IMG/VR virus record: IMGVR_UViG_3300032038_007781
Coordinates: 32,001-96,000 of that record
DNA from: a virus
Taxonomy: Duplodnaviria > Caudoviricetes
Length of the DNA stretch: 64,000 bases
Direction: 5' to 3' (one strand)
Shown here piece after piece: positions 1-64,000 of this stretch. Below the pieces are notes generated by a model. It did not search any database. It was not told the DNA's origin and saw only the letters and a list, made by a program, of their open reading frames with translations. Position 1 is the first letter of the stretch, and each line of letters opens with the position of its first letter. Both the position numbers and the translations under genes were made by a program.

Positions 1-224
1 AAATCAATATATGAAGTAACAAAAAAAGGAAATCTTTCATGATTTCCTTTTAAATTATCTTTATAATTTCGCATTTTCTTTTTTTTATTTTTTGAATAAT
101 TTGTATTCTTGAACGTTAGCAGAATCTATAGTATCATTTCATTCAATTGGAAGTAACATTATTTTTTATTGTATTTGAATTCCAACTGTTTTGTTGTTTG
201 TATGTCTGTACAGCAATTCATTTC

Positions 225-383
225 TTCTTTATATATTTCTTCTTTTTTTAAATATTTTATTAAATACCATGTAATATATCATGTGAATATTTTATTAAAT
301 ATCATGTAATATATAATATAATATTATTTTATTTTTTATTATTATATAAATAATATTATATAAAGAAAGAAATATATAAAGAA
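225..383. repeat. AT-rich intergenic element: 17-bp perfect inverted repeat enclosing two 29-bp direct repeats
   Basis: TTCTTTATATATTTCTT at 225-241 and its reverse complement at 367-383; AATATTTTATTAAATA(C/T)CATGTAATATAT at 251-279 and 286-314 (28/29 identical). Confidence 0.85.
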
Positions 384-405
384 AGAAAAATCTATTTAAC
401 ATTTA

Positions 406-437
406 TTTGCTTTTACCAATAATTTTATGTATATTTG
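406..437 (+). promoter_or_regulatory. Bacteroidetes primary-sigma-type promoter (-33 TTTG / -7 TAnnTTTG)
   Basis: TTTG 406-409, 20-nt spacer, TATATTTG 430-437, upstream of ATG 482. Confidence 0.75.
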
Positions 438-481
438 CATTGTATTTGGAAAAAATATTATTCAATTTTAAGTTAAAAGAT

Positions 482-1054
482 ATGACAGAAGAACTTAAAC
501 AACACAATTTTGATTTATTTATCAAGAAACTAAATCAATTAGGTATTGAAACTGACCAATTAGTTGAAACAATTGGTGAAAAACTTAAAAACGCAAGTTT
601 TTCAATTTCAAGAGAAAAAGGTGACGGACTTTGTGGTGATGGTACATTAATAGAAGTTATTCTTAAAGTACTTACAATTTTTGCAGTCAAACTTAATGGT
701 TTATTTGCTGAAGACACAAGAGTTAATCAGGAAACATTAGTTAAAGTTTGCTTATTGCACCAAATTGCAAAGGCAGTAAGACTCATTCCTAATGACAATC
801 CTTATGAGATTGAGAAACGTGGCTTAATTTACAAATATGATTCAACGCAACCTTCAATCAGAACAGGTTTACATTCTTTAGTGTTAGCCCAATCATTTGG
901 AATTAAATTCACACCTGAAGAAGCTGAAGCTATGACAATTAATGATAGGGATTTAAGTGATGACCAAGCACGTTGGCATGCAAGTCAACTTGCATCAATT
1001 GTAAGGCAAGCAAACGAAATGACATATTTACAGGCAATTAATAAAAAACGATAA
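482..1054 (+). CDS. HD-domain-like protein with degenerate metal ligands
   Basis: GTLIEVILKV...VCLLHQIAK...GLHSL...AMTIND...RQANE follows the phage HD pattern GGLxxHSLxV...LLHDxGK...HD...AD; ATG 482 preferred because the TTG 407 extension overlaps the promoter. Confidence 0.55.
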   Translation: MTEELKQHNFDLFIKKLNQLGIETDQLVETIGEKLKNASFSISREKGDGLCGDGTLIEVILKVLTIFAVKLNGLFAEDTRVNQETLVKVCLLHQIAKAVRLIPNDNPYEIEKRGLIYKYDSTQPSIRTGLHSLVLAQSFGIKFTPEEAEAMTINDRDLSDDQARWHASQLASIVRQANEMTYLQAINKKR

Positions 1055-1063
1055 AAACATTAT

Positions 1064-1693
1064 ATGAGTAGAAAAACGATTAACGTTAAGATTAAAAAAC
1101 TAGATGAAAAAGCAGTAATTCCAACATATGCACATGTAACTGATGATGGTGTTAATGAAGGTGATGTTGGTATGGATATAACAGCAATTTCTGTAGAATG
1201 GGATGAAAAAATGGATTGCTATATCTATCATACAGGGATTACATTTGAAACTGATAAAGGTTTTGGGGTTTTTATGTTTCCAAGGTCTTCAAACAGAAAA
1301 ACAGATTGCTATTTAACTAATTCAGTTGGAATTGTAGATTCTACATTATATCGTGGTGAAATCTTGTGGTGTTTCAAATCAAGAACATCAACATACCAAA
1401 GAGCTGAAACAGTTGCTAATAAGGCTTTTATGAAATCAATTGCCAAACAGTTAACTAACCCTTTCAACGTTCTAAGATTTAATAAAGTACTTAAAAAGGC
1501 AAATAATGAAGCTGAAAAGGCTAAAGAACGTATTATTGAAATGACACGTAATCTTGAATTTGCTCCATATGAGGCTGGTAAAAGAATAGGCCAAATGGTT
1601 GTTTTGCCTTATCCTGATGTTAATTTTGAGATTGTTAAAGAATTAAGTGAAACTTCCCGTGGTGAAGGTGGGCATGGTTCTACGGGAGAATAA
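1064..1693 (+). CDS. dut: trimeric dUTPase with a long insertion between motifs III and IV
   Basis: Motifs DVGMD, PRSS, GIVDSTLYRGE, RIGQ, RGEGGHGSTG. Confidence 0.93.
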   Translation: MSRKTINVKIKKLDEKAVIPTYAHVTDDGVNEGDVGMDITAISVEWDEKMDCYIYHTGITFETDKGFGVFMFPRSSNRKTDCYLTNSVGIVDSTLYRGEILWCFKSRTSTYQRAETVANKAFMKSIAKQLTNPFNVLRFNKVLKKANNEAEKAKERIIEMTRNLEFAPYEAGKRIGQMVVLPYPDVNFEIVKELSETSRGEGGHGSTGE

Positions 1694-1702
1694 TTAAATA
1701 TT

Positions 1703-2218
1703 ATGACATTAAAACAAATATTCTTAAGATTTTGCAAGAAAGAAAAAATCTACAATTCAATAGTAGTATCAGTAAATGATACTTTAAATAGAAATTTAAA
1801 AATATTAGTGAAAGTCCCTACTTCATTTGATGAAATATTTATTAGTAAAGTAAAATATTGCGGTATTAAAAATGTAATACCTGGTTTATTAGGGTTTACT
1901 TATTGTGGTGCATATTTTTATGCACAATACCCACAATATAAAAAAATAATGAGAAAGTGGCAATATTTTGTAGACAACAATATTTTACTTAATGAGCAAA
2001 CATTAAAAATTGGGGATAACATTTCACTAAGGAATTTTTTTGGTAAGGATGTCAATATTAAAATTGATAGAATTATTAATTGTATAAATGTGTCTGGATT
2101 ATCAGAAGATGGTATGCGAACTGATTGTAATGTTTTTGATATTAAAACAGTAAACGGTAAGCCTGCTAATATTAATTGGATTGTAAAACGAAATAGAAAA
2201 ATATATGGCAATAAATAA
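1703..2218 (+). CDS. hypothetical protein
   Basis: 171-aa ORF tightly packed in the operon. Confidence 0.7.
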   Translation: MTLKQIFLRFCKKEKIYNSIVVSVNDTLNRNLKILVKVPTSFDEIFISKVKYCGIKNVIPGLLGFTYCGAYFYAQYPQYKKIMRKWQYFVDNNILLNEQTLKIGDNISLRNFFGKDVNIKIDRIINCINVSGLSEDGMRTDCNVFDIKTVNGKPANINWIVKRNRKIYGNK

Positions 2219-3284
2219 AGAAGTTAAATATTGCTATAATGATATAGCAATTGTACCATCAATTGTTAGTGACATAAAACATAGAAATGAATGTTGTCCA
2301 TTTTACAATGGAATGTTACCATTATTTACTGCGCCTATGAGTAGTGTTGTTGATGAAAACAATTTTGAATTATTTGAACGTAATAAAATTAACGCAATAC
2401 TACCAAGAACGGTAAATGTTAATACAAGAGTTGAATACTCTTTAAATGGAAAATGGTCTGCATTTGGTTTAAATGAATTTGAATCTTTATTCATCAATAA
2501 GCATCAAAAATCAAACAATATTAAAATTCTAATTGATATTGCTAACGGTCATATGCATAAAATGATTGATTTGGTTAAATCATTTAAAACATTATACGCT
2601 AATACAAAAACTGAGATAATGGTAGGCAATATAGCGAACCCATTAACTTATAAAGTTTTAGCTGAAGCAGGTGCTGACTACGTTAGGATTAATATTGGAA
2701 CTGGTGCAGGTTGCATAACAAGTTCAAATACTGCAATACATTACCCAGTTGCTTCTTTAATTGATGATATTGTAAAGGTTAAAGACGAGATTAATCGAAC
2801 AAGCCCAAAAAGAAATTTACCAAAAATAATAGCAGATGGTGGCATTAGAAATTATTCTGATATTATTAAGGCGATTGCTTTAGGTGCTGATTATGCTATG
2901 ATTGGCGGACTTTTTTCTTCTTGTGTTGAGAGCTCTGCTGAGGTATGGGTAGAAGATAGTCCTAACAATTATCATAGAGCTAATCAAAACGAAATCGACA
3001 GTTATTTAGCAGGTAACGAAGAACTAAAAGGTAGATTATATAAAAAGTTTTATGGAATGGCTTCAAAAGAAGGTCAAATTGACTTAAATGGTGAAAAAAC
3101 ACACACATCTGAAGGTATTTCTAAATTTATTAAAATAAAATATAATTTACCGCAATGGACTGAAAATCTTTCTGATTATTTACGTTCAGCAATGTCATAT
3201 ACTAATTCAAGGACGTTGGATGATTTAAAAAATTCAGAAACAATTGTCATATCTAAGGCTTCTTACGAATCTATTAATAAGTAA
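2205..3284 (+). CDS. IMP dehydrogenase / GMP reductase family protein (no CBS domains)
   Basis: APMSSV, IDIANGH, GNIA, catalytic loop GTGAGCITS, IIADGGIR, ALGADYAMIG, FYGMAS, SEG, LRSAMSY. Confidence 0.9.
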   Translation: MAINKEVKYCYNDIAIVPSIVSDIKHRNECCPFYNGMLPLFTAPMSSVVDENNFELFERNKINAILPRTVNVNTRVEYSLNGKWSAFGLNEFESLFINKHQKSNNIKILIDIANGHMHKMIDLVKSFKTLYANTKTEIMVGNIANPLTYKVLAEAGADYVRINIGTGAGCITSSNTAIHYPVASLIDDIVKVKDEINRTSPKRNLPKIIADGGIRNYSDIIKAIALGADYAMIGGLFSSCVESSAEVWVEDSPNNYHRANQNEIDSYLAGNEELKGRLYKKFYGMASKEGQIDLNGEKTHTSEGISKFIKIKYNLPQWTENLSDYLRSAMSYTNSRTLDDLKNSETIVISKASYESINK

Positions 3285-3299
3285 GTAGTTACAAATTAA

Positions 3300-3339
3300 A
3301 ATACAGGTTTATCATTATTGATTTACCTGTATTTTTTTT
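3300..3339 (+). terminator. intrinsic terminator
   Basis: AATACAGGT...ACCTGTATT stem followed by a T-run. Confidence 0.75.
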
Positions 3340-3364
3340 TATTTTTTATACAAATTAAAAAAAA

Positions 3365-4054
3365 ATGGAAGACAGTATTTCAGTGGTTGTTTGTTCAAGA
3401 GAAACAAGTGATGATAAAAAAGATTTTATACAACACATGAAAAACACTTGTGGGTGTAATTCACATATATTTTTTCTGATTAATCCTGATGGGGTTGGGC
3501 TAACACAAATTTATGAAGATATGGTTAAGTCTGAAAAAGTTGAAAGCAATATTATAGTTTTTGTTCATGATGATGTTGAATTTTTAAAAGAAGGATGGGG
3601 TAAAGAAATATTAAGATTATTCAATGAACATGAAGATTATGGAATAATTGGTGTAGCAGGGTCTGCCGAATTTGATGAAAATGGCGCTTGGTGGCAGTAT
3701 GAAAAAAAATATGGTCAAGTATTGCATAGGAATAACGGAAAATCTTGGCTAACGGCATTTTCGCCATTAATTAAAAATGATTTAGAAGAAGTATGTGTAA
3801 TTGATGGTCTTTTCATGGCAATACATAAAAAAAGAATAAGTAAAAATTTTGATGCTGATATACCTGGGTTCAACTTTTATGATATTGATTTTTGCTTAGC
3901 TAACTATATTGACGGAAAAACAAAAATAGGCGTAACTACTAATATTAGAATTGCACATAATTCAGTTGGTGAGTTAAAAAATGAATGGTATATAAACAGG
4001 GATATTATAATCGAAAAATATAAAGATAATTTGCCGATTAAAATAAAAAAATAA
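3365..4054 (+). CDS. GT-A (family 2-like) glycosyltransferase
   Basis: ISVVVCS N-terminal strand, IIVFVHDDV, IIGVAG, IDGLFMA, FNFYDIDFC, IAHNS. Confidence 0.8.
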   Translation: MEDSISVVVCSRETSDDKKDFIQHMKNTCGCNSHIFFLINPDGVGLTQIYEDMVKSEKVESNIIVFVHDDVEFLKEGWGKEILRLFNEHEDYGIIGVAGSAEFDENGAWWQYEKKYGQVLHRNNGKSWLTAFSPLIKNDLEEVCVIDGLFMAIHKKRISKNFDADIPGFNFYDIDFCLANYIDGKTKIGVTTNIRIAHNSVGELKNEWYINRDIIIEKYKDNLPIKIKK

Positions 4055-4097
4055 TGGCATAGATTTTGCTAATATTAAATAAAATAAAAAAAGAATT

Positions 4098-4346
4098 ATG
4101 AATGTAGAAAAATTAAGAAAAAAGACATTAACTGAATTAATTGAATTGATGTCCGCAACTGAAGCTATGTGTGAAAGCTATGCTAAGGATTTAACAAATT
4201 ATGCGACAATGAGTGCTGACCCACAATTTCAAAGAATGGATGTCAATACGCAGCATTTATATAACGAAAGAGGTAAATTCGTGTCATTACTTAATATGCT
4301 AAGGAATATAATTAAAGAAAAACTTTTTGAAATATATGATGAATAA
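4098..4346 (+). CDS. hypothetical protein
   Basis: 82-aa helical ORF overlapping the next gene. Confidence 0.7.
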   Translation: MNVEKLRKKTLTELIELMSATEAMCESYAKDLTNYATMSADPQFQRMDVNTQHLYNERGKFVSLLNMLRNIIKEKLFEIYDE

Positions 4347-5355
4347 AATAAAAGATATTGCGTATAAGCTTTTTTACGCATTACCTTTTGGTATGAAAGC
4401 TGCCAACGAAGAAATAATGGTATCAAATTCAAGCAATGGTGATGGACAGGAAATCCAAAAAGAAGTTTCTGATGAAAGGGTTGCAAAACATTTACTAAAA
4501 GGTGAAGTAACGCAATCAGTAAAAGAATTACGTTATAGAACCTATAAAGTTGATGATGAAGCCAAAAAGTATGAATATGTTGGTAACGGGACTGTTTTGA
4601 AAAAAGAAGAAACTAAGAGAACCAATCACATTAAATTTTCACAGGAATGTAAATTAATTACGTCTGATGTGTTGGAAGAACTGAAAAGAATTGGGTCTTA
4701 TGGTGTGGAAAATTATACATTACAGATAGCATACAATAACCCTATTGTTATTTTTAAATTAGAACAATTTGCAACACAAATTGATGTGGATATAAACAAA
4801 GAAACTAATGAAATATTTACCACTTTACACTTTAGTAATATTCCTGATGGGTATAATAAAAAATCAGCACCATTCATCAATGAATTAAAAAAACTTATTA
4901 CCATTTACGAAAACACAAAATTGTTTTCTAATAGAAAAATGGTCGAAGCAGCATATGGGCATAATGAATTAGCGTCTTCTATGATAACATTAAATTTCAC
5001 AACATACAAGGCAACTAACGATGAACCAGACTTGATAGTATACGGATTTTATAATCCTTTTTTGACTAAATGCGAAGAAAGCAATGCTGAAATTAGGCTA
5101 ACATTCAATTGGGAAGGATATACAATCAATAATTTGAGAAACAAATTTTTTGATGAATCTATGGAAAAAAAATATCAGAATAAAGAGCGTAAAAACGTTT
5201 CAGTTGATATAACAGGTGGGGTGACAAGAGTTACCAAGTGTGAAATTTGTGGTGATGAAATGAATGTGTATGATGCTGATGTAACGAAATATACTTATGG
5301 AAAATGTATTTGCAAAAAATGTTTACCAGAATATTTACTTGGTCGGAATAAATAA
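4336..5355 (+). CDS. hypothetical protein with C-terminal CxxC...CxxC zinc finger
   Basis: CEICG...CICKKCL at C-terminus; ATG 4336 chosen over TTG 4327. Confidence 0.75.
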   Translation: MMNKIKDIAYKLFYALPFGMKAANEEIMVSNSSNGDGQEIQKEVSDERVAKHLLKGEVTQSVKELRYRTYKVDDEAKKYEYVGNGTVLKKEETKRTNHIKFSQECKLITSDVLEELKRIGSYGVENYTLQIAYNNPIVIFKLEQFATQIDVDINKETNEIFTTLHFSNIPDGYNKKSAPFINELKKLITIYENTKLFSNRKMVEAAYGHNELASSMITLNFTTYKATNDEPDLIVYGFYNPFLTKCEESNAEIRLTFNWEGYTINNLRNKFFDESMEKKYQNKERKNVSVDITGGVTRVTKCEICGDEMNVYDADVTKYTYGKCICKKCLPEYLLGRNK

Positions 5356-5382
5356 TATATTTTATAAGAAATAAATAATGTA

Positions 5383-6009
5383 ATGATTACTATAGCGATT
5401 GAATTAAATCACGTAATAAGGAACATAAACAAACAGTTGTTAAAATATTATCAACGAGATTATAATGAAGAACTTGACATTGAAGATATTGATGAAAAGT
5501 CTGAAAATGTTTTGAGTAAGTATATCAAATTTGATAGTAAAAAAGAATTAAATGAATTCATCTATATTGATTATCCATATGAAATTTTTGGGTGTGCTAA
5601 AGCAATGGATAAAAATCTACCAAGAGACATTACAAATTGGATGGAAGAAATGACAAATAGGGAAGATGAAGAATTTAGGGTGATTTACTATAGTCTGAAT
5701 GAAGAAGCTTTGACTATACAGTCAACATATTTTTTTCTGAGTAAATTAGGAACCAGAGTTCGTGAGATTATATTCCCTAAAAATATCGAAGAAATGTCAA
5801 ATAAATGTGATGTAATTATTTCTTCTAATGATGATGTAATTAAATGGGCTAAGAAGGATGGTAAAATACCTGTTCAAATTACAACGAATTGGAAACTTGA
5901 AAAGGATGAAACGTTTGATGCGTTAGAGGATGACATCATTTATTCAGATATGGAAAGTATTATAAATGATGAAAATTTTCTTGATAAATTAATTGAGCTT
6001 AAAAAGTAG
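5383..6009 (+). CDS. HAD-like (5'(3')-deoxyribonucleotidase-like) protein, degenerate motif I
   Basis: ITIAIELNHVIRN in place of IxIDxDxVxxD; YPYEIFG; TYFFLSK. Confidence 0.45.
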   Translation: MITIAIELNHVIRNINKQLLKYYQRDYNEELDIEDIDEKSENVLSKYIKFDSKKELNEFIYIDYPYEIFGCAKAMDKNLPRDITNWMEEMTNREDEEFRVIYYSLNEEALTIQSTYFFLSKLGTRVREIIFPKNIEEMSNKCDVIISSNDDVIKWAKKDGKIPVQITTNWKLEKDETFDALEDDIIYSDMESIINDENFLDKLIELKK

Positions 6010-6013
6010 TATA

Positions 6014-6364
6014 ATGGAAGAAAACAATAAAATTAACGAAAACTTGGTTTTCGATTTAAATGAAATTAAAAAATTTGTTTTTGAAGAAGACGTTGACCTG
6101 AACAAGACACGTGATAGTGAAATTACTGAAACTTGGGGCGTTAATGATGAAGGAAAACAGGAACTTTTAAGTAAGGTTGTTCATGAAGTTAAAGGAAGTG
6201 ATTTTTCTGGAAAACAGACTATTCGTTATGATTTGCTAAAAACATTTATGCAAACATTAGATAATATTGAATTTGATACATCAATTACGCCTATGTCACT
6301 TGGTGAAAGAATGGTATTGAATACTATGGTGAATTATGGATTAATTAAAGAAATAAATCAGTAA
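6014..6364 (+). CDS. hypothetical protein
   Basis: ORF from ATG 6014, operonic spacing. Confidence 0.75.
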   Translation: MEENNKINENLVFDLNEIKKFVFEEDVDLNKTRDSEITETWGVNDEGKQELLSKVVHEVKGSDFSGKQTIRYDLLKTFMQTLDNIEFDTSITPMSLGERMVLNTMVNYGLIKEINQ

Positions 6365-6374
6365 TAATTTTAAA

Positions 6375-7493
6375 ATGGATAAGAAAGAAGAAAAAGCTTT
6401 AAAAAGGATTAAAAGTGAAATATCAAAGATTGATAAGAAAGAAAATAACGTTTTCTTTTTCGTTCTTGATACTAAAGGTAATCCTAGTGGAAGTCTTGAA
6501 TATATATACAAATTAGCTAAAATTGCAAGTTCAGAAGGGTATAAAGTTTCAATGCTTTATCAGGAAGATAAAAATGATGAATTCGTTGGAGTAAAAGATT
6601 GGCTCGGTGAAGATTATTCAAATATTCCTCATTATAACATTGCAAAAGATGATGTAGAAATTACGCCTTCAGACATTTTGTTTATTCCTGAAATTTTTGC
6701 TAATGTAATGAACCAAACAAAGAAATTACCTTGTAAGAGAATCGCTATTTTGCAAAATTATGATTATCTTATTGAGCAAATGCCATTTGCAGCACAGTGG
6801 GGTGATTTTGGTATTATGGAAGCTATTACAAATACAAATCATAACGCAGAACTTTTGAAGGATATTTTTCCATACGTAAAGACTAAAGTAATTACACCAT
6901 ATGTTGATAAAATGTTTGGGAATACAATCGCACCAAAAAAGATGATTGTTAATATTGTTGCTTCTGACCAATCTGATATCAATAGAATTGTTAAACCATT
7001 TTACTGGAAATACCCATCATTTAAATGGGTTTCGTTCAGAGATTTGAGAGGCTTGCCAAAAGAACAGTTCGCACAATCTTTGCGAGATAGTGCTATCACA
7101 ATTTGGATTGATAATGACACAAGTTTTGGGTATAGCGCACTTGAAGCAGTTAAAAGTGGGTCTATTGTGATTGCTAAAATACCTGATGCACCATTGGATT
7201 GGATGTATGATGATGATGGTAATAGTGTTGGAAATTTAAGAAATTCATGCATTTGGTTTGACGATATAAAGAACGTTCAAAAGGTAATAGCAAGTGCAGT
7301 ACGTTCTTGGCTCACTGATACTGTGCCTTCTAAGATTTACGATGAAGTTAAAAAAGTTAATGAACTTTATCCTTATGAAGCAACGAAGAAAGAATTTACA
7401 GAATACCTTGATGGCGTTATTTCAAACAGGAAAGCTGAAATGGAACAACTTGTTAAAGTTGTTGAGGATAAAAATGCTAAAGCCGAAAAATAA
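6375..7493 (+). CDS. GT-B (family 4-like) glycosyltransferase
   Basis: DILFIPE, IAILQNY, WIDNDTSFGYSALEAVKSG (ExFGxxxxEA-like). Confidence 0.7.
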   Translation: MDKKEEKALKRIKSEISKIDKKENNVFFFVLDTKGNPSGSLEYIYKLAKIASSEGYKVSMLYQEDKNDEFVGVKDWLGEDYSNIPHYNIAKDDVEITPSDILFIPEIFANVMNQTKKLPCKRIAILQNYDYLIEQMPFAAQWGDFGIMEAITNTNHNAELLKDIFPYVKTKVITPYVDKMFGNTIAPKKMIVNIVASDQSDINRIVKPFYWKYPSFKWVSFRDLRGLPKEQFAQSLRDSAITIWIDNDTSFGYSALEAVKSGSIVIAKIPDAPLDWMYDDDGNSVGNLRNSCIWFDDIKNVQKVIASAVRSWLTDTVPSKIYDEVKKVNELYPYEATKKEFTEYLDGVISNRKAEMEQLVKVVEDKNAKAEK

Positions 7494-7576
7494 TGGAGAA
7501 ATATACATGCAGTGAAATTTTAGGCAGTTACGAACCAAATAATGAGGATTGCATTGTATTAATTAATAATTTTTAA
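7493..7576 (+). CDS. possible 27-aa small protein MEKYTCSEILGSYEPNNEDCIVLINNF
   Basis: ATG overlaps the upstream stop (TAATG) and the ORF fills the gap between two GT genes. Confidence 0.35.
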   Translation: MEKYTCSEILGSYEPNNEDCIVLINNF

Positions 7577-7590
7577 TAGAGACTAAAAAA

Positions 7591-8355
7591 ATGAGTGAAA
7601 TATTAGTTATTTTGCCTTTACATAAATTTGATGAAGAAGTTAAACCATTGCTTGAAGATGCAATTAAATCTGTCCCAAATGATTTTGATATTGTAGTTTC
7701 AACAAATGACACTTATTCTGATGAAATTACTAAGGCAGTAGCGGATTATAAGAACGTAAAAGTATTATCAAATGGCGATGTTACTAATTTTCAGACATTG
7801 GTTAACAATGCAGTAGATGAAAATTATAAGTGGTTTACTATTCTTGAATATGATGATGAATATACACCAATTTGGTTTGATAATGCTAAGAAGTATATTG
7901 ATAATGAGCCTACTGTTAGTGTTTTTATGCCACTTGAAGATTTGGTGGATTTCAACACTAAAGAATATGCTGGTTTTGGTAATGAAGCGCCTTGGGCATC
8001 AAGTTTTAGTAATGAAATTGGCTATATTGATTTAGACTGTTTACAAAACTTTTTTGAGTTTTATTTAACAGGTTCTGTATTTAATACCGCAGATTGGAAA
8101 GAAATTGGTGGACTAAAGTCAAATATCGAAATTTACTTTTGGTATGAATTCCTTTTAAGGGCAACTAATAAAGGCAAGAAAGTATTTGTCATTCCAAAGG
8201 TTGGATATGTTCATTATCTTGGAAGAAAGGATTCTTTGATTGAATCTTACAGAAATACTGTTACTGATGATGAAGTAAAGTATTGGATGGGAATTGCTAA
8301 AAAGGAGTATTTCTTCAAAGAAAGAGAAATATCGCCTTATAACAAAGAAAACTAA
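7591..8355 (+). CDS. GT-A (family 2) glycosyltransferase
   Basis: ILVILPLH, AIKSV, ILEYDDEY (DxD-like), IGGLK, WYEFLLR, GYVH. Confidence 0.8.
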   Translation: MSEILVILPLHKFDEEVKPLLEDAIKSVPNDFDIVVSTNDTYSDEITKAVADYKNVKVLSNGDVTNFQTLVNNAVDENYKWFTILEYDDEYTPIWFDNAKKYIDNEPTVSVFMPLEDLVDFNTKEYAGFGNEAPWASSFSNEIGYIDLDCLQNFFEFYLTGSVFNTADWKEIGGLKSNIEIYFWYEFLLRATNKGKKVFVIPKVGYVHYLGRKDSLIESYRNTVTDDEVKYWMGIAKKEYFFKEREISPYNKEN

Positions 8356-8382
8356 AATAATTGAGTTTTAAATGATTTATAT

Positions 8383-8418
8383 AATGGCGTTAATTGTAAT
8401 GGTTAACGTCATTTTTTT
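8383..8418 (+). terminator. intrinsic terminator
   Basis: ATGGCGTTAA...TTAACGTCAT stem plus T-run. Confidence 0.75.
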
Positions 8419-8572
8419 ATACATCAAAATAGCAACACGGAGATTTTTGAAAAAAAATGTGAAAGAAAGTGCGTTGAAATTACGTAGAATTTTGCCTTTG
8501 ATGATATTTAGTATAAAAAAATAACTTATTTAGACGTTCCATCTAAATATAAATACAAAGACAAAATTAAAA

Positions 8573-9298
8573 ATGGGTCGTAGAGGTCGTAAACCTTCAA
8601 AAAATAAAAATTATTTTGGCTTGGAGCAGGAACAAGCTATTAAAGATTATTTGAAAGCGGAAACAAAGGAAGAAAAAGATAAAATCTTTAATGAATGGTT
8701 AGAGCCAGCTCTAACTAAAATGGTGGAATCAATTATAAGAAGATATAATCTTTATCCACCTGATGAAGAATTCAAAGAAACATTTGATGACACAATTTCT
8801 TTTTTGATGACTAAGATTAATAATTTTAAACCTGATGTTGGGTATAAAGCTTATTCATACTGTGGTACAATTTGCAAAAATTATTTGATATATAAAATTA
8901 ATCAATTTAATAAAAATCAAAAAAGGAATGATAGGTATGACGTAATGCAAAACGATATCATTGATAATATTAAGTTTTCCTATTCAGATGAAACAACAAA
9001 TTTAGCATTTTTAAATGAGTTAATGAGAAAGACCATTAAAGAAATTTATGGAATTATAGAAGATAGGGATATTTTAAAACTTAATGATGATGAAATAAAG
9101 GTAGGACAAGCGCTTATTGAATTAATGACTAACTGGGAAGATTTATTTGCACAAATGGGTAGTAATAAATTCAATAAAAGTTCTATTTTATTGTTTCTTA
9201 AAGAAACAACATTGCTTAATACCAAACAAATTAGAGATGGTATGCGAAAGTATAAAGCAGCGTATTATGGCTTAAAAAAAGTAATGATAAATGAATAA
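8573..9298 (+). CDS. gp55-like late-transcription sigma factor
   Basis: KNYF...EQAIKDY N-terminus and KAYSYCGTICKNYLI region-2-like segment parallel T4 gp55 (NYVNNKE.../AYxTxxxxNAF); lies immediately before structural genes. Confidence 0.65.
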   Translation: MGRRGRKPSKNKNYFGLEQEQAIKDYLKAETKEEKDKIFNEWLEPALTKMVESIIRRYNLYPPDEEFKETFDDTISFLMTKINNFKPDVGYKAYSYCGTICKNYLIYKINQFNKNQKRNDRYDVMQNDIIDNIKFSYSDETTNLAFLNELMRKTIKEIYGIIEDRDILKLNDDEIKVGQALIELMTNWEDLFAQMGSNKFNKSSILLFLKETTLLNTKQIRDGMRKYKAAYYGLKKVMINE

Positions 9299-9303
9299 AC
9301 TAA

Positions 9304-9315
9304 TATTTATTTATA
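9304..9315 (+). promoter_or_regulatory. putative late promoter TATTTAT(A/T)
   Basis: Overlapping TATTTATT/TATTTATA 10-14 nt before ATG 9326; the motif recurs before most structural genes. Confidence 0.6.
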
Positions 9316-9325
9316 AATTATAAAT

Positions 9326-9721
9326 ATGGCAAAATTTAAAGTTGAGTTAAATAGTTCCAATAATATTCGTGAATTGTTACAGGAAACGTATAGATTAGCT
9401 GACCAACAACTTATTCAAGCGCAAGATGAAATGAATAAATTGGCAAACGCTACACGTTTACAAGACGAAGTAATGGACAGTAAACAAAAGTATTCTAAAG
9501 CTATGAATGATTATATGGCAATCAAAGACAAAGCTATTAGAACAAAATTGGATATTGCCAAATTAATGACTGAAATTATGAATCACAACGGCAATGTCAA
9601 AGAAGCAGTTGAATCTGGGGCTGCAAGTGTAGGTACATTTGACATGAAAAAGATTAGGCAAATGGTAAGTGAATCATACGAAGAACCAGATAAAACTAAA
9701 ACAATAGAACTTAAGAAGTAA
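9326..9721 (+). CDS. hypothetical coiled-coil protein (late operon)
   Basis: 131-aa ORF, TAATG-coupled to the next gene. Confidence 0.8.
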   Translation: MAKFKVELNSSNNIRELLQETYRLADQQLIQAQDEMNKLANATRLQDEVMDSKQKYSKAMNDYMAIKDKAIRTKLDIAKLMTEIMNHNGNVKEAVESGAASVGTFDMKKIRQMVSESYEEPDKTKTIELKK

Positions 9722-12717
9722 TGGCAGTAAGTACATCATCAAATAAAGTATCTTCTCAAGTGCAAATAAATAGTAATGCTTTAGTAGGAAAAACTGAAGG
9801 TGCTAAAAATAATGCATTAGATACAAAGAAAAAATCAGTAGTACAAGATAAGGTAAATGAATATCAGAAAAAAATTAAAGATTCTGAAAGGAAAGTGTAT
9901 GCCAATCTTGATACTGCAATGGCAATTATGGAAGACTTGCCTGCATTTGTTGATGCTGGGATGGATATACTTACGTCTAATTCTTTTAATTTTTCTTTAA
10001 GTCCGTTGGGGTTACTAATGGATTTATTATCAAAACTCGGTGTAACTGATGAAGAATTAAAAGCTTTTTTAGTTGATTTGTTGGTTGATGTTTTACCTGC
10101 TGTTGAACTTGGTATTAAAGCTTCATTACTATCTAATATCAAATCAATAGTATCTTGTGCAGCTGACCCAAGAATACCAAAGCAATTAAGACAAAGAACT
10201 GGAGAATACTATTTTGATGAATTAAAATATAAATTTAAATCATATGATGGAACACCATCTGCTGAAGCAGAACGTGGAATGTTAATAGACTGTGATTCAA
10301 TTGACCCTGAAGGTATATTAGCATTTTCGCCTTATAGTGATAAAGGTAAAAATTATTACTTTGGCGTTCTTTATGATGAAATGGCTAAGTTTTTGAAAGA
10401 CTTTGGTGTTTCTGAAAACGCTGGATACAATATAACGCAAAAAACTGATGGGTCAAATGAAGTGAATAGGAATGCTATTTATGGGAATAAGAGAAGTAAA
10501 TGGGAACTATGTAGGGCTGAAGATAGAAATGCCTTTATATGGTTTGTAATGCATGTTGCAAAATTTCCTTCTCCAACAGAAGCAGTTATTTCAGGACAAA
10601 CAGTATCAATAAATGGTACTAAATTTGTTGATATGTCAGGCCAAGATGGAAAGACAAGCCTTTTTACACCGATGAATCTTAATGTTATTGATGAAAATGA
10701 ATCATCTAATGTATCAGTAGGTACAGCAATTGTTAATGAAAATACACCTAACGAAATAGCATTATGCATAGGTGTTAACTATGAAGAACAAGATATTTCA
10801 GATACAGGCGCAAGAAGAATTTTTTCTAATCAATTTGTACCTGTTTCAAGTAATTGGAATAGTGCTGATTTATATGTTGATAAAACTAAATATTATAACT
10901 ATAATTTAGGGTATAAATCTAAAAGCAGTATAGATGATTATACAAACCAAATAGCTATATGCAATTTGCAATATATGCAGCCTACTGATTATGCAACATC
11001 ATATGTGGGAGGGTCAACGCAAAAGCTTAAATTTACTATTTTGCCTAAACCATATGTATATCTACCATATGTTGATACAGGTGAGCCTATATGGAGAGCA
11101 AAAAGAATATTATTTGATGCTTATGGGAATCCTAACCCAAATGGTGCTTTTTCACTGCCAACTGAAAGAATGAATTCTAAAAATTTGCCATATGTTCATA
11201 ATGATAAAATAGGACTTTTTAATAGTAATATGGCAGTAACTGAAGCAATGAATAACGCTTCATATTTAGATAATCTTAAAGATGTTGCTGTTATGATTTA
11301 CAGTGAAACGGTTGATGGTGTAAAGGACATTAATAAAGTTAAAGCTAAAATAGTAGAAACTTATGAAGCTCATGAAATATTAGCTTTTAAAATGTCAATT
11401 AAAGCGTGGAAACCGTCTAATTCGCAAAGCGACCCTACTGATACAGACTCTACAAAGGCTAAATATATATCAGTTCTTACTGAATGCCTAAATACTAAAA
11501 TAGCTAAAAGTGAAGAAAATGGTAATGGGTATGTAAAATTAATGGTTGGCGAAGAAGAGGATTCTTGTGGGTTATACATTAGCATAGACACAGGTGACTA
11601 TTTTTTGGCTGATTACAATGATATAAATAATAGGGAAGGTGATTATACCAAACATTTAGTACAATGCTATAAAGGTCTTACAGTGTATGAATTTAACTAT
11701 GATTTTGTCATGGGAATGAAGCTACTTGACTCTAAAGTTGTATGTTATAAACTATTGGAAGCAGCAACTAACCCAAGTAATGATGCTTCTTTTGAAGTTG
11801 GGTTTGATTTTGTAAGCAAAAGTAATGATGGAAAATCAGACATTAATTTCAATGATATGAGAAATTCTATTGTTGAAATTGTTAGGGAAATTGTTGAAAC
11901 TGAAGATTCTGAATTGTCTGATTGTTTTTTTAAGTTTGACAATAGCAGATTTGAATCAATGCTAAAAACTGCTGAAGAAAAAAGATATAATCAGCAACCA
12001 TATATAAACGATAAGAATAATTCGGTAGATTTTACTGATGTATATAGCATGCTTCAAGAATATCCTGAATATGGTACTAAAGAAGAACAGAAAAAAGTAA
12101 TTAGTAATGTAATAACAGCAGCTACGGCTAAAATTAGCCAAACTAATGGAAGTGCATTAACAACAGCTTACACAACTGCTGACACCAAAAAAGTTAAAAT
12201 TAATTTTACTACCAACATGATAAGTCAACTTGTATCTGTTATAGTAGAATCAATATTAAGTCCTAAACTATTAATGCTTATTGCAGTTAACAAGCAATTA
12301 ATGGGTGATGGAGGTGAAACATTTAATGCTAATGATTTGCTTAACGGAATGAAAGGTGTTGTTGTGGGTATAGTTAAAGAAATAAGGGATTTAATAATTA
12401 AGAAAATACTTGATTATGTTCTTGATTCTGTTGGTAAATTGGCTGTTTATTTAAAAGTTGAAGTTTATAAAGAACAGATATCAGTTTATCAAAACATTTT
12501 ATCACAATTAATGGCATTGTTAAACGTTGGCAAGTCTTATTATGCCCGATTAAATTCAGTATTAGAAGGGTTAAAGAGTAAATTTAGCGGTTCTGAATAT
12601 TATAACAATGGAAACGGATATGATTATGATTTGCCTACAATTATAGACAATGTAGGATATGCTGATATTATAGCAAATAATAATACTGATAAACCAGTAT
12701 CTACAGATAATTGTTAA
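9721..12717 (+). CDS. large putative virion (tail/baseplate-associated) protein
   Basis: 998 aa with amphipathic helical termini; lies in an operon with a gp5-like gene; function inferred from context. Confidence 0.5.
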   Translation: MAVSTSSNKVSSQVQINSNALVGKTEGAKNNALDTKKKSVVQDKVNEYQKKIKDSERKVYANLDTAMAIMEDLPAFVDAGMDILTSNSFNFSLSPLGLLMDLLSKLGVTDEELKAFLVDLLVDVLPAVELGIKASLLSNIKSIVSCAADPRIPKQLRQRTGEYYFDELKYKFKSYDGTPSAEAERGMLIDCDSIDPEGILAFSPYSDKGKNYYFGVLYDEMAKFLKDFGVSENAGYNITQKTDGSNEVNRNAIYGNKRSKWELCRAEDRNAFIWFVMHVAKFPSPTEAVISGQTVSINGTKFVDMSGQDGKTSLFTPMNLNVIDENESSNVSVGTAIVNENTPNEIALCIGVNYEEQDISDTGARRIFSNQFVPVSSNWNSADLYVDKTKYYNYNLGYKSKSSIDDYTNQIAICNLQYMQPTDYATSYVGGSTQKLKFTILPKPYVYLPYVDTGEPIWRAKRILFDAYGNPNPNGAFSLPTERMNSKNLPYVHNDKIGLFNSNMAVTEAMNNASYLDNLKDVAVMIYSETVDGVKDINKVKAKIVETYEAHEILAFKMSIKAWKPSNSQSDPTDTDSTKAKYISVLTECLNTKIAKSEENGNGYVKLMVGEEEDSCGLYISIDTGDYFLADYNDINNREGDYTKHLVQCYKGLTVYEFNYDFVMGMKLLDSKVVCYKLLEAATNPSNDASFEVGFDFVSKSNDGKSDINFNDMRNSIVEIVREIVETEDSELSDCFFKFDNSRFESMLKTAEEKRYNQQPYINDKNNSVDFTDVYSMLQEYPEYGTKEEQKKVISNVITAATAKISQTNGSALTTAYTTADTKKVKINFTTNMISQLVSVIVESILSPKLLMLIAVNKQLMGDGGETFNANDLLNGMKGVVVGIVKEIRDLIIKKILDYVLDSVGKLAVYLKVEVYKEQISVYQNILSQLMALLNVGKSYYARLNSVLEGLKSKFSGSEYYNNGNGYDYDLPTIIDNVGYADIIANNNTDKPVSTDNC

Positions 12718-12719
12718 AA

Positions 12720-13112
12720 ATGAATATAAGTTCAATAACAAGACCAATAAATGCAGTTTTTGAATCAATAAGGTCAGCTGCACCAATTATACCTCCAATG
12801 CTTATGGCGATAGGCGGTTTTAAAAAGCCTGGGTTATCCACTGTTATATCAGTTGGTAATATTGTTAAAGCTTTGCAAAAACACGGAATACCTACAGGTC
12901 ACTTTAAAGATGGTAATGAAAATAAAACCGTTGCAGTAATATTTGCTATTGTTGAAGAAATATATAGGGCTTTACATGAAGATGCAAATATTCAAATTGC
13001 AATGCAACCTGGTGCAGTAACAGTCATAACTACTGGTTCTAATTCAGGTGGCCCTATGATTTCACAAGGAATTAATACAAATTTTGCTAACGGTACAGCA
13101 ATTATACAATAA
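12720..13112 (+). CDS. hypothetical baseplate-region protein
   Basis: ORF from ATG 12720 with C-terminal GSNSGGP. Confidence 0.6.
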   Translation: MNISSITRPINAVFESIRSAAPIIPPMLMAIGGFKKPGLSTVISVGNIVKALQKHGIPTGHFKDGNENKTVAVIFAIVEEIYRALHEDANIQIAMQPGAVTVITTGSNSGGPMISQGINTNFANGTAIIQ

Positions 13113-13113
13113 A

Positions 13114-13296
13114 ATGGAAAATTATAAAAATTATACTAATGCTGAACTTAATTTAAAACTTAAAGCATTGGAAAATAAATACGAAGCTAATAAAAGAAAA
13201 GTTTTGCAACTTATACATGAAATGCAAGAACTTGATATTGATTATTCCAATGCTAAAAAAGAGATAGATAAACGAAGTAAAGGATTATGGCGATAA
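13114..13296 (+). CDS. small coiled-coil hypothetical protein
   Basis: 60-aa ORF from ATG 13114 overlapping the next start. Confidence 0.65.
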   Translation: MENYKNYTNAELNLKLKALENKYEANKRKVLQLIHEMQELDIDYSNAKKEIDKRSKGLWR

Positions 13297-14240
13297 TAGT
13301 AAAAATGGGTCATGTAGAAGAAACTACAACTGACCCTGCAGGTGGTCTAAGAATTAAAGCAAGGACTAAACAAGATGGGAGCTCTGAATTACCTTGGGCA
13401 TTCCCTCTAATGCCTAAACAGTTTCAAGTAGTGCCTAAAGTTGGCGAAGGTGTGTTTATTATCAATGAAGATGATAAGAGAAAAGATAGCAATAGGTATT
13501 ATATAGGACCAATTATTCCACAGCCGCAATATAATACCAAAAGTGAATTCCAATATGGTAGAGGGGAAGCATTAGCCTGTTTAGATGGTAGGGCGGTTGA
13601 AGCTTTGGGTAATATATCTAATGATTCAAGGACAGATGGTTCTTTTCCTGAGATTGGTGATGTATCAGTTGTTGGAAGGGACAGTCAAGACATGATAATG
13701 AGACACACAAAAGAAGGGTCTGATGAAGTTGTTCTTAGATGCGGTATAAGAAAGGAAGACACACTTGCAAATATTGGTTCAAGAAAAGAAGGCACTATTC
13801 TTAATGTAGGCAAAATAATTTTTAATAATGTTGACCCTGCTTATATACAAATGAAGTATAAGGAAAATTTGGGTACATTATCTAAAAATTATAATGCTAA
13901 CGCAGGTGAAAAGATTAGTCAATCTAATTACATGAATAGTGCAATTAATATTGTTGCAGACAAGATTAACATTGTAGGCGTTAGAGATACGTCTATTAAT
14001 GTCGAAAAAACAAAGAATAAATCTTTAATTAGTGATGGTGATATGGATGAAATGATGTCGCAGCTCCATCAACTCCCTAAAGGTGATGTGCTTGTAAAAT
14101 TTCTTAAATTATTATGTGATGCATTTTTAAATCATGTACATAATTACAATGGTTTACCACCAGTTGTAGCTGATTATGTTCTTTCAGTTAAGAATTTTGA
14201 CTTGAACGATATACTATCAACAGTAGTTCGCATATCTTAA
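13287..14240 (+). CDS. gp5/gpV-like baseplate hub/central spike protein
   Basis: N-terminal OB-fold signature DP..G.RIKAR...LPWAFP...PKVGEGV and C-terminal HxH (HVH) motif. Confidence 0.7.
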   Translation: MAIIVKMGHVEETTTDPAGGLRIKARTKQDGSSELPWAFPLMPKQFQVVPKVGEGVFIINEDDKRKDSNRYYIGPIIPQPQYNTKSEFQYGRGEALACLDGRAVEALGNISNDSRTDGSFPEIGDVSVVGRDSQDMIMRHTKEGSDEVVLRCGIRKEDTLANIGSRKEGTILNVGKIIFNNVDPAYIQMKYKENLGTLSKNYNANAGEKISQSNYMNSAINIVADKINIVGVRDTSINVEKTKNKSLISDGDMDEMMSQLHQLPKGDVLVKFLKLLCDAFLNHVHNYNGLPPVVADYVLSVKNFDLNDILSTVVRIS

Positions 14241-14242
14241 AA

Positions 14243-14250
14243 TATTTATA
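14243..14250 (+). promoter_or_regulatory. putative late promoter TATTTATA
   Basis: 17 nt upstream of ATG 14268. Confidence 0.6.
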
Positions 14251-14267
14251 GTAAATATAGTAAAGAA

Positions 14268-15791
14268 ATGATACAACGTACATATTTAAGCAAATTTAAT
14301 ACTATTATTAAAGAAAGCAAAATAAATACTGGCATAAACCCTATATCAGAATTGGTATATGGTTTACACACTACGAGAATGTTATTTTATTTTGACCATA
14401 GCAAAATAAAAGAAATGGTTAAAAATGGAATATTCCCAAATGTAGATAAACTAAAGCATACACTACATATAACAAATGCAGGCTCTTTAGATTTTACACA
14501 ATTACATGGAAAAAATGCAAGTTCTATTGGTAATGGTGTTAAAAAACGTGCAACGTCTTTTGATATTATTTTTTTCCTTGTGCCACAAGAATGGGATAGA
14601 GGTAAAGGTTTTGACTATACCAAAAATGCTTTTAATATAGATTATTTTGACGTTAAAAATAGGCATAATGCATCAAGATTAGTGTCATACGATGGAAGTA
14701 ATTGGTATCAACCTAAAAATGGCTATAAGTGGCCTGAAGATGGTATATATTCTACAGATACGTTATCAAAAGAATACGATAAATTTTCTTCTGAAATGGG
14801 AAGTGAAATTATTATAGGTAGACAACATTTTGATATTGGCAATGAAAATATATCATTGGATATAACAGACATTTTCAATAAGTTTATTACAGGTGAATTG
14901 GAAAATTATGGTATTGCTGTAGCATTTACGCCAGACTTTGAAAACACGTCAGAAAAAAATACTTATACTTATTATAGGTCAGAAAGTTTACAGGATAATT
15001 ATGTTGGCTTTTTAACAGATAAAACAAACACATTTTTTGAACCATATGTAGAAACTGAATATTCTGACTATATTTCTGATGATAGGGCTAATTTCGTTAT
15101 AGACAAGGACAATAAATTATATCTTTATTGTACAATAGGTGGCAAATTGACGAACCTTGACGAATTACCTAAATGCACAGTATCAGGTGATGTTTATTCT
15201 GAAGAAAATGGTTGTTATGAAGAATTTTCAAAAGATTATGAAGTAAAACAACATTCAACTGGTGTTTACTATATAGATATCAATTTGTCACATAACGATT
15301 TTGAGCCCAATACAATGCTTTATGACACTTGGACTAATATTATATACCATGGAACAAAATTAAGCGATGTAGGGCTCGATTTTACCCTTAAACAACCATC
15401 TGTATGGTTTAATATTGGTAACTCAATAGAAGATGAGCCAACATTTACACCTCAAGTGTTTGGTATTGCTGACAATGAAGAAATAAAACGTGGTGATGTT
15501 AGAAAACTTGGCGTTATAACAAGGGTAAACTACACACCAAATCAAGTACAAAATATTGACGGTATAGAAGCAAGATTATATATAAAAGACGGTGAAAGGG
15601 AAATAGATGTTATTAAATGGGAGCATTTAAATAAAACAATAACAGAAAGTTATATGATAATTGATACTAATATGTTAATACCGCAAAATTATTATGTGGA
15701 TATTAAAATAAATTACGGTATGCAATCAATTATACATCACGATAAAATACATTTTAAAATTGTGGATGATTTAAATAATAAGTATGCATAA
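14268..15791 (+). CDS. putative baseplate/structural protein
   Basis: 507 aa, beta-rich; follows the gp5-like gene; late motif upstream. Confidence 0.55.
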   Translation: MIQRTYLSKFNTIIKESKINTGINPISELVYGLHTTRMLFYFDHSKIKEMVKNGIFPNVDKLKHTLHITNAGSLDFTQLHGKNASSIGNGVKKRATSFDIIFFLVPQEWDRGKGFDYTKNAFNIDYFDVKNRHNASRLVSYDGSNWYQPKNGYKWPEDGIYSTDTLSKEYDKFSSEMGSEIIIGRQHFDIGNENISLDITDIFNKFITGELENYGIAVAFTPDFENTSEKNTYTYYRSESLQDNYVGFLTDKTNTFFEPYVETEYSDYISDDRANFVIDKDNKLYLYCTIGGKLTNLDELPKCTVSGDVYSEENGCYEEFSKDYEVKQHSTGVYYIDINLSHNDFEPNTMLYDTWTNIIYHGTKLSDVGLDFTLKQPSVWFNIGNSIEDEPTFTPQVFGIADNEEIKRGDVRKLGVITRVNYTPNQVQNIDGIEARLYIKDGEREIDVIKWEHLNKTITESYMIIDTNMLIPQNYYVDIKINYGMQSIIHHDKIHFKIVDDLNNKYA

Positions 15792-15886
15792 ATGCTATTA
15801 TAATAAATAGTGATGTTCCTATCAGCAACGTTTATAGTTTTGTAGCTATTTAAGGTATATAATAATTGTTTGATAAAAAAAAAGAA

Positions 15887-15917
15887 ATGGGTGAATCAAT
15901 CTTGTTGGTTCACCCAT
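15887..15917. terminator. terminator between convergent genes
   Basis: ATGGGTGAA...TTCACCCAT stem with an A-run on the left. Confidence 0.75.
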
Positions 15918-15975
15918 ATGTTTAATGACTCTAAAATAGTCTGAGATTGTGGCTGTGCTGATAGTAGCTTAGTAT

Positions 15976-16875
15976 TTATTTTTTAATTAAAAAAGTCCCT
16001 CCATCATCACTTTCCCCAACCTTAATGAAACCATATTTCATAATGGAATTAGCAAAAGTAGTTTCATCAACACCATCTGTTGGGCATACCCTTAAGTAAA
16101 ACTGATAGCCACTGTATTTGTTAAGAATATATTCCAGCAACCTTTTGGATATTCCCATATTTCGAAAACCTTTATTAACAGCAATATCGGCAAGGTCAAT
16201 TACACGCTTATCATTATCAAGTTTCCTAACTACATTATATGCAATATCATGACCGTCTTCAATGCTGTCACTTATGTTGCTATAAATATCATCTGGATAG
16301 CATATATAATAGTTTAAATACCCAGCCTCATTACCATTATAATATGCGCCAACACAAAGGCCACCATATTCATCGCTGCCATCTTCAAATTCAAGACCAC
16401 TGCTCATACTCTCATATATGTTAGAATGAACAGATAAATCATTTGAATCTCCTTCAGACCCTTTATAAACTATTTTAATCGCTGAAATAGGTATAGGAAT
16501 ATCATAAACAAAACATCCTTTCATTGATTTATCTGGGTCTCTGAGTATATGTTTCTTATCTAATTGTGAAACATCAATTCTATAAATATCATCATCGTAA
16601 GTTGAATCATACTCACCATTGTTAATTGTATCATGGTCATATAAGAAAACATAAGGCTTTAAATCTTCTCTGTCATCCCAATGTGCTTTATATGAATCAC
16701 CAACAGAAGGAACTAACCCATTTTTTATAATAGAACGTCTAACAGTAATAGGTGCTTTATGATAAAGAAATCTTGGAAATTTATATTTAAGAGTCTCTTC
16801 CATCACTTGAATAACAGACTCCTTTATGATTGTATGAAGGTCAGATTCTGTTAATTTTATAAGTTTCTTAGGCAT
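15976..16875 (-). CDS. leader-tagged two-domain protein: ADP-ribosyltransferase/Tpt1-like domain plus GNAT acetyltransferase
   Basis: Leader KKLIKLTESDLHTIIKESV; LYHKAP...IIKNGLVP...YVFL...IYRIDV...IPISAI (ART/KptA-like); IAVNKGFRNMGISKRLLE (GNAT motif A). Confidence 0.6.
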   Translation of the reverse strand: MPKKLIKLTESDLHTIIKESVIQVMEETLKYKFPRFLYHKAPITVRRSIIKNGLVPSVGDSYKAHWDDREDLKPYVFLYDHDTINNGEYDSTYDDDIYRIDVSQLDKKHILRDPDKSMKGCFVYDIPIPISAIKIVYKGSEGDSNDLSVHSNIYESMSSGLEFEDGSDEYGGLCVGAYYNGNEAGYLNYYICYPDDIYSNISDSIEDGHDIAYNVVRKLDNDKRVIDLADIAVNKGFRNMGISKRLLEYILNKYSGYQFYLRVCPTDGVDETTFANSIMKYGFIKVGESDDGGTFLIKK

Positions 16876-16930
16876 ATTTGTCTTTTTTTGTTTAATTTCT
16901 AATATAAATAGTTTGTTTGATAAAAAAAAT

Positions 16931-16954
16931 AAACGCAGCCAATTGACTGCGTTT
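16931..16954 (-). terminator. intrinsic terminator
   Basis: AAACGCAG...CTGCGTTT stem with T-run on the minus strand. Confidence 0.75.
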
Positions 16955-16967
16955 CAATTTTATTTTG

Positions 16968-18005
16968 TTATCCAATAACAAACTTATCCATAAAGTTCAG
17001 TAATGCAACATTTTGTGGGATTACCTGAACACTATCCATCTGCTGCGCCTTCTGTGTGTCAGTAGCTGCATTGTAAAAATCCCAAGCTGTAATGAACCCC
17101 TGTTTGTTAGGGTCAGCATAAGAATTCTGTTTTGCCTTGATAAGGCAAGTTTCGATAAATGTATTCAACTGAGAGTTGTTAAGTGGATATGTTTCCTTAA
17201 CGTGAATACTCTGAACTGTTGTGTCACACTGAACACGATATGCTGCAAGTACGCCAAATAATCCATACATTACATTAGCAGGGATGACAGTACTCTTCAT
17301 CTTCTTGATTCGCTCGCTTCCATTGTGTGCGATTGAATCCATATGGTCTAACCAATCAGCAATCTTCTGAAGAATACTTTCATAATTCATCTTAACACGT
17401 GAATAGCGACCTTTGTTAGGTGTAGTACCATCATTGAAGGTAGAAATAGTCTGTTCAGCACCAAGGATTGTCATGTTATGACAAGCATATACGTGCTGTC
17501 CTACAGCTGCTTGTATACCACGCTGTGAATAAGACAATGTAAGTGCGTTAGTATATTCAGAACTTTCATCGAAATCCTTAATCACAATATTGCAGAACAC
17601 ACGTCTTACAATTGTTGCGTGAATGTTTCTTTGCTGAAGTAATTCTGGTTCGTCAATACGCTTTGCAATATCATCAACGATTGATACGCCAGGCCACTGT
17701 GAAGAACCTTGCTTACAAGCAAAAAGGTCACGAATTTCAGCGTTGAATCCACGTTCATTACACATATCAAGAACTTTTTGAATGAACTGATAATGAAGAA
17801 TGCCATTGTTAGGAGCACCATTTCCACCAAGTTCACGTGAAGTCTGACGAAGTTGGTCAAGAGTTAAGTCTTGAACCTTTTTTTCAGACCAATCCTCGAA
17901 GTGGTCAAAGTCGATAACTGATGGTGTAGTTTCTACATTGTTTTCTACTACTACGTTGTCTACTGCTGTTGGCATCTGAAATGCACTGAAATCTAAATTC
18001 TGCAT
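16968..18005 (-). CDS. DUF932-like early protein of the type seen in Bacteroidetes phages/mobile elements
   Basis: KVQDLTLDQL, GILHYQFIQKV, RRVFCNI, QRGIQAAVG, VYACHN, TAWDFYNAAT; family recalled from memory, not searched. Confidence 0.5.
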   Translation of the reverse strand: MQNLDFSAFQMPTAVDNVVVENNVETTPSVIDFDHFEDWSEKKVQDLTLDQLRQTSRELGGNGAPNNGILHYQFIQKVLDMCNERGFNAEIRDLFACKQGSSQWPGVSIVDDIAKRIDEPELLQQRNIHATIVRRVFCNIVIKDFDESSEYTNALTLSYSQRGIQAAVGQHVYACHNMTILGAEQTISTFNDGTTPNKGRYSRVKMNYESILQKIADWLDHMDSIAHNGSERIKKMKSTVIPANVMYGLFGVLAAYRVQCDTTVQSIHVKETYPLNNSQLNTFIETCLIKAKQNSYADPNKQGFITAWDFYNAATDTQKAQQMDSVQVIPQNVALLNFMDKFVIG

Positions 18006-18052
18006 ACTCTTCTAAAATTTGAAGTTATTAATTATTGTTTTGATTAACGACT

Positions 18053-18375
18053 GCAATATATTATTTTGCTTTCATAATTGCAAATCTTTTTTGTTAAAAG
18101 ATATTAAACATTTCGTTAATTAAATAACGTTGTTGCTTTCTTGTTAACAATGGCAATATATTCTTTTATTTCTATTTTTCCAAATAGTTTTAGTTAATGT
18201 TTGTTAAACCTATTTTTTAATTCTAAGAATAACATTTTTATATTTTTTTATTTACCTTATTATTAATTAAATTGAACATTTCATAATTTAAAACAGTTGT
18301 TTGATTTATATGTTGCAAATATAACGCTGTTTTTCTTAATAACTCTATCAAAGTTCTAAAAAAATGTTAAATAGA
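18053..18375 (-). promoter_or_regulatory. tandem host-type early promoters
   Basis: Two TTTG-N20-TATATTGC units exactly 100 bp apart (18053-18084, 18153-18184) and a third TATATTTG at 18316-18323. Confidence 0.6.
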
Positions 18376-18532
18376 CAAAATATTTCTACTTTCTTGACAA
18401 ATTCGTATGTTTTTATATCATTTAAATAAGAAATGGACAATATTTATAATTGAAAAAAAAAGGTTAAATTATAATAGTATTATAGTTTTCATACCATTTA
18501 TTTTTTTACTAACAATTTTAATTAAAAATTTT

Positions 18533-19345
18533 ATGGGAAAAAGAAAGCGTTTAGCAAACATTTCAGAAGAAGATTTGGACTTCATCAATGCAAAAATGAA
18601 AGCGCCTGAATTAAGCGATAATTATGAATATGTTGATGGATATAAGAATCAGCTAAAACTTTTAAGTTATAAATTAAACATTAAATGCAAAAATGAAAAG
18701 CAAAAAGAATTTCTAAAATCACTTAAAGATAAAAATAAAGAAATATGCTTTGGGACAGGTTCTGCTGGTACGGGTAAATCATTTATGTCGTTATCTTATG
18801 GGCTTAAGGCAATAAAGGATGGTGAATTTGATAAAATTATAATGGTAGTACCTACAGCACAAGCATCTGGAAAAGACATGGGGTTTGGTTTCCTAAAAGG
18901 TGAACTTGAAGATAAAACAAGACCATTTAAGGATGTGGATAGATATACTATTGAAAAAATCCTTAAAATGAGTGAAAATAATGAAGCAAAATTAATTTCA
19001 AGCCAACTGATTAATAGTGGGGTTATTCAATATGAATTTATTAACTTTATGTTAGGTAAAACATTTGATAATGCACTTATCCTTGTCAATGAAGCAGAAC
19101 AATATACCAAGGAAGACATGAAACTTATCCTTACTCGCATTGGTGAAAAAAGTAAACTTGTCATTACAGGTGATTGTGAACAAGTAAATAGGCAGTCAAT
19201 TGTAAAAGGAAAAGATGAATGTGGGTTATCATATGTGGCTGATAAATTGGATGGTATGGAAGAAGTTGCAGTTACAACATTTTCAAGGGAAGACATTGTT
19301 AGAAACAAATTAATTACTAAGATTCTTGACAGATTAGATTCTTAA
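18533..19345 (+). CDS. phoH: PhoH-like ATPase with divergent motifs
   Basis: Walker A GSAGTGKS, GFLKG, LTRIG, ITGDCEQ, DIVRN; ATG 18533 preferred, TATTTATA at 18441-18448 upstream. Confidence 0.9.
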   Translation: MGKRKRLANISEEDLDFINAKMKAPELSDNYEYVDGYKNQLKLLSYKLNIKCKNEKQKEFLKSLKDKNKEICFGTGSAGTGKSFMSLSYGLKAIKDGEFDKIIMVVPTAQASGKDMGFGFLKGELEDKTRPFKDVDRYTIEKILKMSENNEAKLISSQLINSGVIQYEFINFMLGKTFDNALILVNEAEQYTKEDMKLILTRIGEKSKLVITGDCEQVNRQSIVKGKDECGLSYVADKLDGMEEVAVTTFSREDIVRNKLITKILDRLDS

Positions 19346-19360
19346 TACTATTATAAAATA

Positions 19361-19391
19361 AAAGGTAGATAAGTTAACTTATCTACCTTTT
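19361..19391. terminator. bidirectional terminator
   Basis: AAAGGTAGATAAGT-TA-ACTTATCTACCTTT palindrome between convergent genes. Confidence 0.8.
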
Positions 19392-19426
19392 ATTATTTTC
19401 ACTATTATATAATTATTGACTACAGT

Positions 19427-19855
19427 TTATTCACCAATCCACCAATCTGTTACATCTTCCATAGACTCACCCATACCTTCAATGCAGTCTCGAAGACTTT
19501 CTCCATTGTTTGGGTATACATTCGATGCATATGGCGCTCCTGTGAAATGTACGCTAATTGGGGCATCAGGAAGTGGGTCATCAATGGTATATGTTTCTCC
19601 TTGATATGATGCTGTTGGGAATTCATTATTTCTTAATTGATGAACTCGTTCCATTCTATCCAAATCTTGGTATTTATCCCATAAATCGTCACTTTCGTCA
19701 CCACCGTATTTTGAGTTTCTCCATTTGTGAGTTATTTCATCAGCATAATCTTCTAACGGTCTGTTTCTCCTTGCTTCTTTTATTACTCTTTTTACCGATT
19801 TCTCCACAATCCTGTGAAGGTCTCCTTCTGTTAATCTTATAAGTTTTTTAGTCAT
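19427..19855 (-). CDS. leader-tagged small protein (putative head-internal protein)
   Basis: Leader KKLIRLTEGDLHRIVEKSVKRVIKE; TATTTATT at 19875-19882. Confidence 0.75.
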   Translation of the reverse strand: MTKKLIRLTEGDLHRIVEKSVKRVIKEARRNRPLEDYADEITHKWRNSKYGGDESDDLWDKYQDLDRMERVHQLRNNEFPTASYQGETYTIDDPLPDAPISVHFTGAPYASNVYPNNGESLRDCIEGMGESMEDVTDWWIGE

Positions 19856-19897
19856 ATTCTATATTTAATTTTTTAATAAATATCAGCAAGATTTGTT

Positions 19898-22762
19898 TTA
19901 TTTAGTATTCGACTTGCTTTCCAACTCAGTAATTTTTTGGCTCAAGTTTGTTATTTGCTCAAGTATCTTTGTAAGAACTGTAGACAATGAATCACCATTT
20001 GCAAAAGGTGCATCACCATTCATATTTGTTGGGTTTGTAAAACCTCTCACAAACAAATTATCAGTTCCCAAATCCGTTGTATTAACTTTAGCGTTCCAAG
20101 CAGTTCTTTCGCTAGCAGTGATATGAATATCATTATTACTTGTATGAGAACTTACTGAACCTGAAATTGAATTATAAGCTGCTGCCGTTGTATATTCGTT
20201 ATCAGTAATAACCTTTGCAATTGTCTTTGCATCAAATGTGGTACCAGAAGCATTAGAATCAGCATCCCAAACTGTTAACAAATCAGTTTTAGCTAACTTA
20301 CTTGCATCCCCTTCTCCACCACCTTCGCTAAGGTCATTTAATTTAGCTACAACAGCTTCAAATGCATCAGCTAAGGTATCAGTACTCTTAACAATTCTAT
20401 TCCCGTCTTCTGTCAATTTCTGAAGGGCATAAATATCACCGTTTTGCCTAATTTCGAAAGCATTCTTTCTAACATGATTAGGCAAATTATAATTTCCAAT
20501 ACCTACTGTAAATATAGTATTTCCACTATCCCCAAAAGTATCACTTGCATGACTAGATGAGTTAAAAATACCAATAGCAGTTTCATTATCATTTAATGCT
20601 TCAGTGTAAGAGCCTGAAGCGTGTGAATAATTACCTTTTGCATTAGTTTGAAGTCCTTCAGCATGAGAAGATTGCCCACTTGCAGTTGTACTTTTACCTT
20701 CAGCATGAGAATTATTACCACTTGCTAATGTTCCAGCACCTTCTGCGTGAGAATATTGACCACTTGCGGTTGTATATGAAGGAGCTAAACCACCTGTACC
20801 ATCTACATATCCACCTTCAGCATGAGAGCCTTGGCCACTAGCAACTGTTTGTTCACCTTCTGCATGTGAATATAAATTACTAGCTAATGTACTTAGACCT
20901 TCAGAATGAGTTGCAGCACTTGTTGCACTAGTTCCAATGCCTTCAGCATGGGAATTGTTACCACTTGCTAATGTGCTTTGACCTTCTGCATGAGAAGTAT
21001 CACCAATAGCCTTTGTCATATTGCCTTCAGCATGGGAATTGTTACCACTTGCTAATGTACTTTGACCTTCTGCATGAGATGCATTACTTGTTGCACTAGT
21101 TGCAATACCTTCAGAATGTGAACCTTGACCCCCAGCGACTGTGCTTTGGCCTTCAGCGTGAGAAGTAATACCACTTGCAGTTGTTTGATTACCTTCAGCA
21201 TGGGAATTATCATAACTTGCAGTTGTACTTGAACCTTCTGCATGAGAATATTTACCGCTAGCTGTTGTCCTTGAACCTTCTGCATGAGAATATTGACCAC
21301 TTGCAGTTGTATATGAGCCTTCAGCGTGGGAAGATTGACCTCCAGCAACTGTTTGTTCACCTTCTGAGTGAGAGCCATTAGTACCGCTAGCTGTTGTGCT
21401 ATAACCTTCAGCATGGGAATTGTTACCACTTGCTAATGTGCTTTGACCTTCTGCATGGGAATTGTTACCACTTGCTAATGTGCTTTGACCTTCTGCATGT
21501 GATGCATTACTTGTTGCACTAGTGCTTTGACCTTCAGAATGCGAATAGTAGTCACTAGCTGTTGTTTGATAACCTTCTGCATGCGATGCATGCCTTGTTG
21601 CACTAGTTCCGATGCCTTCAGAATGAGAAGATTGACCAATGGAAACTGTTCCAGCACCTTCTGCATGAGAATATTGACCACTTGCAGTTGTACCTGAGCC
21701 TTCAGCGTGGGAAGATTGGCCACCAGCAACTGTACGTTGACCTTCAGAATGAGAAGATTGACCGCTAGCTGTTGTGCTATAACCTTCAGCATGTGAATAA
21801 TCACCACTAGCAATGGCTTCATCACCTTCTGCGTGAGAACCATAATTACCACTTGCTATTGTATTATAGCCTTCTGAATGAGACGCATCACTTGTTGCGC
21901 TAGTATGATAGCCTTCAACATGTGAATATTGACCACTTGCTATTGTATTATAGCCTTCTGCGTGTGAAGAATCACTTGTTGCACTAGAAGAATTACCTTC
22001 AGCGTGAGAACCATAATAACCACTTGCTATTGTATTATAACCTTCTGAATGGGAGTCGCTTCCTGAAGCTTCTGTATTGTTTCCTTCAGCGTGAGAAGCA
22101 TCACCAATAGCCTTTGCCATATTACCTTCAGCATGAGAATTATTACCGCTTGCAACGGTTCTTTCACCTTCAACATGAGAGCATGCCCCTGAAGCTTCTG
22201 TATAGCTTCCTTCAGCATGAGAATATACCCCTAATGCCATTGCGCTGGTACCTTCGGCATGAGAGCAAATTCCTGATGCAGTTGTATAACTCCCTTCCGC
22301 ATGAGAATATTTACCGCTTGCTAATGTACTATAGCCTTCGGCATGAGATGCGTCACTTGTTGCACTAGTGGTTTGTCCTTCAGCATGAGAAGAAATACCA
22401 CTAGCAGTTGTAGTATCGCCTTCAGCGAAAGATAAACTACCAGAAGCAACTGAGCCACTTCCCTTTACTGCAAGACTTTTTAATCCTTCGTTATATACAA
22501 AAGGCGATGCTGTGCCAACATATTCAGCCATTTTACCAGTTGTTGGAAAAGTAACGACATCATTACTATCATTTCTTAATGAAATGGTTTCATAGCCATG
22601 AGCATAGTTAATGGCAAGTTCACCGTATTCAATCTGTGGGTTATCAAGTACTTTACCTTCACTGTCTTTAACGGATGGCAATTTAGGTGTATAATGCTTA
22701 TTTTCACCAGTACCATGTTCAATTAACTGGTTACTCTTAATATGTTTAATTTTTAAAGCCAT
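19898..22762 (-). CDS. tail fibre/adhesin with YadA-head-like 14-aa repeats
   Basis: About 43 ASGxxSHAEGxxTx repeats, N-terminal GELAINY, neck-like NAFEIRQNGD, IHITASERTAWN, C-terminal coiled coil. Confidence 0.85.
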   Translation of the reverse strand: MALKIKHIKSNQLIEHGTGENKHYTPKLPSVKDSEGKVLDNPQIEYGELAINYAHGYETISLRNDSNDVVTFPTTGKMAEYVGTASPFVYNEGLKSLAVKGSGSVASGSLSFAEGDTTTASGISSHAEGQTTSATSDASHAEGYSTLASGKYSHAEGSYTTASGICSHAEGTSAMALGVYSHAEGSYTEASGACSHVEGERTVASGNNSHAEGNMAKAIGDASHAEGNNTEASGSDSHSEGYNTIASGYYGSHAEGNSSSATSDSSHAEGYNTIASGQYSHVEGYHTSATSDASHSEGYNTIASGNYGSHAEGDEAIASGDYSHAEGYSTTASGQSSHSEGQRTVAGGQSSHAEGSGTTASGQYSHAEGAGTVSIGQSSHSEGIGTSATRHASHAEGYQTTASDYYSHSEGQSTSATSNASHAEGQSTLASGNNSHAEGQSTLASGNNSHAEGYSTTASGTNGSHSEGEQTVAGGQSSHAEGSYTTASGQYSHAEGSRTTASGKYSHAEGSSTTASYDNSHAEGNQTTASGITSHAEGQSTVAGGQGSHSEGIATSATSNASHAEGQSTLASGNNSHAEGNMTKAIGDTSHAEGQSTLASGNNSHAEGIGTSATSAATHSEGLSTLASNLYSHAEGEQTVASGQGSHAEGGYVDGTGGLAPSYTTASGQYSHAEGAGTLASGNNSHAEGKSTTASGQSSHAEGLQTNAKGNYSHASGSYTEALNDNETAIGIFNSSSHASDTFGDSGNTIFTVGIGNYNLPNHVRKNAFEIRQNGDIYALQKLTEDGNRIVKSTDTLADAFEAVVAKLNDLSEGGGEGDASKLAKTDLLTVWDADSNASGTTFDAKTIAKVITDNEYTTAAAYNSISGSVSSHTSNNDIHITASERTAWNAKVNTTDLGTDNLFVRGFTNPTNMNGDAPFANGDSLSTVLTKILEQITNLSQKITELESKSNTK
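20600..22450 (-). repeat. 42-bp coding tandem repeat array
   Basis: Identical 42-mers at 20946-20987, 21411-21452 and 21453-21494; 1-mismatch copy at 21030-21071. Confidence 0.9.
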
Positions 22763-22835
22763 AAATATAAATATTTGTTATTAATTTTATTTACTTGTGT
22801 TCTTACTAATATAAATATTTTAGAAAATATAAAAA

Positions 22836-22863
22836 ATGGATGATAAAATTATTATCATCCATT
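22836..22863 (-). terminator. intrinsic terminator
   Basis: AATGGATGATAA...TTATCATCCATT stem. Confidence 0.75.
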
Positions 22864-22892
22864 AATTATTATTTCATACTAAGCATTAACTA

Positions 22893-23546
22893 TTAGTATG
22901 TCCCACCATCAATTTCAGAAATCTTAATGCCCTTTGCGCTATCAATTGCAAGGCCAGTTTGTGTGTCAACTTTGATAGTCAAAGTTGTACCACTTGACTG
23001 CGCAACAATATCAAGAGCATCATTAGCAGATGTCAATGTATTCTTCGTATTAACAGAAGTAATTGCGTCATAGTTTGCCTTAACCTGAGTATCAAGAGCT
23101 TTGATGTCAGACGTGATTGTGTTAGTAGAACCTTTACCAATATACTCACCAGTGTTAGTATAAGTTCTACTTTCACCATCAGCAGCCTTAGACAAACCTA
23201 CAACTGTATCAATTGATGTTTCAGCAGATTGGGCACGTGTAATTTCAGCAGAAAGCTCACCACCATCAACAGTTGAATTTTGATTAATAGATGCTACCTG
23301 TTTGCCACCTTGATAGAATATGATTAAATTACCGTTTTGTTCTACAGTAATGTTCTTATTTTCAATTTCTACATCTTGTTCTTTATTAGTTTTGTCAAGA
23401 TTGGCTATTTCAGCATCTTGCCTGATGTTGACTTTATCTTGTTCATCATTTTTACCCTTAATGGTAGACAAGTCATTAGAAAGCCCATCAAACTTAGTTT
23501 GTTCTTCATAACCATAAGGGTCTGGATATTTAATTCTTATGTCCAT
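22893..23546 (-). CDS. tail-fibre-associated protein
   Basis: EITRAQSAE coiled-coil motif, IKALDTQVK, C-terminal IDGGTY typical of phage fibre proteins. Confidence 0.65.
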   Translation of the reverse strand: MDIRIKYPDPYGYEEQTKFDGLSNDLSTIKGKNDEQDKVNIRQDAEIANLDKTNKEQDVEIENKNITVEQNGNLIIFYQGGKQVASINQNSTVDGGELSAEITRAQSAETSIDTVVGLSKAADGESRTYTNTGEYIGKGSTNTITSDIKALDTQVKANYDAITSVNTKNTLTSANDALDIVAQSSGTTLTIKVDTQTGLAIDSAKGIKISEIDGGTY

Positions 23547-23548
23547 TT

Positions 23549-23710
23549 TTAATTATTTTCTAATTTTGTTATTCTTTTTTTTTTTCAAGTTATTTGTTTT
23601 AGATTGCATTTGAAACCTTTTATTACAGTATGTTTTTTATTCATCAGTAGTAATATGAATGCTATCATTTCTATTGTGGAATAATTAACATTAAAATCCA
23701 ATGCAACATC
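23549..23710 (-). pseudogene. decayed 3' end of a tail-fibre paralogue
   Basis: Frame fragments HNRNDSIHITTDE*KTYCN and ...RITKLENN* resemble HTSNNDIHITASERTAWN and KITELESK of the 954-aa fibre. Confidence 0.45.
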
Positions 23711-23940
23711 TATTTTTATATAAATATTATATTAACTGCTTTAATTACTTTACTATAAATAATATCTTAATATAAAATTACAATAAGCCTCTCTTTTTTT
23801 TTAACTTGAGCAATTCACTACATATGTTGGTAGTTATATATCATATTCAAAATTTGGGCTTAGAATACTTTAAGTCATTTATTTTTAATATAAGCCATAG
23901 CACTGTTAATAATTATCCATTATATGATGATATAAAAAAA

Positions 23941-23968
23941 AAAAGGACTTGCTTAAGTCCTTTTTTTT
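23941..23968. terminator. intrinsic terminator
   Basis: AAAAGGACTT-GCTT-AAGTCCTTTT with A/T runs on both sides. Confidence 0.8.
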
Positions 23969-23972
23969 GAAA

Positions 23973-26900
23973 TTATTTGAGTTCATTAGTAATGCTACTA
24001 TAGTTAGTAATTTGGGTTGAGCTAATATTACGGTAAGCACCTGTATAATACGTCATATTTCTAAATGCCTTATTCCAGAATTCTGGAACTGTACCAGATG
24101 TATTACCTGCATAATACATGAAGTATCTAACATCTCTTATGGCAGGGTTCTTTTCTGGTGTGAACAAGTTACTACTCATTATATAAGGCGCACGATAAGA
24201 CCAATTTTCATGTCTATAGAACATATAACTTACATTCTGAATATCACTGCATTTTGCAAATAAATTAGATGGTACTTGTGCATTTTTAGTGTCAGCAAAC
24301 TTACAATCAGAGAAAAGATATGACAATTCTCTAAGTTTAGTATTTGTTGCAAAGAATGTATCAGGTATTTGTTCATAAGGATAAATGTAGCAGCCTTCAA
24401 ACATATGAGATACATCAGTCAATGAACTCATGCCATTTAGCAAGTTAGGCGGGAACATATTACCCAAAACAGAATTTTTTTGCGCCCAGTTATAAGGGGT
24501 TAAACCCTTAACACCTAAGAACATGTTAGCTAAACTTGTCGTGTTTCTAACATTGTCGAAGAAGAATGGAGGTATTGAACCATAGAAGCCCTTCTTAAGA
24601 GTATTAGGCCATCCCAAACCATTATCACTATCAATATTTGCACCACCTGAACCTTGGAATGCACTATGAATTGATGCATTATTTGTACAATATCTGAATA
24701 AGTCGCCAGCAACTAAATAATTACGCACTTTTTGCCTATCGTTCTGTTCAGAGAACAAATCATCAATAGGTAATAATGTTGTTTCACTGGTAGGTGACGT
24801 GTTCAAAATATCATTAGGCAAATCTTCACTAATGCCAATATCATCATTAGTACCTATTTTTTTATATATTTCTGAACCTACAATAGCATTATACAATGTA
24901 GCAGTGCCATCGTTAACCCATTTATTCCAAATCTTACGATATTTGTTATAAGCAGAATTTTCTTTAACACGCCTTGGGTCATAGTTAGGATTCAAAGTAG
25001 TAGTCCCATCAATTGAATTGTGGATGTAAAGCACTGGGTTAAATGAATCATTAGGTACTACAAAGATTGGATTATAATCAGGATTATCCTCAATTACATT
25101 GCTGCAGCCGCCTGATGAGTAGTTTTCTATAGTTAAATCATCAGCATTAAGATTCAATGCGTAAGCATGTAAATTTTCAGTTGTAATGTCCTTAAATATT
25201 GAATTCATACTAGTGATATTTTTTATGTATGTCTTGTAAGAACCATTGAATGTATAAATGTCACTATCACTAGACTTAACAGGATTTTTAACATCTTTAG
25301 TACTGCCTGTGTGAAGCTCACCCTTGCTATCTGTCCAAGTTGTGGTTTCATTATCACCAATAGTTGATGGACACAACTCACCATAATCATCCATGTAATA
25401 AATTGTACCACCTGAGCTAAATGGCTCAGACTTACCTTTTATAATCTTGTTATCCTTATCAAATTCGACAATTACTTTATTTGTTGATGCATTAATTACT
25501 AAGTTTTGAACCCCATATTTAGCATTCTCAATACCTTTTTTAATTGCATCATCATAAGTAAGTCCCTTCATAGTTGGATAAGAGTTAGTAACTTCTCTAT
25601 AGAATAACCCATAAGGAACTTGGCCTTTTAATTCTGTATATTCAAATAAGCTTGCAACATTCTTTAACTTTGTAGCATTGGTAAATCCAAAACCTTTCAA
25701 AGTGAAAGGAATTTGTAAGTGATAGAATCCATACGCAAAGTTTGATAAGCTAATTGAATCAGCAAACATACTAACCATTTCACCGTTTTCAGTGTAGTAA
25801 GGAAGAGTCAATTCTATATTTTGAGCACCAGTAGGACGTTTCATATTAGAAAAGAAGCCAGGTGCTTCTATTAAGTTTGTACATTTACGTAAAACCTTAG
25901 AAGGGAATATAGTTGCATTATCAACATCAACAGTGTCAACATATTTATTGAATTTGCCAGAGAAAATAGGCGCACTTGATGAAGTACCATCTTTAGATGA
26001 AGTACCAAGATATTTAATAGAATTACTAATCTTTGCTAAGAAACTGTCTCCAATATAAACGCTAGCAATATTTCTTTCATCTTCAGGTACAGTAGTGTCT
26101 CCACTAATAGTGCTAACACTAAATGAGCTTGTCACCGCAGTAATCTTAGATGAAAAGTGTCCTGGCATGCTTCTAGTAGAGCTATAACCACCGAAAATAT
26201 TACGTATGTAACCACAAGCGGTCAAATTTGTGAACGAAGCGTTAATGTTCGTTAAATTAGGAGTGTTATAGAATATATCAGTTGAATAAATCCTAGTATT
26301 ATTAATAACTAAATTAGTATCTACATGTGAGAAGTAGATTCTTGAATTATTAAATGAGTGGTCAATATTATTCAAGTATGGCATATATTTAAATAACTTG
26401 CCTGCATTTGCCCAGCCAATATTTCCTATTTCTGTTGAATTACTATTCTTAACGAAAATAGGGTTAAAGTAAATGATACTATTTATTGATAAGTTTTTGC
26501 CATCCTTAGTTGAATGGAATAAGTTATCATCTGCATAAACAGTGCAACCATCAAATGCTGAATTGAACCATGTTAAATTAGGCATATATTGAAACATACC
26601 ATTATTAGTAACATTTCCATTACTATCCAATATAGGTGAAGGTATACGTGTTCTTAAACCACAATAATAGAATAAGCCACTAATATTAGTTACTTTACCG
26701 CAATGACTAAATGCTTCAGCTTTTAATGAATTACTTTCAGTATCTGTTTTTATAGTTTTAACATTATAGAACATATTTGTGATGTCAGTAACGTCAATTT
26801 TATTACCATTACCCTCTGAATCACACTTTTGCAAGATATAATACACATCGTGAAGGTTACATTGAGTATTAGCAAACATACTATTAAGTGATGTAACCCC

Positions 26901-29900
26901 AATTTGTATATTAGTTACAAACCCATTATTATTTTCATTACTTTTGTCAAATTGTCTAGCAGTTGGTATTTCAATTTCACCTGTAGGTAAATCGTGGATT
27001 GAGAAATTTACGCAACCGTTGAAAATAGCTGTGCCTGCTAATTTAATATTACCAAATACTCTCTTAAGTGAAGTACAACCATTAAAGAAGTTCGAGCCTA
27101 AAGAGAATGGGCTACCTTCAACATTAGCAAATTTAACATATTTTACCGAACTCGTATTATGCATCTTCAAACCAGTTGAAGTTAAAGATGCAAATGCTGA
27201 TAAATCAAGTACATTTTCTTGGTTATATTGAAGTACATTTGCAGTTTCACCAAATTTAAATCCATCAAGACCAACTGAGTTTTCTAAGTTTAAAGTTTGT
27301 ATACTTTTAACCATATCTGCCGCAGGCATAATGATTGGCTTTTTTGTCCTAAGTCCTGATAATATAACCGTTTTCAACTTAGGGCAGTCAATAATTGAAA
27401 TCTGCAAATTCTCATTGGTGCATTTACCCAAATTCAAACTTGTTAGTTCAGAACAAGAAGAAATGGTTACTGATGTCAACTGAGTATTACCTGATGCCAC
27501 AATTGATTGAATTTCAGCACAGTTTGATACTTCGAGAGTATTCAAAATATTCATTGCGTTTATTTCTAAACTTGTTTTAAGACCCCTACAATTTCTAATG
27601 TAAAGTTTTTCCAAACTATCGCATTGTTTAAAGTTAAAATCTTCATCAGTCAAATAAGGTTGAGACTCAATTGTCAAGTTAGAAATATCGCTATCACTTA
27701 CGTTCAGCACTGAAAGTGGTGAAGAAGAAAGTACCAACGAACTTACACAAGAGTGACTAATGTCAATAGTATTAATTTTCCAATAGTTAAAGCCTTCTGA
27801 ACTCGAACTTTGGTCAGAAAGTGTCACAGGGAAGTTAGTAGAACCCTTTGAGTTACTCAAATTAATCTTTCTAACATCAGATAATCTCTTGCCATCAATT
27901 TTATTAATGAAGGTTGTTGAGAAATCAACTGGTGTATCTTTAGATAAAGTAGTAACTGAGTCCAAATCAATTTCGGATAATGAAGGTAGTTCCATACTTT
28001 CAAATTTCTCAAAACGATTGTCCTTAAGTCCATCCAATTTTGTAATAATTGTTGTTGAGTTAATACCAATACGCTTAGAGTCTGAAGACAACTGAGGTAA
28101 AATAATCTTTGTGTCTGTGTAAGCAGGTATGAACCACTTATTAACCTCACCATTCTGGCCAATTTCAGCAGTAAAGATTGTAGGTGAAGTTGTTGAAATT
28201 ATAAAGTTAGGGTAGCCACCTCCTTCAGGTCCACCACAAGTGATGTAGCCACGCACATAATAAGGGTATCGGTCATTTACAGGACTGCTAACATTAAGGA
28301 CACCATCCAAAAAATAGAACCTATCCTTTAGCCAAGAACGTATATACTCAATACGTGTGCCATGAAGCATTTCAATATTACCATAAGTGTAATTACCTGA
28401 AGCAGTTTGATACTTAGTCAAATATTTTACGTTAAAGTCATCATTGTAAAGCATTTCACCAACATCACTTGTTTGGTCGGTAAAGATTGAAATGAAGCTA
28501 TCAGGAGAGCTTAAAGGACCATTAGTTGTACCGTCATTTTTTATAGAGCCATCTCTAAGTAATCTCCAGAATTCACCATAGAACCCTCCATTCCAAACAC
28601 TTTCACAATGAGTAGCCCAGAAACTCTTGTTACCACGTTCATCAGATGTAGCACGTAAAATATTCCATAGCTTAGAATTATACGCACCATATCCATGAGC
28701 TTGCTGAGAATTTCTCTTAACTGCCATTATATTTGGTTCATCAGTTTTTGTGCTATTTTCAAATGAATCAATATAAACAGTTGATGGTACGCTTTCCTCA
28801 CCTGCATTAGTAAGGCCTAAAGCCGTATCCATATCATAGAATGCTGGATACCACTTTCCGTTTCCCCAAGTCCTAAGTGTCATATTTTTACCTAATGAAT
28901 CCACCATGCCAAATGCCATAGCAATCACAAAATAACCATAAGCATTTTTAATTGATAATTTATCAACAAAAGTTTCAACTTCATTAGTTTCAGCATAAAC
29001 TTCACCGTTGGTCTTAAAAGTCTTTGAAGAAGAATCATATGTGTAAATCTTAGATGTTGATGGCTCAGGTATACGTGCAGTTTGTGCAAATAAATCTCGT
29101 AATTTCAGCCAAGGGTCAGTGCCTGATGGTGGTTGCGAACTATGGTCATCAGAACCACCATTGTATTTGAATTCACCTAAGTGTTCAAGAACTGTTAAGT
29201 TGTCTTGCGACCAAGTTGAATGTTCTTCGGTATTGTCATCAGCATCACTACCAAACTCAAAAGAGTATACATCAGAAAGATTAATCTGATTTTGGCCATT
29301 ATTATACTTAATAGTCTCAGTTCTTTCATAAGGCACATATGCATCAACCAATGCTGGCGTGCTTTCATCGTTATATTCATCAGCAGCATTTTTCTTTCTT
29401 CTTGAATAAGACTTCAAGAAGTTAAATCCCATATTGAAATATGAATAACGACCTAAGTTAAAAGAATAAATACCCAAGAATGTAGGAGAACTTTCACCAG
29501 GAAATCGCATAAGTAGGATTACAGGGAAGCCTTCAAGTGTATGTTTAACATCAGGTAAAGTAGATTGTACTCCATAATCATTACCATTTTCATCAACATC
29601 ACGAGGTTTGTTTTCTCTTGCTGCAATCATAGCAGGGTTATCTTCCAACACAGATTTAGCACCATATTCGTTAATCCATTTACCAAGCGTAGCGTTGTTT
29701 GCGTGGGCAGAATCCACAACGTCAGCCTTTAATGTAAACTCACTTTCAGGAAACCAAGTATCTTTTGGTTGGAACATCTCTAATCTACCATTAGCAAGTG
29801 TTTTCATAAAATACAACTCAAGATTCTTAGACCTCAAAGTAGTTGTAGACGTACCCTGAATACTTACACCGATAGTATCTGCTTGAACCTCTTTACCATT

Positions 29901-32297
29901 TTGCCCTACATTAGGGTCAAAGTAATTTAATGTAAAGTTTTCATATTTCTGTTTTGTTTGGTCAGTTGTTAAATTAGTACTAAAGAATATATCTTTAGTG
30001 AAATTACTTAGAGAGCCATCTAAATAAACAATAGGCAATGACGTTTTTTGCTTATCTGCTAATGCAGCATAGCCAACATTTTCAAGATAAGTGTAGTCGT
30101 TATTTACCATTTTATACAATTCACTTCTTGCAATTGTACTGCCTTTATCAGGGTCTAACAAATAGTTTCTCTTTTTCCATTCATCATATGCCACAGGGTC
30201 TATTGAGTTATCATCAAGTCTTTTTGCTCTATCGTTATGTGAATTAACTACAACTTCAATATCATTCAAATATTTACTGAAAATACGTAAACCATAAATG
30301 TTAACGTCAGCGTTATTCCAAATTGTGCCATCAGGTGAAGCATTACAACCTAAATAGATTGTATTAGGTATACTTGTCCCGTAAGAGTTGGCCTCTTTAG
30401 CAGCATTGATAATACCATTAACATAGATTTTAGCCATACCTGTATTCACGTTCTGGCCATTTTCAACTAATGTTTTGTGTATATATACGAAGTCAACTGT
30501 GGTTAATGCATTTTGCTTAATGTTAACTTCCATTTTCTGCTGAATGCCATTAGCAGTAAAATACCAATAAACCTTTTCAAGGTCAATCTTTAAGCCTGAC
30601 TTAAATTCGTTGTTATTATCGTTTGTGCCCATAAAGAATATTGTTCTATTATTATATGGGTGATAATCACTCTTGAATGTTACTGATATAGTGAAGCCAT
30701 CGTTTGACAGCCATTTGCTAATGTCCTCACTTATGCTTACCGTAGCATAAGCTTCATTTGACAATCTTAAGAAAGAAGAAGAGCCTTTATCAGACATAAA
30801 GCCGTTCACTTCACCATTAATGCCATTGACATGCATAGTAACTTCTGAATTTATTAGATTCTCATCAGTACTACCAGCAGGTAAATAATTTGCAATTGAT
30901 GATTTAACAGAAGAAGCATCGGAATTAACATTACTGAACTCCTTGTTACCCCAAAAAGCATACATAGTATTGCCAACACTGCTATTAAGGCCTCTAATTG
31001 GCACTTGCGTTTTATATTCATTAGTGCTGGAAGCAATTACTTTGCAAGCGCCTGTAACAGTTTCAACAATAAGTCCGTCAGCAGACCAACATTTAACCTC
31101 AACTAACACTTCATTACCAATAAAGTCGTCGCCTAAGTCAGTAGTTATTGTTTTGACAGCGCCAATAGTTGTGAAAGGGTTTTTGTTATATTTAATTGCT
31201 TCGCCATTCTCATCAACTAAGTCAAAATAACCTGCAACTGGCTTACTAACACTTCCATTAGACAACTTAATTGCATAGTAAACTGAAGACACATTAGATG
31301 TGAAGAACGGAGTGAATCCAAATGATAAGTTACCGCTCGAACTAACTTGTTTTTTATTAACTTCATCAAGTTCTTCAAATTCTTCCTTAGTTGGTAAATC
31401 ACTAAGAGTGATAACAATTTTATCGGAGCCCTGAATCAATACACTAGCATTAATTTCTTCAGCATCAATATGGAGACCACTAGATGTTGTGACCTGACCA
31501 TTGATAGTAAGGTTATATCTACTACCTACTTTAACTGAAGCGGTATCAACCAATTTCTCAAAAAAGTTAAACTTAACAGTCTGAGTTGCCGTAGTATTAG
31601 AATTAAATGAGCTTACGGCAGAATTATTAGTTGTAGTGTTCTTGACGTTGATAGTTACCTCAGAATTCAAAATTTTATTAGTAACACTAACAATGATTTC
31701 ACTGTCGCTACCAATCTTAAATACATTATCTTTTTGTGTAGATAAGACAATAGAAGTTTCAGTAATATTTAATGTGTATGATTGAATACTCAGACCATTA
31801 GGGTCAATTGCATCAATAATAAAAGTGTGAGGAGCTACAGTTGAGTATTTTTCAATGTCACTAACGTCAACTTTAACTGTTGTATTTACCCTTACTTGTG
31901 CATAATTGCTATCTAAAGCATTACCGTCATAAGTACATCTATACTGAACATAGTCAGTAGCTGTACCTCCAGTAATTTTAAAATAGACTGTAAAATTCTT
32001 TGAATTAACATATAACTGATTATCAGTCATACCTCCGTTAGTTACTACGATGCCATAGTTACTAGCACTACCCGTGCCATATCCGCCGCCACCACCACCG
32101 TGTTCAGCCAGCCAGCTTACATTTCTCTGTAACTTTTCAATATCGCCACTAATCTGACTTAATGTGTGATTCAAAGTAACAGGTGTTCCTGACTCAGTAT
32201 AATTATTGTTTAATACAACAACATCATTATCAGAAGTAGGAGAAATAACCTCCCACTTACCTGATATGTTGTTATATTTTTTTGCATATATTGCCAT
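23973..32297 (-). CDS. giant virion-type protein: LamG-like, CotH-like kinase, LRR and BspA/DUF285-like repeats
   Basis: IQGTST...KN, FTLKADVVDS.HANN, GIYSFNLG, GMVDSLGKNM, WYPAFYDMDTALG (CotH-like); LxxLxxxxC repeats; xSxMFxxC repeats. Confidence 0.75.
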   Translation of the reverse strand: MAIYAKKYNNISGKWEVISPTSDNDVVVLNNNYTESGTPVTLNHTLSQISGDIEKLQRNVSWLAEHGGGGGGYGTGSASNYGIVVTNGGMTDNQLYVNSKNFTVYFKITGGTATDYVQYRCTYDGNALDSNYAQVRVNTTVKVDVSDIEKYSTVAPHTFIIDAIDPNGLSIQSYTLNITETSIVLSTQKDNVFKIGSDSEIIVSVTNKILNSEVTINVKNTTTNNSAVSSFNSNTTATQTVKFNFFEKLVDTASVKVGSRYNLTINGQVTTSSGLHIDAEEINASVLIQGSDKIVITLSDLPTKEEFEELDEVNKKQVSSSGNLSFGFTPFFTSNVSSVYYAIKLSNGSVSKPVAGYFDLVDENGEAIKYNKNPFTTIGAVKTITTDLGDDFIGNEVLVEVKCWSADGLIVETVTGACKVIASSTNEYKTQVPIRGLNSSVGNTMYAFWGNKEFSNVNSDASSVKSSIANYLPAGSTDENLINSEVTMHVNGINGEVNGFMSDKGSSSFLRLSNEAYATVSISEDISKWLSNDGFTISVTFKSDYHPYNNRTIFFMGTNDNNNEFKSGLKIDLEKVYWYFTANGIQQKMEVNIKQNALTTVDFVYIHKTLVENGQNVNTGMAKIYVNGIINAAKEANSYGTSIPNTIYLGCNASPDGTIWNNADVNIYGLRIFSKYLNDIEVVVNSHNDRAKRLDDNSIDPVAYDEWKKRNYLLDPDKGSTIARSELYKMVNNDYTYLENVGYAALADKQKTSLPIVYLDGSLSNFTKDIFFSTNLTTDQTKQKYENFTLNYFDPNVGQNGKEVQADTIGVSIQGTSTTTLRSKNLELYFMKTLANGRLEMFQPKDTWFPESEFTLKADVVDSAHANNATLGKWINEYGAKSVLEDNPAMIAARENKPRDVDENGNDYGVQSTLPDVKHTLEGFPVILLMRFPGESSPTFLGIYSFNLGRYSYFNMGFNFLKSYSRRKKNAADEYNDESTPALVDAYVPYERTETIKYNNGQNQINLSDVYSFEFGSDADDNTEEHSTWSQDNLTVLEHLGEFKYNGGSDDHSSQPPSGTDPWLKLRDLFAQTARIPEPSTSKIYTYDSSSKTFKTNGEVYAETNEVETFVDKLSIKNAYGYFVIAMAFGMVDSLGKNMTLRTWGNGKWYPAFYDMDTALGLTNAGEESVPSTVYIDSFENSTKTDEPNIMAVKRNSQQAHGYGAYNSKLWNILRATSDERGNKSFWATHCESVWNGGFYGEFWRLLRDGSIKNDGTTNGPLSSPDSFISIFTDQTSDVGEMLYNDDFNVKYLTKYQTASGNYTYGNIEMLHGTRIEYIRSWLKDRFYFLDGVLNVSSPVNDRYPYYVRGYITCGGPEGGGYPNFIISTTSPTIFTAEIGQNGEVNKWFIPAYTDTKIILPQLSSDSKRIGINSTTIITKLDGLKDNRFEKFESMELPSLSEIDLDSVTTLSKDTPVDFSTTFINKIDGKRLSDVRKINLSNSKGSTNFPVTLSDQSSSSEGFNYWKINTIDISHSCVSSLVLSSSPLSVLNVSDSDISNLTIESQPYLTDEDFNFKQCDSLEKLYIRNCRGLKTSLEINAMNILNTLEVSNCAEIQSIVASGNTQLTSVTISSCSELTSLNLGKCTNENLQISIIDCPKLKTVILSGLRTKKPIIMPAADMVKSIQTLNLENSVGLDGFKFGETANVLQYNQENVLDLSAFASLTSTGLKMHNTSSVKYVKFANVEGSPFSLGSNFFNGCTSLKRVFGNIKLAGTAIFNGCVNFSIHDLPTGEIEIPTARQFDKSNENNNGFVTNIQIGVTSLNSMFANTQCNLHDVYYILQKCDSEGNGNKIDVTDITNMFYNVKTIKTDTESNSLKAEAFSHCGKVTNISGLFYYCGLRTRIPSPILDSNGNVTNNGMFQYMPNLTWFNSAFDGCTVYADDNLFHSTKDGKNLSINSIIYFNPIFVKNSNSTEIGNIGWANAGKLFKYMPYLNNIDHSFNNSRIYFSHVDTNLVINNTRIYSTDIFYNTPNLTNINASFTNLTACGYIRNIFGGYSSTRSMPGHFSSKITAVTSSFSVSTISGDTTVPEDERNIASVYIGDSFLAKISNSIKYLGTSSKDGTSSSAPIFSGKFNKYVDTVDVDNATIFPSKVLRKCTNLIEAPGFFSNMKRPTGAQNIELTLPYYTENGEMVSMFADSISLSNFAYGFYHLQIPFTLKGFGFTNATKLKNVASLFEYTELKGQVPYGLFYREVTNSYPTMKGLTYDDAIKKGIENAKYGVQNLVINASTNKVIVEFDKDNKIIKGKSEPFSSGGTIYYMDDYGELCPSTIGDNETTTWTDSKGELHTGSTKDVKNPVKSSDSDIYTFNGSYKTYIKNITSMNSIFKDITTENLHAYALNLNADDLTIENYSSGGCSNVIEDNPDYNPIFVVPNDSFNPVLYIHNSIDGTTTLNPNYDPRRVKENSAYNKYRKIWNKWVNDGTATLYNAIVGSEIYKKIGTNDDIGISEDLPNDILNTSPTSETTLLPIDDLFSEQNDRQKVRNYLVAGDLFRYCTNNASIHSAFQGSGGANIDSDNGLGWPNTLKKGFYGSIPPFFFDNVRNTTSLANMFLGVKGLTPYNWAQKNSVLGNMFPPNLLNGMSSLTDVSHMFEGCYIYPYEQIPDTFFATNTKLRELSYLFSDCKFADTKNAQVPSNLFAKCSDIQNVSYMFYRHENWSYRAPYIMSSNLFTPEKNPAIRDVRYFMYYAGNTSGTVPEFWNKAFRNMTYYTGAYRNISSTQITNYSSITNELK

Positions 32298-32322
32298 AAA
32301 TTATTGCAATTTGTAAAAAAAA

Positions 32323-35300
32323 TTATTTATTAATTTCTAAAACCAAACTTAAACTCTCAGAACCATCCTTGAATCCGTTCCTTTCTGAAATTTGGCTTTG
32401 ATTATTTTTAATTGGCTCACCGTTAATTTGGATGTTATATTTACCCTTATTATCGAAGATACCGATAAGCTTTCTTACATTGCCTGTAATCTTGTCATTA
32501 GTGATAGACCAAATCGTAAAGAATGGTGCTCTCTGACCAGTATTAACCACAGTGCCTTCACTTGTAGCGCCAAAGTAACCTCTCAGCCAAGGGATATGTG
32601 GAGAAGGTAATTCTTTGTTTGATGTATGTTTATAGCCACTTGACTGGGACATGGCATAAACAGGTGCAGTAATCTTATTAACAAGTTCAAAGTTACAAAT
32701 GTGTGCTTCAAGAGCTACTTCACTTTTTATATTTCCGTCTTGGCCAACCCAAGTGTTAGGATATTTTCTACCACTAAGTTCACCTGAATTAATAGTAGTC
32801 AAACTAGTGGCATTATCAAATTCTTTCAATAAAGTACTATCAACTTGAATAGTTGGATTCATACTATCATCAGTCTCAATTAATGGGTAACTAATTGCTT
32901 GTGTGTGTTTGTGGCCTCCCAGTACAAGACGAATACCATTGGTTTGACAGAACTTACTAAACCAATAAGCATTACCTGTAGTTGTTACTGTGTTCAAGTG
33001 ACTACCACCACGTACTGAAGAAGTATTAAATTGATTACCTTTTTCTTTAGTTGAATCATATCTTGCATTCACAACTGCTTGCGTAATAATAGTAAAAGGC
33101 ATTTCGTGGCAATAAGCAATTTTCCAAATAGCATTTTTATTTTTAGATATATCATTTTCGCACCATTCTTTAACCTTTTCATAAATTTCACCCTTATTGT
33201 TAGGTAAGCCATAAACTTGCTTTTCAGTTTCCTCAGTGATTTCAGAATTTACGCACATAAAGTGAATGTTACCGTAGTTGAATGAATAAAGAGAAGGTAC
33301 GTAAACAGTTTTACCACCTACTTCAAATCGTGGAGGATTATTAATATCCATCTCATTGCAATAGAAGAAGTCAATATTAACTGCATTCAACTTAGAAGCA
33401 TCGCCACCATTACCCAACTCATATTCAACTGCAGGGCAAAGGTCATTGTTACCTACAGTTACCACCTCTTCAATGTCTTTAAGGCTATTCTTAGCATTGT
33501 AGTAGTCAATCCATTCATTAGCCCTATTGCCATTTTGAGTTAAGTCACCTGTGTTAAGCATAAACTGAACATCTGCATGCTTACTCTTAATCCAATCAGC
33601 AGTATATCTCCATACTTCATATTCGTCCCAATTGAAACCTTGTTGGTCACTTGTCTGTACAAAGGTGAAAGTAGAAACGTCATTGTTAGACCTCACAACA
33701 AATTTATTAAGACCAATGCAAGCGTGCACGTTAGGTGTACCATCATCATTTGCCTTACCTACATAATATTCATACGTACCAGCAGTTAAGCCCCTAACAA
33801 TCAATTTATGCGTAGTGAATACTTGCCCATTTGTAGCTTCATGTTGTTTTCTATAGTAATATTGAGCCAAGTCAGCACTTTCATAACTATTATTAGCGTT
33901 ATGGTTAGAATCTGTCACTGATTCTAATTTTGTGAAGCTTGTCTCTCCTTGTTTTCTATAGAACAAATACTCATTTGCATAACCTTCAGAAACCCAGTTA
34001 AAGCATCTTGTAGCACCTGAACCGTTATCAGTCGCTTGAATACCAAAAGATACGTTAACCATTGTAGGTTTAGTTTCATCAAAAGCAGATTTATTATAGA
34101 ATAATGTTTTCTTATCAGTAACTGCCCCAGGTACTTCTTTAAGTTTATATGGAATAACATTGTCTTTTCTTAAATCAATAAAATACCAGTCAGTGGAATT
34201 ATTACGCTTATTAAGTGCTTTAGTAGCTTGGCTTACTTTATCCATACTGTAATACTTTCTCATAATAACATCTGAAAAGTTATTAAAGTCACTTGTTAAC
34301 TTATAGGCACTCTTCTCATAAACTCCAATATCACCAAAACCAACTAAGTCAATATAGCCATATAAAACTTTAATTGGACTGCTACTTCCTTGATATGGGT
34401 TAGTTGTAGGTGCATTTTCATCATAACTCAAATAGAAAGCTCCTTTATCATTTGCGAATGAAATTAACTTATCTCCATCAACCCATTCCATATCGTAATT
34501 CCTAACCTTAATTAAAGTTGTGTCAGATTCCATTACTGAACACTGAGAGCCCCTAATTGTGAAAGTACTTTCCTTCTTAATTTCTCCCCAAAGAGCGAGT
34601 TTATCCCAAACTCTACCATCACTTGAATAGTATAGATATAATCCATTCAAATTAATATTACTATCAGTTAAGTTAGACAACTCAACATAGTTGTGTGAGC
34701 AATATTTGTAGTCATGCTCGTTAGAATCATTACCTCCACAGAAGAATGAATTGATATACAATTTAGGTAAAAATAAGTCAGTAACTAAATCGCCTGACTT
34801 TCCTTCAGCCTTGCCTGTAGGTGCTGCGATTGGCGTGTCTAATGAAGCATTGTAAATTTTAAGTTCGCCATCATCAGACATCTTAGCATTGTATTTGTTG
34901 CCATTTGTACTGACAAAAGTCATGCTTGATACACCACCAGATATTGTCTTAATTTCGTCCATAATTTCTTTGTTATCATTGTCATCTGTATTACCGCTAT
35001 CGGTATTATTATTGCTAGTTCCGTTAAGGCGAACTAATTTTCCTTTACTTGTTTTCATATACAAGCCATTGTTAGATTCGCAGAAAATCATTTCGTGAAC
35101 CAAAATATCACTAATATGTTCTTTAATTTGGTCTTCATTTTCTGCTGATTTAATCAACAAGTGTTTCAAATTAGGTGTTTGGTATTCTTCATATGAAGGT
35201 TTAATTTGACTTGTATATTCGTGGTTGCAAACTGTGTAACACCACAAATAAGTTGTATTGCTTTCTAAAGCATGTGGTATTTCAGTTGACCACAAATCAC

Positions 35301-36117
35301 TATTTTTTTCAGGTGTTGCACTATCTTCATCTTCAGAAGCATAATAATAGTCAGTGATGCTTGAAATTTCAGTAGAACCACTATCAAAAGTAGAAATCAA
35401 AGTAGGTTTTACTGTAACATTCTCACCGCCATTAACACTTAGAACCTTATAGTTCCATAAGTAAGGTTTATCAACGCTGTAGCTGACCTCTTTGTAATTC
35501 TCATTCCAGCCATTTTCTTGGTTAATAGTTAAATCAGACGCAACATTAGAAGATATATAATAGTTAATTACACTTGTAACATTTTTCTTAGCAGTGTAGC
35601 TTGCTATTATCTTTGGTGTTGTGCCTGCAATCAAGTCAGGTATTTGTGCTTGAGCACTGTCCATATCGTTAAGACGTTCACTATTTTCAATAGTGCCACT
35701 ATCCATTACATGTTCAAAAGCGTATTCATGCTTTTGAACTAACCTTGTTAATTCTGCAATCGCTGAGTATATACTTCTGATGTCAGTATAAACAGTAGCT
35801 TCATCATTAACCAACTTTTCTTTAGCACCATCAGTTACTTGTGGCTGAAGCCAAAGAACTGTCTTGTCATCAGGCTCAGTTTCTGATTGGACTATTTCGT
35901 TTGTTAAAGTAGTGAAAGAACGTGTGTTACCACTAACATATGCAGTGGCTAAAAGTGATTTGACATTCCCTTCTTCGTAATAACGAGCAAGAAAAGGTTC
36001 ACCGTCCTTAATAGCATCATCATTAATCGCAACATCTTTTAAAAACGTTAAAGCACTTTCTTTATTTTTGAAAATTTTGCTCTTACTGTTTCTGTAAAGT
36101 TGTGTTTTAATTGCCAT
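32323..36117 (-). CDS. virion-type protein with lamin-tail domain and purple-acid-phosphatase-like metallophosphoesterase
   Basis: YLW repeats; YVELSNLTDSNINLNGLYLYY (LTD); SDQQG, TGDLTQNG, VGNND, CHEMPF, GGHKH (calcineurin-like motifs). Confidence 0.8.
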   Translation of the reverse strand: MAIKTQLYRNSKSKIFKNKESALTFLKDVAINDDAIKDGEPFLARYYEEGNVKSLLATAYVSGNTRSFTTLTNEIVQSETEPDDKTVLWLQPQVTDGAKEKLVNDEATVYTDIRSIYSAIAELTRLVQKHEYAFEHVMDSGTIENSERLNDMDSAQAQIPDLIAGTTPKIIASYTAKKNVTSVINYYISSNVASDLTINQENGWNENYKEVSYSVDKPYLWNYKVLSVNGGENVTVKPTLISTFDSGSTEISSITDYYYASEDEDSATPEKNSDLWSTEIPHALESNTTYLWCYTVCNHEYTSQIKPSYEEYQTPNLKHLLIKSAENEDQIKEHISDILVHEMIFCESNNGLYMKTSKGKLVRLNGTSNNNTDSGNTDDNDNKEIMDEIKTISGGVSSMTFVSTNGNKYNAKMSDDGELKIYNASLDTPIAAPTGKAEGKSGDLVTDLFLPKLYINSFFCGGNDSNEHDYKYCSHNYVELSNLTDSNINLNGLYLYYSSDGRVWDKLALWGEIKKESTFTIRGSQCSVMESDTTLIKVRNYDMEWVDGDKLISFANDKGAFYLSYDENAPTTNPYQGSSSPIKVLYGYIDLVGFGDIGVYEKSAYKLTSDFNNFSDVIMRKYYSMDKVSQATKALNKRNNSTDWYFIDLRKDNVIPYKLKEVPGAVTDKKTLFYNKSAFDETKPTMVNVSFGIQATDNGSGATRCFNWVSEGYANEYLFYRKQGETSFTKLESVTDSNHNANNSYESADLAQYYYRKQHEATNGQVFTTHKLIVRGLTAGTYEYYVGKANDDGTPNVHACIGLNKFVVRSNNDVSTFTFVQTSDQQGFNWDEYEVWRYTADWIKSKHADVQFMLNTGDLTQNGNRANEWIDYYNAKNSLKDIEEVVTVGNNDLCPAVEYELGNGGDASKLNAVNIDFFYCNEMDINNPPRFEVGGKTVYVPSLYSFNYGNIHFMCVNSEITEETEKQVYGLPNNKGEIYEKVKEWCENDISKNKNAIWKIAYCHEMPFTIITQAVVNARYDSTKEKGNQFNTSSVRGGSHLNTVTTTGNAYWFSKFCQTNGIRLVLGGHKHTQAISYPLIETDDSMNPTIQVDSTLLKEFDNATSLTTINSGELSGRKYPNTWVGQDGNIKSEVALEAHICNFELVNKITAPVYAMSQSSGYKHTSNKELPSPHIPWLRGYFGATSEGTVVNTGQRAPFFTIWSITNDKITGNVRKLIGIFDNKGKYNIQINGEPIKNNQSQISERNGFKDGSESLSLVLEINK

Positions 36118-36180
36118 AATTAATTACTCTTATTTAATAATAAATATTATTTAATTCAGATAATTAACCTTGAATAAATA

Positions 36181-36213
36181 AAAAAAGAAGGATTCATTTA
36201 AGAACCCTTCTTT
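36181..36213 (-). terminator. terminator, copy 1 of a duplicated 33-bp element
   Basis: AAAAAAGAAGGATTCATTTAAGAACCCTTCTTT; 29/33 identical to 37781-37813. Confidence 0.7.
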
Positions 36214-37724
36214 TATACTATTTTTTTCCATACATATTTAAATAATCCACAATCATATATTCGATAAGCACCTATTGCATGACACATTTCGCTTTCAGAC
36301 ATAGTAAGTGGCAAACCATATTTTTTATTTAATATTTGTTTCCTAAAACCAAATTTGTGCATTCTATTAATACCAAATTCTTTAGGGTAGTAATATCTAT
36401 AGTCAGGAGGTAAAATATCATCTAATTTAAAACCTAATTGAACATATATATTGTTTTCTTTTCTTAAAGTCCATCTTCTATCTGCAAATGATTTTACATT
36501 TAATGGGTTATAAGTTCTTACGAAATATTTAAATAACTTACCGCCAACGCCATTACAAATATAATTATTGATGGAAGCAAATCTTGTTAAATTCCATTGT
36601 TTTTCTTTTTCTTTTAAAAATGTCATTACACCTACAAGTAAATTATTATAAAAACAACCAAGATAAATAGTGGAATTAACAAACCCTTGTATATGATTTT
36701 TATTAAGAAATATTTCAGCAGACTCTTTATCAATTTCCCTTATAACACATTTTCTTGCCATTATTTTCGGCAAATCAGTTTCGCATTTTAAAATGTGCTT
36801 TATCTTTTGGAGAACTAAATTTTTATTATTAATATATTCATCTTCAAATATATTAATAAGAGCAATGCCATGCTCGTTACATTTATTTAATTTATTTAAA
36901 TGATAAAATTTATCATCTTTATACATTTCAGAATGCCACCTAATGCCATTATATTCTATTGCTATTTGAAGGGATGGTATGTAAATATCTAATTCAAGTC
37001 CTTTTAAAATAATTCTATCATTTTTATGTACGTTTTCTTTGCCAATAATATTGCAAACGAATTCATATATTTCATTTTCAGCTTGTGACTCTATTTTAGC
37101 ACATTTAGGACATCCTTGTTTTTGGTTTAAATGTGCATCTGGTGTCATTAAAAATTCACCATGTTCTTTACCATTACTATCTTTTTCATGGCATATTATA
37201 CTAACATATTCTTTAGCGCCTTTATATACTGATTTGCTATAATCATATTTGTCATTATGAACTAAAAATGACTGCTCTTTAAAAAAGTTAGCATCTTTTG
37301 TTAAAGATTTACGTATTTTATCTTTTTTACATTCATTGCATCCTTCCCCACACAAATGCTTATTTGGACTTATTAAAAAATCACCATGCAGTGGGCATGT
37401 AACAATTACTTTTTCTTTACTTTTTAAATATTCTGTTTTAGAATAATCATAAAAATCATTATGTATTTCTTTAGCTTTTTCTATAAATGTTTCAGTGGTA
37501 TATGTTCGTTTTTTAGCTCGTTTAATTACGCCACATTTAGGGCAACCCCTTCCTTTTAAATGCTTTTCTGGTGTTTGCAAAAATTCACCATGCATTGGAC
37601 AAATTATAGTTATTGGTTCACTACTTTTATTGAAAATTGCTTTGGAATAGTCATAAAAATCATTATGAATTTCTTTAGCTTTTTCTATAAAATCTTTAGT
37701 ACAGGCTATTCTTTTTTTTGACAT
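36213..37724 (-). CDS. Hef-like free-standing homing endonuclease with DUF723-type Zn-ribbon repeats
   Basis: Three FIEKAKxxH..YDYS..IxCxxHGEF..H..GCxxC repeats; ELDIYIP..IAIEYNG.RWH; ARKC, NHIQG, LTRFAS, SFADRRW, IYDCG. Confidence 0.85.
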   Translation of the reverse strand: MSKKRIACTKDFIEKAKEIHNDFYDYSKAIFNKSSEPITIICPMHGEFLQTPEKHLKGRGCPKCGVIKRAKKRTYTTETFIEKAKEIHNDFYDYSKTEYLKSKEKVIVTCPLHGDFLISPNKHLCGEGCNECKKDKIRKSLTKDANFFKEQSFLVHNDKYDYSKSVYKGAKEYVSIICHEKDSNGKEHGEFLMTPDAHLNQKQGCPKCAKIESQAENEIYEFVCNIIGKENVHKNDRIILKGLELDIYIPSLQIAIEYNGIRWHSEMYKDDKFYHLNKLNKCNEHGIALINIFEDEYINNKNLVLQKIKHILKCETDLPKIMARKCVIREIDKESAEIFLNKNHIQGFVNSTIYLGCFYNNLLVGVMTFLKEKEKQWNLTRFASINNYICNGVGGKLFKYFVRTYNPLNVKSFADRRWTLRKENNIYVQLGFKLDDILPPDYRYYYPKEFGINRMHKFGFRKQILNKKYGLPLTMSESEMCHAIGAYRIYDCGLFKYVWKKIV

Positions 37725-37751
37725 TTATTTTTAAATTAACGCATATTTAAA

Positions 37752-37782
37752 CAAATATATAATAAAATAATAAAAAAACAAA
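37752..37782 (-). promoter_or_regulatory. Bacteroidetes-type promoter of the endonuclease gene
   Basis: TTTG-N19-TATATTTG on the minus strand. Confidence 0.65.
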
Positions 37783-37813
37783 AAAAGAAGAGCTCAATTA
37801 AGAACCCTTCTTT
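37781..37813 (-). terminator. terminator after major capsid gene, copy 2
   Basis: AAAAAAGAAGAGCTCAATTAAGAACCCTTCTTT. Confidence 0.7.
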
Positions 37814-37840
37814 CATATAAAGCATAATCTAAATAGATTA

Positions 37841-39823
37841 TTATCTCAATTCAGAAATATCCCAATGTACAAGACCATCAACACGTACATGACCGTAGTA
37901 ACGGTTGTTAACCATCTTCTTAGCATAACGAGTCATAATACCCTTAACAGGTGCAAAGTTGAATGGGTTGTAGATTGTAGGAGTCAACTGCATTGGTACA
38001 TATGGTGCATAGATGTAACCTGTATCAAGAAGTGACTTACCCTTGTGACCGATAATGATTGACCAATGTGGAGAATATGGGTCACGATATACTTGATAAC
38101 GACCGTTCAAAGAACCAATCTTTTCGATACCCATATTGTACTGGTCTGATTCAGCGCTTGCATCAGAAACGTGGAAGTATTCCAAGTTATCGAACAATGC
38201 AGAAATTTCAGAAGAAACTACAATGAAGTTTGCACCACCACGTAGTGTAGCTTTATGAATCTGAGCAGAAATCTGATTAATCTTTGTGAACAATTCCTGA
38301 TTCCAATCTTTCTGAGTGTAGTTAGTTGAGAATGCTGCCATACGTCTCCAACCATTTACATCCCAACGAGCCTGCCAAGGTGCACCCTTACGCAAGTCAC
38401 GAAGAATTTCACGGTCAATTTCAGCTGCAATCTGTTCAGAAAGAATAGCTGTCAATTCAGCTTCAGCATCAATGTTGTGGAATGCACTAACATCCTGAGC
38501 CAATTCAGGTGACCAAGTAGCACGTAGTTTTCTTTCTTCTACTGATACAGTTACTGAATCAAGTTTGAAAGAAACTTCACCAATTTCAGTTTCCAATTCA
38601 AGTGAATCATACTGAGCCCAAGCTACTTTAAACATTGAAGCGTCTGCTATTGCTGATGGATTAACACCAACATAACCATCAATTGTACCTGCTTGCTGAA
38701 CTACTGGTTTAGCCAAATCAAGTTCGATGTACATATAGCCTTCAGCATCGCAAGCTGAACCATATTCTACAATACCTTTACCATATTTCTGTGTAGCAAC
38801 ACGGAAAGGAACTGATTCATATTTCTTGAAAGAAGCAGTAGTAACACCACTTGCACCCTCAACTTCACCAGCTGCAATAGCCTGTGTAGTGATAACTTTC
38901 AAAGAAGCTAAGAAACCTTCAGTGTCCATTTCGTTGCCATCAGGACCTGTCAATTTAGAAGCGTTGAAGCTTGAGAAGCCACCAACTTTAAGAATTACGT
39001 TACGAACAGTACCATCGAAACCGTTAACCTGTACAGAATCACCGTCTACGAAATCTTCCATACCACGTGGAGTAAGTTTAGCAAGTTTAGCTTCACCAAC
39101 CTTGATAGTTACCTTACCCTTAGAGTTATCATACAAGAAATCGTTGTAGAACAAGTCATACAAGCTCTTTTCGAAATACTGAGTAACTTCAGGACCTGCC
39201 TGACGCAATGCAGTTACACCAAGGCCTTCAGCCTTAGCTGCTTCCAATGCTGCTTCGTAAGTAGTAGCATCTTCTGGTGTCTGATTCAACTGAGGAACAT
39301 ACCACTTTTCCTTATCCAAATCTTTGATAGTTTCATCAGGAAGATAGTAACGTGGTTCAACACGACCTTCCTTGTTACGGTTTGTACGGTCATAACCCAT
39401 CAAACCTTTGTGACGACCTGTAGTGCCATCTACGATGTCACCATCAGTTGCAGCTGATGCACCAGCAGCAGGAACTTCCCATTCTCTTTCACTTGTTACA
39501 GGAAGAATGAAGAACAATTTACCTACTGGCAAGTTCATAGCCTGAACTGAAACGATATCATTAGCAAGCAACTTGCTGAATACCCTACGGATAATAGGGA
39601 AAACTACAGTTTCAAATGAACCAGAGTTATCAGAAGCAGTGGCCTCATAAATCAAGTGCTTTGCTTCGTTTTCATACAACGTAGCGACATTTTCTTTAAT
39701 TGTACCATCAAGACCTTCAGTAAAACCTAACTGGTCCCAACGATTCTGGATGTCTTCACGTATTTTCTTTTGTGCGTTCAATTCGATATTACCAACTTGA
39801 CCGCTAGTTAAAAATTCTCTCAT
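37841..39823 (-). CDS. gp23: major capsid protein (T4 gp23-like)
   Basis: IIRRVF...IVSVQAMNLPVG, RKLRATWSPELAQD, EIDREI, TLRGGANF, YAPYVP, GIMTRYA; probable maturation site IYE60^A. Confidence 0.97.
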   Translation of the reverse strand: MREFLTSGQVGNIELNAQKKIREDIQNRWDQLGFTEGLDGTIKENVATLYENEAKHLIYEATASDNSGSFETVVFPIIRRVFSKLLANDIVSVQAMNLPVGKLFFILPVTSEREWEVPAAGASAATDGDIVDGTTGRHKGLMGYDRTNRNKEGRVEPRYYLPDETIKDLDKEKWYVPQLNQTPEDATTYEAALEAAKAEGLGVTALRQAGPEVTQYFEKSLYDLFYNDFLYDNSKGKVTIKVGEAKLAKLTPRGMEDFVDGDSVQVNGFDGTVRNVILKVGGFSSFNASKLTGPDGNEMDTEGFLASLKVITTQAIAAGEVEGASGVTTASFKKYESVPFRVATQKYGKGIVEYGSACDAEGYMYIELDLAKPVVQQAGTIDGYVGVNPSAIADASMFKVAWAQYDSLELETEIGEVSFKLDSVTVSVEERKLRATWSPELAQDVSAFHNIDAEAELTAILSEQIAAEIDREILRDLRKGAPWQARWDVNGWRRMAAFSTNYTQKDWNQELFTKINQISAQIHKATLRGGANFIVVSSEISALFDNLEYFHVSDASAESDQYNMGIEKIGSLNGRYQVYRDPYSPHWSIIIGHKGKSLLDTGYIYAPYVPMQLTPTIYNPFNFAPVKGIMTRYAKKMVNNRYYGHVRVDGLVHWDISELR

Positions 39824-39873
39824 TTATAAAAAGATTTTTATTAATAAAAATTTTAATTTATTTTTTTTTTTAA

Positions 39874-41496
39874 TTACTTACAAAGTCTATGCATTAAATC
39901 AAGTGAATCAATTAAATCCTTTGATTGATAGATTTGTGTTTCGTTAATTTGTTTTGAACCTTCGACATTATACTGTCTACTTTCATCAAGATTCATAGTA
40001 TCTTTTTTCTTCAAATCTCTTGAAATAGATTCATACAAATTCTTTGACTGCTCTACTGTTTTAGCTTCCTTGCCAAATCTTGCAATGATTTCTTTCTTTT
40101 CATTCTGTGTTGTTGTGTTTTCAGAAATCAATTTAATAATTTGACCTAAATTAAGATTAGTAACAGCAGCTTCTTCAAGAACATTCTTAAACTTACCTAA
40201 AGCTTGTTTAAGTTCTTTGTTTTCAGTGAAAATCTTGTTAGCTTTGCGAATGATTGATTCGTTTGTAACTGCACCATTGTCATCACCTTCATATTCACCA
40301 GCTGTAGATACATGATGTTGACCATAAGGATGCTTATTGCCACTTGAATTTGTTCTATGGAACTTAGTTCCTACCATTCTTGCTTTAGCACCTCTTCGTG
40401 CACCCATTTCACCAGCGCTTTCTGCGATATTAGCGTCTGCATCACCGCCTTCAATTTCATCTTCCTCTTCAACGGTTTTGCCTTTAACACCTGTAAATGG
40501 CTGATTTTCACTTGCATTATTTTTCTTTCCTGACCAAGGTTTAGAATCCCCTCTATCTTTCAAGCCTTTAGAACCCCAATCGTTCTTGTCTTTGTCATCT
40601 GCGACCTTCAAGCCTTTTGTGTCTAATGGACTCTTACTCTGATAATTGTCAGTATAGCCAACATGTGAATCATATTCATCAAGAGCTATTTCATAAATTC
40701 TAGATTCATTCATATCATCTTCTTCGTTATCAAAGTCATCTTCATCTTCTAAATCTGCATCGTCATCGGCACTGAAATCATCTCCTTCTTCAAGTTCATC
40801 ATCATCAGCACTGAAATCATTTCCTTCTTCAAGTTCATCATCATCATCACCGAAATCTTCAGTGTCATCATCAGCAAATCCTTCAGATTCACAACCTAAG
40901 TCAACAAGGTATTCTGTACCTGCTTCGTTATCTTTAATGCTAACTTTATTATCATCAGTTTTATTAACAATAACTTGGTCATCATTATTCATTAACTTGT
41001 AAACTTTTACGATTTCATCGTCTTCCGCATTTGAGAAGTCATACTCATCATCTGAAACCTTATATTTGTCAAACTCAGACCATTCATCACCGTCTTCGTC
41101 CTCACCAGATGCACTTGTTTCACCTGTTAAAGCACCTTCGTCATCAACACCTTCTTCTGATTCAGCATCATCAATTTCGCCATCATTGTCAGTGTCAATA
41201 TCTTCAGTATCTTCAGCATCGTCAGTAGCATCGTCAGAACCTTCTACGTCAGCTGAATCATCAGCTGTTACGTCTTCGTCTGCATCTGTTTCAGAATCTG
41301 TATCATCCACTTCTTCTACATCGTAATCCTTTTCGTCATCTTCCATAAGGATTTTAGAGTACGTGTCACGTACTGCTTCAGAAAGCAAATCCCTTACAGC
41401 AGCAGTGGTGTTCTCTTTCAATGTATTAGCAAGATTGTTGTAGTCTAATAAAGATTCCTTTACAACTTTGCTTCTTATTTTGTTATTTTTCTTCAT
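39874..41496 (-). CDS. prohead core/scaffold protein (gp22-like)
   Basis: Very acidic, C-terminal coiled coil, many I/V/M-x-E sites, immediately upstream of gp23. Confidence 0.75.
   Translation of the reverse strand: MKKNNKIRSKVVKESLLDYNNLANTLKENTTAAVRDLLSEAVRDTYSKILMEDDEKDYDVEEVDDTDSETDADEDVTADDSADVEGSDDATDDAEDTEDIDTDNDGEIDDAESEEGVDDEGALTGETSASGEDEDGDEWSEFDKYKVSDDEYDFSNAEDDEIVKVYKLMNNDDQVIVNKTDDNKVSIKDNEAGTEYLVDLGCESEGFADDDTEDFGDDDDELEEGNDFSADDDELEEGDDFSADDDADLEDEDDFDNEEDDMNESRIYEIALDEYDSHVGYTDNYQSKSPLDTKGLKVADDKDKNDWGSKGLKDRGDSKPWSGKKNNASENQPFTGVKGKTVEEEDEIEGGDADANIAESAGEMGARRGAKARMVGTKFHRTNSSGNKHPYGQHHVSTAGEYEGDDNGAVTNESIIRKANKIFTENKELKQALGKFKNVLEEAAVTNLNLGQIIKLISENTTTQNEKKEIIARFGKEAKTVEQSKNLYESISRDLKKKDTMNLDESRQYNVEGSKQINETQIYQSKDLIDSLDLMHRLCK
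40769..40846 (-). repeat. 39-bp coding tandem duplication (DDDELEEG(N/D)DFSA x2)
   Basis: 38/39 identical units at 40769-40807 and 40808-40846. Confidence 0.9.
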
Positions 41497-41773
41497 TTAT
41501 CTGAAAAAATAAATTTTAAGTTATTTTAAATATAAATATATAATTAAAATAAAAAATATTAAAAAAGAATGCCACAATACACAATAAATGGTACATTATA
41601 TTAATTTTTATTCATTATTCCCTACTATTTACCATTTTTGTGAATTAAATAAGTTCTATTGTCTATTCAGCAAGTCAGCGTTATTTTGCCATTCTTTATT
41701 TATTTTATCAAAAATTACCTAAGATATTTTCACTATAAAAGCATATTTATTATATAGTAATAAATATTGCATT

Positions 41774-42469
41774 ATGAGTAAAAATGAATTAATAGAAATA
41801 AAGAAAGGTAAGACAGGTAAAGGACTTATTATAGATAATGATGGATATATTTCTTTAAACGAAGGGAAAAACAGAACAATCAAAGAAGGAATAGAAGACG
41901 GTGGATGGCATGTTCCTTATCCATTTGTTGTAGATGCTGTATTTCAGAAATTTGACATTAAAAATGCTAACGGAAGAGTATATCCTGAAGGCGTATTGAA
42001 AAAGCAAGTAGAGATTTATCAACAAAAGATAGCAGAGCATAGGGCATATGGAGAATTAAATCACCCAGCTGAATCTACAATAGACCTTGGAAGAATATCG
42101 CATAATATCACTGAGTTGCATTGGGAAGGTAGAACGCTTGTAGGTAAAATTGAACTTAATATTACACAAGGATTTGTAAATGAAGGGATTGTTTCGACTA
42201 TGGGCGATATGGCAGCTAATCTATTACTTAATGGCTATAAAATAGGTGTTTCATCAAGAGGTGTAGGTTCAGTGGAAAATAAATTAGGAACATACATGGT
42301 AGGTGATGATTTTGAACTTATATGTTGGGACATTGTTTCAGACCCTAGTACACCAGGTGCTTATATTGGGCAAAGAGAAGATTTACAACAATATGTAGAA
42401 AACAAAAATCAAAATAAACCATTAGTAAATGAAAAAATAGAGCGAATAAAAAACATTCTTAAATCATAA
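41774..42469 (+). CDS. gp21: prohead core protease (T4 gp21-like)
   Basis: NANGRVYP, GELNHP, SHNIT, GVSSRGVGS, WDIVSDPSTPGA. Confidence 0.95.
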   Translation: MSKNELIEIKKGKTGKGLIIDNDGYISLNEGKNRTIKEGIEDGGWHVPYPFVVDAVFQKFDIKNANGRVYPEGVLKKQVEIYQQKIAEHRAYGELNHPAESTIDLGRISHNITELHWEGRTLVGKIELNITQGFVNEGIVSTMGDMAANLLLNGYKIGVSSRGVGSVENKLGTYMVGDDFELICWDIVSDPSTPGAYIGQREDLQQYVENKNQNKPLVNEKIERIKNILKS

Positions 42470-42475
42470 TAATAA

Positions 42476-42512
42476 AAAAAAACAAGAAACTTATTTAAGT
42501 TTCTTGTTTTTT
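42476..42512. terminator. bidirectional terminator overlapping the 3' end of the 117-aa gene
   Basis: AAAAAACAAGAAACTTA-TT-TAAGTTTCTTGTTTTTT palindrome. Confidence 0.75.
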
Positions 42513-42848
42513 TATTTGGTCTTCATACTGACTTTGCAAATCTTCGGCAGTATATAGCAAATTTTCAGCTTGATTTGTTTTTCTATCAACAAATGACAAT
42601 ATTTCATCTAAATATAACAAGTAATCAGAAGCTTTCCTATTGCCTTTGGATTCATAATGTGATAGCATATCGTATAACGTGCTAATACTTGTATCATAAT
42701 ATTTATCATACAATATGCTACCATTAGTATGACTTAACGGATAACTTTCCTGTGATGCTGACTTAATAGTATCTAAAGAAAGTTCATTTAAACTTTTTCT
42801 AATCGACTCACTGATTAGTGAATGCAATCTTTTTTTATTTTCTTTCAT
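42495..42848 (-). CDS. small protein with leader-like N-terminus
   Basis: RLHSLISESIRKSLNE^LS. Confidence 0.7.
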   Translation of the reverse strand: MKENKKRLHSLISESIRKSLNELSLDTIKSASQESYPLSHTNGSILYDKYYDTSISTLYDMLSHYESKGNRKASDYLLYLDEILSFVDRKTNQAENLLYTAEDLQSQYEDQIKKQET

Positions 42849-42862
42849 TTCATTTAATTGTT

Positions 42863-43183
42863 TTAGAAATTATTATATAATTCATTGTCAGTAAGCATAT
42901 GGTCATCATCGTCAATATATTGGTCTGCTTCTAAATCACTTAAATAATCCTGCATATCATCGTTATCATACTGATTTCCTATAAAATTTGTATAGTCATC
43001 ATAATCATCATCAGTCATACCATTATATTCTTCATAGCCACGAATGCCGTTTTCAATATCATCATTACCAGCTTCGTTTATCCTTTTATTTCCTTTACTA
43101 CCAATTTCGTTGACAATGCGTCTAACACTATTTTCTATAATTCTATGTAAATCACCTTCAGCTAACCTAATTAATTTCTTCAT
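42863..43183 (-). CDS. leader-tagged small acidic protein
   Basis: KKLIRLAEGDLHRIIENSVRRIVNE; TATTTATT at 43201-43208. Confidence 0.8.
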   Translation of the reverse strand: MKKLIRLAEGDLHRIIENSVRRIVNEIGSKGNKRINEAGNDDIENGIRGYEEYNGMTDDDYDDYTNFIGNQYDNDDMQDYLSDLEADQYIDDDDHMLTDNELYNNF

Positions 43184-43212
43184 GACAATTTATTTTTAGT
43201 AATAAATATCTA

Positions 43213-43641
43213 TTATTTACGTTTTGTAACCCTAAATTCATTTTCATTTAATAAATTGTATAGCATATTAACCATTGTTGGGAAACGTTCGTATAATTTT
43301 GCGTCTTTTAATGTGTATAATGAATTAGATTTTTGTCTTAAAAAAACATTAAATGATAAAAATTTTTTTTCATCAATTTTCATATTTTCAGTGTTAACAT
43401 CAAAATCTAAAATAAATTTTGAAGAGTATACTTCATTTGAAATGAGTAATTTACTAACACCTTTCCTAAATTGCGCTTTTATATTATCAATGTGTGCTGT
43501 ATAATCACCTTCAAATAAAGGGGAAATCCAACACTTGCCTTCAATATAAATTACTTTAGGGTTATTTTTGTCAACTGAACCATATTTTACTGATATGCTG
43601 TCTGAAATATTTAATTTAAATTCTTTACTCAATCGTTCCAT
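43213..43641 (-). CDS. hypothetical protein
   Basis: 142-aa ORF with KYGSVDKNNPKVIYI...WISP. Confidence 0.8.
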   Translation of the reverse strand: MERLSKEFKLNISDSISVKYGSVDKNNPKVIYIEGKCWISPLFEGDYTAHIDNIKAQFRKGVSKLLISNEVYSSKFILDFDVNTENMKIDEKKFLSFNVFLRQKSNSLYTLKDAKLYERFPTMVNMLYNLLNENEFRVTKRK

Positions 43642-43700
43642 TATATTTTATATTATATATAAAATATAATATTTTTTTTGAAAGTGTCAAATAAAAAAAA

Positions 43701-43723
43701 ACACTAACCATTACGGTTAGTGC
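43701..43723 (-). terminator. intrinsic terminator
   Basis: CACTAACC...GGTTAGTG stem with T-run on the minus strand. Confidence 0.7.
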
Positions 43724-43732
43724 TTATATATT

Positions 43733-44239
43733 TTATTTATCCATTGCCCTATTAAGGCTACCTTTTCGATGAAGTGGTCTCGAATCTGCCATTTTAGAGT
43801 ATTTTTCCATATCTTTGGTGTTCTGCCACTGCTTATCTAATTTATTTTTAAAACGCTGCATTTGCATTTTTTGCAATTCTTCATCAGCATCTAATGACCA
43901 ATCTTGGTTATGCGCAGGGTTTCCAAAACCATCGCTGTTAGTCCATTCAGCTGAAGGATAAAGCTCACCATCTTGGTAGTAAGCATGGTCCCCTTTTTCC
44001 CAGTCAGAGAATGCATCAGTTGTCCTATCGAGTGTGTGCAGCCTTTCTTTGTTTGGAATCGGGTCAAAAATTCCATATCTATCGCCGTCAAAATTTGAAG
44101 CGTATTCTGGGTATGCATTAATTCTATCTTCTGGTCTACCCATAGGGTTAGGATATTTTCCTTCTTTCAAGACTCTTTTTACTGACCTTTCTATGATTCT
44201 ATGTAAATCACCTTCAGTTAACCTAATTAATTTCTTCAT
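43733..44239 (-). CDS. leader-tagged small protein
   Basis: KKLIRLTEGDLHRIIERSVKRVLKE; ATG 44239. Confidence 0.8.
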   Translation of the reverse strand: MKKLIRLTEGDLHRIIERSVKRVLKEGKYPNPMGRPEDRINAYPEYASNFDGDRYGIFDPIPNKERLHTLDRTTDAFSDWEKGDHAYYQDGELYPSAEWTNSDGFGNPAHNQDWSLDADEELQKMQMQRFKNKLDKQWQNTKDMEKYSKMADSRPLHRKGSLNRAMDK

Positions 44240-44241
44240 AA

Positions 44242-45192
44242 TCACATATATTTTTTATTATCATTATCACTCAATACAGCGCCTACTTCAAGCAATTTTG
44301 CTGTGTCTTTAATTATTGATTCTTTGCAATACGCCATGGAAGAAATTTCTTCTTTAATGGACTGCAAGTCATGTTTTTCTTCTTCAGATGATTCATTAAT
44401 CATCTTATTAATTATGCCAAGGCATTTTTCTTTCAAATCATTGAAAAATTTCATTTGTCTTTTTTCTGCAATTGATGAATTGGAATTAATAATATCCTGT
44501 ACTAAAGATTTTTCTTCTTCAGATAACATTGCCATTTTCTTATCAAAATCTTCGGTGATTTTTTTAATACTTACTTTATTTTCATCAATTTCCTTTTTAT
44601 TTGCAACAATGTAGTTTTCAACAATTGTCCTTTGTTTTGCTAATTCAGAAAGATTATTTAAATTCTTCTTATGTGTGAGCAAATAAGTACCTGCATTGAA
44701 AAAATTTTCTTTATTTTCTGATATTAACTCATCAGGTCTAACATTATGTGATAGCATAAGTTTACCTAATTTTTTATTAGATTCTTTCAATGTTTTAGGA
44801 TTAATGTTTTTTGAAGCTAAATTAAGCGATTCATTAATATATTCTTTAGCATCTATGCTACCATCATAATTCTTCATCGCTTCAAAAAACTGTAATTGTG
44901 CTTTAATGTTAGAATCTTCTTTAATAAGTTTTAAAATGTCACCAACAGCCTTTTTATTTTTAACAAATAATGTTGGTAAAACTGATTCAAACATTGACCC
45001 CAATTCAGCAGCAGTAGAATTAGCTATAGATGTTTCATAATCTGCTTCATCTTTATATTGCTTGTATGCTTCATTGGCCCTCTGTTGCATAATATCAGCT
45101 ACTTCTGTATCACCTTTTTTCATAGCTGATGCCCATGCCTTCATGGCTTTTTCCCATTCTCCAAGCAACTTATTTTTATTGTCATTTTTCAT
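44242..45192 (-). CDS. helical hypothetical protein of the head module
   Basis: 316 aa; TATTTATT at 45213-45220; several I-x-E sites. Confidence 0.7.
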   Translation of the reverse strand: MKNDNKNKLLGEWEKAMKAWASAMKKGDTEVADIMQQRANEAYKQYKDEADYETSIANSTAAELGSMFESVLPTLFVKNKKAVGDILKLIKEDSNIKAQLQFFEAMKNYDGSIDAKEYINESLNLASKNINPKTLKESNKKLGKLMLSHNVRPDELISENKENFFNAGTYLLTHKKNLNNLSELAKQRTIVENYIVANKKEIDENKVSIKKITEDFDKKMAMLSEEEKSLVQDIINSNSSIAEKRQMKFFNDLKEKCLGIINKMINESSEEEKHDLQSIKEEISSMAYCKESIIKDTAKLLEVGAVLSDNDNKKYM

Positions 45193-45220
45193 TATAAAAC
45201 GTTTTATTATATAATAAATA

Positions 45221-45252
45221 TTTGGCTATTAAAAAAAATATTGATATATTTG
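45221..45252 (+). promoter_or_regulatory. Bacteroidetes-type promoter
   Basis: TTTG 45221-45224, N20, TATATTTG 45245-45252. Confidence 0.55.
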
Positions 45253-45256
45253 ATAC

Positions 45257-46240
45257 ATGAATAAAGAAGAGATTAGACAACGTAACGAAAAGATATTTTG
45301 GGATAAAATGAAAGCATACCCATATGATTATGATTTCAGCAAAGTTAACTACGTTAATGCAAATAAAAAAGTTGAAATTATATGTCCAATACATGGTTCT
45401 TTTTTTGCTTGCCCTAAGCATTTAGTTTTAGAACATACAGGATGCCCTAAATGCAGAAATGATAAATTTAGAAACACTAAAGATACATTTATCAAACGTG
45501 TTAATGACGTATTTAATAGTAAATATGATTTAAGTAAATTTGTGTACACCAATAATAAAGCTAAAAGCATAGTTATTTGTCCTGAACATGGTGAGTTTTT
45601 AGCAAGCCCACATTCATTATACCAAGGTAAGGCCTGCCCTATATGTGGAAGGTTAAAAAGCAACAAAGAAGAAATGATTACTGAAAAAGAATGGATAGAA
45701 AGATTTAATAAAATCCATAAAGGTAAGTATGATTATTCTTTAATGAAATATAAAGGGTATAAAGAAAAAATAGAAATAATATGCCCACAACATGGTATTT
45801 TTTTGCAAACGCCAGATAACCATTATAGGGGAAAGGGTTGCCCTGTATGTAACAGTAGCAAGATGGAATCTGAAGTTAGAGAATTTTTAACTGAAAATAA
45901 CTTTAATTTCATAGAACAAAAACGTTTTAAATGGTTAGGTTTCCAATCTTTGGATTTCTTCTTACCAGAATATAACATAGCAATTGAATGCCAAGGTGCT
46001 CAACATTTTAACAGCATAGAAATATTTGAAAAAAAAATTACACTTAATGATAGAATAAAACTTGATGTTAATAAAAATAAGCAATGCATTAAAAATAGCA
46101 TAAAAGTACTTTATGTCATAAATATGAATGATTTGAAAATAGCGTTAAGTGACTTATGCTGTGGGATATATGATAATAATTTTATACTACGAGAAAATTT
46201 GGGCATACTTTTAAAAAAAATAAAAAAAGAAGAGGATTAA
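45257..46240 (+). CDS. putative homing endonuclease (DUF723-type repeats plus Vsr/DUF559-like nuclease)
   Basis: Three IICPxHG..H..GCPxC repeats; QSLDFFLPEYNIAIECQGAQH. Confidence 0.85.
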   Translation: MNKEEIRQRNEKIFWDKMKAYPYDYDFSKVNYVNANKKVEIICPIHGSFFACPKHLVLEHTGCPKCRNDKFRNTKDTFIKRVNDVFNSKYDLSKFVYTNNKAKSIVICPEHGEFLASPHSLYQGKACPICGRLKSNKEEMITEKEWIERFNKIHKGKYDYSLMKYKGYKEKIEIICPQHGIFLQTPDNHYRGKGCPVCNSSKMESEVREFLTENNFNFIEQKRFKWLGFQSLDFFLPEYNIAIECQGAQHFNSIEIFEKKITLNDRIKLDVNKNKQCIKNSIKVLYVINMNDLKIALSDLCCGIYDNNFILRENLGILLKKIKKEED

Positions 46241-48328
46241 TTAATCCCCTTCTTTTTTATTATTTAATTTATTATCAAGATTTGATATCATCCTATTAAA
46301 TTCTTCATTAATCATAAGTGATTTATCATAGATAGCAGTTCTTTCTATTCTTGCTTCATCTTTCCTCTTTTTTTCATCTTCATTAAGGTGCTTAAAATAT
46401 TGTGCAAACAATAAATCAACCTTTGCTTCATTATGTTTTACAGGGGTACGATATTTCACTTTTTTAACTTCATTAATAAGTGGTTTATATTTATTAACGC
46501 CTTCCATAGGAGGTGCAGCGCCCATATCATCAGTTCCACCACCCATATCCATAGTTGGTTCAGAACCTTCATTACCTGCAATTTCACCTTCATCTTCAGC
46601 ACCAGGAGCACCAAGTGAATCTAATTCAGAACCGAAGTCACCACCTCCAGCTGGCATACCGCCACCTCCTCCAAGGCCGCCACCCATGCCATCGTCACCT
46701 TGTTGCTGTACATCATCTTGATATTCAGCACCTGGCTCACCATACATTCTGTCAACTGTATCAAATACACCTGTACGTTTAATGATTTGAGATGTTTTTT
46801 CAAGTTCAGCAGCAATTGCCTTTTCAAGACGAATTTCTTCAAGGTTGTCTTTAATATCTTTGTCAGACCATTTCATGATTTCTTTCAACGCCCTTGTTTG
46901 TGACATTATAGGTATACCATTACCTGGGTCAGATATAGCGTCTCTCGCAGCACTAATTTTTTTCTGAATATTATCAATTTCAAGTTGTTCTGCTTGTGTG
47001 GATGGATTTGTCATCGACAAGCTAAAGTTTGTTAAGTCATCAGTAAACCCTAACAAATACAAATGAATCGAAGCGACTTTAGTTAATTCCATCAAAAATG
47101 CTTGCTGAATCTTATTAACAGTTCTTGTGAATCTAATATCTTCAAGAGCCAAGTTCTTGCCATCACCTTGCGCTTCTTCAAAGTTCAAAAATGCCTTAGG
47201 AATTCTTAACGCAGTGCAAACCTTATTCTGTACAAACTTGATGTCATCCATTGCAGTCAAGTTTTGCGCAGCAGACAACGTATCAATAGGTGTTGGTGCA
47301 TTTTGGTCACGTACAGGGATGAAGATATCTTGGTCTACCGATAATATATTTTTTCTTAAATCTATTTGTCCTGTCATTGGGTCAATAATAGGTGCACGTT
47401 TGAAATTATTAGCAATATTTTCAACATATGCCTGTACGTCAGCATCATCAATAGCACCTACATAAATCTTATACACACGCCTTTCAATAGAACGTTCCAA
47501 ACGATATATAAGCATCATATCTTCCATTAAGGAGAGCATCCTCCAGTGTCTTCTAGCAGAATTAAGAAAACTGGCTCCATAGGGCAAATAGATTGAATTT
47601 GTCATCAATCTAAAATGTGCTATTTGCCAATTTCTAAATGGTACTTGTGAATTACTTTCATCAAGCCAAACGAATTTTGTGGAAGTGTCAATCTTGCTTG
47701 AATCTGATTGTGTAGATACAGCCATAGATACGCCTGTTCCATAAGGATTCATAACGCCATTTTCAATACGTTCAACGTTAAACACTGGCAATTGTTTCCA
47801 ACCCTTAACACCAAGCTTATTGTCAATATCAAGCAGCATAAACTGATTACCATATTTACACATAGCTCTAATAACCATAGGTGCGGTTACCTGTAAATTT
47901 AACCTATTCACAAACAAATCTTCAAGAATTGATTTGATTCTGTCAGATTTAGATGATACAGTTACAATTTGACCTTTAGCATCTAAACATGTAGATTCTT
48001 CAGACACAATATCTAATGCAGCACCAATTTCAGGAAAGGAGTCCATAAGGTCGCAATCACGATACATTAGTTTTACATTATTGAGTCCTGAATATGCTGT
48101 TACTGACAGGTCTACATTAGCCTTAATCCATCTTTTTTTAAGATAACTATTTTGCTGTAATTCAAGTTTCTTTTCTTCATAATCAGCCTTATTAGTAGTT
48201 CTATATAGAATTCCTTTATCAGCAGTTGACATATCATATGAGTTAATATGCGGTGCAGATGCTTCAACATTCCAATTACCACTAAAAGCTTTATCAAGAT
48301 TTTGGAATATAGTATGATTTCTTGCCAT
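46241..48328 (-). CDS. gp20: portal protein (T4 gp20-like)
   Basis: PEIGAALDIVSEE, IAHFRL, LMEDMMLIYRLERSIERRVY, DIFIPVR, ALRIPKAFL, EDIRFTRTV. Confidence 0.96.
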   Translation of the reverse strand: MARNHTIFQNLDKAFSGNWNVEASAPHINSYDMSTADKGILYRTTNKADYEEKKLELQQNSYLKKRWIKANVDLSVTAYSGLNNVKLMYRDCDLMDSFPEIGAALDIVSEESTCLDAKGQIVTVSSKSDRIKSILEDLFVNRLNLQVTAPMVIRAMCKYGNQFMLLDIDNKLGVKGWKQLPVFNVERIENGVMNPYGTGVSMAVSTQSDSSKIDTSTKFVWLDESNSQVPFRNWQIAHFRLMTNSIYLPYGASFLNSARRHWRMLSLMEDMMLIYRLERSIERRVYKIYVGAIDDADVQAYVENIANNFKRAPIIDPMTGQIDLRKNILSVDQDIFIPVRDQNAPTPIDTLSAAQNLTAMDDIKFVQNKVCTALRIPKAFLNFEEAQGDGKNLALEDIRFTRTVNKIQQAFLMELTKVASIHLYLLGFTDDLTNFSLSMTNPSTQAEQLEIDNIQKKISAARDAISDPGNGIPIMSQTRALKEIMKWSDKDIKDNLEEIRLEKAIAAELEKTSQIIKRTGVFDTVDRMYGEPGAEYQDDVQQQGDDGMGGGLGGGGGMPAGGGDFGSELDSLGAPGAEDEGEIAGNEGSEPTMDMGGGTDDMGAAPPMEGVNKYKPLINEVKKVKYRTPVKHNEAKVDLLFAQYFKHLNEDEKKRKDEARIERTAIYDKSLMINEEFNRMISNLDNKLNNKKEGD

Positions 48329-48420
48329 TTTTTAATATTAATAATTAAATTATATAAATATTTTCATTTAAATAAATATCTTTATTATGTATTTTAATAT
48401 ATTTTATATATATTTACGCT

Positions 48421-49539
48421 ATGGTTAAAAGATTAACAACTGAAGAATTTATAAAAAGGTCTAATATAATTCATTCGAACAAGTATAACTACTCAAAAAC
48501 TAATTATATCAATGCAAGGACTAAGGTATGTATAATATGTCCAGAACACGGAGAATTTTATGTTTTACCAAATTCTCATTTACAGGGCTATGGGTGCAAG
48601 AAATGTGCAGATGCTTTAAAAAGTTCTTCAACTGAAGAATTTATTAAAAAGGCTAAAGAAAAGCATGGCGATGCATATGATTATGATAAAGTCAATTATG
48701 TAAATGCAAGAACTAAAGTAATTATAACTTGCAAAAAATGTGGTAATAGCTTTTTGCAAAAGCCGAATTCGCACCTTAATGGATGCGGGTGTCCGTATTG
48801 TAATGGTACAAAACATTTATCAACAGAAGAATTCATAGAAAAATCTAAAGCTATACACGGCAATAAATATGATTATTCAAAAACTAAATATGTAAGTGAA
48901 AATTCAAAAATTAAAATAATATGCCCAAAACACGGTGAATTTTATCAGCGCCCTTATGACCACATGGTTGGATGTGGGTGTGATAAATGTGGTGGTACTA
49001 AAAAATTAACCACAGAAGAATTTATTAAAAAGGCAAAAGAAGTCCATGGCAATAAATACGATTATAGGAATGTTAAATATAAAAGCTATAAAGATAATGT
49101 TGCAATTTTATGCCCAAAGCATGGTGAATTCTATCAACTTCCATCAGAGCATCTTAGAGGGCATGGATGCCCTTTATGCAATGAGAGTACACTTGAAAGA
49201 GAAATTAAAGATAAACTACAGGAATTATCAATAGAGTATGTATACCAAAAAAAGTTTGATTGGTTAAAACCTCAATCGTTAGATTTTTATTTGCCAAAAT
49301 ATAATATAGCTATAGAATGCCAAGGAGAGCAGCACTTTAAATCCGTTGACCACTTTGGAGGTGTAGAAGGATTTGTTAAACGTTTAAAGTTAGATGGGTT
49401 AAAGCAAAAAAAATGCCTTGAAAATGGAGTTAGATTGTTGTACTATACAAATCCAAAATACAAACTATTTAAATTCTTATATAATTCCAAAAATACTATA
49501 TTAGATATAAATGACCTATTGAACTTTATTAAATTGTAA
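48421..49539 (+). CDS. putative homing endonuclease (DUF723-type repeats plus Vsr/DUF559-like nuclease)
   Basis: Four TEEFIxKAKxxHG..YDY..C..HG..H..GC..C repeats; QSLDFYLPKYNIAIECQGEQH. Confidence 0.85.
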   Translation: MVKRLTTEEFIKRSNIIHSNKYNYSKTNYINARTKVCIICPEHGEFYVLPNSHLQGYGCKKCADALKSSSTEEFIKKAKEKHGDAYDYDKVNYVNARTKVIITCKKCGNSFLQKPNSHLNGCGCPYCNGTKHLSTEEFIEKSKAIHGNKYDYSKTKYVSENSKIKIICPKHGEFYQRPYDHMVGCGCDKCGGTKKLTTEEFIKKAKEVHGNKYDYRNVKYKSYKDNVAILCPKHGEFYQLPSEHLRGHGCPLCNESTLEREIKDKLQELSIEYVYQKKFDWLKPQSLDFYLPKYNIAIECQGEQHFKSVDHFGGVEGFVKRLKLDGLKQKKCLENGVRLLYYTNPKYKLFKFLYNSKNTILDINDLLNFIKL

Positions 49540-49543
49540 AAAA

Positions 49544-49576
49544 TAAGGTGATGATATATAACGTCACCACCTTATT
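49544..49576. terminator. terminator between convergent genes
   Basis: ATAAGGTG(A)TGA...TCA(C)CACCTTAT stem. Confidence 0.7.
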
Positions 49577-49578
49577 CA

Positions 49579-51462
49579 TTATTTATATCCTGCGAACAAC
49601 CATAAATAACTTCCCATGTTATTCAAGCCATTATTAGTTCTTTTTATGGTTCTTTCATTGTAAAATGGTAAACCATTGTTAGGCGTAATAGGTCTTCCTT
49701 CTGAAGTCCTTGGCTTATTCATATTCATAGCCCCACCCATCATATAAGCATTAAGAATTGATTGGTCTTTATGTTTAGCTTCTTCAAGCCTATTATAGGT
49801 ATACTTCATGACAAATAAAGCCATTGCTAAAGAGCAAATAGTATCATCATGTGCCCCATCTTGGTGATTCATTCTACCTGTTTCACCTTCAAAAATCCAT
49901 GTATCCAATTCATTAGTAACCCTATTAGAGCGTATTTTAAACTCATTTGAACGTACCATACCCGCAAAACTTGCAAGTACAGGATATCTATTTCCTTGAA
50001 AATGGAAACCAGGTAATCTATCAGAAAAATTCATTGGTTTATTTGTTTGATTTTGTACAGTATAAGTTTTCTGATTGGCATCTTCATAATAAAAGTTCTT
50101 ATATCCTAACTGAATCATCGTAAGAATTAATGCATCACCTTGGCCACCTGTACAATCGACCACAACATAGGCTTCATTATAAAGTTTAGCATATTGATAA
50201 ACCATACCACCAATATCATCACCTAATTTTTTGCCTACATATTCACCAACTTGTTCTATGATTGGCATACCATTTTCGTCCCTACCATCCATATCAATTA
50301 TTTCTATAGCAGTCCTATCGGCTGACACGCCCCTGGAGGGGTCCGCTCCAATTATATACCTATGCCCATCAATAGGCTTTTTCCAAAACCAAGTATCTTC
50401 ATTCATAGGGTCTTTAAAATCTTCCAACGGTTCACGAACATTAAGGGTGTTTTGCTGTTCAATAAATTCAGGTGCAACAACGTTATTGGCAGAACCTTGG
50501 AATGATACATCCAACTCCTGAGCAATTTTCATTGAATCGTTGTTGAATGATTTGCACATTTCTTCATACCAAGGTGAACGTGGTGTCCAACCTTTTTGAA
50601 TCATTTCTTCCCAATGTTCCTCATCATATTTTACAGAGCCTTCTTCATCAACTAAATCTTCAACAAACCACTTTAATTCACCTGTTTCTTCGTTTTTCTT
50701 AAACCATTTAAGATTTTTGTTATAACGAGGGTCTTGATACCATCTAAACTGTACGGCAGTAAAGTTGTTTTCGTGAGCTAAAGCTTGCTTATATGTGTTG
50801 TAATAAAGTTCATCGTGACCATTAGGTGTTGATACCATTACAGTCTTTGAATTAGGGTTAGATGCCATACACGCAGCACAAGTAGCATATACAGCTTTAC
50901 CATTTTCAATAAATCCTGCCTCATCAAGTATCAATATAGATACGGCAGAAATACCACGGGCTGCATTTTCACCTGAAGAACGAGCAATTATATGACACCC
51001 ATTAAATAATTCAAGTTCTGATTTACTATCTTTAACAAATATAGATTTTGTGTTTTTATCAGATTTAGGGTCAGGTGAATAATAATCATCACCCCAATAC
51101 CAACGAGGAACTTGTGTTAAAAAGTCCCTCATTTTAGTGATTAACTGATTGGCAAGGTCAAGTTTGTTACCAACGCAAAGAATTGTTTCAGGAGCATCTT
51201 CTGAAGCAAAAACACATTGAGCTGTAGCCCACGCACTGGTAAGCGTTGTTATACCACACTGACGTGGTTTAATAGAAACAATATTTCTTACTTTTGCCAA
51301 TGTTTGTAAGAACACTTTCTGCCTTGGAAAGCAATGAAATTGCGTTTTCTTTCCTTTAGTGGCATTGAAAGTGCTCAAATATTTTTCAATGAAATAAATT
51401 CTTGATTTATCTTGAAATGACTTTATATATTCAGCAGCCATTTCATTAGGGTCAATTATCAT
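49579..51462 (-). CDS. gp17: terminase large subunit (T4 gp17-like)
   Basis: KPRQCGITT (Walker A), LILDEAGF (Walker B), STPNG, QELD, IGADPSRG, HDD. Confidence 0.96.
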   Translation of the reverse strand: MIIDPNEMAAEYIKSFQDKSRIYFIEKYLSTFNATKGKKTQFHCFPRQKVFLQTLAKVRNIVSIKPRQCGITTLTSAWATAQCVFASEDAPETILCVGNKLDLANQLITKMRDFLTQVPRWYWGDDYYSPDPKSDKNTKSIFVKDSKSELELFNGCHIIARSSGENAARGISAVSILILDEAGFIENGKAVYATCAACMASNPNSKTVMVSTPNGHDELYYNTYKQALAHENNFTAVQFRWYQDPRYNKNLKWFKKNEETGELKWFVEDLVDEEGSVKYDEEHWEEMIQKGWTPRSPWYEEMCKSFNNDSMKIAQELDVSFQGSANNVVAPEFIEQQNTLNVREPLEDFKDPMNEDTWFWKKPIDGHRYIIGADPSRGVSADRTAIEIIDMDGRDENGMPIIEQVGEYVGKKLGDDIGGMVYQYAKLYNEAYVVVDCTGGQGDALILTMIQLGYKNFYYEDANQKTYTVQNQTNKPMNFSDRLPGFHFQGNRYPVLASFAGMVRSNEFKIRSNRVTNELDTWIFEGETGRMNHQDGAHDDTICSLAMALFVMKYTYNRLEEAKHKDQSILNAYMMGGAMNMNKPRTSEGRPITPNNGLPFYNERTIKRTNNGLNNMGSYLWLFAGYK

Positions 51463-52403
51463 GTTTTCATAATTTCTTCTAGCAATTTATTTTTATCATC
51501 AATGACATCATATGAATACTTTTTATCTGAATAATATAATAATTTCACACCATTTTGTTTACATAACTTTTTCTTATTTTCATCAAGTTCTTTCCTATGT
51601 ATAAAATCATCTATCCCACCAAAAAAATCTATAGGGTAATAATGCTGTTTGCCTTGACATTCTATAGCAATGTTGTATTCGCTCAAATAAAAATCAATCC
51701 TTTGTAAACCCATCCAGCTAAATCTCTTTTGTTCTTCAAAAGAGATTTTTGATTCTGTTAATAAAGTTCTTATCTCATTTTCTAAAGAAGAAGAATTACA
51801 TTTAGGACACCCTTGCCCTCTCACATGGTTATCCGCTATTTGCTCGAAATCACCATGTATAGGACATTTTATTTTTATAACAGATTTTTCATTTCTATAT
51901 ACTACATTAGAATAATCATATTTATCACCATGCTTTTCTTTGGCATCACTGATGAACTGTTTCAAAGGTTTTACTCTTTTTTTAGCTCTTCTTTCCAAGC
52001 CACATTTTTGGCATCCATTCCCAGATAAATGATAATGTGGTATTTGCTCAAAATCACCATGTATTTTACAAGTTATTGTGACAGGCGTTAAAGCATCCAC
52101 ATATTTAGTTTTTTCATATGAATATTTATCGCCATGCACTTCTTTGGCTCTTTTTATAAACTCTTCAGTTGTTAATGTTTTATTTACTGAATTTTTTTCT
52201 GATGAGCATTTTGGACATCCTTGTCCACAAAGATGTTTGTTTACAGTTTTATAAAATACACCATGTTTCTTGCAAATAATTGGCATTTTTGTTGTATTAC
52301 CTGTATATTCTACGTCATCTTTAATGAATAAAGAATAATCATAAACATTGTTGAAAATAATGTTAGCTTTTTTTACTATATCGTCTTTTGTTAATTTTTT
52401 CAT
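51459..52403 (-). CDS. putative homing endonuclease (DUF723-type repeats plus Vsr/DUF559-like nuclease)
   Basis: Three CxxHG..H..GCxxC repeats; RIDFYLSEYNIAIECQGKQH; ATGA overlap with the terminase start; TATATTTG at 52427-52434. Confidence 0.85.
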   Translation of the reverse strand: MKKLTKDDIVKKANIIFNNVYDYSLFIKDDVEYTGNTTKMPIICKKHGVFYKTVNKHLCGQGCPKCSSEKNSVNKTLTTEEFIKRAKEVHGDKYSYEKTKYVDALTPVTITCKIHGDFEQIPHYHLSGNGCQKCGLERRAKKRVKPLKQFISDAKEKHGDKYDYSNVVYRNEKSVIKIKCPIHGDFEQIADNHVRGQGCPKCNSSSLENEIRTLLTESKISFEEQKRFSWMGLQRIDFYLSEYNIAIECQGKQHYYPIDFFGGIDDFIHRKELDENKKKLCKQNGVKLLYYSDKKYSYDVIDDKNKLLEEIMKT

Positions 52404-52554
52404 TATCACAAATTTACATATTTTAACAAATATATATAAAAAATATTTTTTTAAAAAAGCATACTAATGATTATTATTCATTTTTTTCTTAACATAGTCA
52501 GATTTTGCGTGTGTGTAATTATTTAATCTATCTTTATATTGAAAATAATTATTT

Positions 52555-53847
52555 TCAACCCATCCAATCATCATTCGTCAAATGATTTTTTAAAGGTGAT
52601 AAATGATAAGAATCATTATATTCGTTTTCTTGATTTTCTTCGATGTTGCCTTCTTCTGAAATAGTGTAACTATCTAATTCATCAGCAGTCATATACCCAT
52701 CGCTGATTAAAGAACTATCTACATTTTTTTGTGATATATTATCTAAGAATTCTTGATATTGCATATCATGTTCTATATTTTCTGTAGAACTTAATAAATA
52801 TCCTTTCCCTTTTTTTGTATTAGCTAATATGTTTTTTGTTATATCGAAAAATGCATCTTTTTCTTCAGAGCAATATTGTGCAAAGAAATAAGGAATCATA
52901 TTTGATAGAATATGATATTTGCCAAACATTTTATTCCACAATGGAACACCCAATCTTATATCCCAAGGCTCAGCCATTGCAAAATCCGAACGTTTAATAA
53001 TTGCTTGCGCTTTATGATTATCTTCAGGTAAGCCATGAGAAGAAAATAATTCCATAAATCCACGTATTGTCTCCTTTAAAAGATAAGGGAATATTATACC
53101 CTGTGATTTGATAACAGTTTTATTATCCCCATGTCCTAAATGCACTTCTACATATGATACTAATGTTGGGTTTTTTTTATCTATTTTTTCTTCCTTTACG
53201 AAAATTAAGTAATCATTCAGTGTATTAATCTTTGCATATAAATCAAGTAAATTTTCCAATCCGTGACTTATAAAAAAATCAGCATAATTCTCATCATTTT
53301 CTGATTCTATAACAGAATAACCTTGTATCAATGAATTAATAAACCTTCTTTGTTTTACAATATCATTAACTTGCGAAATTTCATCTACATCATTAAATGT
53401 ATATTCATCGCTATCACCGCTATCTTCAGGTATTACCCTTATTGATTTTTGTGGCGTGACGTTATCAGTCAATTCACAAGTTAAATTAATCGTTTCCTGA
53501 GGTACAGCAAATAATTTATTAACAACATTTTCAACTAACTTATTTAAATGAGGCCTAATACCTCTTTCAATTGACATTGCTTTTGTTGTCAATTTATATA
53601 ACAAATTTTCAGCTTCAATATCATCTAAAGGTAATTCAAATTCTTTCATATTCTCAATTAATTCAGAATATCTTTGCTTAAGAAGCTTATAATCAAAATC
53701 ATAATCTGACGAAGGTGGAAAACATGGACTTTCCCCTAAAGAAGTATTATGAGTTTTAACTGATTTATACACATAATCAGGTAACTTTTCATCCATAAAA
53801 TTCTTTAGTGACGTTAATTTTTCTTCAGATATTATAATTTTTTTCAT
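52555..53847 (-). CDS. hypothetical head-module protein with short leader
   Basis: MKKIIISEEKL leader; RRFINSLIQG, FPYLLKETIRG, AEPWDIRLG. Confidence 0.75.
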   Translation of the reverse strand: MKKIIISEEKLTSLKNFMDEKLPDYVYKSVKTHNTSLGESPCFPPSSDYDFDYKLLKQRYSELIENMKEFELPLDDIEAENLLYKLTTKAMSIERGIRPHLNKLVENVVNKLFAVPQETINLTCELTDNVTPQKSIRVIPEDSGDSDEYTFNDVDEISQVNDIVKQRRFINSLIQGYSVIESENDENYADFFISHGLENLLDLYAKINTLNDYLIFVKEEKIDKKNPTLVSYVEVHLGHGDNKTVIKSQGIIFPYLLKETIRGFMELFSSHGLPEDNHKAQAIIKRSDFAMAEPWDIRLGVPLWNKMFGKYHILSNMIPYFFAQYCSEEKDAFFDITKNILANTKKGKGYLLSSTENIEHDMQYQEFLDNISQKNVDSSLISDGYMTADELDSYTISEEGNIEENQENEYNDSYHLSPLKNHLTNDDWMG

Positions 53848-53848
53848 A

Positions 53849-54292
53849 TTATAATTTTTTTAAAAAATTATCTAATTCTTTTTTAGTAAAATTAATTGAT
53901 TCACCTAAATTAGTTGATGCGCCTTTCATATGTATTTTACCTATTGCAGTACCATTATTTACGGCAGCAGCCAATTGTGGGTTAGATTTAATTGCACTGT
54001 CTATTGTTTTAGATGCATCTGAAGCACCGTTAACGTTAAAATTAGCGATTGTTGGTGTAACTGATTTATTCTTATCAGCGTAGTTTGATAAATTAACATT
54101 AAATGTATTTGCTTCAGGATTGTCAGCCTTAGCAGTATTTAAATCACTTGAAATATTAGAACTACCTGTTGCTGAAGGCGTTACATTAGCTTCTTTATTT
54201 ATATTTGCACCATTATTTAAAGAATCTGAATTAAATGTTAATTCATCTTCTATAAGTTTAAGTTGTCTTTTTTCAAAAATTATTTTTTTCAT
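53849..54292 (-). CDS. hypothetical late protein with short leader
   Basis: MKKIIFEKRQLKLIE; TATTTATA at 54309-54316; C-terminal FTKKELDNFL. Confidence 0.75.
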   Translation of the reverse strand: MKKIIFEKRQLKLIEDELTFNSDSLNNGANINKEANVTPSATGSSNISSDLNTAKADNPEANTFNVNLSNYADKNKSVTPTIANFNVNGASDASKTIDSAIKSNPQLAAAVNNGTAIGKIHMKGASTNLGESINFTKKELDNFLKKL

Positions 54293-54333
54293 ATATGAAA
54301 CTTTTTAATATAAATATTCTATATAAAGCAAAA

Positions 54334-54358
54334 AAGGGAAGCCTATTAGACTTCCCTT
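54334..54358 (-). terminator. intrinsic terminator
   Basis: AAGGGAAG...CTTCCCTT stem with T-run on the minus strand. Confidence 0.75.
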
Positions 54359-54362
54359 ATAT

Positions 54363-54896
54363 TTACCTTCCTGCTACAAAAGGATTATTTCTTTTTACTC
54401 TTTTATTAGTAATTTTTTTTTCATCACGTTTAGTGCCTTTAACTCCTTCTCTATCATTCATATCCAAATCTCCAATAATACCATTAACAATTTCATTAAC
54501 TAACTTATTGTGATATTTCCTTGATTCCATAGGCATTTCTGGCATAGGTTCTTGACTATATTCTTCGTTGCTGTCGTTTCCATTATCATTTTTGGATTGA
54601 CTTTTTGCGTATTTTAGAATTGCATTTTTAGTTTCAATACTTGCACTATTGAAAATATCATCCAATTCTTGTTGGTCAGAATCTTGTGATTGATTATCAG
54701 CACCATCACCCATAGGGTCACTATCATTCATAGGGTCATTGCCACCTGCAGGTTCATTACCTGCCATAGGGTCAGCACCACCCATAGGGTCATTTCCCAT
54801 CATAGGGCCAGCACCACCCATAGGTCCACCCATAGGGTCAGGTGCTGTATACTGTTTTGGTACTTTAATTACATACTTTTCAGTTATCGTATGAAT
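54363..54896 (-). CDS. -1 frame extension of the 471-aa gene (DPM-repeat, acidic)
   Basis: Frame is open from the TTTGGGAAAAAAA slippery run: IHTITEKYVIKVPKQYTAPDP-MGG...; first ATG only at 54833, inside the repeats. Confidence 0.6.
   Translation of the reverse strand: MHTITEKYVIKVPKQYTAPDPMGGPMGGAGPMMGNDPMGGADPMAGNEPAGGNDPMNDSDPMGDGADNQSQDSDQQELDDIFNSASIETKNAILKYAKSQSKNDNGNDSNEEYSQEPMPEMPMESRKYHNKLVNEIVNGIIGDLDMNDREGVKGTKRDEKKITNKRVKRNNPFVAGR
54709..54840 (-). repeat. coding repeats of CATAGGGTCA (xxxDPM units)
   Basis: Repeated GAC CCT ATG codon triplets, mostly at 18-bp periodicity. Confidence 0.85.
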
Positions 54897-56299
54897 TTTT
54901 TTCCCAAATGCCTTTTAATAGATTCTGCAATAGTATTTTCCATTTCTTCTGGGTCAACTACAAACGGAGCACTGCTGCCAATTTTTTCACCATATGGATT
55001 TTCATTATATACGCTTTCATCGTTCATATCATAATATCCAGGGAATTCTTGCTTTGCAGTCTTAGGCAATTCCATTACTTTCTTCTGATAAGCTGGATGT
55101 TTACCAAAATCGTTCAATTTATTCATATTGCCACTTGGGACTCTACCTGCATCAGAAAAAGCTTTCATTTTTTCATCTTCATTAACCATCATTCTTCTGA
55201 ATGCACGTGACTCATATACTTGCACGCCTCTACGGTTACGAGATTCCATAGGCATTTCATCATCATCAAGGTCATCATCTTCGTCTCCATAAAGGTCATC
55301 ATCCTCATAATCACTACTATCAACTGTTGGTTCATCACCACCTACAGCTGTTAATATTGAATCAACCTTATCAGACAAATCAGCAATTTGGTCTTGCAAA
55401 TCGTGAATATCAGGGTCAGTTTCGTCTTCATACTCATATTCAACATCGAATCCATCTTCATCATCAGCCAAGGCGCTATCATCTTCTACATCAGCTTCTC
55501 CATCAATGTCATCAATGTCTTCAGTAATATCTTTGCCTTTAGCATCATCAAAAGGTGCTGAATCACCAATTTCAGTGCCGTGTGATTTATCCAAATATTC
55601 GTCAGCAATGTTACCAGAAGCATCTTTACCTGTTGAATGCCATGCCAATGGTTCAGCAGCTTCATTCATATCTTTCATATCAGAATCTTTTACAGTTTTA
55701 AAATCTTTAACTGCATTTTTTGCGTCACCTGTCTGAGGTGCTTTCTGCTTACCAATATTGTTTTTGCCTTGCGCTTTCACATCAGCTTCACAGCCTTCGC
55801 AAGAGCAAGCTTCTTCAGCGATTGGTTTTAAATTCTGCTCTTTCTTTTCATTGATGCGAGAAGCATTCATCATAATCTGACGTTCACGTGAGATTTCCTT
55901 TCTCAACCTTTCAGTTGATTCTACAGTCAATTCTTCCTGTCTATCAGGGTTCCAAGATTCAACCATAATTTTCTTTTCAGGAGCATTAGCTTCATTGATA
56001 CTCATCATTTTCAAATCAAACTGCTTCTGAGCTTCAGCAAAACTTTTGTATTCATTGTCTTTTCTGTTTCTGAATCCACCGATATATTCGAAATTTTCAG
56101 CTAATTGTCCTTTTTTGTTTGGTGAAGTCTTAATATAGTATTTAGCGCCTTCACGTACAATACCGTATAATTTACCATCAGCACCAACCTTCTGATATTC
56201 AACACCAGTGTAAGCAATATTCTTACCTTCATTAATGCCAAATTTCATAAGGCTTTTCATTCTTGTAAGCTGACTATTTACGTCCTTGCTATTGTTCAT
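54884..56299 (-). CDS. acidic putative prohead-core protein
   Basis: LTRMKSLM...INE N-terminus, YGIVREG.KYYIK domain, many I/M-x-E sites, acidic tracts; TATTTATA at 56340-56347. Confidence 0.7.
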   Translation of the reverse strand: MNNSKDVNSQLTRMKSLMKFGINEGKNIAYTGVEYQKVGADGKLYGIVREGAKYYIKTSPNKKGQLAENFEYIGGFRNRKDNEYKSFAEAQKQFDLKMMSINEANAPEKKIMVESWNPDRQEELTVESTERLRKEISRERQIMMNASRINEKKEQNLKPIAEEACSCEGCEADVKAQGKNNIGKQKAPQTGDAKNAVKDFKTVKDSDMKDMNEAAEPLAWHSTGKDASGNIADEYLDKSHGTEIGDSAPFDDAKGKDITEDIDDIDGEADVEDDSALADDEDGFDVEYEYEDETDPDIHDLQDQIADLSDKVDSILTAVGGDEPTVDSSDYEDDDLYGDEDDDLDDDEMPMESRNRRGVQVYESRAFRRMMVNEDEKMKAFSDAGRVPSGNMNKLNDFGKHPAYQKKVMELPKTAKQEFPGYYDMNDESVYNENPYGEKIGSSAPFVVDPEEMENTIAESIKRHLGKKFIR

Positions 56300-56376
56300 A
56301 ATTTTAAATTATTAATATATATTAATTTTTTATTTTTTATATAAATATCTTTCTTGTCTAAAAAGTAGTAATTTTT

Positions 56377-59355
56377 TTAGGCAATATCATCAGAAGTACC
56401 TTCAATATTATCACGTCCTCTTGTATCATATTCAACATTTTGTACTACATGTGTAAAAGAACTTAATGGTCTTAGATATATTGCACCTATAGGTTTCAAT
56501 TTATTAGGGTCATATTGTATGCAATATACATATTCAACACCCAAATACGCAGATAAATCTTTATCATATAAAACTTTGTAAAGTTTACCGTTCTCCATGC
56601 TTTGCATTATTTCACCTGTTTGTATAATATAATTCCTAAGTATATCTTTTTGGCGCTTCCATTTTTTAATATATGGATTATGCTCAGAATTACCATCAGC
56701 AACTACTTCCTCAAATACATACCCTTTATTTTCATATACGTTTCTACCCATTGGCTTAATTCCTTTATCATAGAATCTATCTATCTCGCCAATCACATAT
56801 CTCCAATCAGGGTATACATATTTGACGCCAACATCACCCACCTTTTCATTATATACATCCATATATAATTCTTCATCAGAATAAGATGCTATAACTTTTC
56901 TAAGGACTTCTTTTTGCTTATAAGTTGGCTCTCTGCCAATGTCTATAGAATTAGGCATTATTCTAATGTTACCAAGTTTAATAAATTGGAATTTATCATC
57001 AATACCATTTATTCGTGTTACTTCGTTGTGTTCACCTTCAGTATATATAATGTTACCATCAGATAAAATAAAGCCCCTACAACCTTTAAAATAGTCACCG
57101 TGCCTAAATAATTGTAACGCACGATAATTTAATTCATACGGATTGTTAATATCTATAGGGCTATCTTCATACATTTCGCAAGTTTCAAATCTTCCTGTGT
57201 ATGAGAAGAAGTCGTATTTATCTATTTCGCCTTTTTGTATGAAAGTGTTAAGCATTTTTTCAGCCCAATCTTCACCAAAAATATCTACCAAATCATCCCA
57301 ATCAACACTATCACCACCACAATATTGATAATATTCATTATCATAATATGTTAATTCAAAAGTAGGGAATTCGTTTTTAACATATGCAGCTAAAACTTCA
57401 TTGCTATTTTCAAGCCCATTTTCTTCAAGATATTCTTTATAATCATCTTGGTCAATTGATAATTCCCATTCTATCGCACCTACTTTTGATAAATCTACTG
57501 AAGCAGATTCATTTATTATTCTACTTTCGGTGATAGAATTAAGCTTATCATACAATTTGCTTGAAATGTCCCATAACTTATCAAGATATTCAGTTCTCCT
57601 TAATACCTTATATATAATATTATATGGGTCAGTTTCACCTCCACGCTTTAAACCTAATTTACGCATTGATTTAATCTTATTCAACAATTTGTGTGTCTTC
57701 TTACCAATTTTTCTTAGTTGTGCATCATCATTTGTGGAATTCATTAAATCAATATAATCATCAATTTTAGTCATTATTTTTGATGATTTAAGTTTAATTT
57801 CTTTACTGTCAGGTGCAATGGAATGTATATCATTCGGGTTAGGCTTTTTTATCCAATTATTGTCTTCCAAATCATACAACCCACCAGATTCAGTTTCAGC
57901 ATTTATATCTTCTACGTATACTTCAACATTGAAGCCATAAATTTTTAACCCTTCATGTTCATTATTCCATTCATTCTTTTTTGAATTGAAATATTCTTGA
58001 ACAAAATTTGTCCTTTCATCAACTTCAGAAAAATCTACAATTATGTGCAAATCAATGTCTGAAAATTTAGACCAATTGTAATTACAAATTGAGCCTGTTA
58101 AAATAATGCCTTTTCTTTTAACCCAATTAATGTTAACAGTTTCCCAAAAATCATCAGCAATATCTAATAGTTTTAGCCTTACTTTAGAATTTAATTTATC
58201 ACCTTTCCAAATTTTAGGTGCTAAAGTATCTTCTTTTTTAAAAGAGTCAAGGCTTACCTCATCAGCACTAACTTCTAATTCTTGATTTTCTTCGATATTT
58301 TGTTCTACGTGAAAATATTCATTGTTACCACCATCGCCTTCAGCACCTATATACCCATCAGGTTTAGACTCTTTTATTTGGCAATATTTGCTGTTAAAAT
58401 ATTCTTGAGGTGTATAAAATTCCTTCCCATCCATTCCGTCTATGCAAATGCTTTTAATAGCATTTGGGTAAATAACGCCACGATACCCTATTTTTGTATA
58501 TTTAACAGGATTTTCTTTTTTATCAATAACATTTGCTTTATGATAATCAGTATAGTCTATGCCATTTTTTTCCATTTGGCTGTTATATACATTATCAAAT
58601 CTTTCATTTGCGTAAGAATTATATGCATCGTAGTCAAACACAAATTTATTTTCATCAAGTTTATCACCATCAAATTCTATAACACAAGGATAAAATTTTT
58701 TTTCATTGATTGGCATATCACCAGAAACAATAGAAGCATATTCCATTGCAATATCAAAATTTGATGTTATGAACACAGTATCACTATGCTTAATACTCCA
58801 TCTACTTTTTTCAGGGTTACTTCTTAACCCCTTTTTAAGTATTCCTTCTGCAAATCTTAAAGCAGTGCCATGATAAAAAGATTTTGGCTTTTCTATATTT
58901 CTATTTATTTGTGAAGTTTTTATTTCTTTAGACCCATAATAAACATTTACATAATCTAAGTTAAACATTTTATTTAATGAATAGAGTTCAGTAGAGTTTA
59001 AAACATTATATGTGCTATTAGGTGTGATTTCTAAAGTATTACCATAGAAACAACCTGTTACAAGTCTTGGGAAATTAGAACCTAATATTTTTGTATATTT
59101 TTCAATATCATGATTTTCAATTGCTATATCTAAATCATTTAAATAATCCTTCAATTCACTCTTATGACTATTTAGCATGTTTTTTAATGATAATGGGTTA
59201 TCATCTGTGTATATAGCAATATCACCTTTATATAAAGCAAAATAAAACACACCATTATTTGAACCCATGTCTGAATCTGGATTCAAATTAAGCTCGTTTA
59301 TTATACTTTCTCTTAATTTTAAAAGCTTATGTTCATTTAATATTATTTTTTTCAT
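56377..59355 (-). CDS. leader-tagged polyprotein: ART/Tpt1-like, Pol-beta-type nucleotidyltransferase and further domains
   Basis: MKKIILNE...IINE leader; FYHGT...ILKKGL...VFITS...AMEYA; LTGSICNYNWSKFSDIDLHI...EVYVED; GFILSDG domain. Confidence 0.7.
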   Translation of the reverse strand: MKKIILNEHKLLKLRESIINELNLNPDSDMGSNNGVFYFALYKGDIAIYTDDNPLSLKNMLNSHKSELKDYLNDLDIAIENHDIEKYTKILGSNFPRLVTGCFYGNTLEITPNSTYNVLNSTELYSLNKMFNLDYVNVYYGSKEIKTSQINRNIEKPKSFYHGTALRFAEGILKKGLRSNPEKSRWSIKHSDTVFITSNFDIAMEYASIVSGDMPINEKKFYPCVIEFDGDKLDENKFVFDYDAYNSYANERFDNVYNSQMEKNGIDYTDYHKANVIDKKENPVKYTKIGYRGVIYPNAIKSICIDGMDGKEFYTPQEYFNSKYCQIKESKPDGYIGAEGDGGNNEYFHVEQNIEENQELEVSADEVSLDSFKKEDTLAPKIWKGDKLNSKVRLKLLDIADDFWETVNINWVKRKGIILTGSICNYNWSKFSDIDLHIIVDFSEVDERTNFVQEYFNSKKNEWNNEHEGLKIYGFNVEVYVEDINAETESGGLYDLEDNNWIKKPNPNDIHSIAPDSKEIKLKSSKIMTKIDDYIDLMNSTNDDAQLRKIGKKTHKLLNKIKSMRKLGLKRGGETDPYNIIYKVLRRTEYLDKLWDISSKLYDKLNSITESRIINESASVDLSKVGAIEWELSIDQDDYKEYLEENGLENSNEVLAAYVKNEFPTFELTYYDNEYYQYCGGDSVDWDDLVDIFGEDWAEKMLNTFIQKGEIDKYDFFSYTGRFETCEMYEDSPIDINNPYELNYRALQLFRHGDYFKGCRGFILSDGNIIYTEGEHNEVTRINGIDDKFQFIKLGNIRIMPNSIDIGREPTYKQKEVLRKVIASYSDEELYMDVYNEKVGDVGVKYVYPDWRYVIGEIDRFYDKGIKPMGRNVYENKGYVFEEVVADGNSEHNPYIKKWKRQKDILRNYIIQTGEIMQSMENGKLYKVLYDKDLSAYLGVEYVYCIQYDPNKLKPIGAIYLRPLSSFTHVVQNVEYDTRGRDNIEGTSDDIA

Positions 59356-59364
59356 TATAATATT

Positions 59365-59622
59365 TTAGTTTTGCGTTTTTCTATCGTTTACAGTTTCATC
59401 ATCATTAATCAATTTAACATTTTGGTTTTTATTGAAATTACATAAAGGGGCTACTAATTCTGCTTCTTTTAGACCTTCTTCGGAAGCAAATGATTCAGCT
59501 TCAGTGTATTTAATCCCATCTTTATTCTTTATACCGTCATAACTGGTATTACATTGAACTGCCAACGGAACAAACTGTTCTGACAAATCATAACCATAAG
59601 AATCATATCCTTTATCTATCAT
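59365..59622 (-). CDS. hypothetical protein
   Basis: 85-aa ORF at the head of the operon. Confidence 0.65.
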   Translation of the reverse strand: MIDKGYDSYGYDLSEQFVPLAVQCNTSYDGIKNKDGIKYTEAESFASEEGLKEAELVAPLCNFNKNQNVKLINDDETVNDRKTQN

Positions 59623-59650
59623 ATAATCGTTTTTTTTCTTTTTAATTAGT

Positions 59651-59666
59651 TATTTATTAATAAATA
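59651..59666. promoter_or_regulatory. palindromic pair of putative late promoters for divergent genes
   Basis: Perfect palindrome TATTTATTAATAAATA between divergent starts 59622 and 59673. Confidence 0.6.
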
Positions 59667-59672
59667 TTATTG

Positions 59673-60557
59673 ATGATGAAAAAGACTGTTATTATATCTG
59701 AAAGTACATTTAACAATATATTTACCAATTTAGTTTTGGAAGATAAAACAATGGATGACGCAGTTAGACGATTAGCGCTCTACCAAAAATTAGGAAATGA
59801 TTATTTTAAAAACCCGTCAATAAGTGATGAGACCATGACTAATGATAAAATTACTTATGACTTAGCTTTAAAAAATCAAATGAATGAAATTGTTGATGCT
59901 ATATATGACACTTATGAAAAAATTTCACACAATATGCATGCATTCTATAATTCAGCAACAAATGAACCGCCTGCAACAAAAGAAAAAACTAACATAGGTA
60001 AATTTGGTATGCATCCTTCTACATTTTATTTGGAGCCAGATTATGATAAGCAACATTTATCGCCATCAGATAGAAAAACATTTATGCAAAAATGTAGATG
60101 TTATTATATGCTTATTATGGAAATATATAATAGTGGTGTACCAGTTTGGGCTAATTTGTTTTTTAACCCAAAATATGATGTGGCAAAGAAAACTTTCTTA
60201 AAATGTAATCAAATATCAAGTGGTACATTAGAACGAATAAGTGTTGGTGTGGCTGATAGTGATGGTAACTATCCAGAAGGTACTATAAATTGGATAAGGA
60301 AAAAACGCAGTGTTAACAATAGAACTGGTAATGAAACTAAATATTTAACAAATGACTTTCAACCAGCTACGTTTGGACAAAAGGAACAATACCTAAAATT
60401 TGTACCAACAAAGGAAAAAAGTGCTATTATGCAATGGTATATTAAGGCAAAAAATGACCCGTCTATGTATGAAAAATATATAATGCAAAACAAACCTACA
60501 AATCCAGAAGCATCTAAGAGTGTTAGGGGTAAAAGAATATTTGGTCTTAAAAGATAA
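59673..60557 (+). CDS. hypothetical protein with short leader
   Basis: MMKKTVIISESTFNNIFTNLVLE. Confidence 0.75.
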   Translation: MMKKTVIISESTFNNIFTNLVLEDKTMDDAVRRLALYQKLGNDYFKNPSISDETMTNDKITYDLALKNQMNEIVDAIYDTYEKISHNMHAFYNSATNEPPATKEKTNIGKFGMHPSTFYLEPDYDKQHLSPSDRKTFMQKCRCYYMLIMEIYNSGVPVWANLFFNPKYDVAKKTFLKCNQISSGTLERISVGVADSDGNYPEGTINWIRKKRSVNNRTGNETKYLTNDFQPATFGQKEQYLKFVPTKEKSAIMQWYIKAKNDPSMYEKYIMQNKPTNPEASKSVRGKRIFGLKR

Positions 60558-60565
60558 GAAAAAAA

Positions 60566-60600
60566 TAAAAGCGAAGCCTTATTCAAGCTTCGCTTTTATT
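60566..60600. terminator. bidirectional terminator
   Basis: ATAAAAGCGAAGC...GCTTCGCTTTTAT. Confidence 0.8.
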
Positions 60601-61581
60601 TTACCCAACACTTAAAGGTGCTTTTATCGTACTATCACTTTTATAGTTTTCTATTATAAAATCTTCATATTTGAAGTCATCTATATCATCAATTTTTCTC
60701 CCAAATTTTAAAGTAGGTAATGTATCAAACCCTTTCCTTGTTAATTGTTCATCAACAGCTTTCATTTGGTTACAGTAAATATGAGTATCACCTAAATCAG
60801 CAATCAATTCATCTGGCACCATACCAACAACTTCTGCAATCATATATGTTAGTGCTGCATAACTTGCTATATTAAACGGTAGTCCTAAAAAGCTATCTAC
60901 GCTTCTTTGCGTCCATTTACAACTTAGCCCATATTTTCCATCATTTAATTCACGAACATAGAATTGAAACATTACATGACAAGGAGGTAGTGCCATTTCA
61001 TCTAAATCCGATGGGTTAAATGCAACGCAAAGTAGTCTTCTATCATTAGGATTTGTTTTTAACGTGTCTATTATCTTCTTTATTTGGTCAACACCACTAT
61101 TACCAAATCTTCTCCATTGTTTACCATATACAGGACCTAAATCACCATAAATATATCGCATTCTATACCCATCAGGACTATATAGTAAATCTTCAAATCC
61201 TTCTTCGGAAACTTTTTTAATAAATTCATCTTTATTTAGTGCGACTTTAACGTCATTATCTAACGCATTTGTAAGTGAATTGTGTTTTTTTATTAATGAC
61301 TTATAATGTCTATAAGCATCATCATCCCATATATGTACGTTTTTATCTGTTAAAGCCTTTATGTTAGTAGAACCGCTTATAAACCATAATAATTCTTCTA
61401 TAACACCTCTATAAAAGACTTTTTTGGTTGTTAGTAATGGAAACCCTTCTTTTAAATTAAATCGCATTGTACGTGAAAATACTGATAGTACATCACCACT
61501 TCTTGTTGATTTTAAAACCCCATTATTTTTAATGTCAGTAAGTAAATTTAAATATTGCTTATCTACGTTGTTCATATCCAT
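60601..61581 (-). CDS. thyA: thymidylate synthase
   Basis: FPLLTTKK, ELLWF, IWD, DLGPVYGKQWR, MALPPCH, QRSVDSFLGLPFNIASY, GDTHIY. Confidence 0.97.
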   Translation of the reverse strand: MDMNNVDKQYLNLLTDIKNNGVLKSTRSGDVLSVFSRTMRFNLKEGFPLLTTKKVFYRGVIEELLWFISGSTNIKALTDKNVHIWDDDAYRHYKSLIKKHNSLTNALDNDVKVALNKDEFIKKVSEEGFEDLLYSPDGYRMRYIYGDLGPVYGKQWRRFGNSGVDQIKKIIDTLKTNPNDRRLLCVAFNPSDLDEMALPPCHVMFQFYVRELNDGKYGLSCKWTQRSVDSFLGLPFNIASYAALTYMIAEVVGMVPDELIADLGDTHIYCNQMKAVDEQLTRKGFDTLPTLKFGRKIDDIDDFKYEDFIIENYKSDSTIKAPLSVG

Positions 61582-62053
61582 TACTTTCTTTATTATCAAT
61601 AACTTGCGACACAAACGCCATAATCATATGGTTATTTAAAATAAATTCGCCTTTGTTTTTTAGACAATGCTTATGACAATGTTTACTTACTTCACTGTCT
61701 ATTTCATCTATCCATTCTGACCAATTATTGTCTATTTTTTGAATTAACCCACTTGGGGAATGCCTGCTAACATAATTTTCTAAAAACTCATTTCTACGCT
61801 CTTTAGACGGATAAAATAAATCATAATCAATTCCTTCAATTTCCAACGCATCACGTACTTCTTTGTGCGATGATACAAAAATTATATCATTATCTGCTAT
61901 ATTATCTTTTATATGCTTGATATAATTTGAAGGAAAATCATCTTTATTAAATTTACTAGAATCACTATCTAATATTTTAATTTTGTCTTTTAAGGCATTA
62001 AAAGCATAACTTTTTCCCATACCAGGGAAAGCACTAATTACAATTGCACTCAT
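61559..62053 (-). CDS. P-loop (kinase-like) protein
   Basis: ISAFPGMGKS, DSDSS, FPSNY, VSSH. Confidence 0.7.
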   Translation of the reverse strand: MSAIVISAFPGMGKSYAFNALKDKIKILDSDSSKFNKDDFPSNYIKHIKDNIADNDIIFVSSHKEVRDALEIEGIDYDLFYPSKERRNEFLENYVSRHSPSGLIQKIDNNWSEWIDEIDSEVSKHCHKHCLKNKGEFILNNHMIMAFVSQVIDNKESNGYEQRR

Positions 62054-62063
62054 ATTTTTTTAT

Positions 62064-62222
62064 TTAAAAATCAATATAAAATAAATTACCTGTTGGTTTA
62101 TTCATTTCTATAACATTAACGATTTCATTTTCAATCATCGTTGAATAGAATCTATGAAATAATCTATCAACAATAGTTTTACCAACATATAAATTGCTTA
62201 TGTTAATATTTAACGATTTCAT
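62064..62222 (-). CDS. 52-aa major-capsid-fragment homologue (Gol-region mimic), not in the ORF track
   Basis: MKSLNINISNLYVGKTIVDRLFHRFYSTMIENEIVNVIEMNKPTGNLFYIDF; ATGA-coupled to the upstream gene; 15/37 ungapped identities to gp23 residues 72-108. Confidence 0.8.
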   Translation of the reverse strand: MKSLNINISNLYVGKTIVDRLFHRFYSTMIENEIVNVIEMNKPTGNLFYIDF

Positions 62223-62485
62223 TTCTCATAGTCATAAGGTTTGTTATTAGCAATAGCATCAGACTTTTGCGTAATTTCCCAAGCATATTCATCATCAGAT
62301 ATGTTCCAACTATTATTAGACATTAAATATTGCGCTATTTCTTTGTCTATTTCTTCTTTAATTTGTGGCGTTAATAAATCACTAAGAATTTGCATTGCAA
62401 CATCATTATAATTGTTATCTATCCATGATAAATCTGACTTATATGTTTTTGAATTTTCTATTAAATAATTGCCATTTTTTTTCAT
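62219..62485 (-). CDS. 88-aa protein with a major-capsid spine-helix-like segment
   Basis: LSDLLTPQIKEEIDKEIAQYL vs gp23 LTAILSEQIAAEIDREILRDL (10/21 identical). Confidence 0.65.
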   Translation of the reverse strand: MKKNGNYLIENSKTYKSDLSWIDNNYNDVAMQILSDLLTPQIKEEIDKEIAQYLMSNNSWNISDDEYAWEITQKSDAIANNKPYDYEK

Positions 62486-62494
62486 AATTTTATA

Positions 62495-62959
62495 TTAAAC
62501 TTTAATCTTAACATTGAACCCTACAGCACTAAGAATATCTTTAACTATATCTTCATATGAAGATTCATTTGCATTTTTTATACTATATAATTCATTATTC
62601 TTGTTGTCAAGGATTCTAAAACTGCTGCTATCAAATGATTCTATTTGAAGTCCATTACCTGTTCTAAATTCATACTCTTCGTTAATTAAATTTAAATCTG
62701 CATTGGGTAATTTTGTAAATTGATAACCTTTTGATTTAATAAATTTGTTTAGTGCTTTACCCTGTGAATCATCTTCTCTAAACATTAAATAATCTCTAAC
62801 GTCAACATCATCGTATTGATATTGTGTACCGTTAGAAAATACTACTTTTAATGTCTTAGGTTTATTATCGTTATCAATGCATTCTGAATATTTTATATTA
62901 CTGCTTTGATACCATACTTTGTCAACATCATCTTCATAATAATTAAATAATTTACTCAT
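62495..62959 (-). CDS. KTSC domain protein
   Basis: SSNIKY...TLKVVFSNGTQYQYDDV...Y..F...DSQGKALNKFIK. Confidence 0.85.
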   Translation of the reverse strand: MSKLFNYYEDDVDKVWYQSSNIKYSECIDNDNKPKTLKVVFSNGTQYQYDDVDVRDYLMFREDDSQGKALNKFIKSKGYQFTKLPNADLNLINEEYEFRTGNGLQIESFDSSSFRILDNKNNELYSIKNANESSYEDIVKDILSAVGFNVKIKV

Positions 62960-63011
62960 AAACTTCTTTTTTTTTATTTTAAGTTAAACAACGCTTTCAG
63001 CGTATATATTA

Positions 63012-63042
63012 CAAATATATTAAAAATATATAATAAAACAAA
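63012..63042 (-). promoter_or_regulatory. Bacteroidetes-type promoter of the KTSC-thyA operon
   Basis: TTTG (63042-63039), N19, TATATTTG (63019-63012). Confidence 0.7.
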
Positions 63043-63135
63043 AAATAGTATATATTTTATTTTTAATAATATATAATAATATTTTATTTGACTATTAAAA
63101 ATATTATTTTATATTTTATATAAAAATAGAGAAAT

Positions 63136-64000
63136 ATGAGTGAAAACAAAAACGATATTTATTCTTATGAACTACAGGGTGTATTGACATATATGGTTGA
63201 TATCCTTGTAAATGAATTTCCAACTGAGATTTTTACACCTGAATACTTAATGGTTTCAATTCTTGATACAAAGAATTGTCACGCAAATATGATACTTGAC
63301 AATTGTTTAATGTCCAATAATATGTATGAACTAAAAGAAATTTATATAAACGTATTAAAGGAGCATTCTAAACCAATTGTAAAAAATAAAGATAATGGTA
63401 AAGTAAACTTTGATTTTGAGCTAAATAAAATTTTAGAAAATGCTGAAAAAGAAATGACAGCAACAGGTTCTAAAAAAGTTGGTACTGAACACGTATTACT
63501 TTCCATTTTAAACCCATCTAACGAAATTAAAATTAAGGATGTATTCAAAACGGTAGGGATTGAATATAGCTTTATTTTAGATAAATGCAGTGAAGACAAA
63601 GTTAAACCAAAACATACACCAAAAGCAATAAGGCCTAAAGGCTTTATCAGTAATAAAATTGGTAATTCGCTTAAACCAGCTATTTTCCCTCTAAAAAGTG
63701 AAGTAAATACTTCAAGCGTTGTAACAAAAGACGAATATGTGTCAAAGTTTACAACTAATTTGAATGAATTGGCTAAGAACGGTAAAATTGATGAACTTGT
63801 AGGAAGGGAAGACGAAATTAATGAAATTATCAAGGTGCTTGCGAGAAGAAAGAAAAACAACGTAATTCTTGTAGGTAATGGCGGTGTAGGTAAAACTGAA
63901 ATTGTGTATGGGTTGGCATCTATGATTTCAAAAGGTAATGTACCATCAATACTTGAAGGTAAAGAAATTGTTATGATTGATATTATGGCAATTGTTTCTG
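63136..64000 (+). CDS. ClpB/ClpC-family AAA+ chaperone, truncated by the window end
   Basis: Own translation: Clp_N repeats (TPEYLMVSIL, GTEHVLLSIL), GKIDELVGREDEI, LARRKKNN, Walker A GNGGVGKT. Confidence 0.93.
   Translation, partial: MSENKNDIYSYELQGVLTYMVDILVNEFPTEIFTPEYLMVSILDTKNCHANMILDNCLMSNNMYELKEIYINVLKEHSKPIVKNKDNGKVNFDFELNKILENAEKEMTATGSKKVGTEHVLLSILNPSNEIKIKDVFKTVGIEYSFILDKCSEDKVKPKHTPKAIRPKGFISNKIGNSLKPAIFPLKSEVNTSSVVTKDEYVSKFTTNLNELAKNGKIDELVGREDEINEIIKVLARRKKNNVILVGNGGVGKTEIVYGLASMISKGNVPSILEGKEIVMIDIMAIVS

Follow-up and report, generated by a model that had tools for sequence, protein, structure and literature searches.

Two overlapping reading frames on the minus strand, ORF1 and the shorter ORF2, meet at a run of seven adenines (A7) within the 64,000-nucleotide stretch of DNA from a large rumen phage that was analysed here (the window; Table 1). 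The ORF1 3' end reads CAT TTG GGA AAA AAA TTC ATA CGA TAA, as described in the original prediction, which had proposed a programmed -1 ribosomal frameshift at this position. The three overlapping X_XXY_YYZ heptamers that it had listed were all confirmed to be in phase with ORF1, namely T_TTG_GGA (54908-54902), G_GGA_AAA (54905-54899) and A_AAA_AAA (54902-54896), which supplies at 54908-54896 the in-phase slippery heptamer expected of a -1 ribosomal frameshift cassette. The -1 frame, which has a TAA codon at 54917-54915 just ahead of its open stretch, was verified to be open from 54914 to 54363 (183 codons), reading KAFGKKIHTITEKYVIKVPKQYTAPDPMGG..., and its first ATG, GTG or TTG codon is the ATG at 54833, within the DPMGG repeats, as had been claimed. 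A slip on the Lys codons would join 468 residues of ORF1 to 177 of the -1 frame, in agreement with the predicted fusion of approximately 645 residues, and the ITE tripeptide predicted to follow the shift is indeed encoded in the -1 frame.

The heptapeptide EMPMESR was likewise found in both ORFs, encoded by an identical 17 nt (GAAATGCCTATGGAATC). Descent of ORF2 by duplication of the ORF1 C-terminus was considered and rejected, the best BLASTP E-value between them being only 0.18. No terminator-like hairpin was found between ORF1 and ORF2, and one that is followed by a T run lies directly 3' of the ORF2 stop. Sigma-70-like promoter matches were at chance level (16 versus 14.9), and no tRNA genes were found in the window. 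There are 90 A/T runs of at least 7 in the window, such that an A7 run is in itself unremarkable, and a stop-free linker of 20 codons has a probability of approximately 0.23 by shuffling; it is the comparison with relatives that places the observation far above chance.

Table 1. Features at and around the ORF1-ORF2 junction, in window coordinates
Feature	Position	Strand	Remarks
Gp21-like (T4) prohead protease, Peptidase_S77	41774..42469	+	PF03420, E 7.4e-23, 77.1 bits, above the curated cut-off
Terminator-like hairpin and T run	54334..54358	-	Directly 3' of the ORF2 stop
ORF2 as gene callers see it	54363..54833	-	156 aa from first ATG
Shifted-frame linker (...IHTITEKYVIKVPKQYTAPDP)	54834..54895	-	Between run and first ATG
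21-nt block TACGATAACTGAAAAGTATGT	54872..54892	-	Candidate 3' stimulator; invariant in window clade
ITE	54879..54887	-	Candidate gp21-type protease cleavage motif; -1 frame
Zero-frame TAA stop of ORF1	54884..54886	-	Embedded in -1-frame codons ATA ACT
ORF1	54884..56299	-	471 aa, zero-frame product, C-terminus GKKFIR then stop
Slip site T_TTG_GGA_AAA_AAA	54896..54908	-	A7 run at 54896-54902

Conservation of the junction among related loci

Frame and run length were counted in 141 related loci together with the window, giving a sample of 142. It was asked whether the homologues are in-frame fusions, and none is (0/142): the downstream ORF was out of frame throughout, lying in the -1 frame in 111 loci and in the +1 frame in 31, and a -1 ORF that is already open at the slip site and recurs in homologues, a further mark of a frameshift cassette, is thus present in 111/142. 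The slippery run and the overlap, whose presence in homologues was also in question, are conserved, with A7-A11 at the junction in 139 of the 142 loci and A9-A11 in 128 of the 141 relatives. The alternate frame opens at or before the run in all loci, and the slip arrangement is kept in all but one of the 141 sampled relatives. Within the window clade the run is short (A4-A9), yet the in-phase heptamers are retained. Among relatives with short runs, L001, L015 and L035 have A7 in phase as in the window, L071 has an in-phase G_GGA_AAA heptamer with only A4 in the same -1 arrangement, and L024 has an in-phase A_AAT_TTT heptamer, in which A5 is followed by T's. A single locus, L088, has neither the run nor the [ILV]-x-E motif described below, and in L107 the motif is missing. 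A tree of 107 distinct ORF1 sequences required nine flips of frame and 20 changes of run length, with no member in frame, and the near-identical relatives L075 (A9) and L077 (A11) differ in run length between the same flanks. No fused ORF1-ORF2 protein was found in two protein collections, as is to be expected of gene callers, nor did a search of a phage record collection by DNA or protein yield a similar annotated phage or a cultured relative.

The shifted-frame linker spans 11-67 codons and is stop-free in 46/46 distinct loci, the chance of this being approximately 0.21 for each. Its shifted-frame translation is conserved, reading [ILV]-x-E and then either (K/R)(H/Y)VLKVP or FEERPTKLEIP, and its codons vary synonymously: GAA is used in 28 cases and GAG in 17, and differences in ERPTKL are distributed 4/0/25 over the three codon positions, with the third dominating. 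Conservation as protein, accompanied by synonymous variation, shows the linker to be under coding constraint. It also aligns with residues 24-36 of a stand-alone ORF2 homologue (P0133; E 4e-24). The linker is free of ATG, GTG and TTG codons, no canonical start was found ahead of the conserved shifted-frame linker in the family with ORF1 upstream, and the linker is translatable only after a shift.

An alignment of six gene pairs over 2.6 kb (63-70% nucleotide identity, with one pair at 96%) revealed that the 21-nt block, which begins 4 nt past the A run, is the longest invariant run, the next being 11 nt (TACCAAAACAG, just downstream) and 8 nt. A long invariant block at this distance was found in the window clade only; in the A9/A10 clades conservation is highest in the run, and no downstream block is present. 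Downstream of the run, neither a stable nor a covarying RNA structure was detected in 46 loci (mean z -0.68, below -2 in 1/46). A frameshift cassette would be expected to have a stimulatory structure 5-9 nt downstream; no significant fold was obtained, the z of the window being -0.40 and alifold analysis of the window clade giving -1.9 kcal/mol, with invariant pairs. An H-type pseudoknot (UAC/GUA, CUG/CAG) can be drawn by eye and is not claimed, its stems being only 3-5 bp, and an upstream Shine-Dalgarno-like stimulator was not conserved in the window-clade alignment.

Possible routes from ORF1 into the shifted frame

ORF1 and the downstream ORF are best explained as one recoded gene, and a ribosomal -1 frameshift is the probable mechanism at the window site. 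Most ribosomes would read ORF1 to its TAA and produce the 471-aa acidic protein, whilst a minority would slip one base back on T_TTG_GGA_AAA_AAA and continue in the -1 frame to give the fusion; in the window clade the invariant block downstream probably promotes this slip. Both tests that the original prediction had set for its own refutation went in its favour, the run being A7 in DNA contigs and the homologues not being in-frame fusions. Its ribosomal -1 shift is supported for the window clade, with its in-phase heptamers and 3' block, and may not hold family-wide, because most relatives have A9-A11 runs and use either frame. Transcriptional slippage, whereby a host or phage RNA polymerase would add one A such that some A8 mRNAs encode the fusion in one frame, was judged unlikely for the window, though several features of the wider family speak for it. 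Besides the prevalence of A9-A11 runs, both -1 and +1 arrangements occur and flip repeatedly on the tree, and polymerase insertions or deletions would serve either; for the 31 +1 loci and for the A9-A11 runs, polymerase slippage or undirected sliding on poly-A fits better than a -1 heptamer. Runs of at least 9 are depleted approximately 3-fold away from the site in these phages (19 versus ~61), nine being the length from which slippage-prone runs are reported to be evidently selected against in many bacteria (PMC1088944), and conservation in the A9/A10 clades falls on the run without a downstream block. Functional slippage has been recognised in the same source by conserved overlapping ORFs together with a conserved 9A run (PMC1088944). 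Against this, the A7 of the window falls short of the approximately nine residues needed for polymerase realignment, L071 and L024 have only A4 and A5, and runs of at least 7 are not avoided in these genomes (511 observed versus 454 expected). The window clade moreover retains in-phase heptamers and a 3' block that a polymerase would not need. We infer that slippage in the window clade is by the ribosome and not by RNA polymerase, whereas the A9-A11 relatives, with their flips from one frame to the other (-1 and +1), may rely on slippage during transcription.

Run length was judged from assembled contigs, which can hide minority variants. In two independent studies, DNA contigs span the run without an indel and as A7 rather than A8, which excludes a homopolymer error at contig level; close relatives at 90-92% identity also have A7, and a pattern scan of a viral collection that allowed A6-A8 returned A7 only (2/2). 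It is thus highly improbable that assembly error or phase variation at the DNA level disguises a true, or 'on', gene in which the two ORFs form an in-frame fusion. The differing runs of L075 and L077 and the 20 run-length changes on the ORF1 tree would suit such an explanation, but none of the 142 assembled loci is in frame, and neither protein collection includes a fused product. In the RNA contigs of X7 and X10, positions 54901-54948 have no coverage and no contig bridges the run; three RNA contigs, drawn from two studies, stop within it, at 54899 or 54900, where DNA contigs continue. With depths of 3-7x and co-occurring strains, these ends are only a weak hint of polymerase slippage. Nor is it at all probable that the locus comprises two separate genes, with ORF2 starting at ATG 54833 or by reinitiation and the open overlap being tolerated non-coding sequence. 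Gene callers do report ORF2 as a separate protein of 79-200 aa, four of 58 distant ORF2 representatives have their own start and leader, and L088 has no run. The linker, being stop-free in every distinct locus, conserved as shifted-frame protein and devoid of start codons, argues against this, as does the opening of the alternate frame inside the run in 16/16 +1 viral loci. In the +1 clades, furthermore, the LTE codons precede the ORF1 stop and are therefore untranslatable by reinitiation after termination.

The encoded proteins and a candidate route into the head

ORF1 is acidic and largely disordered (AF2 mean pLDDT 50.9), and none of its 1288 homologues carries a family name. ORF2 contains DPMGG repeats and MPMESR, together with a helical hairpin that is modelled with confidence and a basic tail, the last residues of which are NPFVAGR. 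Its AF2 mean pLDDT was 61.9, with residues 66-98 reaching ~92 in the 171-aa fragment, and its 58 homologues are of 79-200 aa, except for one low-complexity match of 1231 aa. Searches of PHROGs, Pfam and NCBIfam gave no match for either protein, a PDB sequence profile search returned nothing, and the ESM Atlas yielded hypothetical proteins only.

The same phage encodes a protease of the gp21 family, with the PF03420 match spanning 41918-42376 of the window, and this enzyme is presumed to cut [ILV]-x-E motifs. In T4, [IL]-x-E motifs are described as being cut after Glu (PMC5694885, PMC9026906), and the Alt protein as being cut by gp21 at ITE-6 and LTE-619 (PMC5694885); both tripeptides are also found in the present phage family. 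A motif of the form [ILV][NTSI]E lies 1-7 codons past the last Lys codon in 45/45 distinct viral loci, and [ILV]-x-E was matched by regular expression in 75/77 metagenome loci, beyond which L119 carries IGE and L071 ITE. The ITE at 54887-54879 supplies the [IL]-x-E motif expected at the propeptide boundary of a gp21 substrate. An I-N-E also occurs within ORF1 itself (residues 22-24), the conservation of E24 being 90% or more. In the four ORF2 representatives with a leader, this leader ends in [IL]-x-E directly before the (K/R)HV..P motif; the short N-terminal leader on ORF2-type cargo in other phages reads MKKLIRLTE.DLHRIIE....

The leader that some distant ORF2 homologues have in place of ORF1 points to loading into the head as a fusion that is then cleaved, and we infer such a route for ORF2. 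The fusion would bear I-T-E six residues past the shift, and cleavage there by the gp21-like protease would free a 171-aa ORF2 polypeptide inside the prohead. ORF1 would then be a carrier, by means of which ORF2 enters the head in a low and fixed proportion. The designation 'prohead-core protein' in the original prediction is consistent with the head-module context, the gp21-like protease, the ITE/LTE-type motif and the leader-bearing homologues; it gained no match to a known head protein for ORF1 or ORF2 in the family, PDB-profile and ESM Atlas searches. As a tentative and rather speculative model, a widespread ~400-kb rumen/gut phage family would load its heads at a set ratio by frameshifting, combining a slip on an A run, a disordered acidic carrier and gp21-type release at [ILV]-x-E, with the route interchangeable with a short N-terminal leader, and the heptamer and 3' element with a bare A9-A11 run that serves either frame.

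Several known systems resemble parts of this arrangement. The frameshifts in T7 10A/10B and in the capsid genes of Listeria phages PSA and A118 yield a minor, C-terminally extended head protein; there the major capsid protein is extended, whereas here it is a disordered acidic protein, the extension of which is probably cut off again. In retroviral Gag-Pol, a -1 shift extends an abundant assembly protein by a second one, which is consequently packaged at a low fixed ratio and then released by a viral protease; the likeness is one of working, as the proteins are unrelated, and packaging and cleavage in the phage are put forward from sequence. The tail-assembly-chaperone frameshifts of lambda and other dsDNA phages use heptamers of the G_GGA_AAG type, and the G_GGA_AAA of the window nearly matches that of lambda. 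The lambda products gpG and gpGT share an N-terminus and occur at a fixed ratio, and the arrangement is reported to be conserved where the sequence is not (PMC5009743). The window pair, in contrast, adjoins terminase and portal rather than preceding a tape-measure gene, and most of its relatives have poly-A runs; the frame alternates between -1 and +1 in the family, and the shift is followed by a motif of protease type. In dnaX, Escherichia coli is described as using a ribosomal -1 shift at A_AAA_AAG and Thermus thermophilus transcriptional slippage (PMC5009743), and homologous genes here similarly appear to reach two products by a heptamer or a long A run, though the dnaX shift truncates the protein and the window shift would extend it by ~177 residues. 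IS orfA-orfB fusions, ribosomal at A6G/A7 and transcriptional at 9A, also have ORFs overlapping on an A run, and the conserved organisation and 9A run by which slippage is recognised in PMC1088944 recur here, in a phage structural-module gene rather than a transposase. The T4 internal proteins IPIII and Alt use a 10-residue N-terminal peptide, whereas the carrier here would be a whole 468-residue protein joined by frameshift, nor was any resemblance in sequence to the internal proteins of T4 detected.

A literature search, which was not exhaustive, returned nothing on this system under frameshifts in jumbo-phage or prohead/scaffold genes. Hundreds of public contigs annotate the pair as two unrelated hypothetical proteins, and its reading as one recoded gene corrects this for a whole jumbo-phage family. 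The homologous sites, bearing either a heptamer with a 3' block or a bare A9-A11 run, offer a natural comparison of ribosomal and transcriptional slippage replacing each other. If the cleavage and head location are true, the family would have a new way of metering an internal head protein, amounting to a Gag-Pol-like strategy in a tailed phage, and its leader would be a candidate targeting sequence, testable for the packaging of foreign proteins.

The ORF1/ORF2 junction and its setting

The original prediction placed a -1 shift, at three overlapping heptamers, between the acidic ORF1 and the downstream DPMGG-repeat ORF2. Its reading of the end of ORF1, the heptamers, the -1 opening, the first ATG and a fusion product of ~645 aa was re-derived and found correct throughout (see table). 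The hairpin scan that located the terminator-like hairpin beyond ORF2 found none between the two ORFs. A homopolymer sequencing error at the A7 run (54896-54902) was ruled out at the level of assembled contigs, which can hide minority variants: DNA contigs from two sequencing runs of different studies (X1, 9.5 kb; X3, 945 nt) crossed the run as A7 without an indel, and a pattern scan permitting A6-A8 returned A7 only (2/2) in the viral collection.

The window belongs to a virus record of 126 kb, estimated to be 36% complete; GC content is ~30%, and a T4-type head module is encoded in the window. Contigs bearing relatives reached 412 kb and originated from rumen and gut samples. Both ORF products were predicted to be mostly disordered, and family, structure and phage-record searches gave no match to a named family, solved structure or annotated phage record. 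EMPMESR occurs in both ORFs (55237-55257 and 54519-54539, minus strand), the two copies sharing the same 17 nt of coding sequence; MPMES(R/K), preceded by an acidic stretch and followed by a basic helix, is kept in homologues of each and is a possible second motif for processing or binding. ORF2 also holds a second slippage-prone run, A9 (54413-54421; T9 on the plus strand; GAT GAA AAA AAA ATT, RDEKKIT), at which a shift would remove the conserved NPFVAGR tail; the related locus L001 also has an ORF2-internal A9 run.

Features of the junction, head module and recurrent N-termini (window coordinates; those marked G000 follow the numbering of the whole virus record)
Feature	Position	Strand	Remark
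ORF1	54884-56299	minus	471 aa; 3' end CAT TTG GGA AAA AAA TTC ATA CGA TAA
-1 frame stop	54917-54915	minus	upstream limit of -1 frame
-1 frame, 183 open codons	after 54917-54915 stop, to 54363	minus	reads KAFGKKIHTITEKYVIKVPKQYTAPDPMGG...
First ATG/GTG/TTG of -1 frame	ATG 54833	minus	within DPMGG repeats
Three overlapping in-phase X_XXY_YYZ heptamers	54908-54896	minus	read from sequence
Invariant blocks	54872-54892 (TACGATAACTGAAAAGTATGT); 54847-54857 (TACCAAAACAG)	minus	window clade; flanks differ 30-37%
Terminator-like hairpin	54358-54334	minus	3' of ORF2 stop
Large terminase	49579-51462		head module
Portal	46241-48328		head module
gp23-like capsid protein	37841-39823		head module
gp21-like prohead protease	41774-42469		head module
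Four HNH/homing-endonuclease genes	51459-52409; 48421-49539; 45257-46240; 36213-37724	minus; plus; plus; minus	scattered among terminase, portal, capsid genes
Leader (M)KKLI(R/K)LTE.DLH.II(E/K)..V...[ILV].E	15976-16875; 19427-19855; 42863-43183; 43733-44239	all minus	ORF N-termini
Same leader	G000 12905-13480; 28442-28699; 100543-101490	plus; minus; plus	ORF N-termini
MKKII(x)xE-type starts	52555-53847; 53849-54292; 56377-59355; 59673-60557; G000 98431-98805	minus; minus; minus; plus; plus	recurrent N-terminal motif, second kind

Frame, run length and linker across relatives

The protein collection contained 1288 ORF1 homologues, and all 12 inspected ended at the same point, behind a Lys-rich tail, the greater length of some being due to insertions in the acidic middle and not to fusion. 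Loci were fetched from viral (64) and metagenome (80) collections, which share some contigs; the ORF1 C-terminus was present in 62 and 79 of these (141), giving 135 complete ORF1 proteins, 107 of them distinct. With the window included, the expected slippery run was conserved (A7-A11 in 139/142). The -1 arrangement held in 111 loci and ORF2 was +1 in the other 31; in-frame fusions, which the original prediction had set against a shift, numbered 0/142. An ORF2 search of 1.84 billion representatives retrieved 58 proteins of 79-200 aa, except for a 1231-aa low-complexity match (P0164), and neither this search nor a second limited to longer proteins found a fused ORF1-ORF2 protein.

The run was A9-A11 in 128 of the 141 relatives. 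Of the three loci with no run of at least 7, L071 had A4 only, yet with T_TTG_GGA_AAA in phase, and L024 had A_AAT_TTT in phase. The third, the metagenome locus L088 (3118-3165), was the sole relative without an evident slip site; in it, ORF1 ends RNLRNF*, ORF2 is +1 and [ILV]-x-E is absent, and the locus falls within a group of A10 (+1) relatives whose ORF1s are nearly identical. In a tree built from the 107 distinct ORF1s, the most parsimonious history has 9 switches of frame, between -1 and +1, and 20 changes of run length. Identical flanks carried A9 (-1) in L075, L078 and L079 but A11 (+1) in L077, and no in-frame A10 intermediate was seen among the metagenome loci compared.

The linker, from the run to the first ATG of ORF2, spanned 11-67 codons (mean 23) in 46 distinct sequences and was stop-free in every one, against a mean probability of 0.21 per linker after shuffling. 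All 45 distinct viral loci encoded [ILV]-[NTSI]-E in the shifted frame, 1-7 codons past the last Lys codon, followed by (K/R)(H/F/Y)V.LK.P or.FEERPTKLEIP. The motif codons varied synonymously (GAA 28, GAG 17; six alternative codons at the first residue), and differences from consensus in the ERPTKL segment numbered 4, 0 and 25 at codon positions 1, 2 and 3. In the +1 clades, the +1 frame opens within the run, and the ORF1 stop comes after the motif codons. The window's TITEKYVIKVPKQ aligned to residues 24-36 of P0133, a stand-alone ORF2 homologue (E 4e-24). Because the linker is stop-free, conserved as protein with synonymous variation and alignable to P0133, these comparisons indicate that it is translated in the shifted frame, and exclude both a chance overlap of the two frames and, within the ORF1-bearing family, the independent ORF2 start that the original prediction had named as its alternative.

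Probable ribosomal and possible transcriptional slippage

Relatives in the window's clade have short runs (A4, A8, A9) and retain in-phase heptamers. Alignment of six gene pairs from this clade (63-70% nucleotide identity; 96% between the window's own locus and L069) showed no invariant stretch in 2.6 kb longer than the 21-nt TACGATAACTGAAAAGTATGT, which begins 4 nt past the run and is double-coding in its first 8 nt only; the second-longest was the 11-nt TACCAAAACAG just beyond it, all others being at most 8 nt. Because the run is short with its heptamers kept, these genomes show no avoidance of A7 runs and the 21-nt block is invariant, a ribosomal -1 shift is the probable mechanism in the window. 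Against a classical ribosomal cassette, neither a structure scan of the loci nor the window-clade alignment found stable or covarying RNA structure at the site, nor was a convincing structure found in the two invariant blocks. Within these, CUGAAAAGUA and UACCAAAACAG are mirror images about A4.

In the long-run relatives, either kind of slippage may operate. The three other clades (A9/A10 runs) had no comparable invariant block, and in one the run itself was the longest invariant stretch. Transcriptional slippage in the A9-A11 relatives would fit their run lengths, the depletion of such runs elsewhere (19 A or T runs of at least 9 observed away from the site against ~61 expected in 542 kb of these loci, with no depletion of those of at least 7) and their unrestricted switching between -1 and +1, all of which likewise speak against a classical ribosomal cassette; these loci also agree with the published comparative criterion (PMC1088944). 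A weak hint comes from three contigs of two metatranscriptome runs, from two studies, which stop within the window's run (54899-54900) where DNA contigs continue; 54901-54948 was covered by no RNA contig, and DNA contigs cross it. For dnaX and IS elements, PMC5009743 describes homologous genes that use either the ribosomal or the transcriptional route.

A proposed role as head cargo

According to PMC5694885 and PMC9026906, T4 gp21 and its giant-phage relatives cleave head proteins after Glu within a short motif, T4 Alt being cut at ITE-6 and LTE-619; the same tripeptides occur at the junctions studied here, and a gp21-like protease gene lies in the window. An independent start and an N-terminal leader are present in four of the 58 ORF2 representatives (P0133, P0143, P0144 and P0154); one such leader, MKKQLIRLTENDLHRIIENTVGDILNE, directly precedes RHVMRLPNQ. 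The same leader begins at least seven other ORFs of this phage record, including two located between the genes for portal and protease; carrying gp21-type cleavage motifs, it is a candidate propeptide for head targeting. In ORF1, I-N-E is conserved at residues 22-24. From the motif match, the leader-bearing homologues, the leader on other ORFs and the ORF1 I-N-E, we propose that ORF2 may be a head cargo dependent on an N-terminal carrier and freed by cleavage at [ILV]-x-E; in the ORF1-bearing family, the carrier would be ORF1, joined through the slip. The leader also heads some stand-alone ORF2 homologues of other phages (P0133, P0144). Genes flanking ORF1/ORF2 share a related MKKII(x)xE... 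start (MKKIIISEEKL, MKKIIFEKRQL, MKKIILNEHKL).

Frameshift-extended phage structural proteins are already known, and our literature search, going by the items listed, found no account of this system. What sets this case apart is a new gene family, in uncultured jumbo phages, together with the coupling of the shift to a protease-type motif, a slip-site design that differs among clades, and repeated flips between -1 and +1 that never pass into frame.

Follow-up and report, generated by a model that had tools for sequence, protein, structure and literature searches.

The window, that is, the whole stretch of DNA analyzed here, comprises 64,000 nt and corresponds to positions 32,001-96,000 of the IMG/VR record IMGVR_UViG_3300032038_007781 (Caudoviricetes). 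The source record (G000) is 126 kb long, with 31% G+C and an estimated completeness of 36%, and the host of the gene pair described below is a giant cattle-gut phage. The pair sits within a cluster of genes on the minus strand that starts with a KTSC-domain gene and ends with thyA; the capsid gene that it resembles lies elsewhere in the window:

62495-62959, minus strand: KTSC-domain gene, first in the same-strand cluster (PF13619, E = 1.7e-9)
62219-62485, minus strand: 88-aa ORF with an ATG start, encoding an acidic, lineage-restricted small protein
62423-62470, minus strand: residues 6-21 of the 88-aa ORF (NYLIENSKTYKSDLSW), its most conserved patch, without a capsid match
62276-62386, minus strand: residues 34-70 of the 88-aa ORF, a diverged look-alike of residues 457-493 of the major capsid protein (MCP), covering the spine helix and the next loop (BLASTP, profile, hhalign)
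62219-62222, minus strand: ATGA overlap between the TGA stop of the 88-aa ORF and the ATG of the 52-aa ORF
62064-62222, minus strand: 52-aa ORF, the partner mini-gene
62073-62180, minus strand: part of the 52-aa ORF (residues 15-50) resembling MCP 71-106 (T4 gp23 about 93-127, presumably the N-arm/Gol region)
61559-62053, minus strand: P-loop protein gene (phrog_4182)
60601-61614, minus strand: thyA (thymidylate synthase), last gene of the cluster (Pfam, E = 1e-97)
60562-60602, minus strand: terminator-like hairpin with an 18-bp stem, 3' of thyA
37841-39823, minus strand: the phage's own gp23-type MCP, 660 aa (Pfam Gp23, E = 7e-65), the presumed template of both look-alikes

The gap between the KTSC gene and the P-loop gene measures 441 nt and is filled by the two mini-ORFs, leaving spacers of only 9 nt (from the KTSC gene to the 88-aa ORF) and 10 nt (from the 52-aa stop to the start of the P-loop gene). 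A preliminary description of this DNA had placed the 88-aa gene directly beside the 52-aa gene, and this is confirmed at 62219-62485 on the minus strand, where the two share the ATGA overlap and would, judging from that overlap, be translationally coupled. No terminator-like site was found between the KTSC gene and thyA. Sigma-70-like promoters are not in excess (18 counted versus 23.6 expected), and an Rfam search at E values up to 1 gave chance-level matches only, none of them within the ORF pair.

In one metatranscriptomic run, contigs span 62037-62245 and 62221-62482 with 0 differences, and they include parts of thyA and the P-loop gene; they give neither strand nor level, and carried-over DNA is possible. 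We infer that the pair is expressed, and take the RNA-library contigs as a hint only. Contigs that skip the KTSC gene match on one side over only 20-21 nt and are not relied on.

The MCP gene is located about 22 kb from the mini-ORF pair. When the MCP is aligned with T4 gp23 chains, its residue 414 corresponds to T4 gp23 residue 247, its residues 457-477 to T4 290-310, and its residues 457-493 to T4 290-326. The segment in question is accordingly the long backbone (spine) helix of the HK97 fold, as had been proposed. Toward the N-terminus, MCP residues 72-111 pair with 28-67 in the mature T4 chain, which in precursor numbering is about 93-132; we take T4 gp23 residues of about 93-127 to be the N-arm/Gol neighborhood. 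Pfam Gp23 revealed no gp24-like vertex paralogue in G000 or in the relatives G005 and G006, all of which are incomplete records (36%, 80% and 25%, respectively). Immediately downstream of the capsid gene is a gene for a 503-aa HNH homing endonuclease (36213-37724, minus strand; phrog_559, E = 9e-108); any connection between this endonuclease and the ectopic capsid slices is speculative.

Judged by sequence comparison, the capsid likeness of the 52-aa ORF is much firmer than that of the 88-aa ORF. The 52-aa protein is identical to the MCP at 15/36 positions in BLASTP (pairwise E = 2e-8), none of 5000 shuffles reached its score against the MCP (0/5000), Pfam Gp23 matches it with an E value of 0.0043, and hhalign assigns a probability of 85%. 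For the 88-aa protein, the similarity to its own MCP stands above the background of the genome's ORFs, with a modest signal. This is one of the marks of what may informally be called capsid-slice mini-genes, small ORFs remote from the capsid gene that each copy one slice of the phage's own MCP. Residues 34-54 agree with MCP 457-477 at 10/21 positions, exactly as described before, the gp23 of that description being the phage's own MCP. The BLASTP alignment runs on to residue 70 (residues 34-70 versus MCP 457-493, 13/37 identical, pairwise E = 2e-4), and in some homologues a colinear match is longer, with residues 22-82 corresponding to MCP 445-508 (58-64 residues).

Is the resemblance of the 88-aa protein real? 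The 88-aa protein could be an orphan with an acidic amphipathic helix (EEIDKEI, encoded by A+T-rich codons), similar to the capsid protein by chance, in which case only its 52-aa neighbor would be capsid-derived. We consider this quite improbable. The Smith-Waterman score of 57 against the MCP was equalled by just 9/5000 shuffles (mean 33.4, sd 5.0), so that the match survives the shuffled controls by which it was to be judged, although the next ORFs come near it with raw scores of 54, 53 and 50, as chance would predict. Likewise, the MCP is the best non-self match of the 88-aa protein (E = 0.012, with the runner-up at E = 1.0, among 252 ORFs of at least 60 aa in the record), and it is the best non-self match for 10/12 family members, in one consistent register, as well as in G005; chance would not readily produce this. 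A profile of the 12 homologues also finds the MCP (E = 0.0034), pairing its positions 25-64 with MCP 448-487.

The profile libraries are more ambiguous. Pfam Gp23 (PF07068) matches the 88-aa protein with 13.3 bits (E = 0.053) and does not reach its gathering cut-off of 24.4 bits, while YqbF (E = 0.042) and TSNAXIP1_N (E = 0.066) match as well as Gp23 does; moreover, Gp23 is listed for 4/12 family members (best E = 0.053) versus 6/12 for YqbF. All of this speaks for a chance origin, as do the hhalign result of the 88-aa family against an alignment of six diverse MCPs (P = 4.2e-4, probability 34%) and a 12-nt repeat expansion (EIEN) in 3/12 members, which marks the helix as low-complexity. Chance would not so easily explain why the sole PHROGs match, phrog_138 (major head protein; E = 0.081, sub-threshold), falls on the same capsid region as the Pfam match, the two being independent profile libraries. 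The Pfam match itself spans profile positions 170-198 of 376, a part and not the whole of the HK97 fold with its N-arm, E-loop, P and A domains.

Searches of larger collections returned no capsid protein, a further point in favor of chance. With phmmer against 1.8 billion representatives, five matches were obtained, namely two family clusters and three repeat proteins. Profile searches of the PDB with the 88-aa and 52-aa families gave no capsid chain (best matches ThiS, E = 0.28, and myosin, E = 0.73). NCBIfam listed nothing meaningful, a tblastn search of 50,697 phage records with the 88-aa protein as query gave a single irrelevant match (E = 7), a genome-contig search gave no match, and the ESM Atlas gave no usable one. 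AlphaFold2 predicts a three-helix bundle for the 88-aa protein with a pLDDT of 55, which makes the model too uncertain for a fold search.

The strongest argument against chance comes from the reverse comparison. When the record's 1086 ORFs of at least 25 aa were searched against the MCP, the 52-aa ORF was the first non-self match (35.4 bits) and the 88-aa ORF the second (26.2 bits), ahead of a third at 23.5 bits among the 1085 non-self ORFs. The two top scorers are thus overlapping neighbors, and the earlier claim of a two-gene capsid look-alike pair stands. In the relative G005 (80% complete, 2485 ORFs), the homologues of the pair take ranks 2 and 4 in a comparison with a six-MCP profile, the 88-aa homologue being the one at rank 2 of 2485. 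No further capsid look-alike ORF was found among the 2485 ORFs of G005, so the "set" of structural epitopes proposed in the preliminary description shrinks to these two. The mini-proteins are not versions of one another: hhalign of the 88-aa against the 52-aa family alignment shows no profile similarity (probability 0.3%), and no tag or leader shared by the mini-ORFs with each other or with other ORFs was found among the 1086 ORFs of the record. Taken together, the comparisons make it likely that the 88-aa slice is truly capsid-derived, and the resemblance of both mini-proteins to capsid slices is probably real. The 88-aa protein, which scores below the family cut-off, contains only some 40-60 residues of a fold that exceeds 400, and so cannot build a capsid.

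In a large protein collection, the 88-aa family consists of 12 protein clusters with 60-100% identity, found on contigs of up to 354 kb. Three distinct DNA copies of the locus are available, those of the window (the same as L005), of L004 (the same as L007) and of L006, and in 3/3 the order KTSC gene, 88-aa homologue, 52-aa region, P-loop gene and thyA is kept. Among 80 viral loci with a homologue of the P-loop gene, the pair is present only on the L004 contig and absent from 79; its distribution is limited to a narrow clade of phages. In L010, the next closest relative (P-loop protein 69% identical), the pair is absent, and its slot is occupied by an N6/N4 DNA methyltransferase together with an unrelated ORF of 56 aa. 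(The L010 slot lies at 1803-2982 on the plus strand, and the 56-aa ORF begins MIPSFMNMPNGDLF, recalling the capsid motif MNxPxGxLF. As a capsid look-alike, this ORF was rejected: it gives no BLASTP alignment to the MCP, and its MNMPNGDLF matches the 52-aa ORF with a pairwise E of 0.004.)

Some minor variants occur among the relatives. Run X3 has TGG in place of the TGA stop of the 88-aa ORF, a change that extends the protein by WNR and keeps the ATG of the 52-aa ORF; the same +WNR extension is present in 4/12 protein clusters. P0006 and P0137, which are homologues of both mini-proteins encoded on one 38.9-kb contig, are labeled by NCBI as Methanosphaera MAG proteins, and this is probably a phage contig that was binned into a Methanosphaera MAG. 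The Clp-type ATPase on the far side of the KTSC gene (63136-63999 of the window, plus strand) is 855 aa long in L006 (825-3392, minus strand), and in L004 (1455-3338, minus strand) it is 627 aa long and turns into an unrelated tail shortly past the second P-loop.

Conservation along the 88-aa protein is uneven. Among the nine full-length members, 13/16 columns are invariant in residues 6-21, 8/21 in the look-alike segment 34-54, 0/16 in residues 55-70 and 10/18 in the tail 71-88, which, like the N-terminal patch, is without a capsid match. The capsid look-alike is therefore only moderately conserved, with an EEIDxE core that is invariant in all nine; across the whole family, EIDxE[IL] is kept in 11/12 homologues, in line with the conservation on which the original match had been made to depend. 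The exception is P0013, where the motif was lost by a deletion that leaves a 58-aa fusion, in which residues 1-44 of the 88-aa protein are followed by the C-terminal tail of its 52-aa partner. In the 52-aa ORF, it is the C-terminal PTGxLFYIDF that is invariant, in the four intact copies.

These patterns have to be weighed against a less likely but serious alternative, namely that the pair is an eroding relic. Pieces of a capsid gene, left for instance by a partial duplication (in tandem or rearranged) or acquired from a different T4-like phage, would then lie without function in a variable slot and drift toward loss, the ORFs being open only because the insertion is young compared with the divergence sampled. 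Substitution rates fit such a relic well. The dN/dS of the 88-aa ORF is 0.67-0.90, versus 0.02-0.18 in the KTSC, P-loop and thyA genes, and its dS (0.07-0.22) is at the level of the flanking genes (0.13-0.29), so that overall the 88-aa ORF is indistinguishable from neutral; for the 52-aa ORF, dN/dS is about 0.9. Such averages sit beside patches that a relic would not be expected to retain. Codons 6-21 differ between the window and L004 at 2/48 nt, where neutral divergence is about 20%, and the last 15 codons of the 52-aa ORF show only two changes in 45 nt; along with the tail of the 88-aa protein, these nearly unchanged patches adjoin stretches that are about 20% diverged.

The reading frames give a similarly divided picture. 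The 52-aa frame is broken by a 1-nt deletion in L006 (one of the three distinct DNA copies), and its start is changed by a 1-nt indel in L004. Together with the P0013 fusion and the methyltransferase that occupies the slot in L010, the broken frame is what erosion would leave behind. On the other hand, M1 and the frame of the 88-aa ORF are intact in 3/3 distinct DNA copies, and the indels inside it are exclusively in-frame (+12 and -24 nt). When the 42 observed substitutions were simulated under neutrality, the frame stayed open in 4.1% of 5000 trials, and neither this nor the exact tiling of the gap with its ATGA overlap is readily expected of a relic.

The relation of the slices to their parent bears on their age. 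At the DNA level they are identical to the capsid gene at 52/111 nt (47%) and 61/108 nt (56%), and the longest common word is 10 nt, which excludes a recent copy of the capsid gene or an antisense relation to it. Their G+C content has fallen to 27% and 21%, versus 40% in the MCP gene; with the low DNA identity, this implies that the copy is old, or that it drifts fast, and a drift in composition is again what a relic would undergo. The MCP segment 400-560 is 97-100% identical across all 120 clusters listed. Being near-invariant, it offers no change for the mini-genes to follow, and the narrowness of their own family (12 clusters) next to such a parent also suits a relic. So, too, may the identity of the slices, since profile searches find relics best at the most conserved segments of the parent. 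Their arrangement, by contrast, is awkward for a relic. As the preliminary description stated, the two segments are some 350 residues apart in gp23 (351, between MCP 71-106 and 457-493) and occur here in reverse order, about 32 residues apart. A single decayed gp23 duplicate is thus no explanation, as had been argued on the same grounds, and a relic of any kind would need extra rearrangements.

A similar design is found in G007, a complete, unrelated T4-like record of 315 kb, in which the P-loop homologue is only 47% identical and a gp24-like paralogue is present. Two loci are of interest:

L098:1450-1674, plus strand: 74-aa ORF, a Gol-region look-alike (Pfam Gp23, E = 2.8e-4)
L122:15795-16333, plus strand: ATGA-coupled 69-aa and 110-aa ORFs with BLASTP matches to the phage's own MCP

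The 74-aa ORF gave 83 tblastn matches in phage records, of which 82 are capsid or head-vertex genes. (A match in an Aeromonas phage was rejected as a mini-ORF, as it resides in a 259-aa protein.) At L122, the 69-aa ORF is identical to MCP 226-280 of G007 at 20/55 positions (E = 2e-6) and the 110-aa ORF to MCP 241-275 at 15/35 (E = 1e-4), both within the strand and spine-helix region, and Pfam does not list Gp23 for either. Upstream of the helix, the 110-aa ORF also resembles the Gol region, weakly and below significance, and the order is that of the capsid protein; L139 and L140, weak relatives of this ORF, are uninformative. Since neither ORF shares homology with the 88-aa ORF apart from the EIDKE motif (pairwise E = 0.035), the coupled spine-helix mini-ORF design has arisen at least twice. 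Its independent presence in G007 argues against both a chance resemblance and a functionless relic in the cattle-gut phage.

What might such proteins do? The reading that we prefer, and to which we give about an even chance, takes the 88-aa ORF for a real, rapidly evolving accessory gene and the pair for capsid-slice mini-proteins under weak and patchy selection, which would mimic unassembled capsid protein toward a putative partner. Scrambled pieces of the capsid gene would have been captured in a variable slot. The middle of the 88-aa protein (from about residue 22 or 34 to 70 or 82) would be an old, diverged slice containing the start of the HK97-fold spine helix, bordered on the N-terminal side by a strongly conserved patch of 16 residues and on the C-terminal side by a conserved tail, both without a capsid match, and the 52-aa partner would be a copy of the slice equivalent to the N-arm and Gol. 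Weak selection, acting in patches, would now maintain the pieces as small helical proteins resembling capsid protein that is not yet assembled. The candidate partner that we favor most would be a host sensor of conserved capsid surfaces; second would come the machinery for gp23 folding and translation (GroEL with its co-chaperonin, EF-Tu), and third the prohead scaffold.

A decoy role, as suggested in the preliminary description, would be attractive, because capsid proteins are known to trigger defense and because the neighbor of one G007 mini-ORF is Tad2-like; a role in capsid folding or assembly would be equally plausible, because the spine helix holds gp31-bypass sites. A more ambitious version, tentative and in our estimate unlikely, would be that T4-like giant phages repeatedly evolve early-expressed, single-slice capsid mini-proteins as trigger decoys, the 88/52 pair being a coupled, two-epitope instance of such counter-defense. 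The mini-proteins would then occupy immune sensors, or those surfaces of EF-Tu or the chaperonin that are watched, before the real capsid protein appears.

The closest precedent is the exclusion system of Gol, EF-Tu and Lit (prophage e14). According to its description, Gol is a region of 29 residues in the first quarter of T4 gp23, the most conserved part of the protein, and the isolated 29-residue peptide suffices for activity and binds domains II and III of EF-Tu (PMC3014915). The likeness lies in a short, conserved piece of gp23 that, in that account, is active alone, and the 52-aa ORF aligns with the equivalent region. Unlike the mini-genes, Gol is part of full-length gp23, whereas here a separate gene is involved; furthermore, the 88-aa ORF maps not to the Gol region but to the spine helix (T4 290-326).

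T4 gp23 and gp24 (PF07068; PDB 5vf3, 7vs5 and 1yue) are comparable in that the 88-aa ORF is locally similar to their spine-helix segment, which in T4 gp23 holds the gp31-bypass sites 292, 306 and 307. Unlike these proteins, the 88-aa ORF represents only the fraction of the fold given above, and gp24, for its part, is a full-length paralogue. The rationale for a capsid decoy is provided by CapRelSJ46, since capsid proteins directly trigger bacterial immunity in that system, as reported (PMC9712102). It is provided also by Tad2 (PF11195), since the stop of an 87-aa Tad2-like gene (E = 1.2e-26) forms an ATGA overlap with the Gol-region mini-ORF of G007. The pair in this window differs in this respect: its neighbors are the KTSC-domain gene, the P-loop protein, thyA and the Clp-type ATPase, and no known defense or anti-defense gene was found beside it with Pfam and PHROGs.

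Full-text literature searches returned no description of capsid-fragment mini-genes or capsid decoys. Capsid proteins belong to the known triggers of abortive-infection systems (Gol/Lit, PMC3014915; CapRel, PMC9712102). If the preferred reading is true, mini-genes that copy conserved capsid slices would offer an answer, open to direct testing, to the question of how phages hide such conserved triggers, which they cannot avoid. The partner would decide whether they serve as decoys or regulate the folding and assembly of the capsid. Such mini-genes would, moreover, illustrate how fragments of essential genes can turn into new small genes of phages. Should the pair be a relic, it would show how fast such fragments erode beside strongly constrained genes.

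Two sequence features near the pair may be added. The junction of the 88-aa and 52-aa ORFs is repeated inside the 52-aa ORF as a perfect direct repeat of 15 nt (62116-62130 and 62210-62224), which arises from four clustered changes relative to L006 and resembles a short templated conversion. Downstream of thyA, a gene at 56377-59355 (minus strand) encodes a protein of 992 aa that weakly matches nucleotidyltransferase (E = 0.0015) and PARP-catalytic (E = 0.015) domains and may be a host-modifying enzyme.
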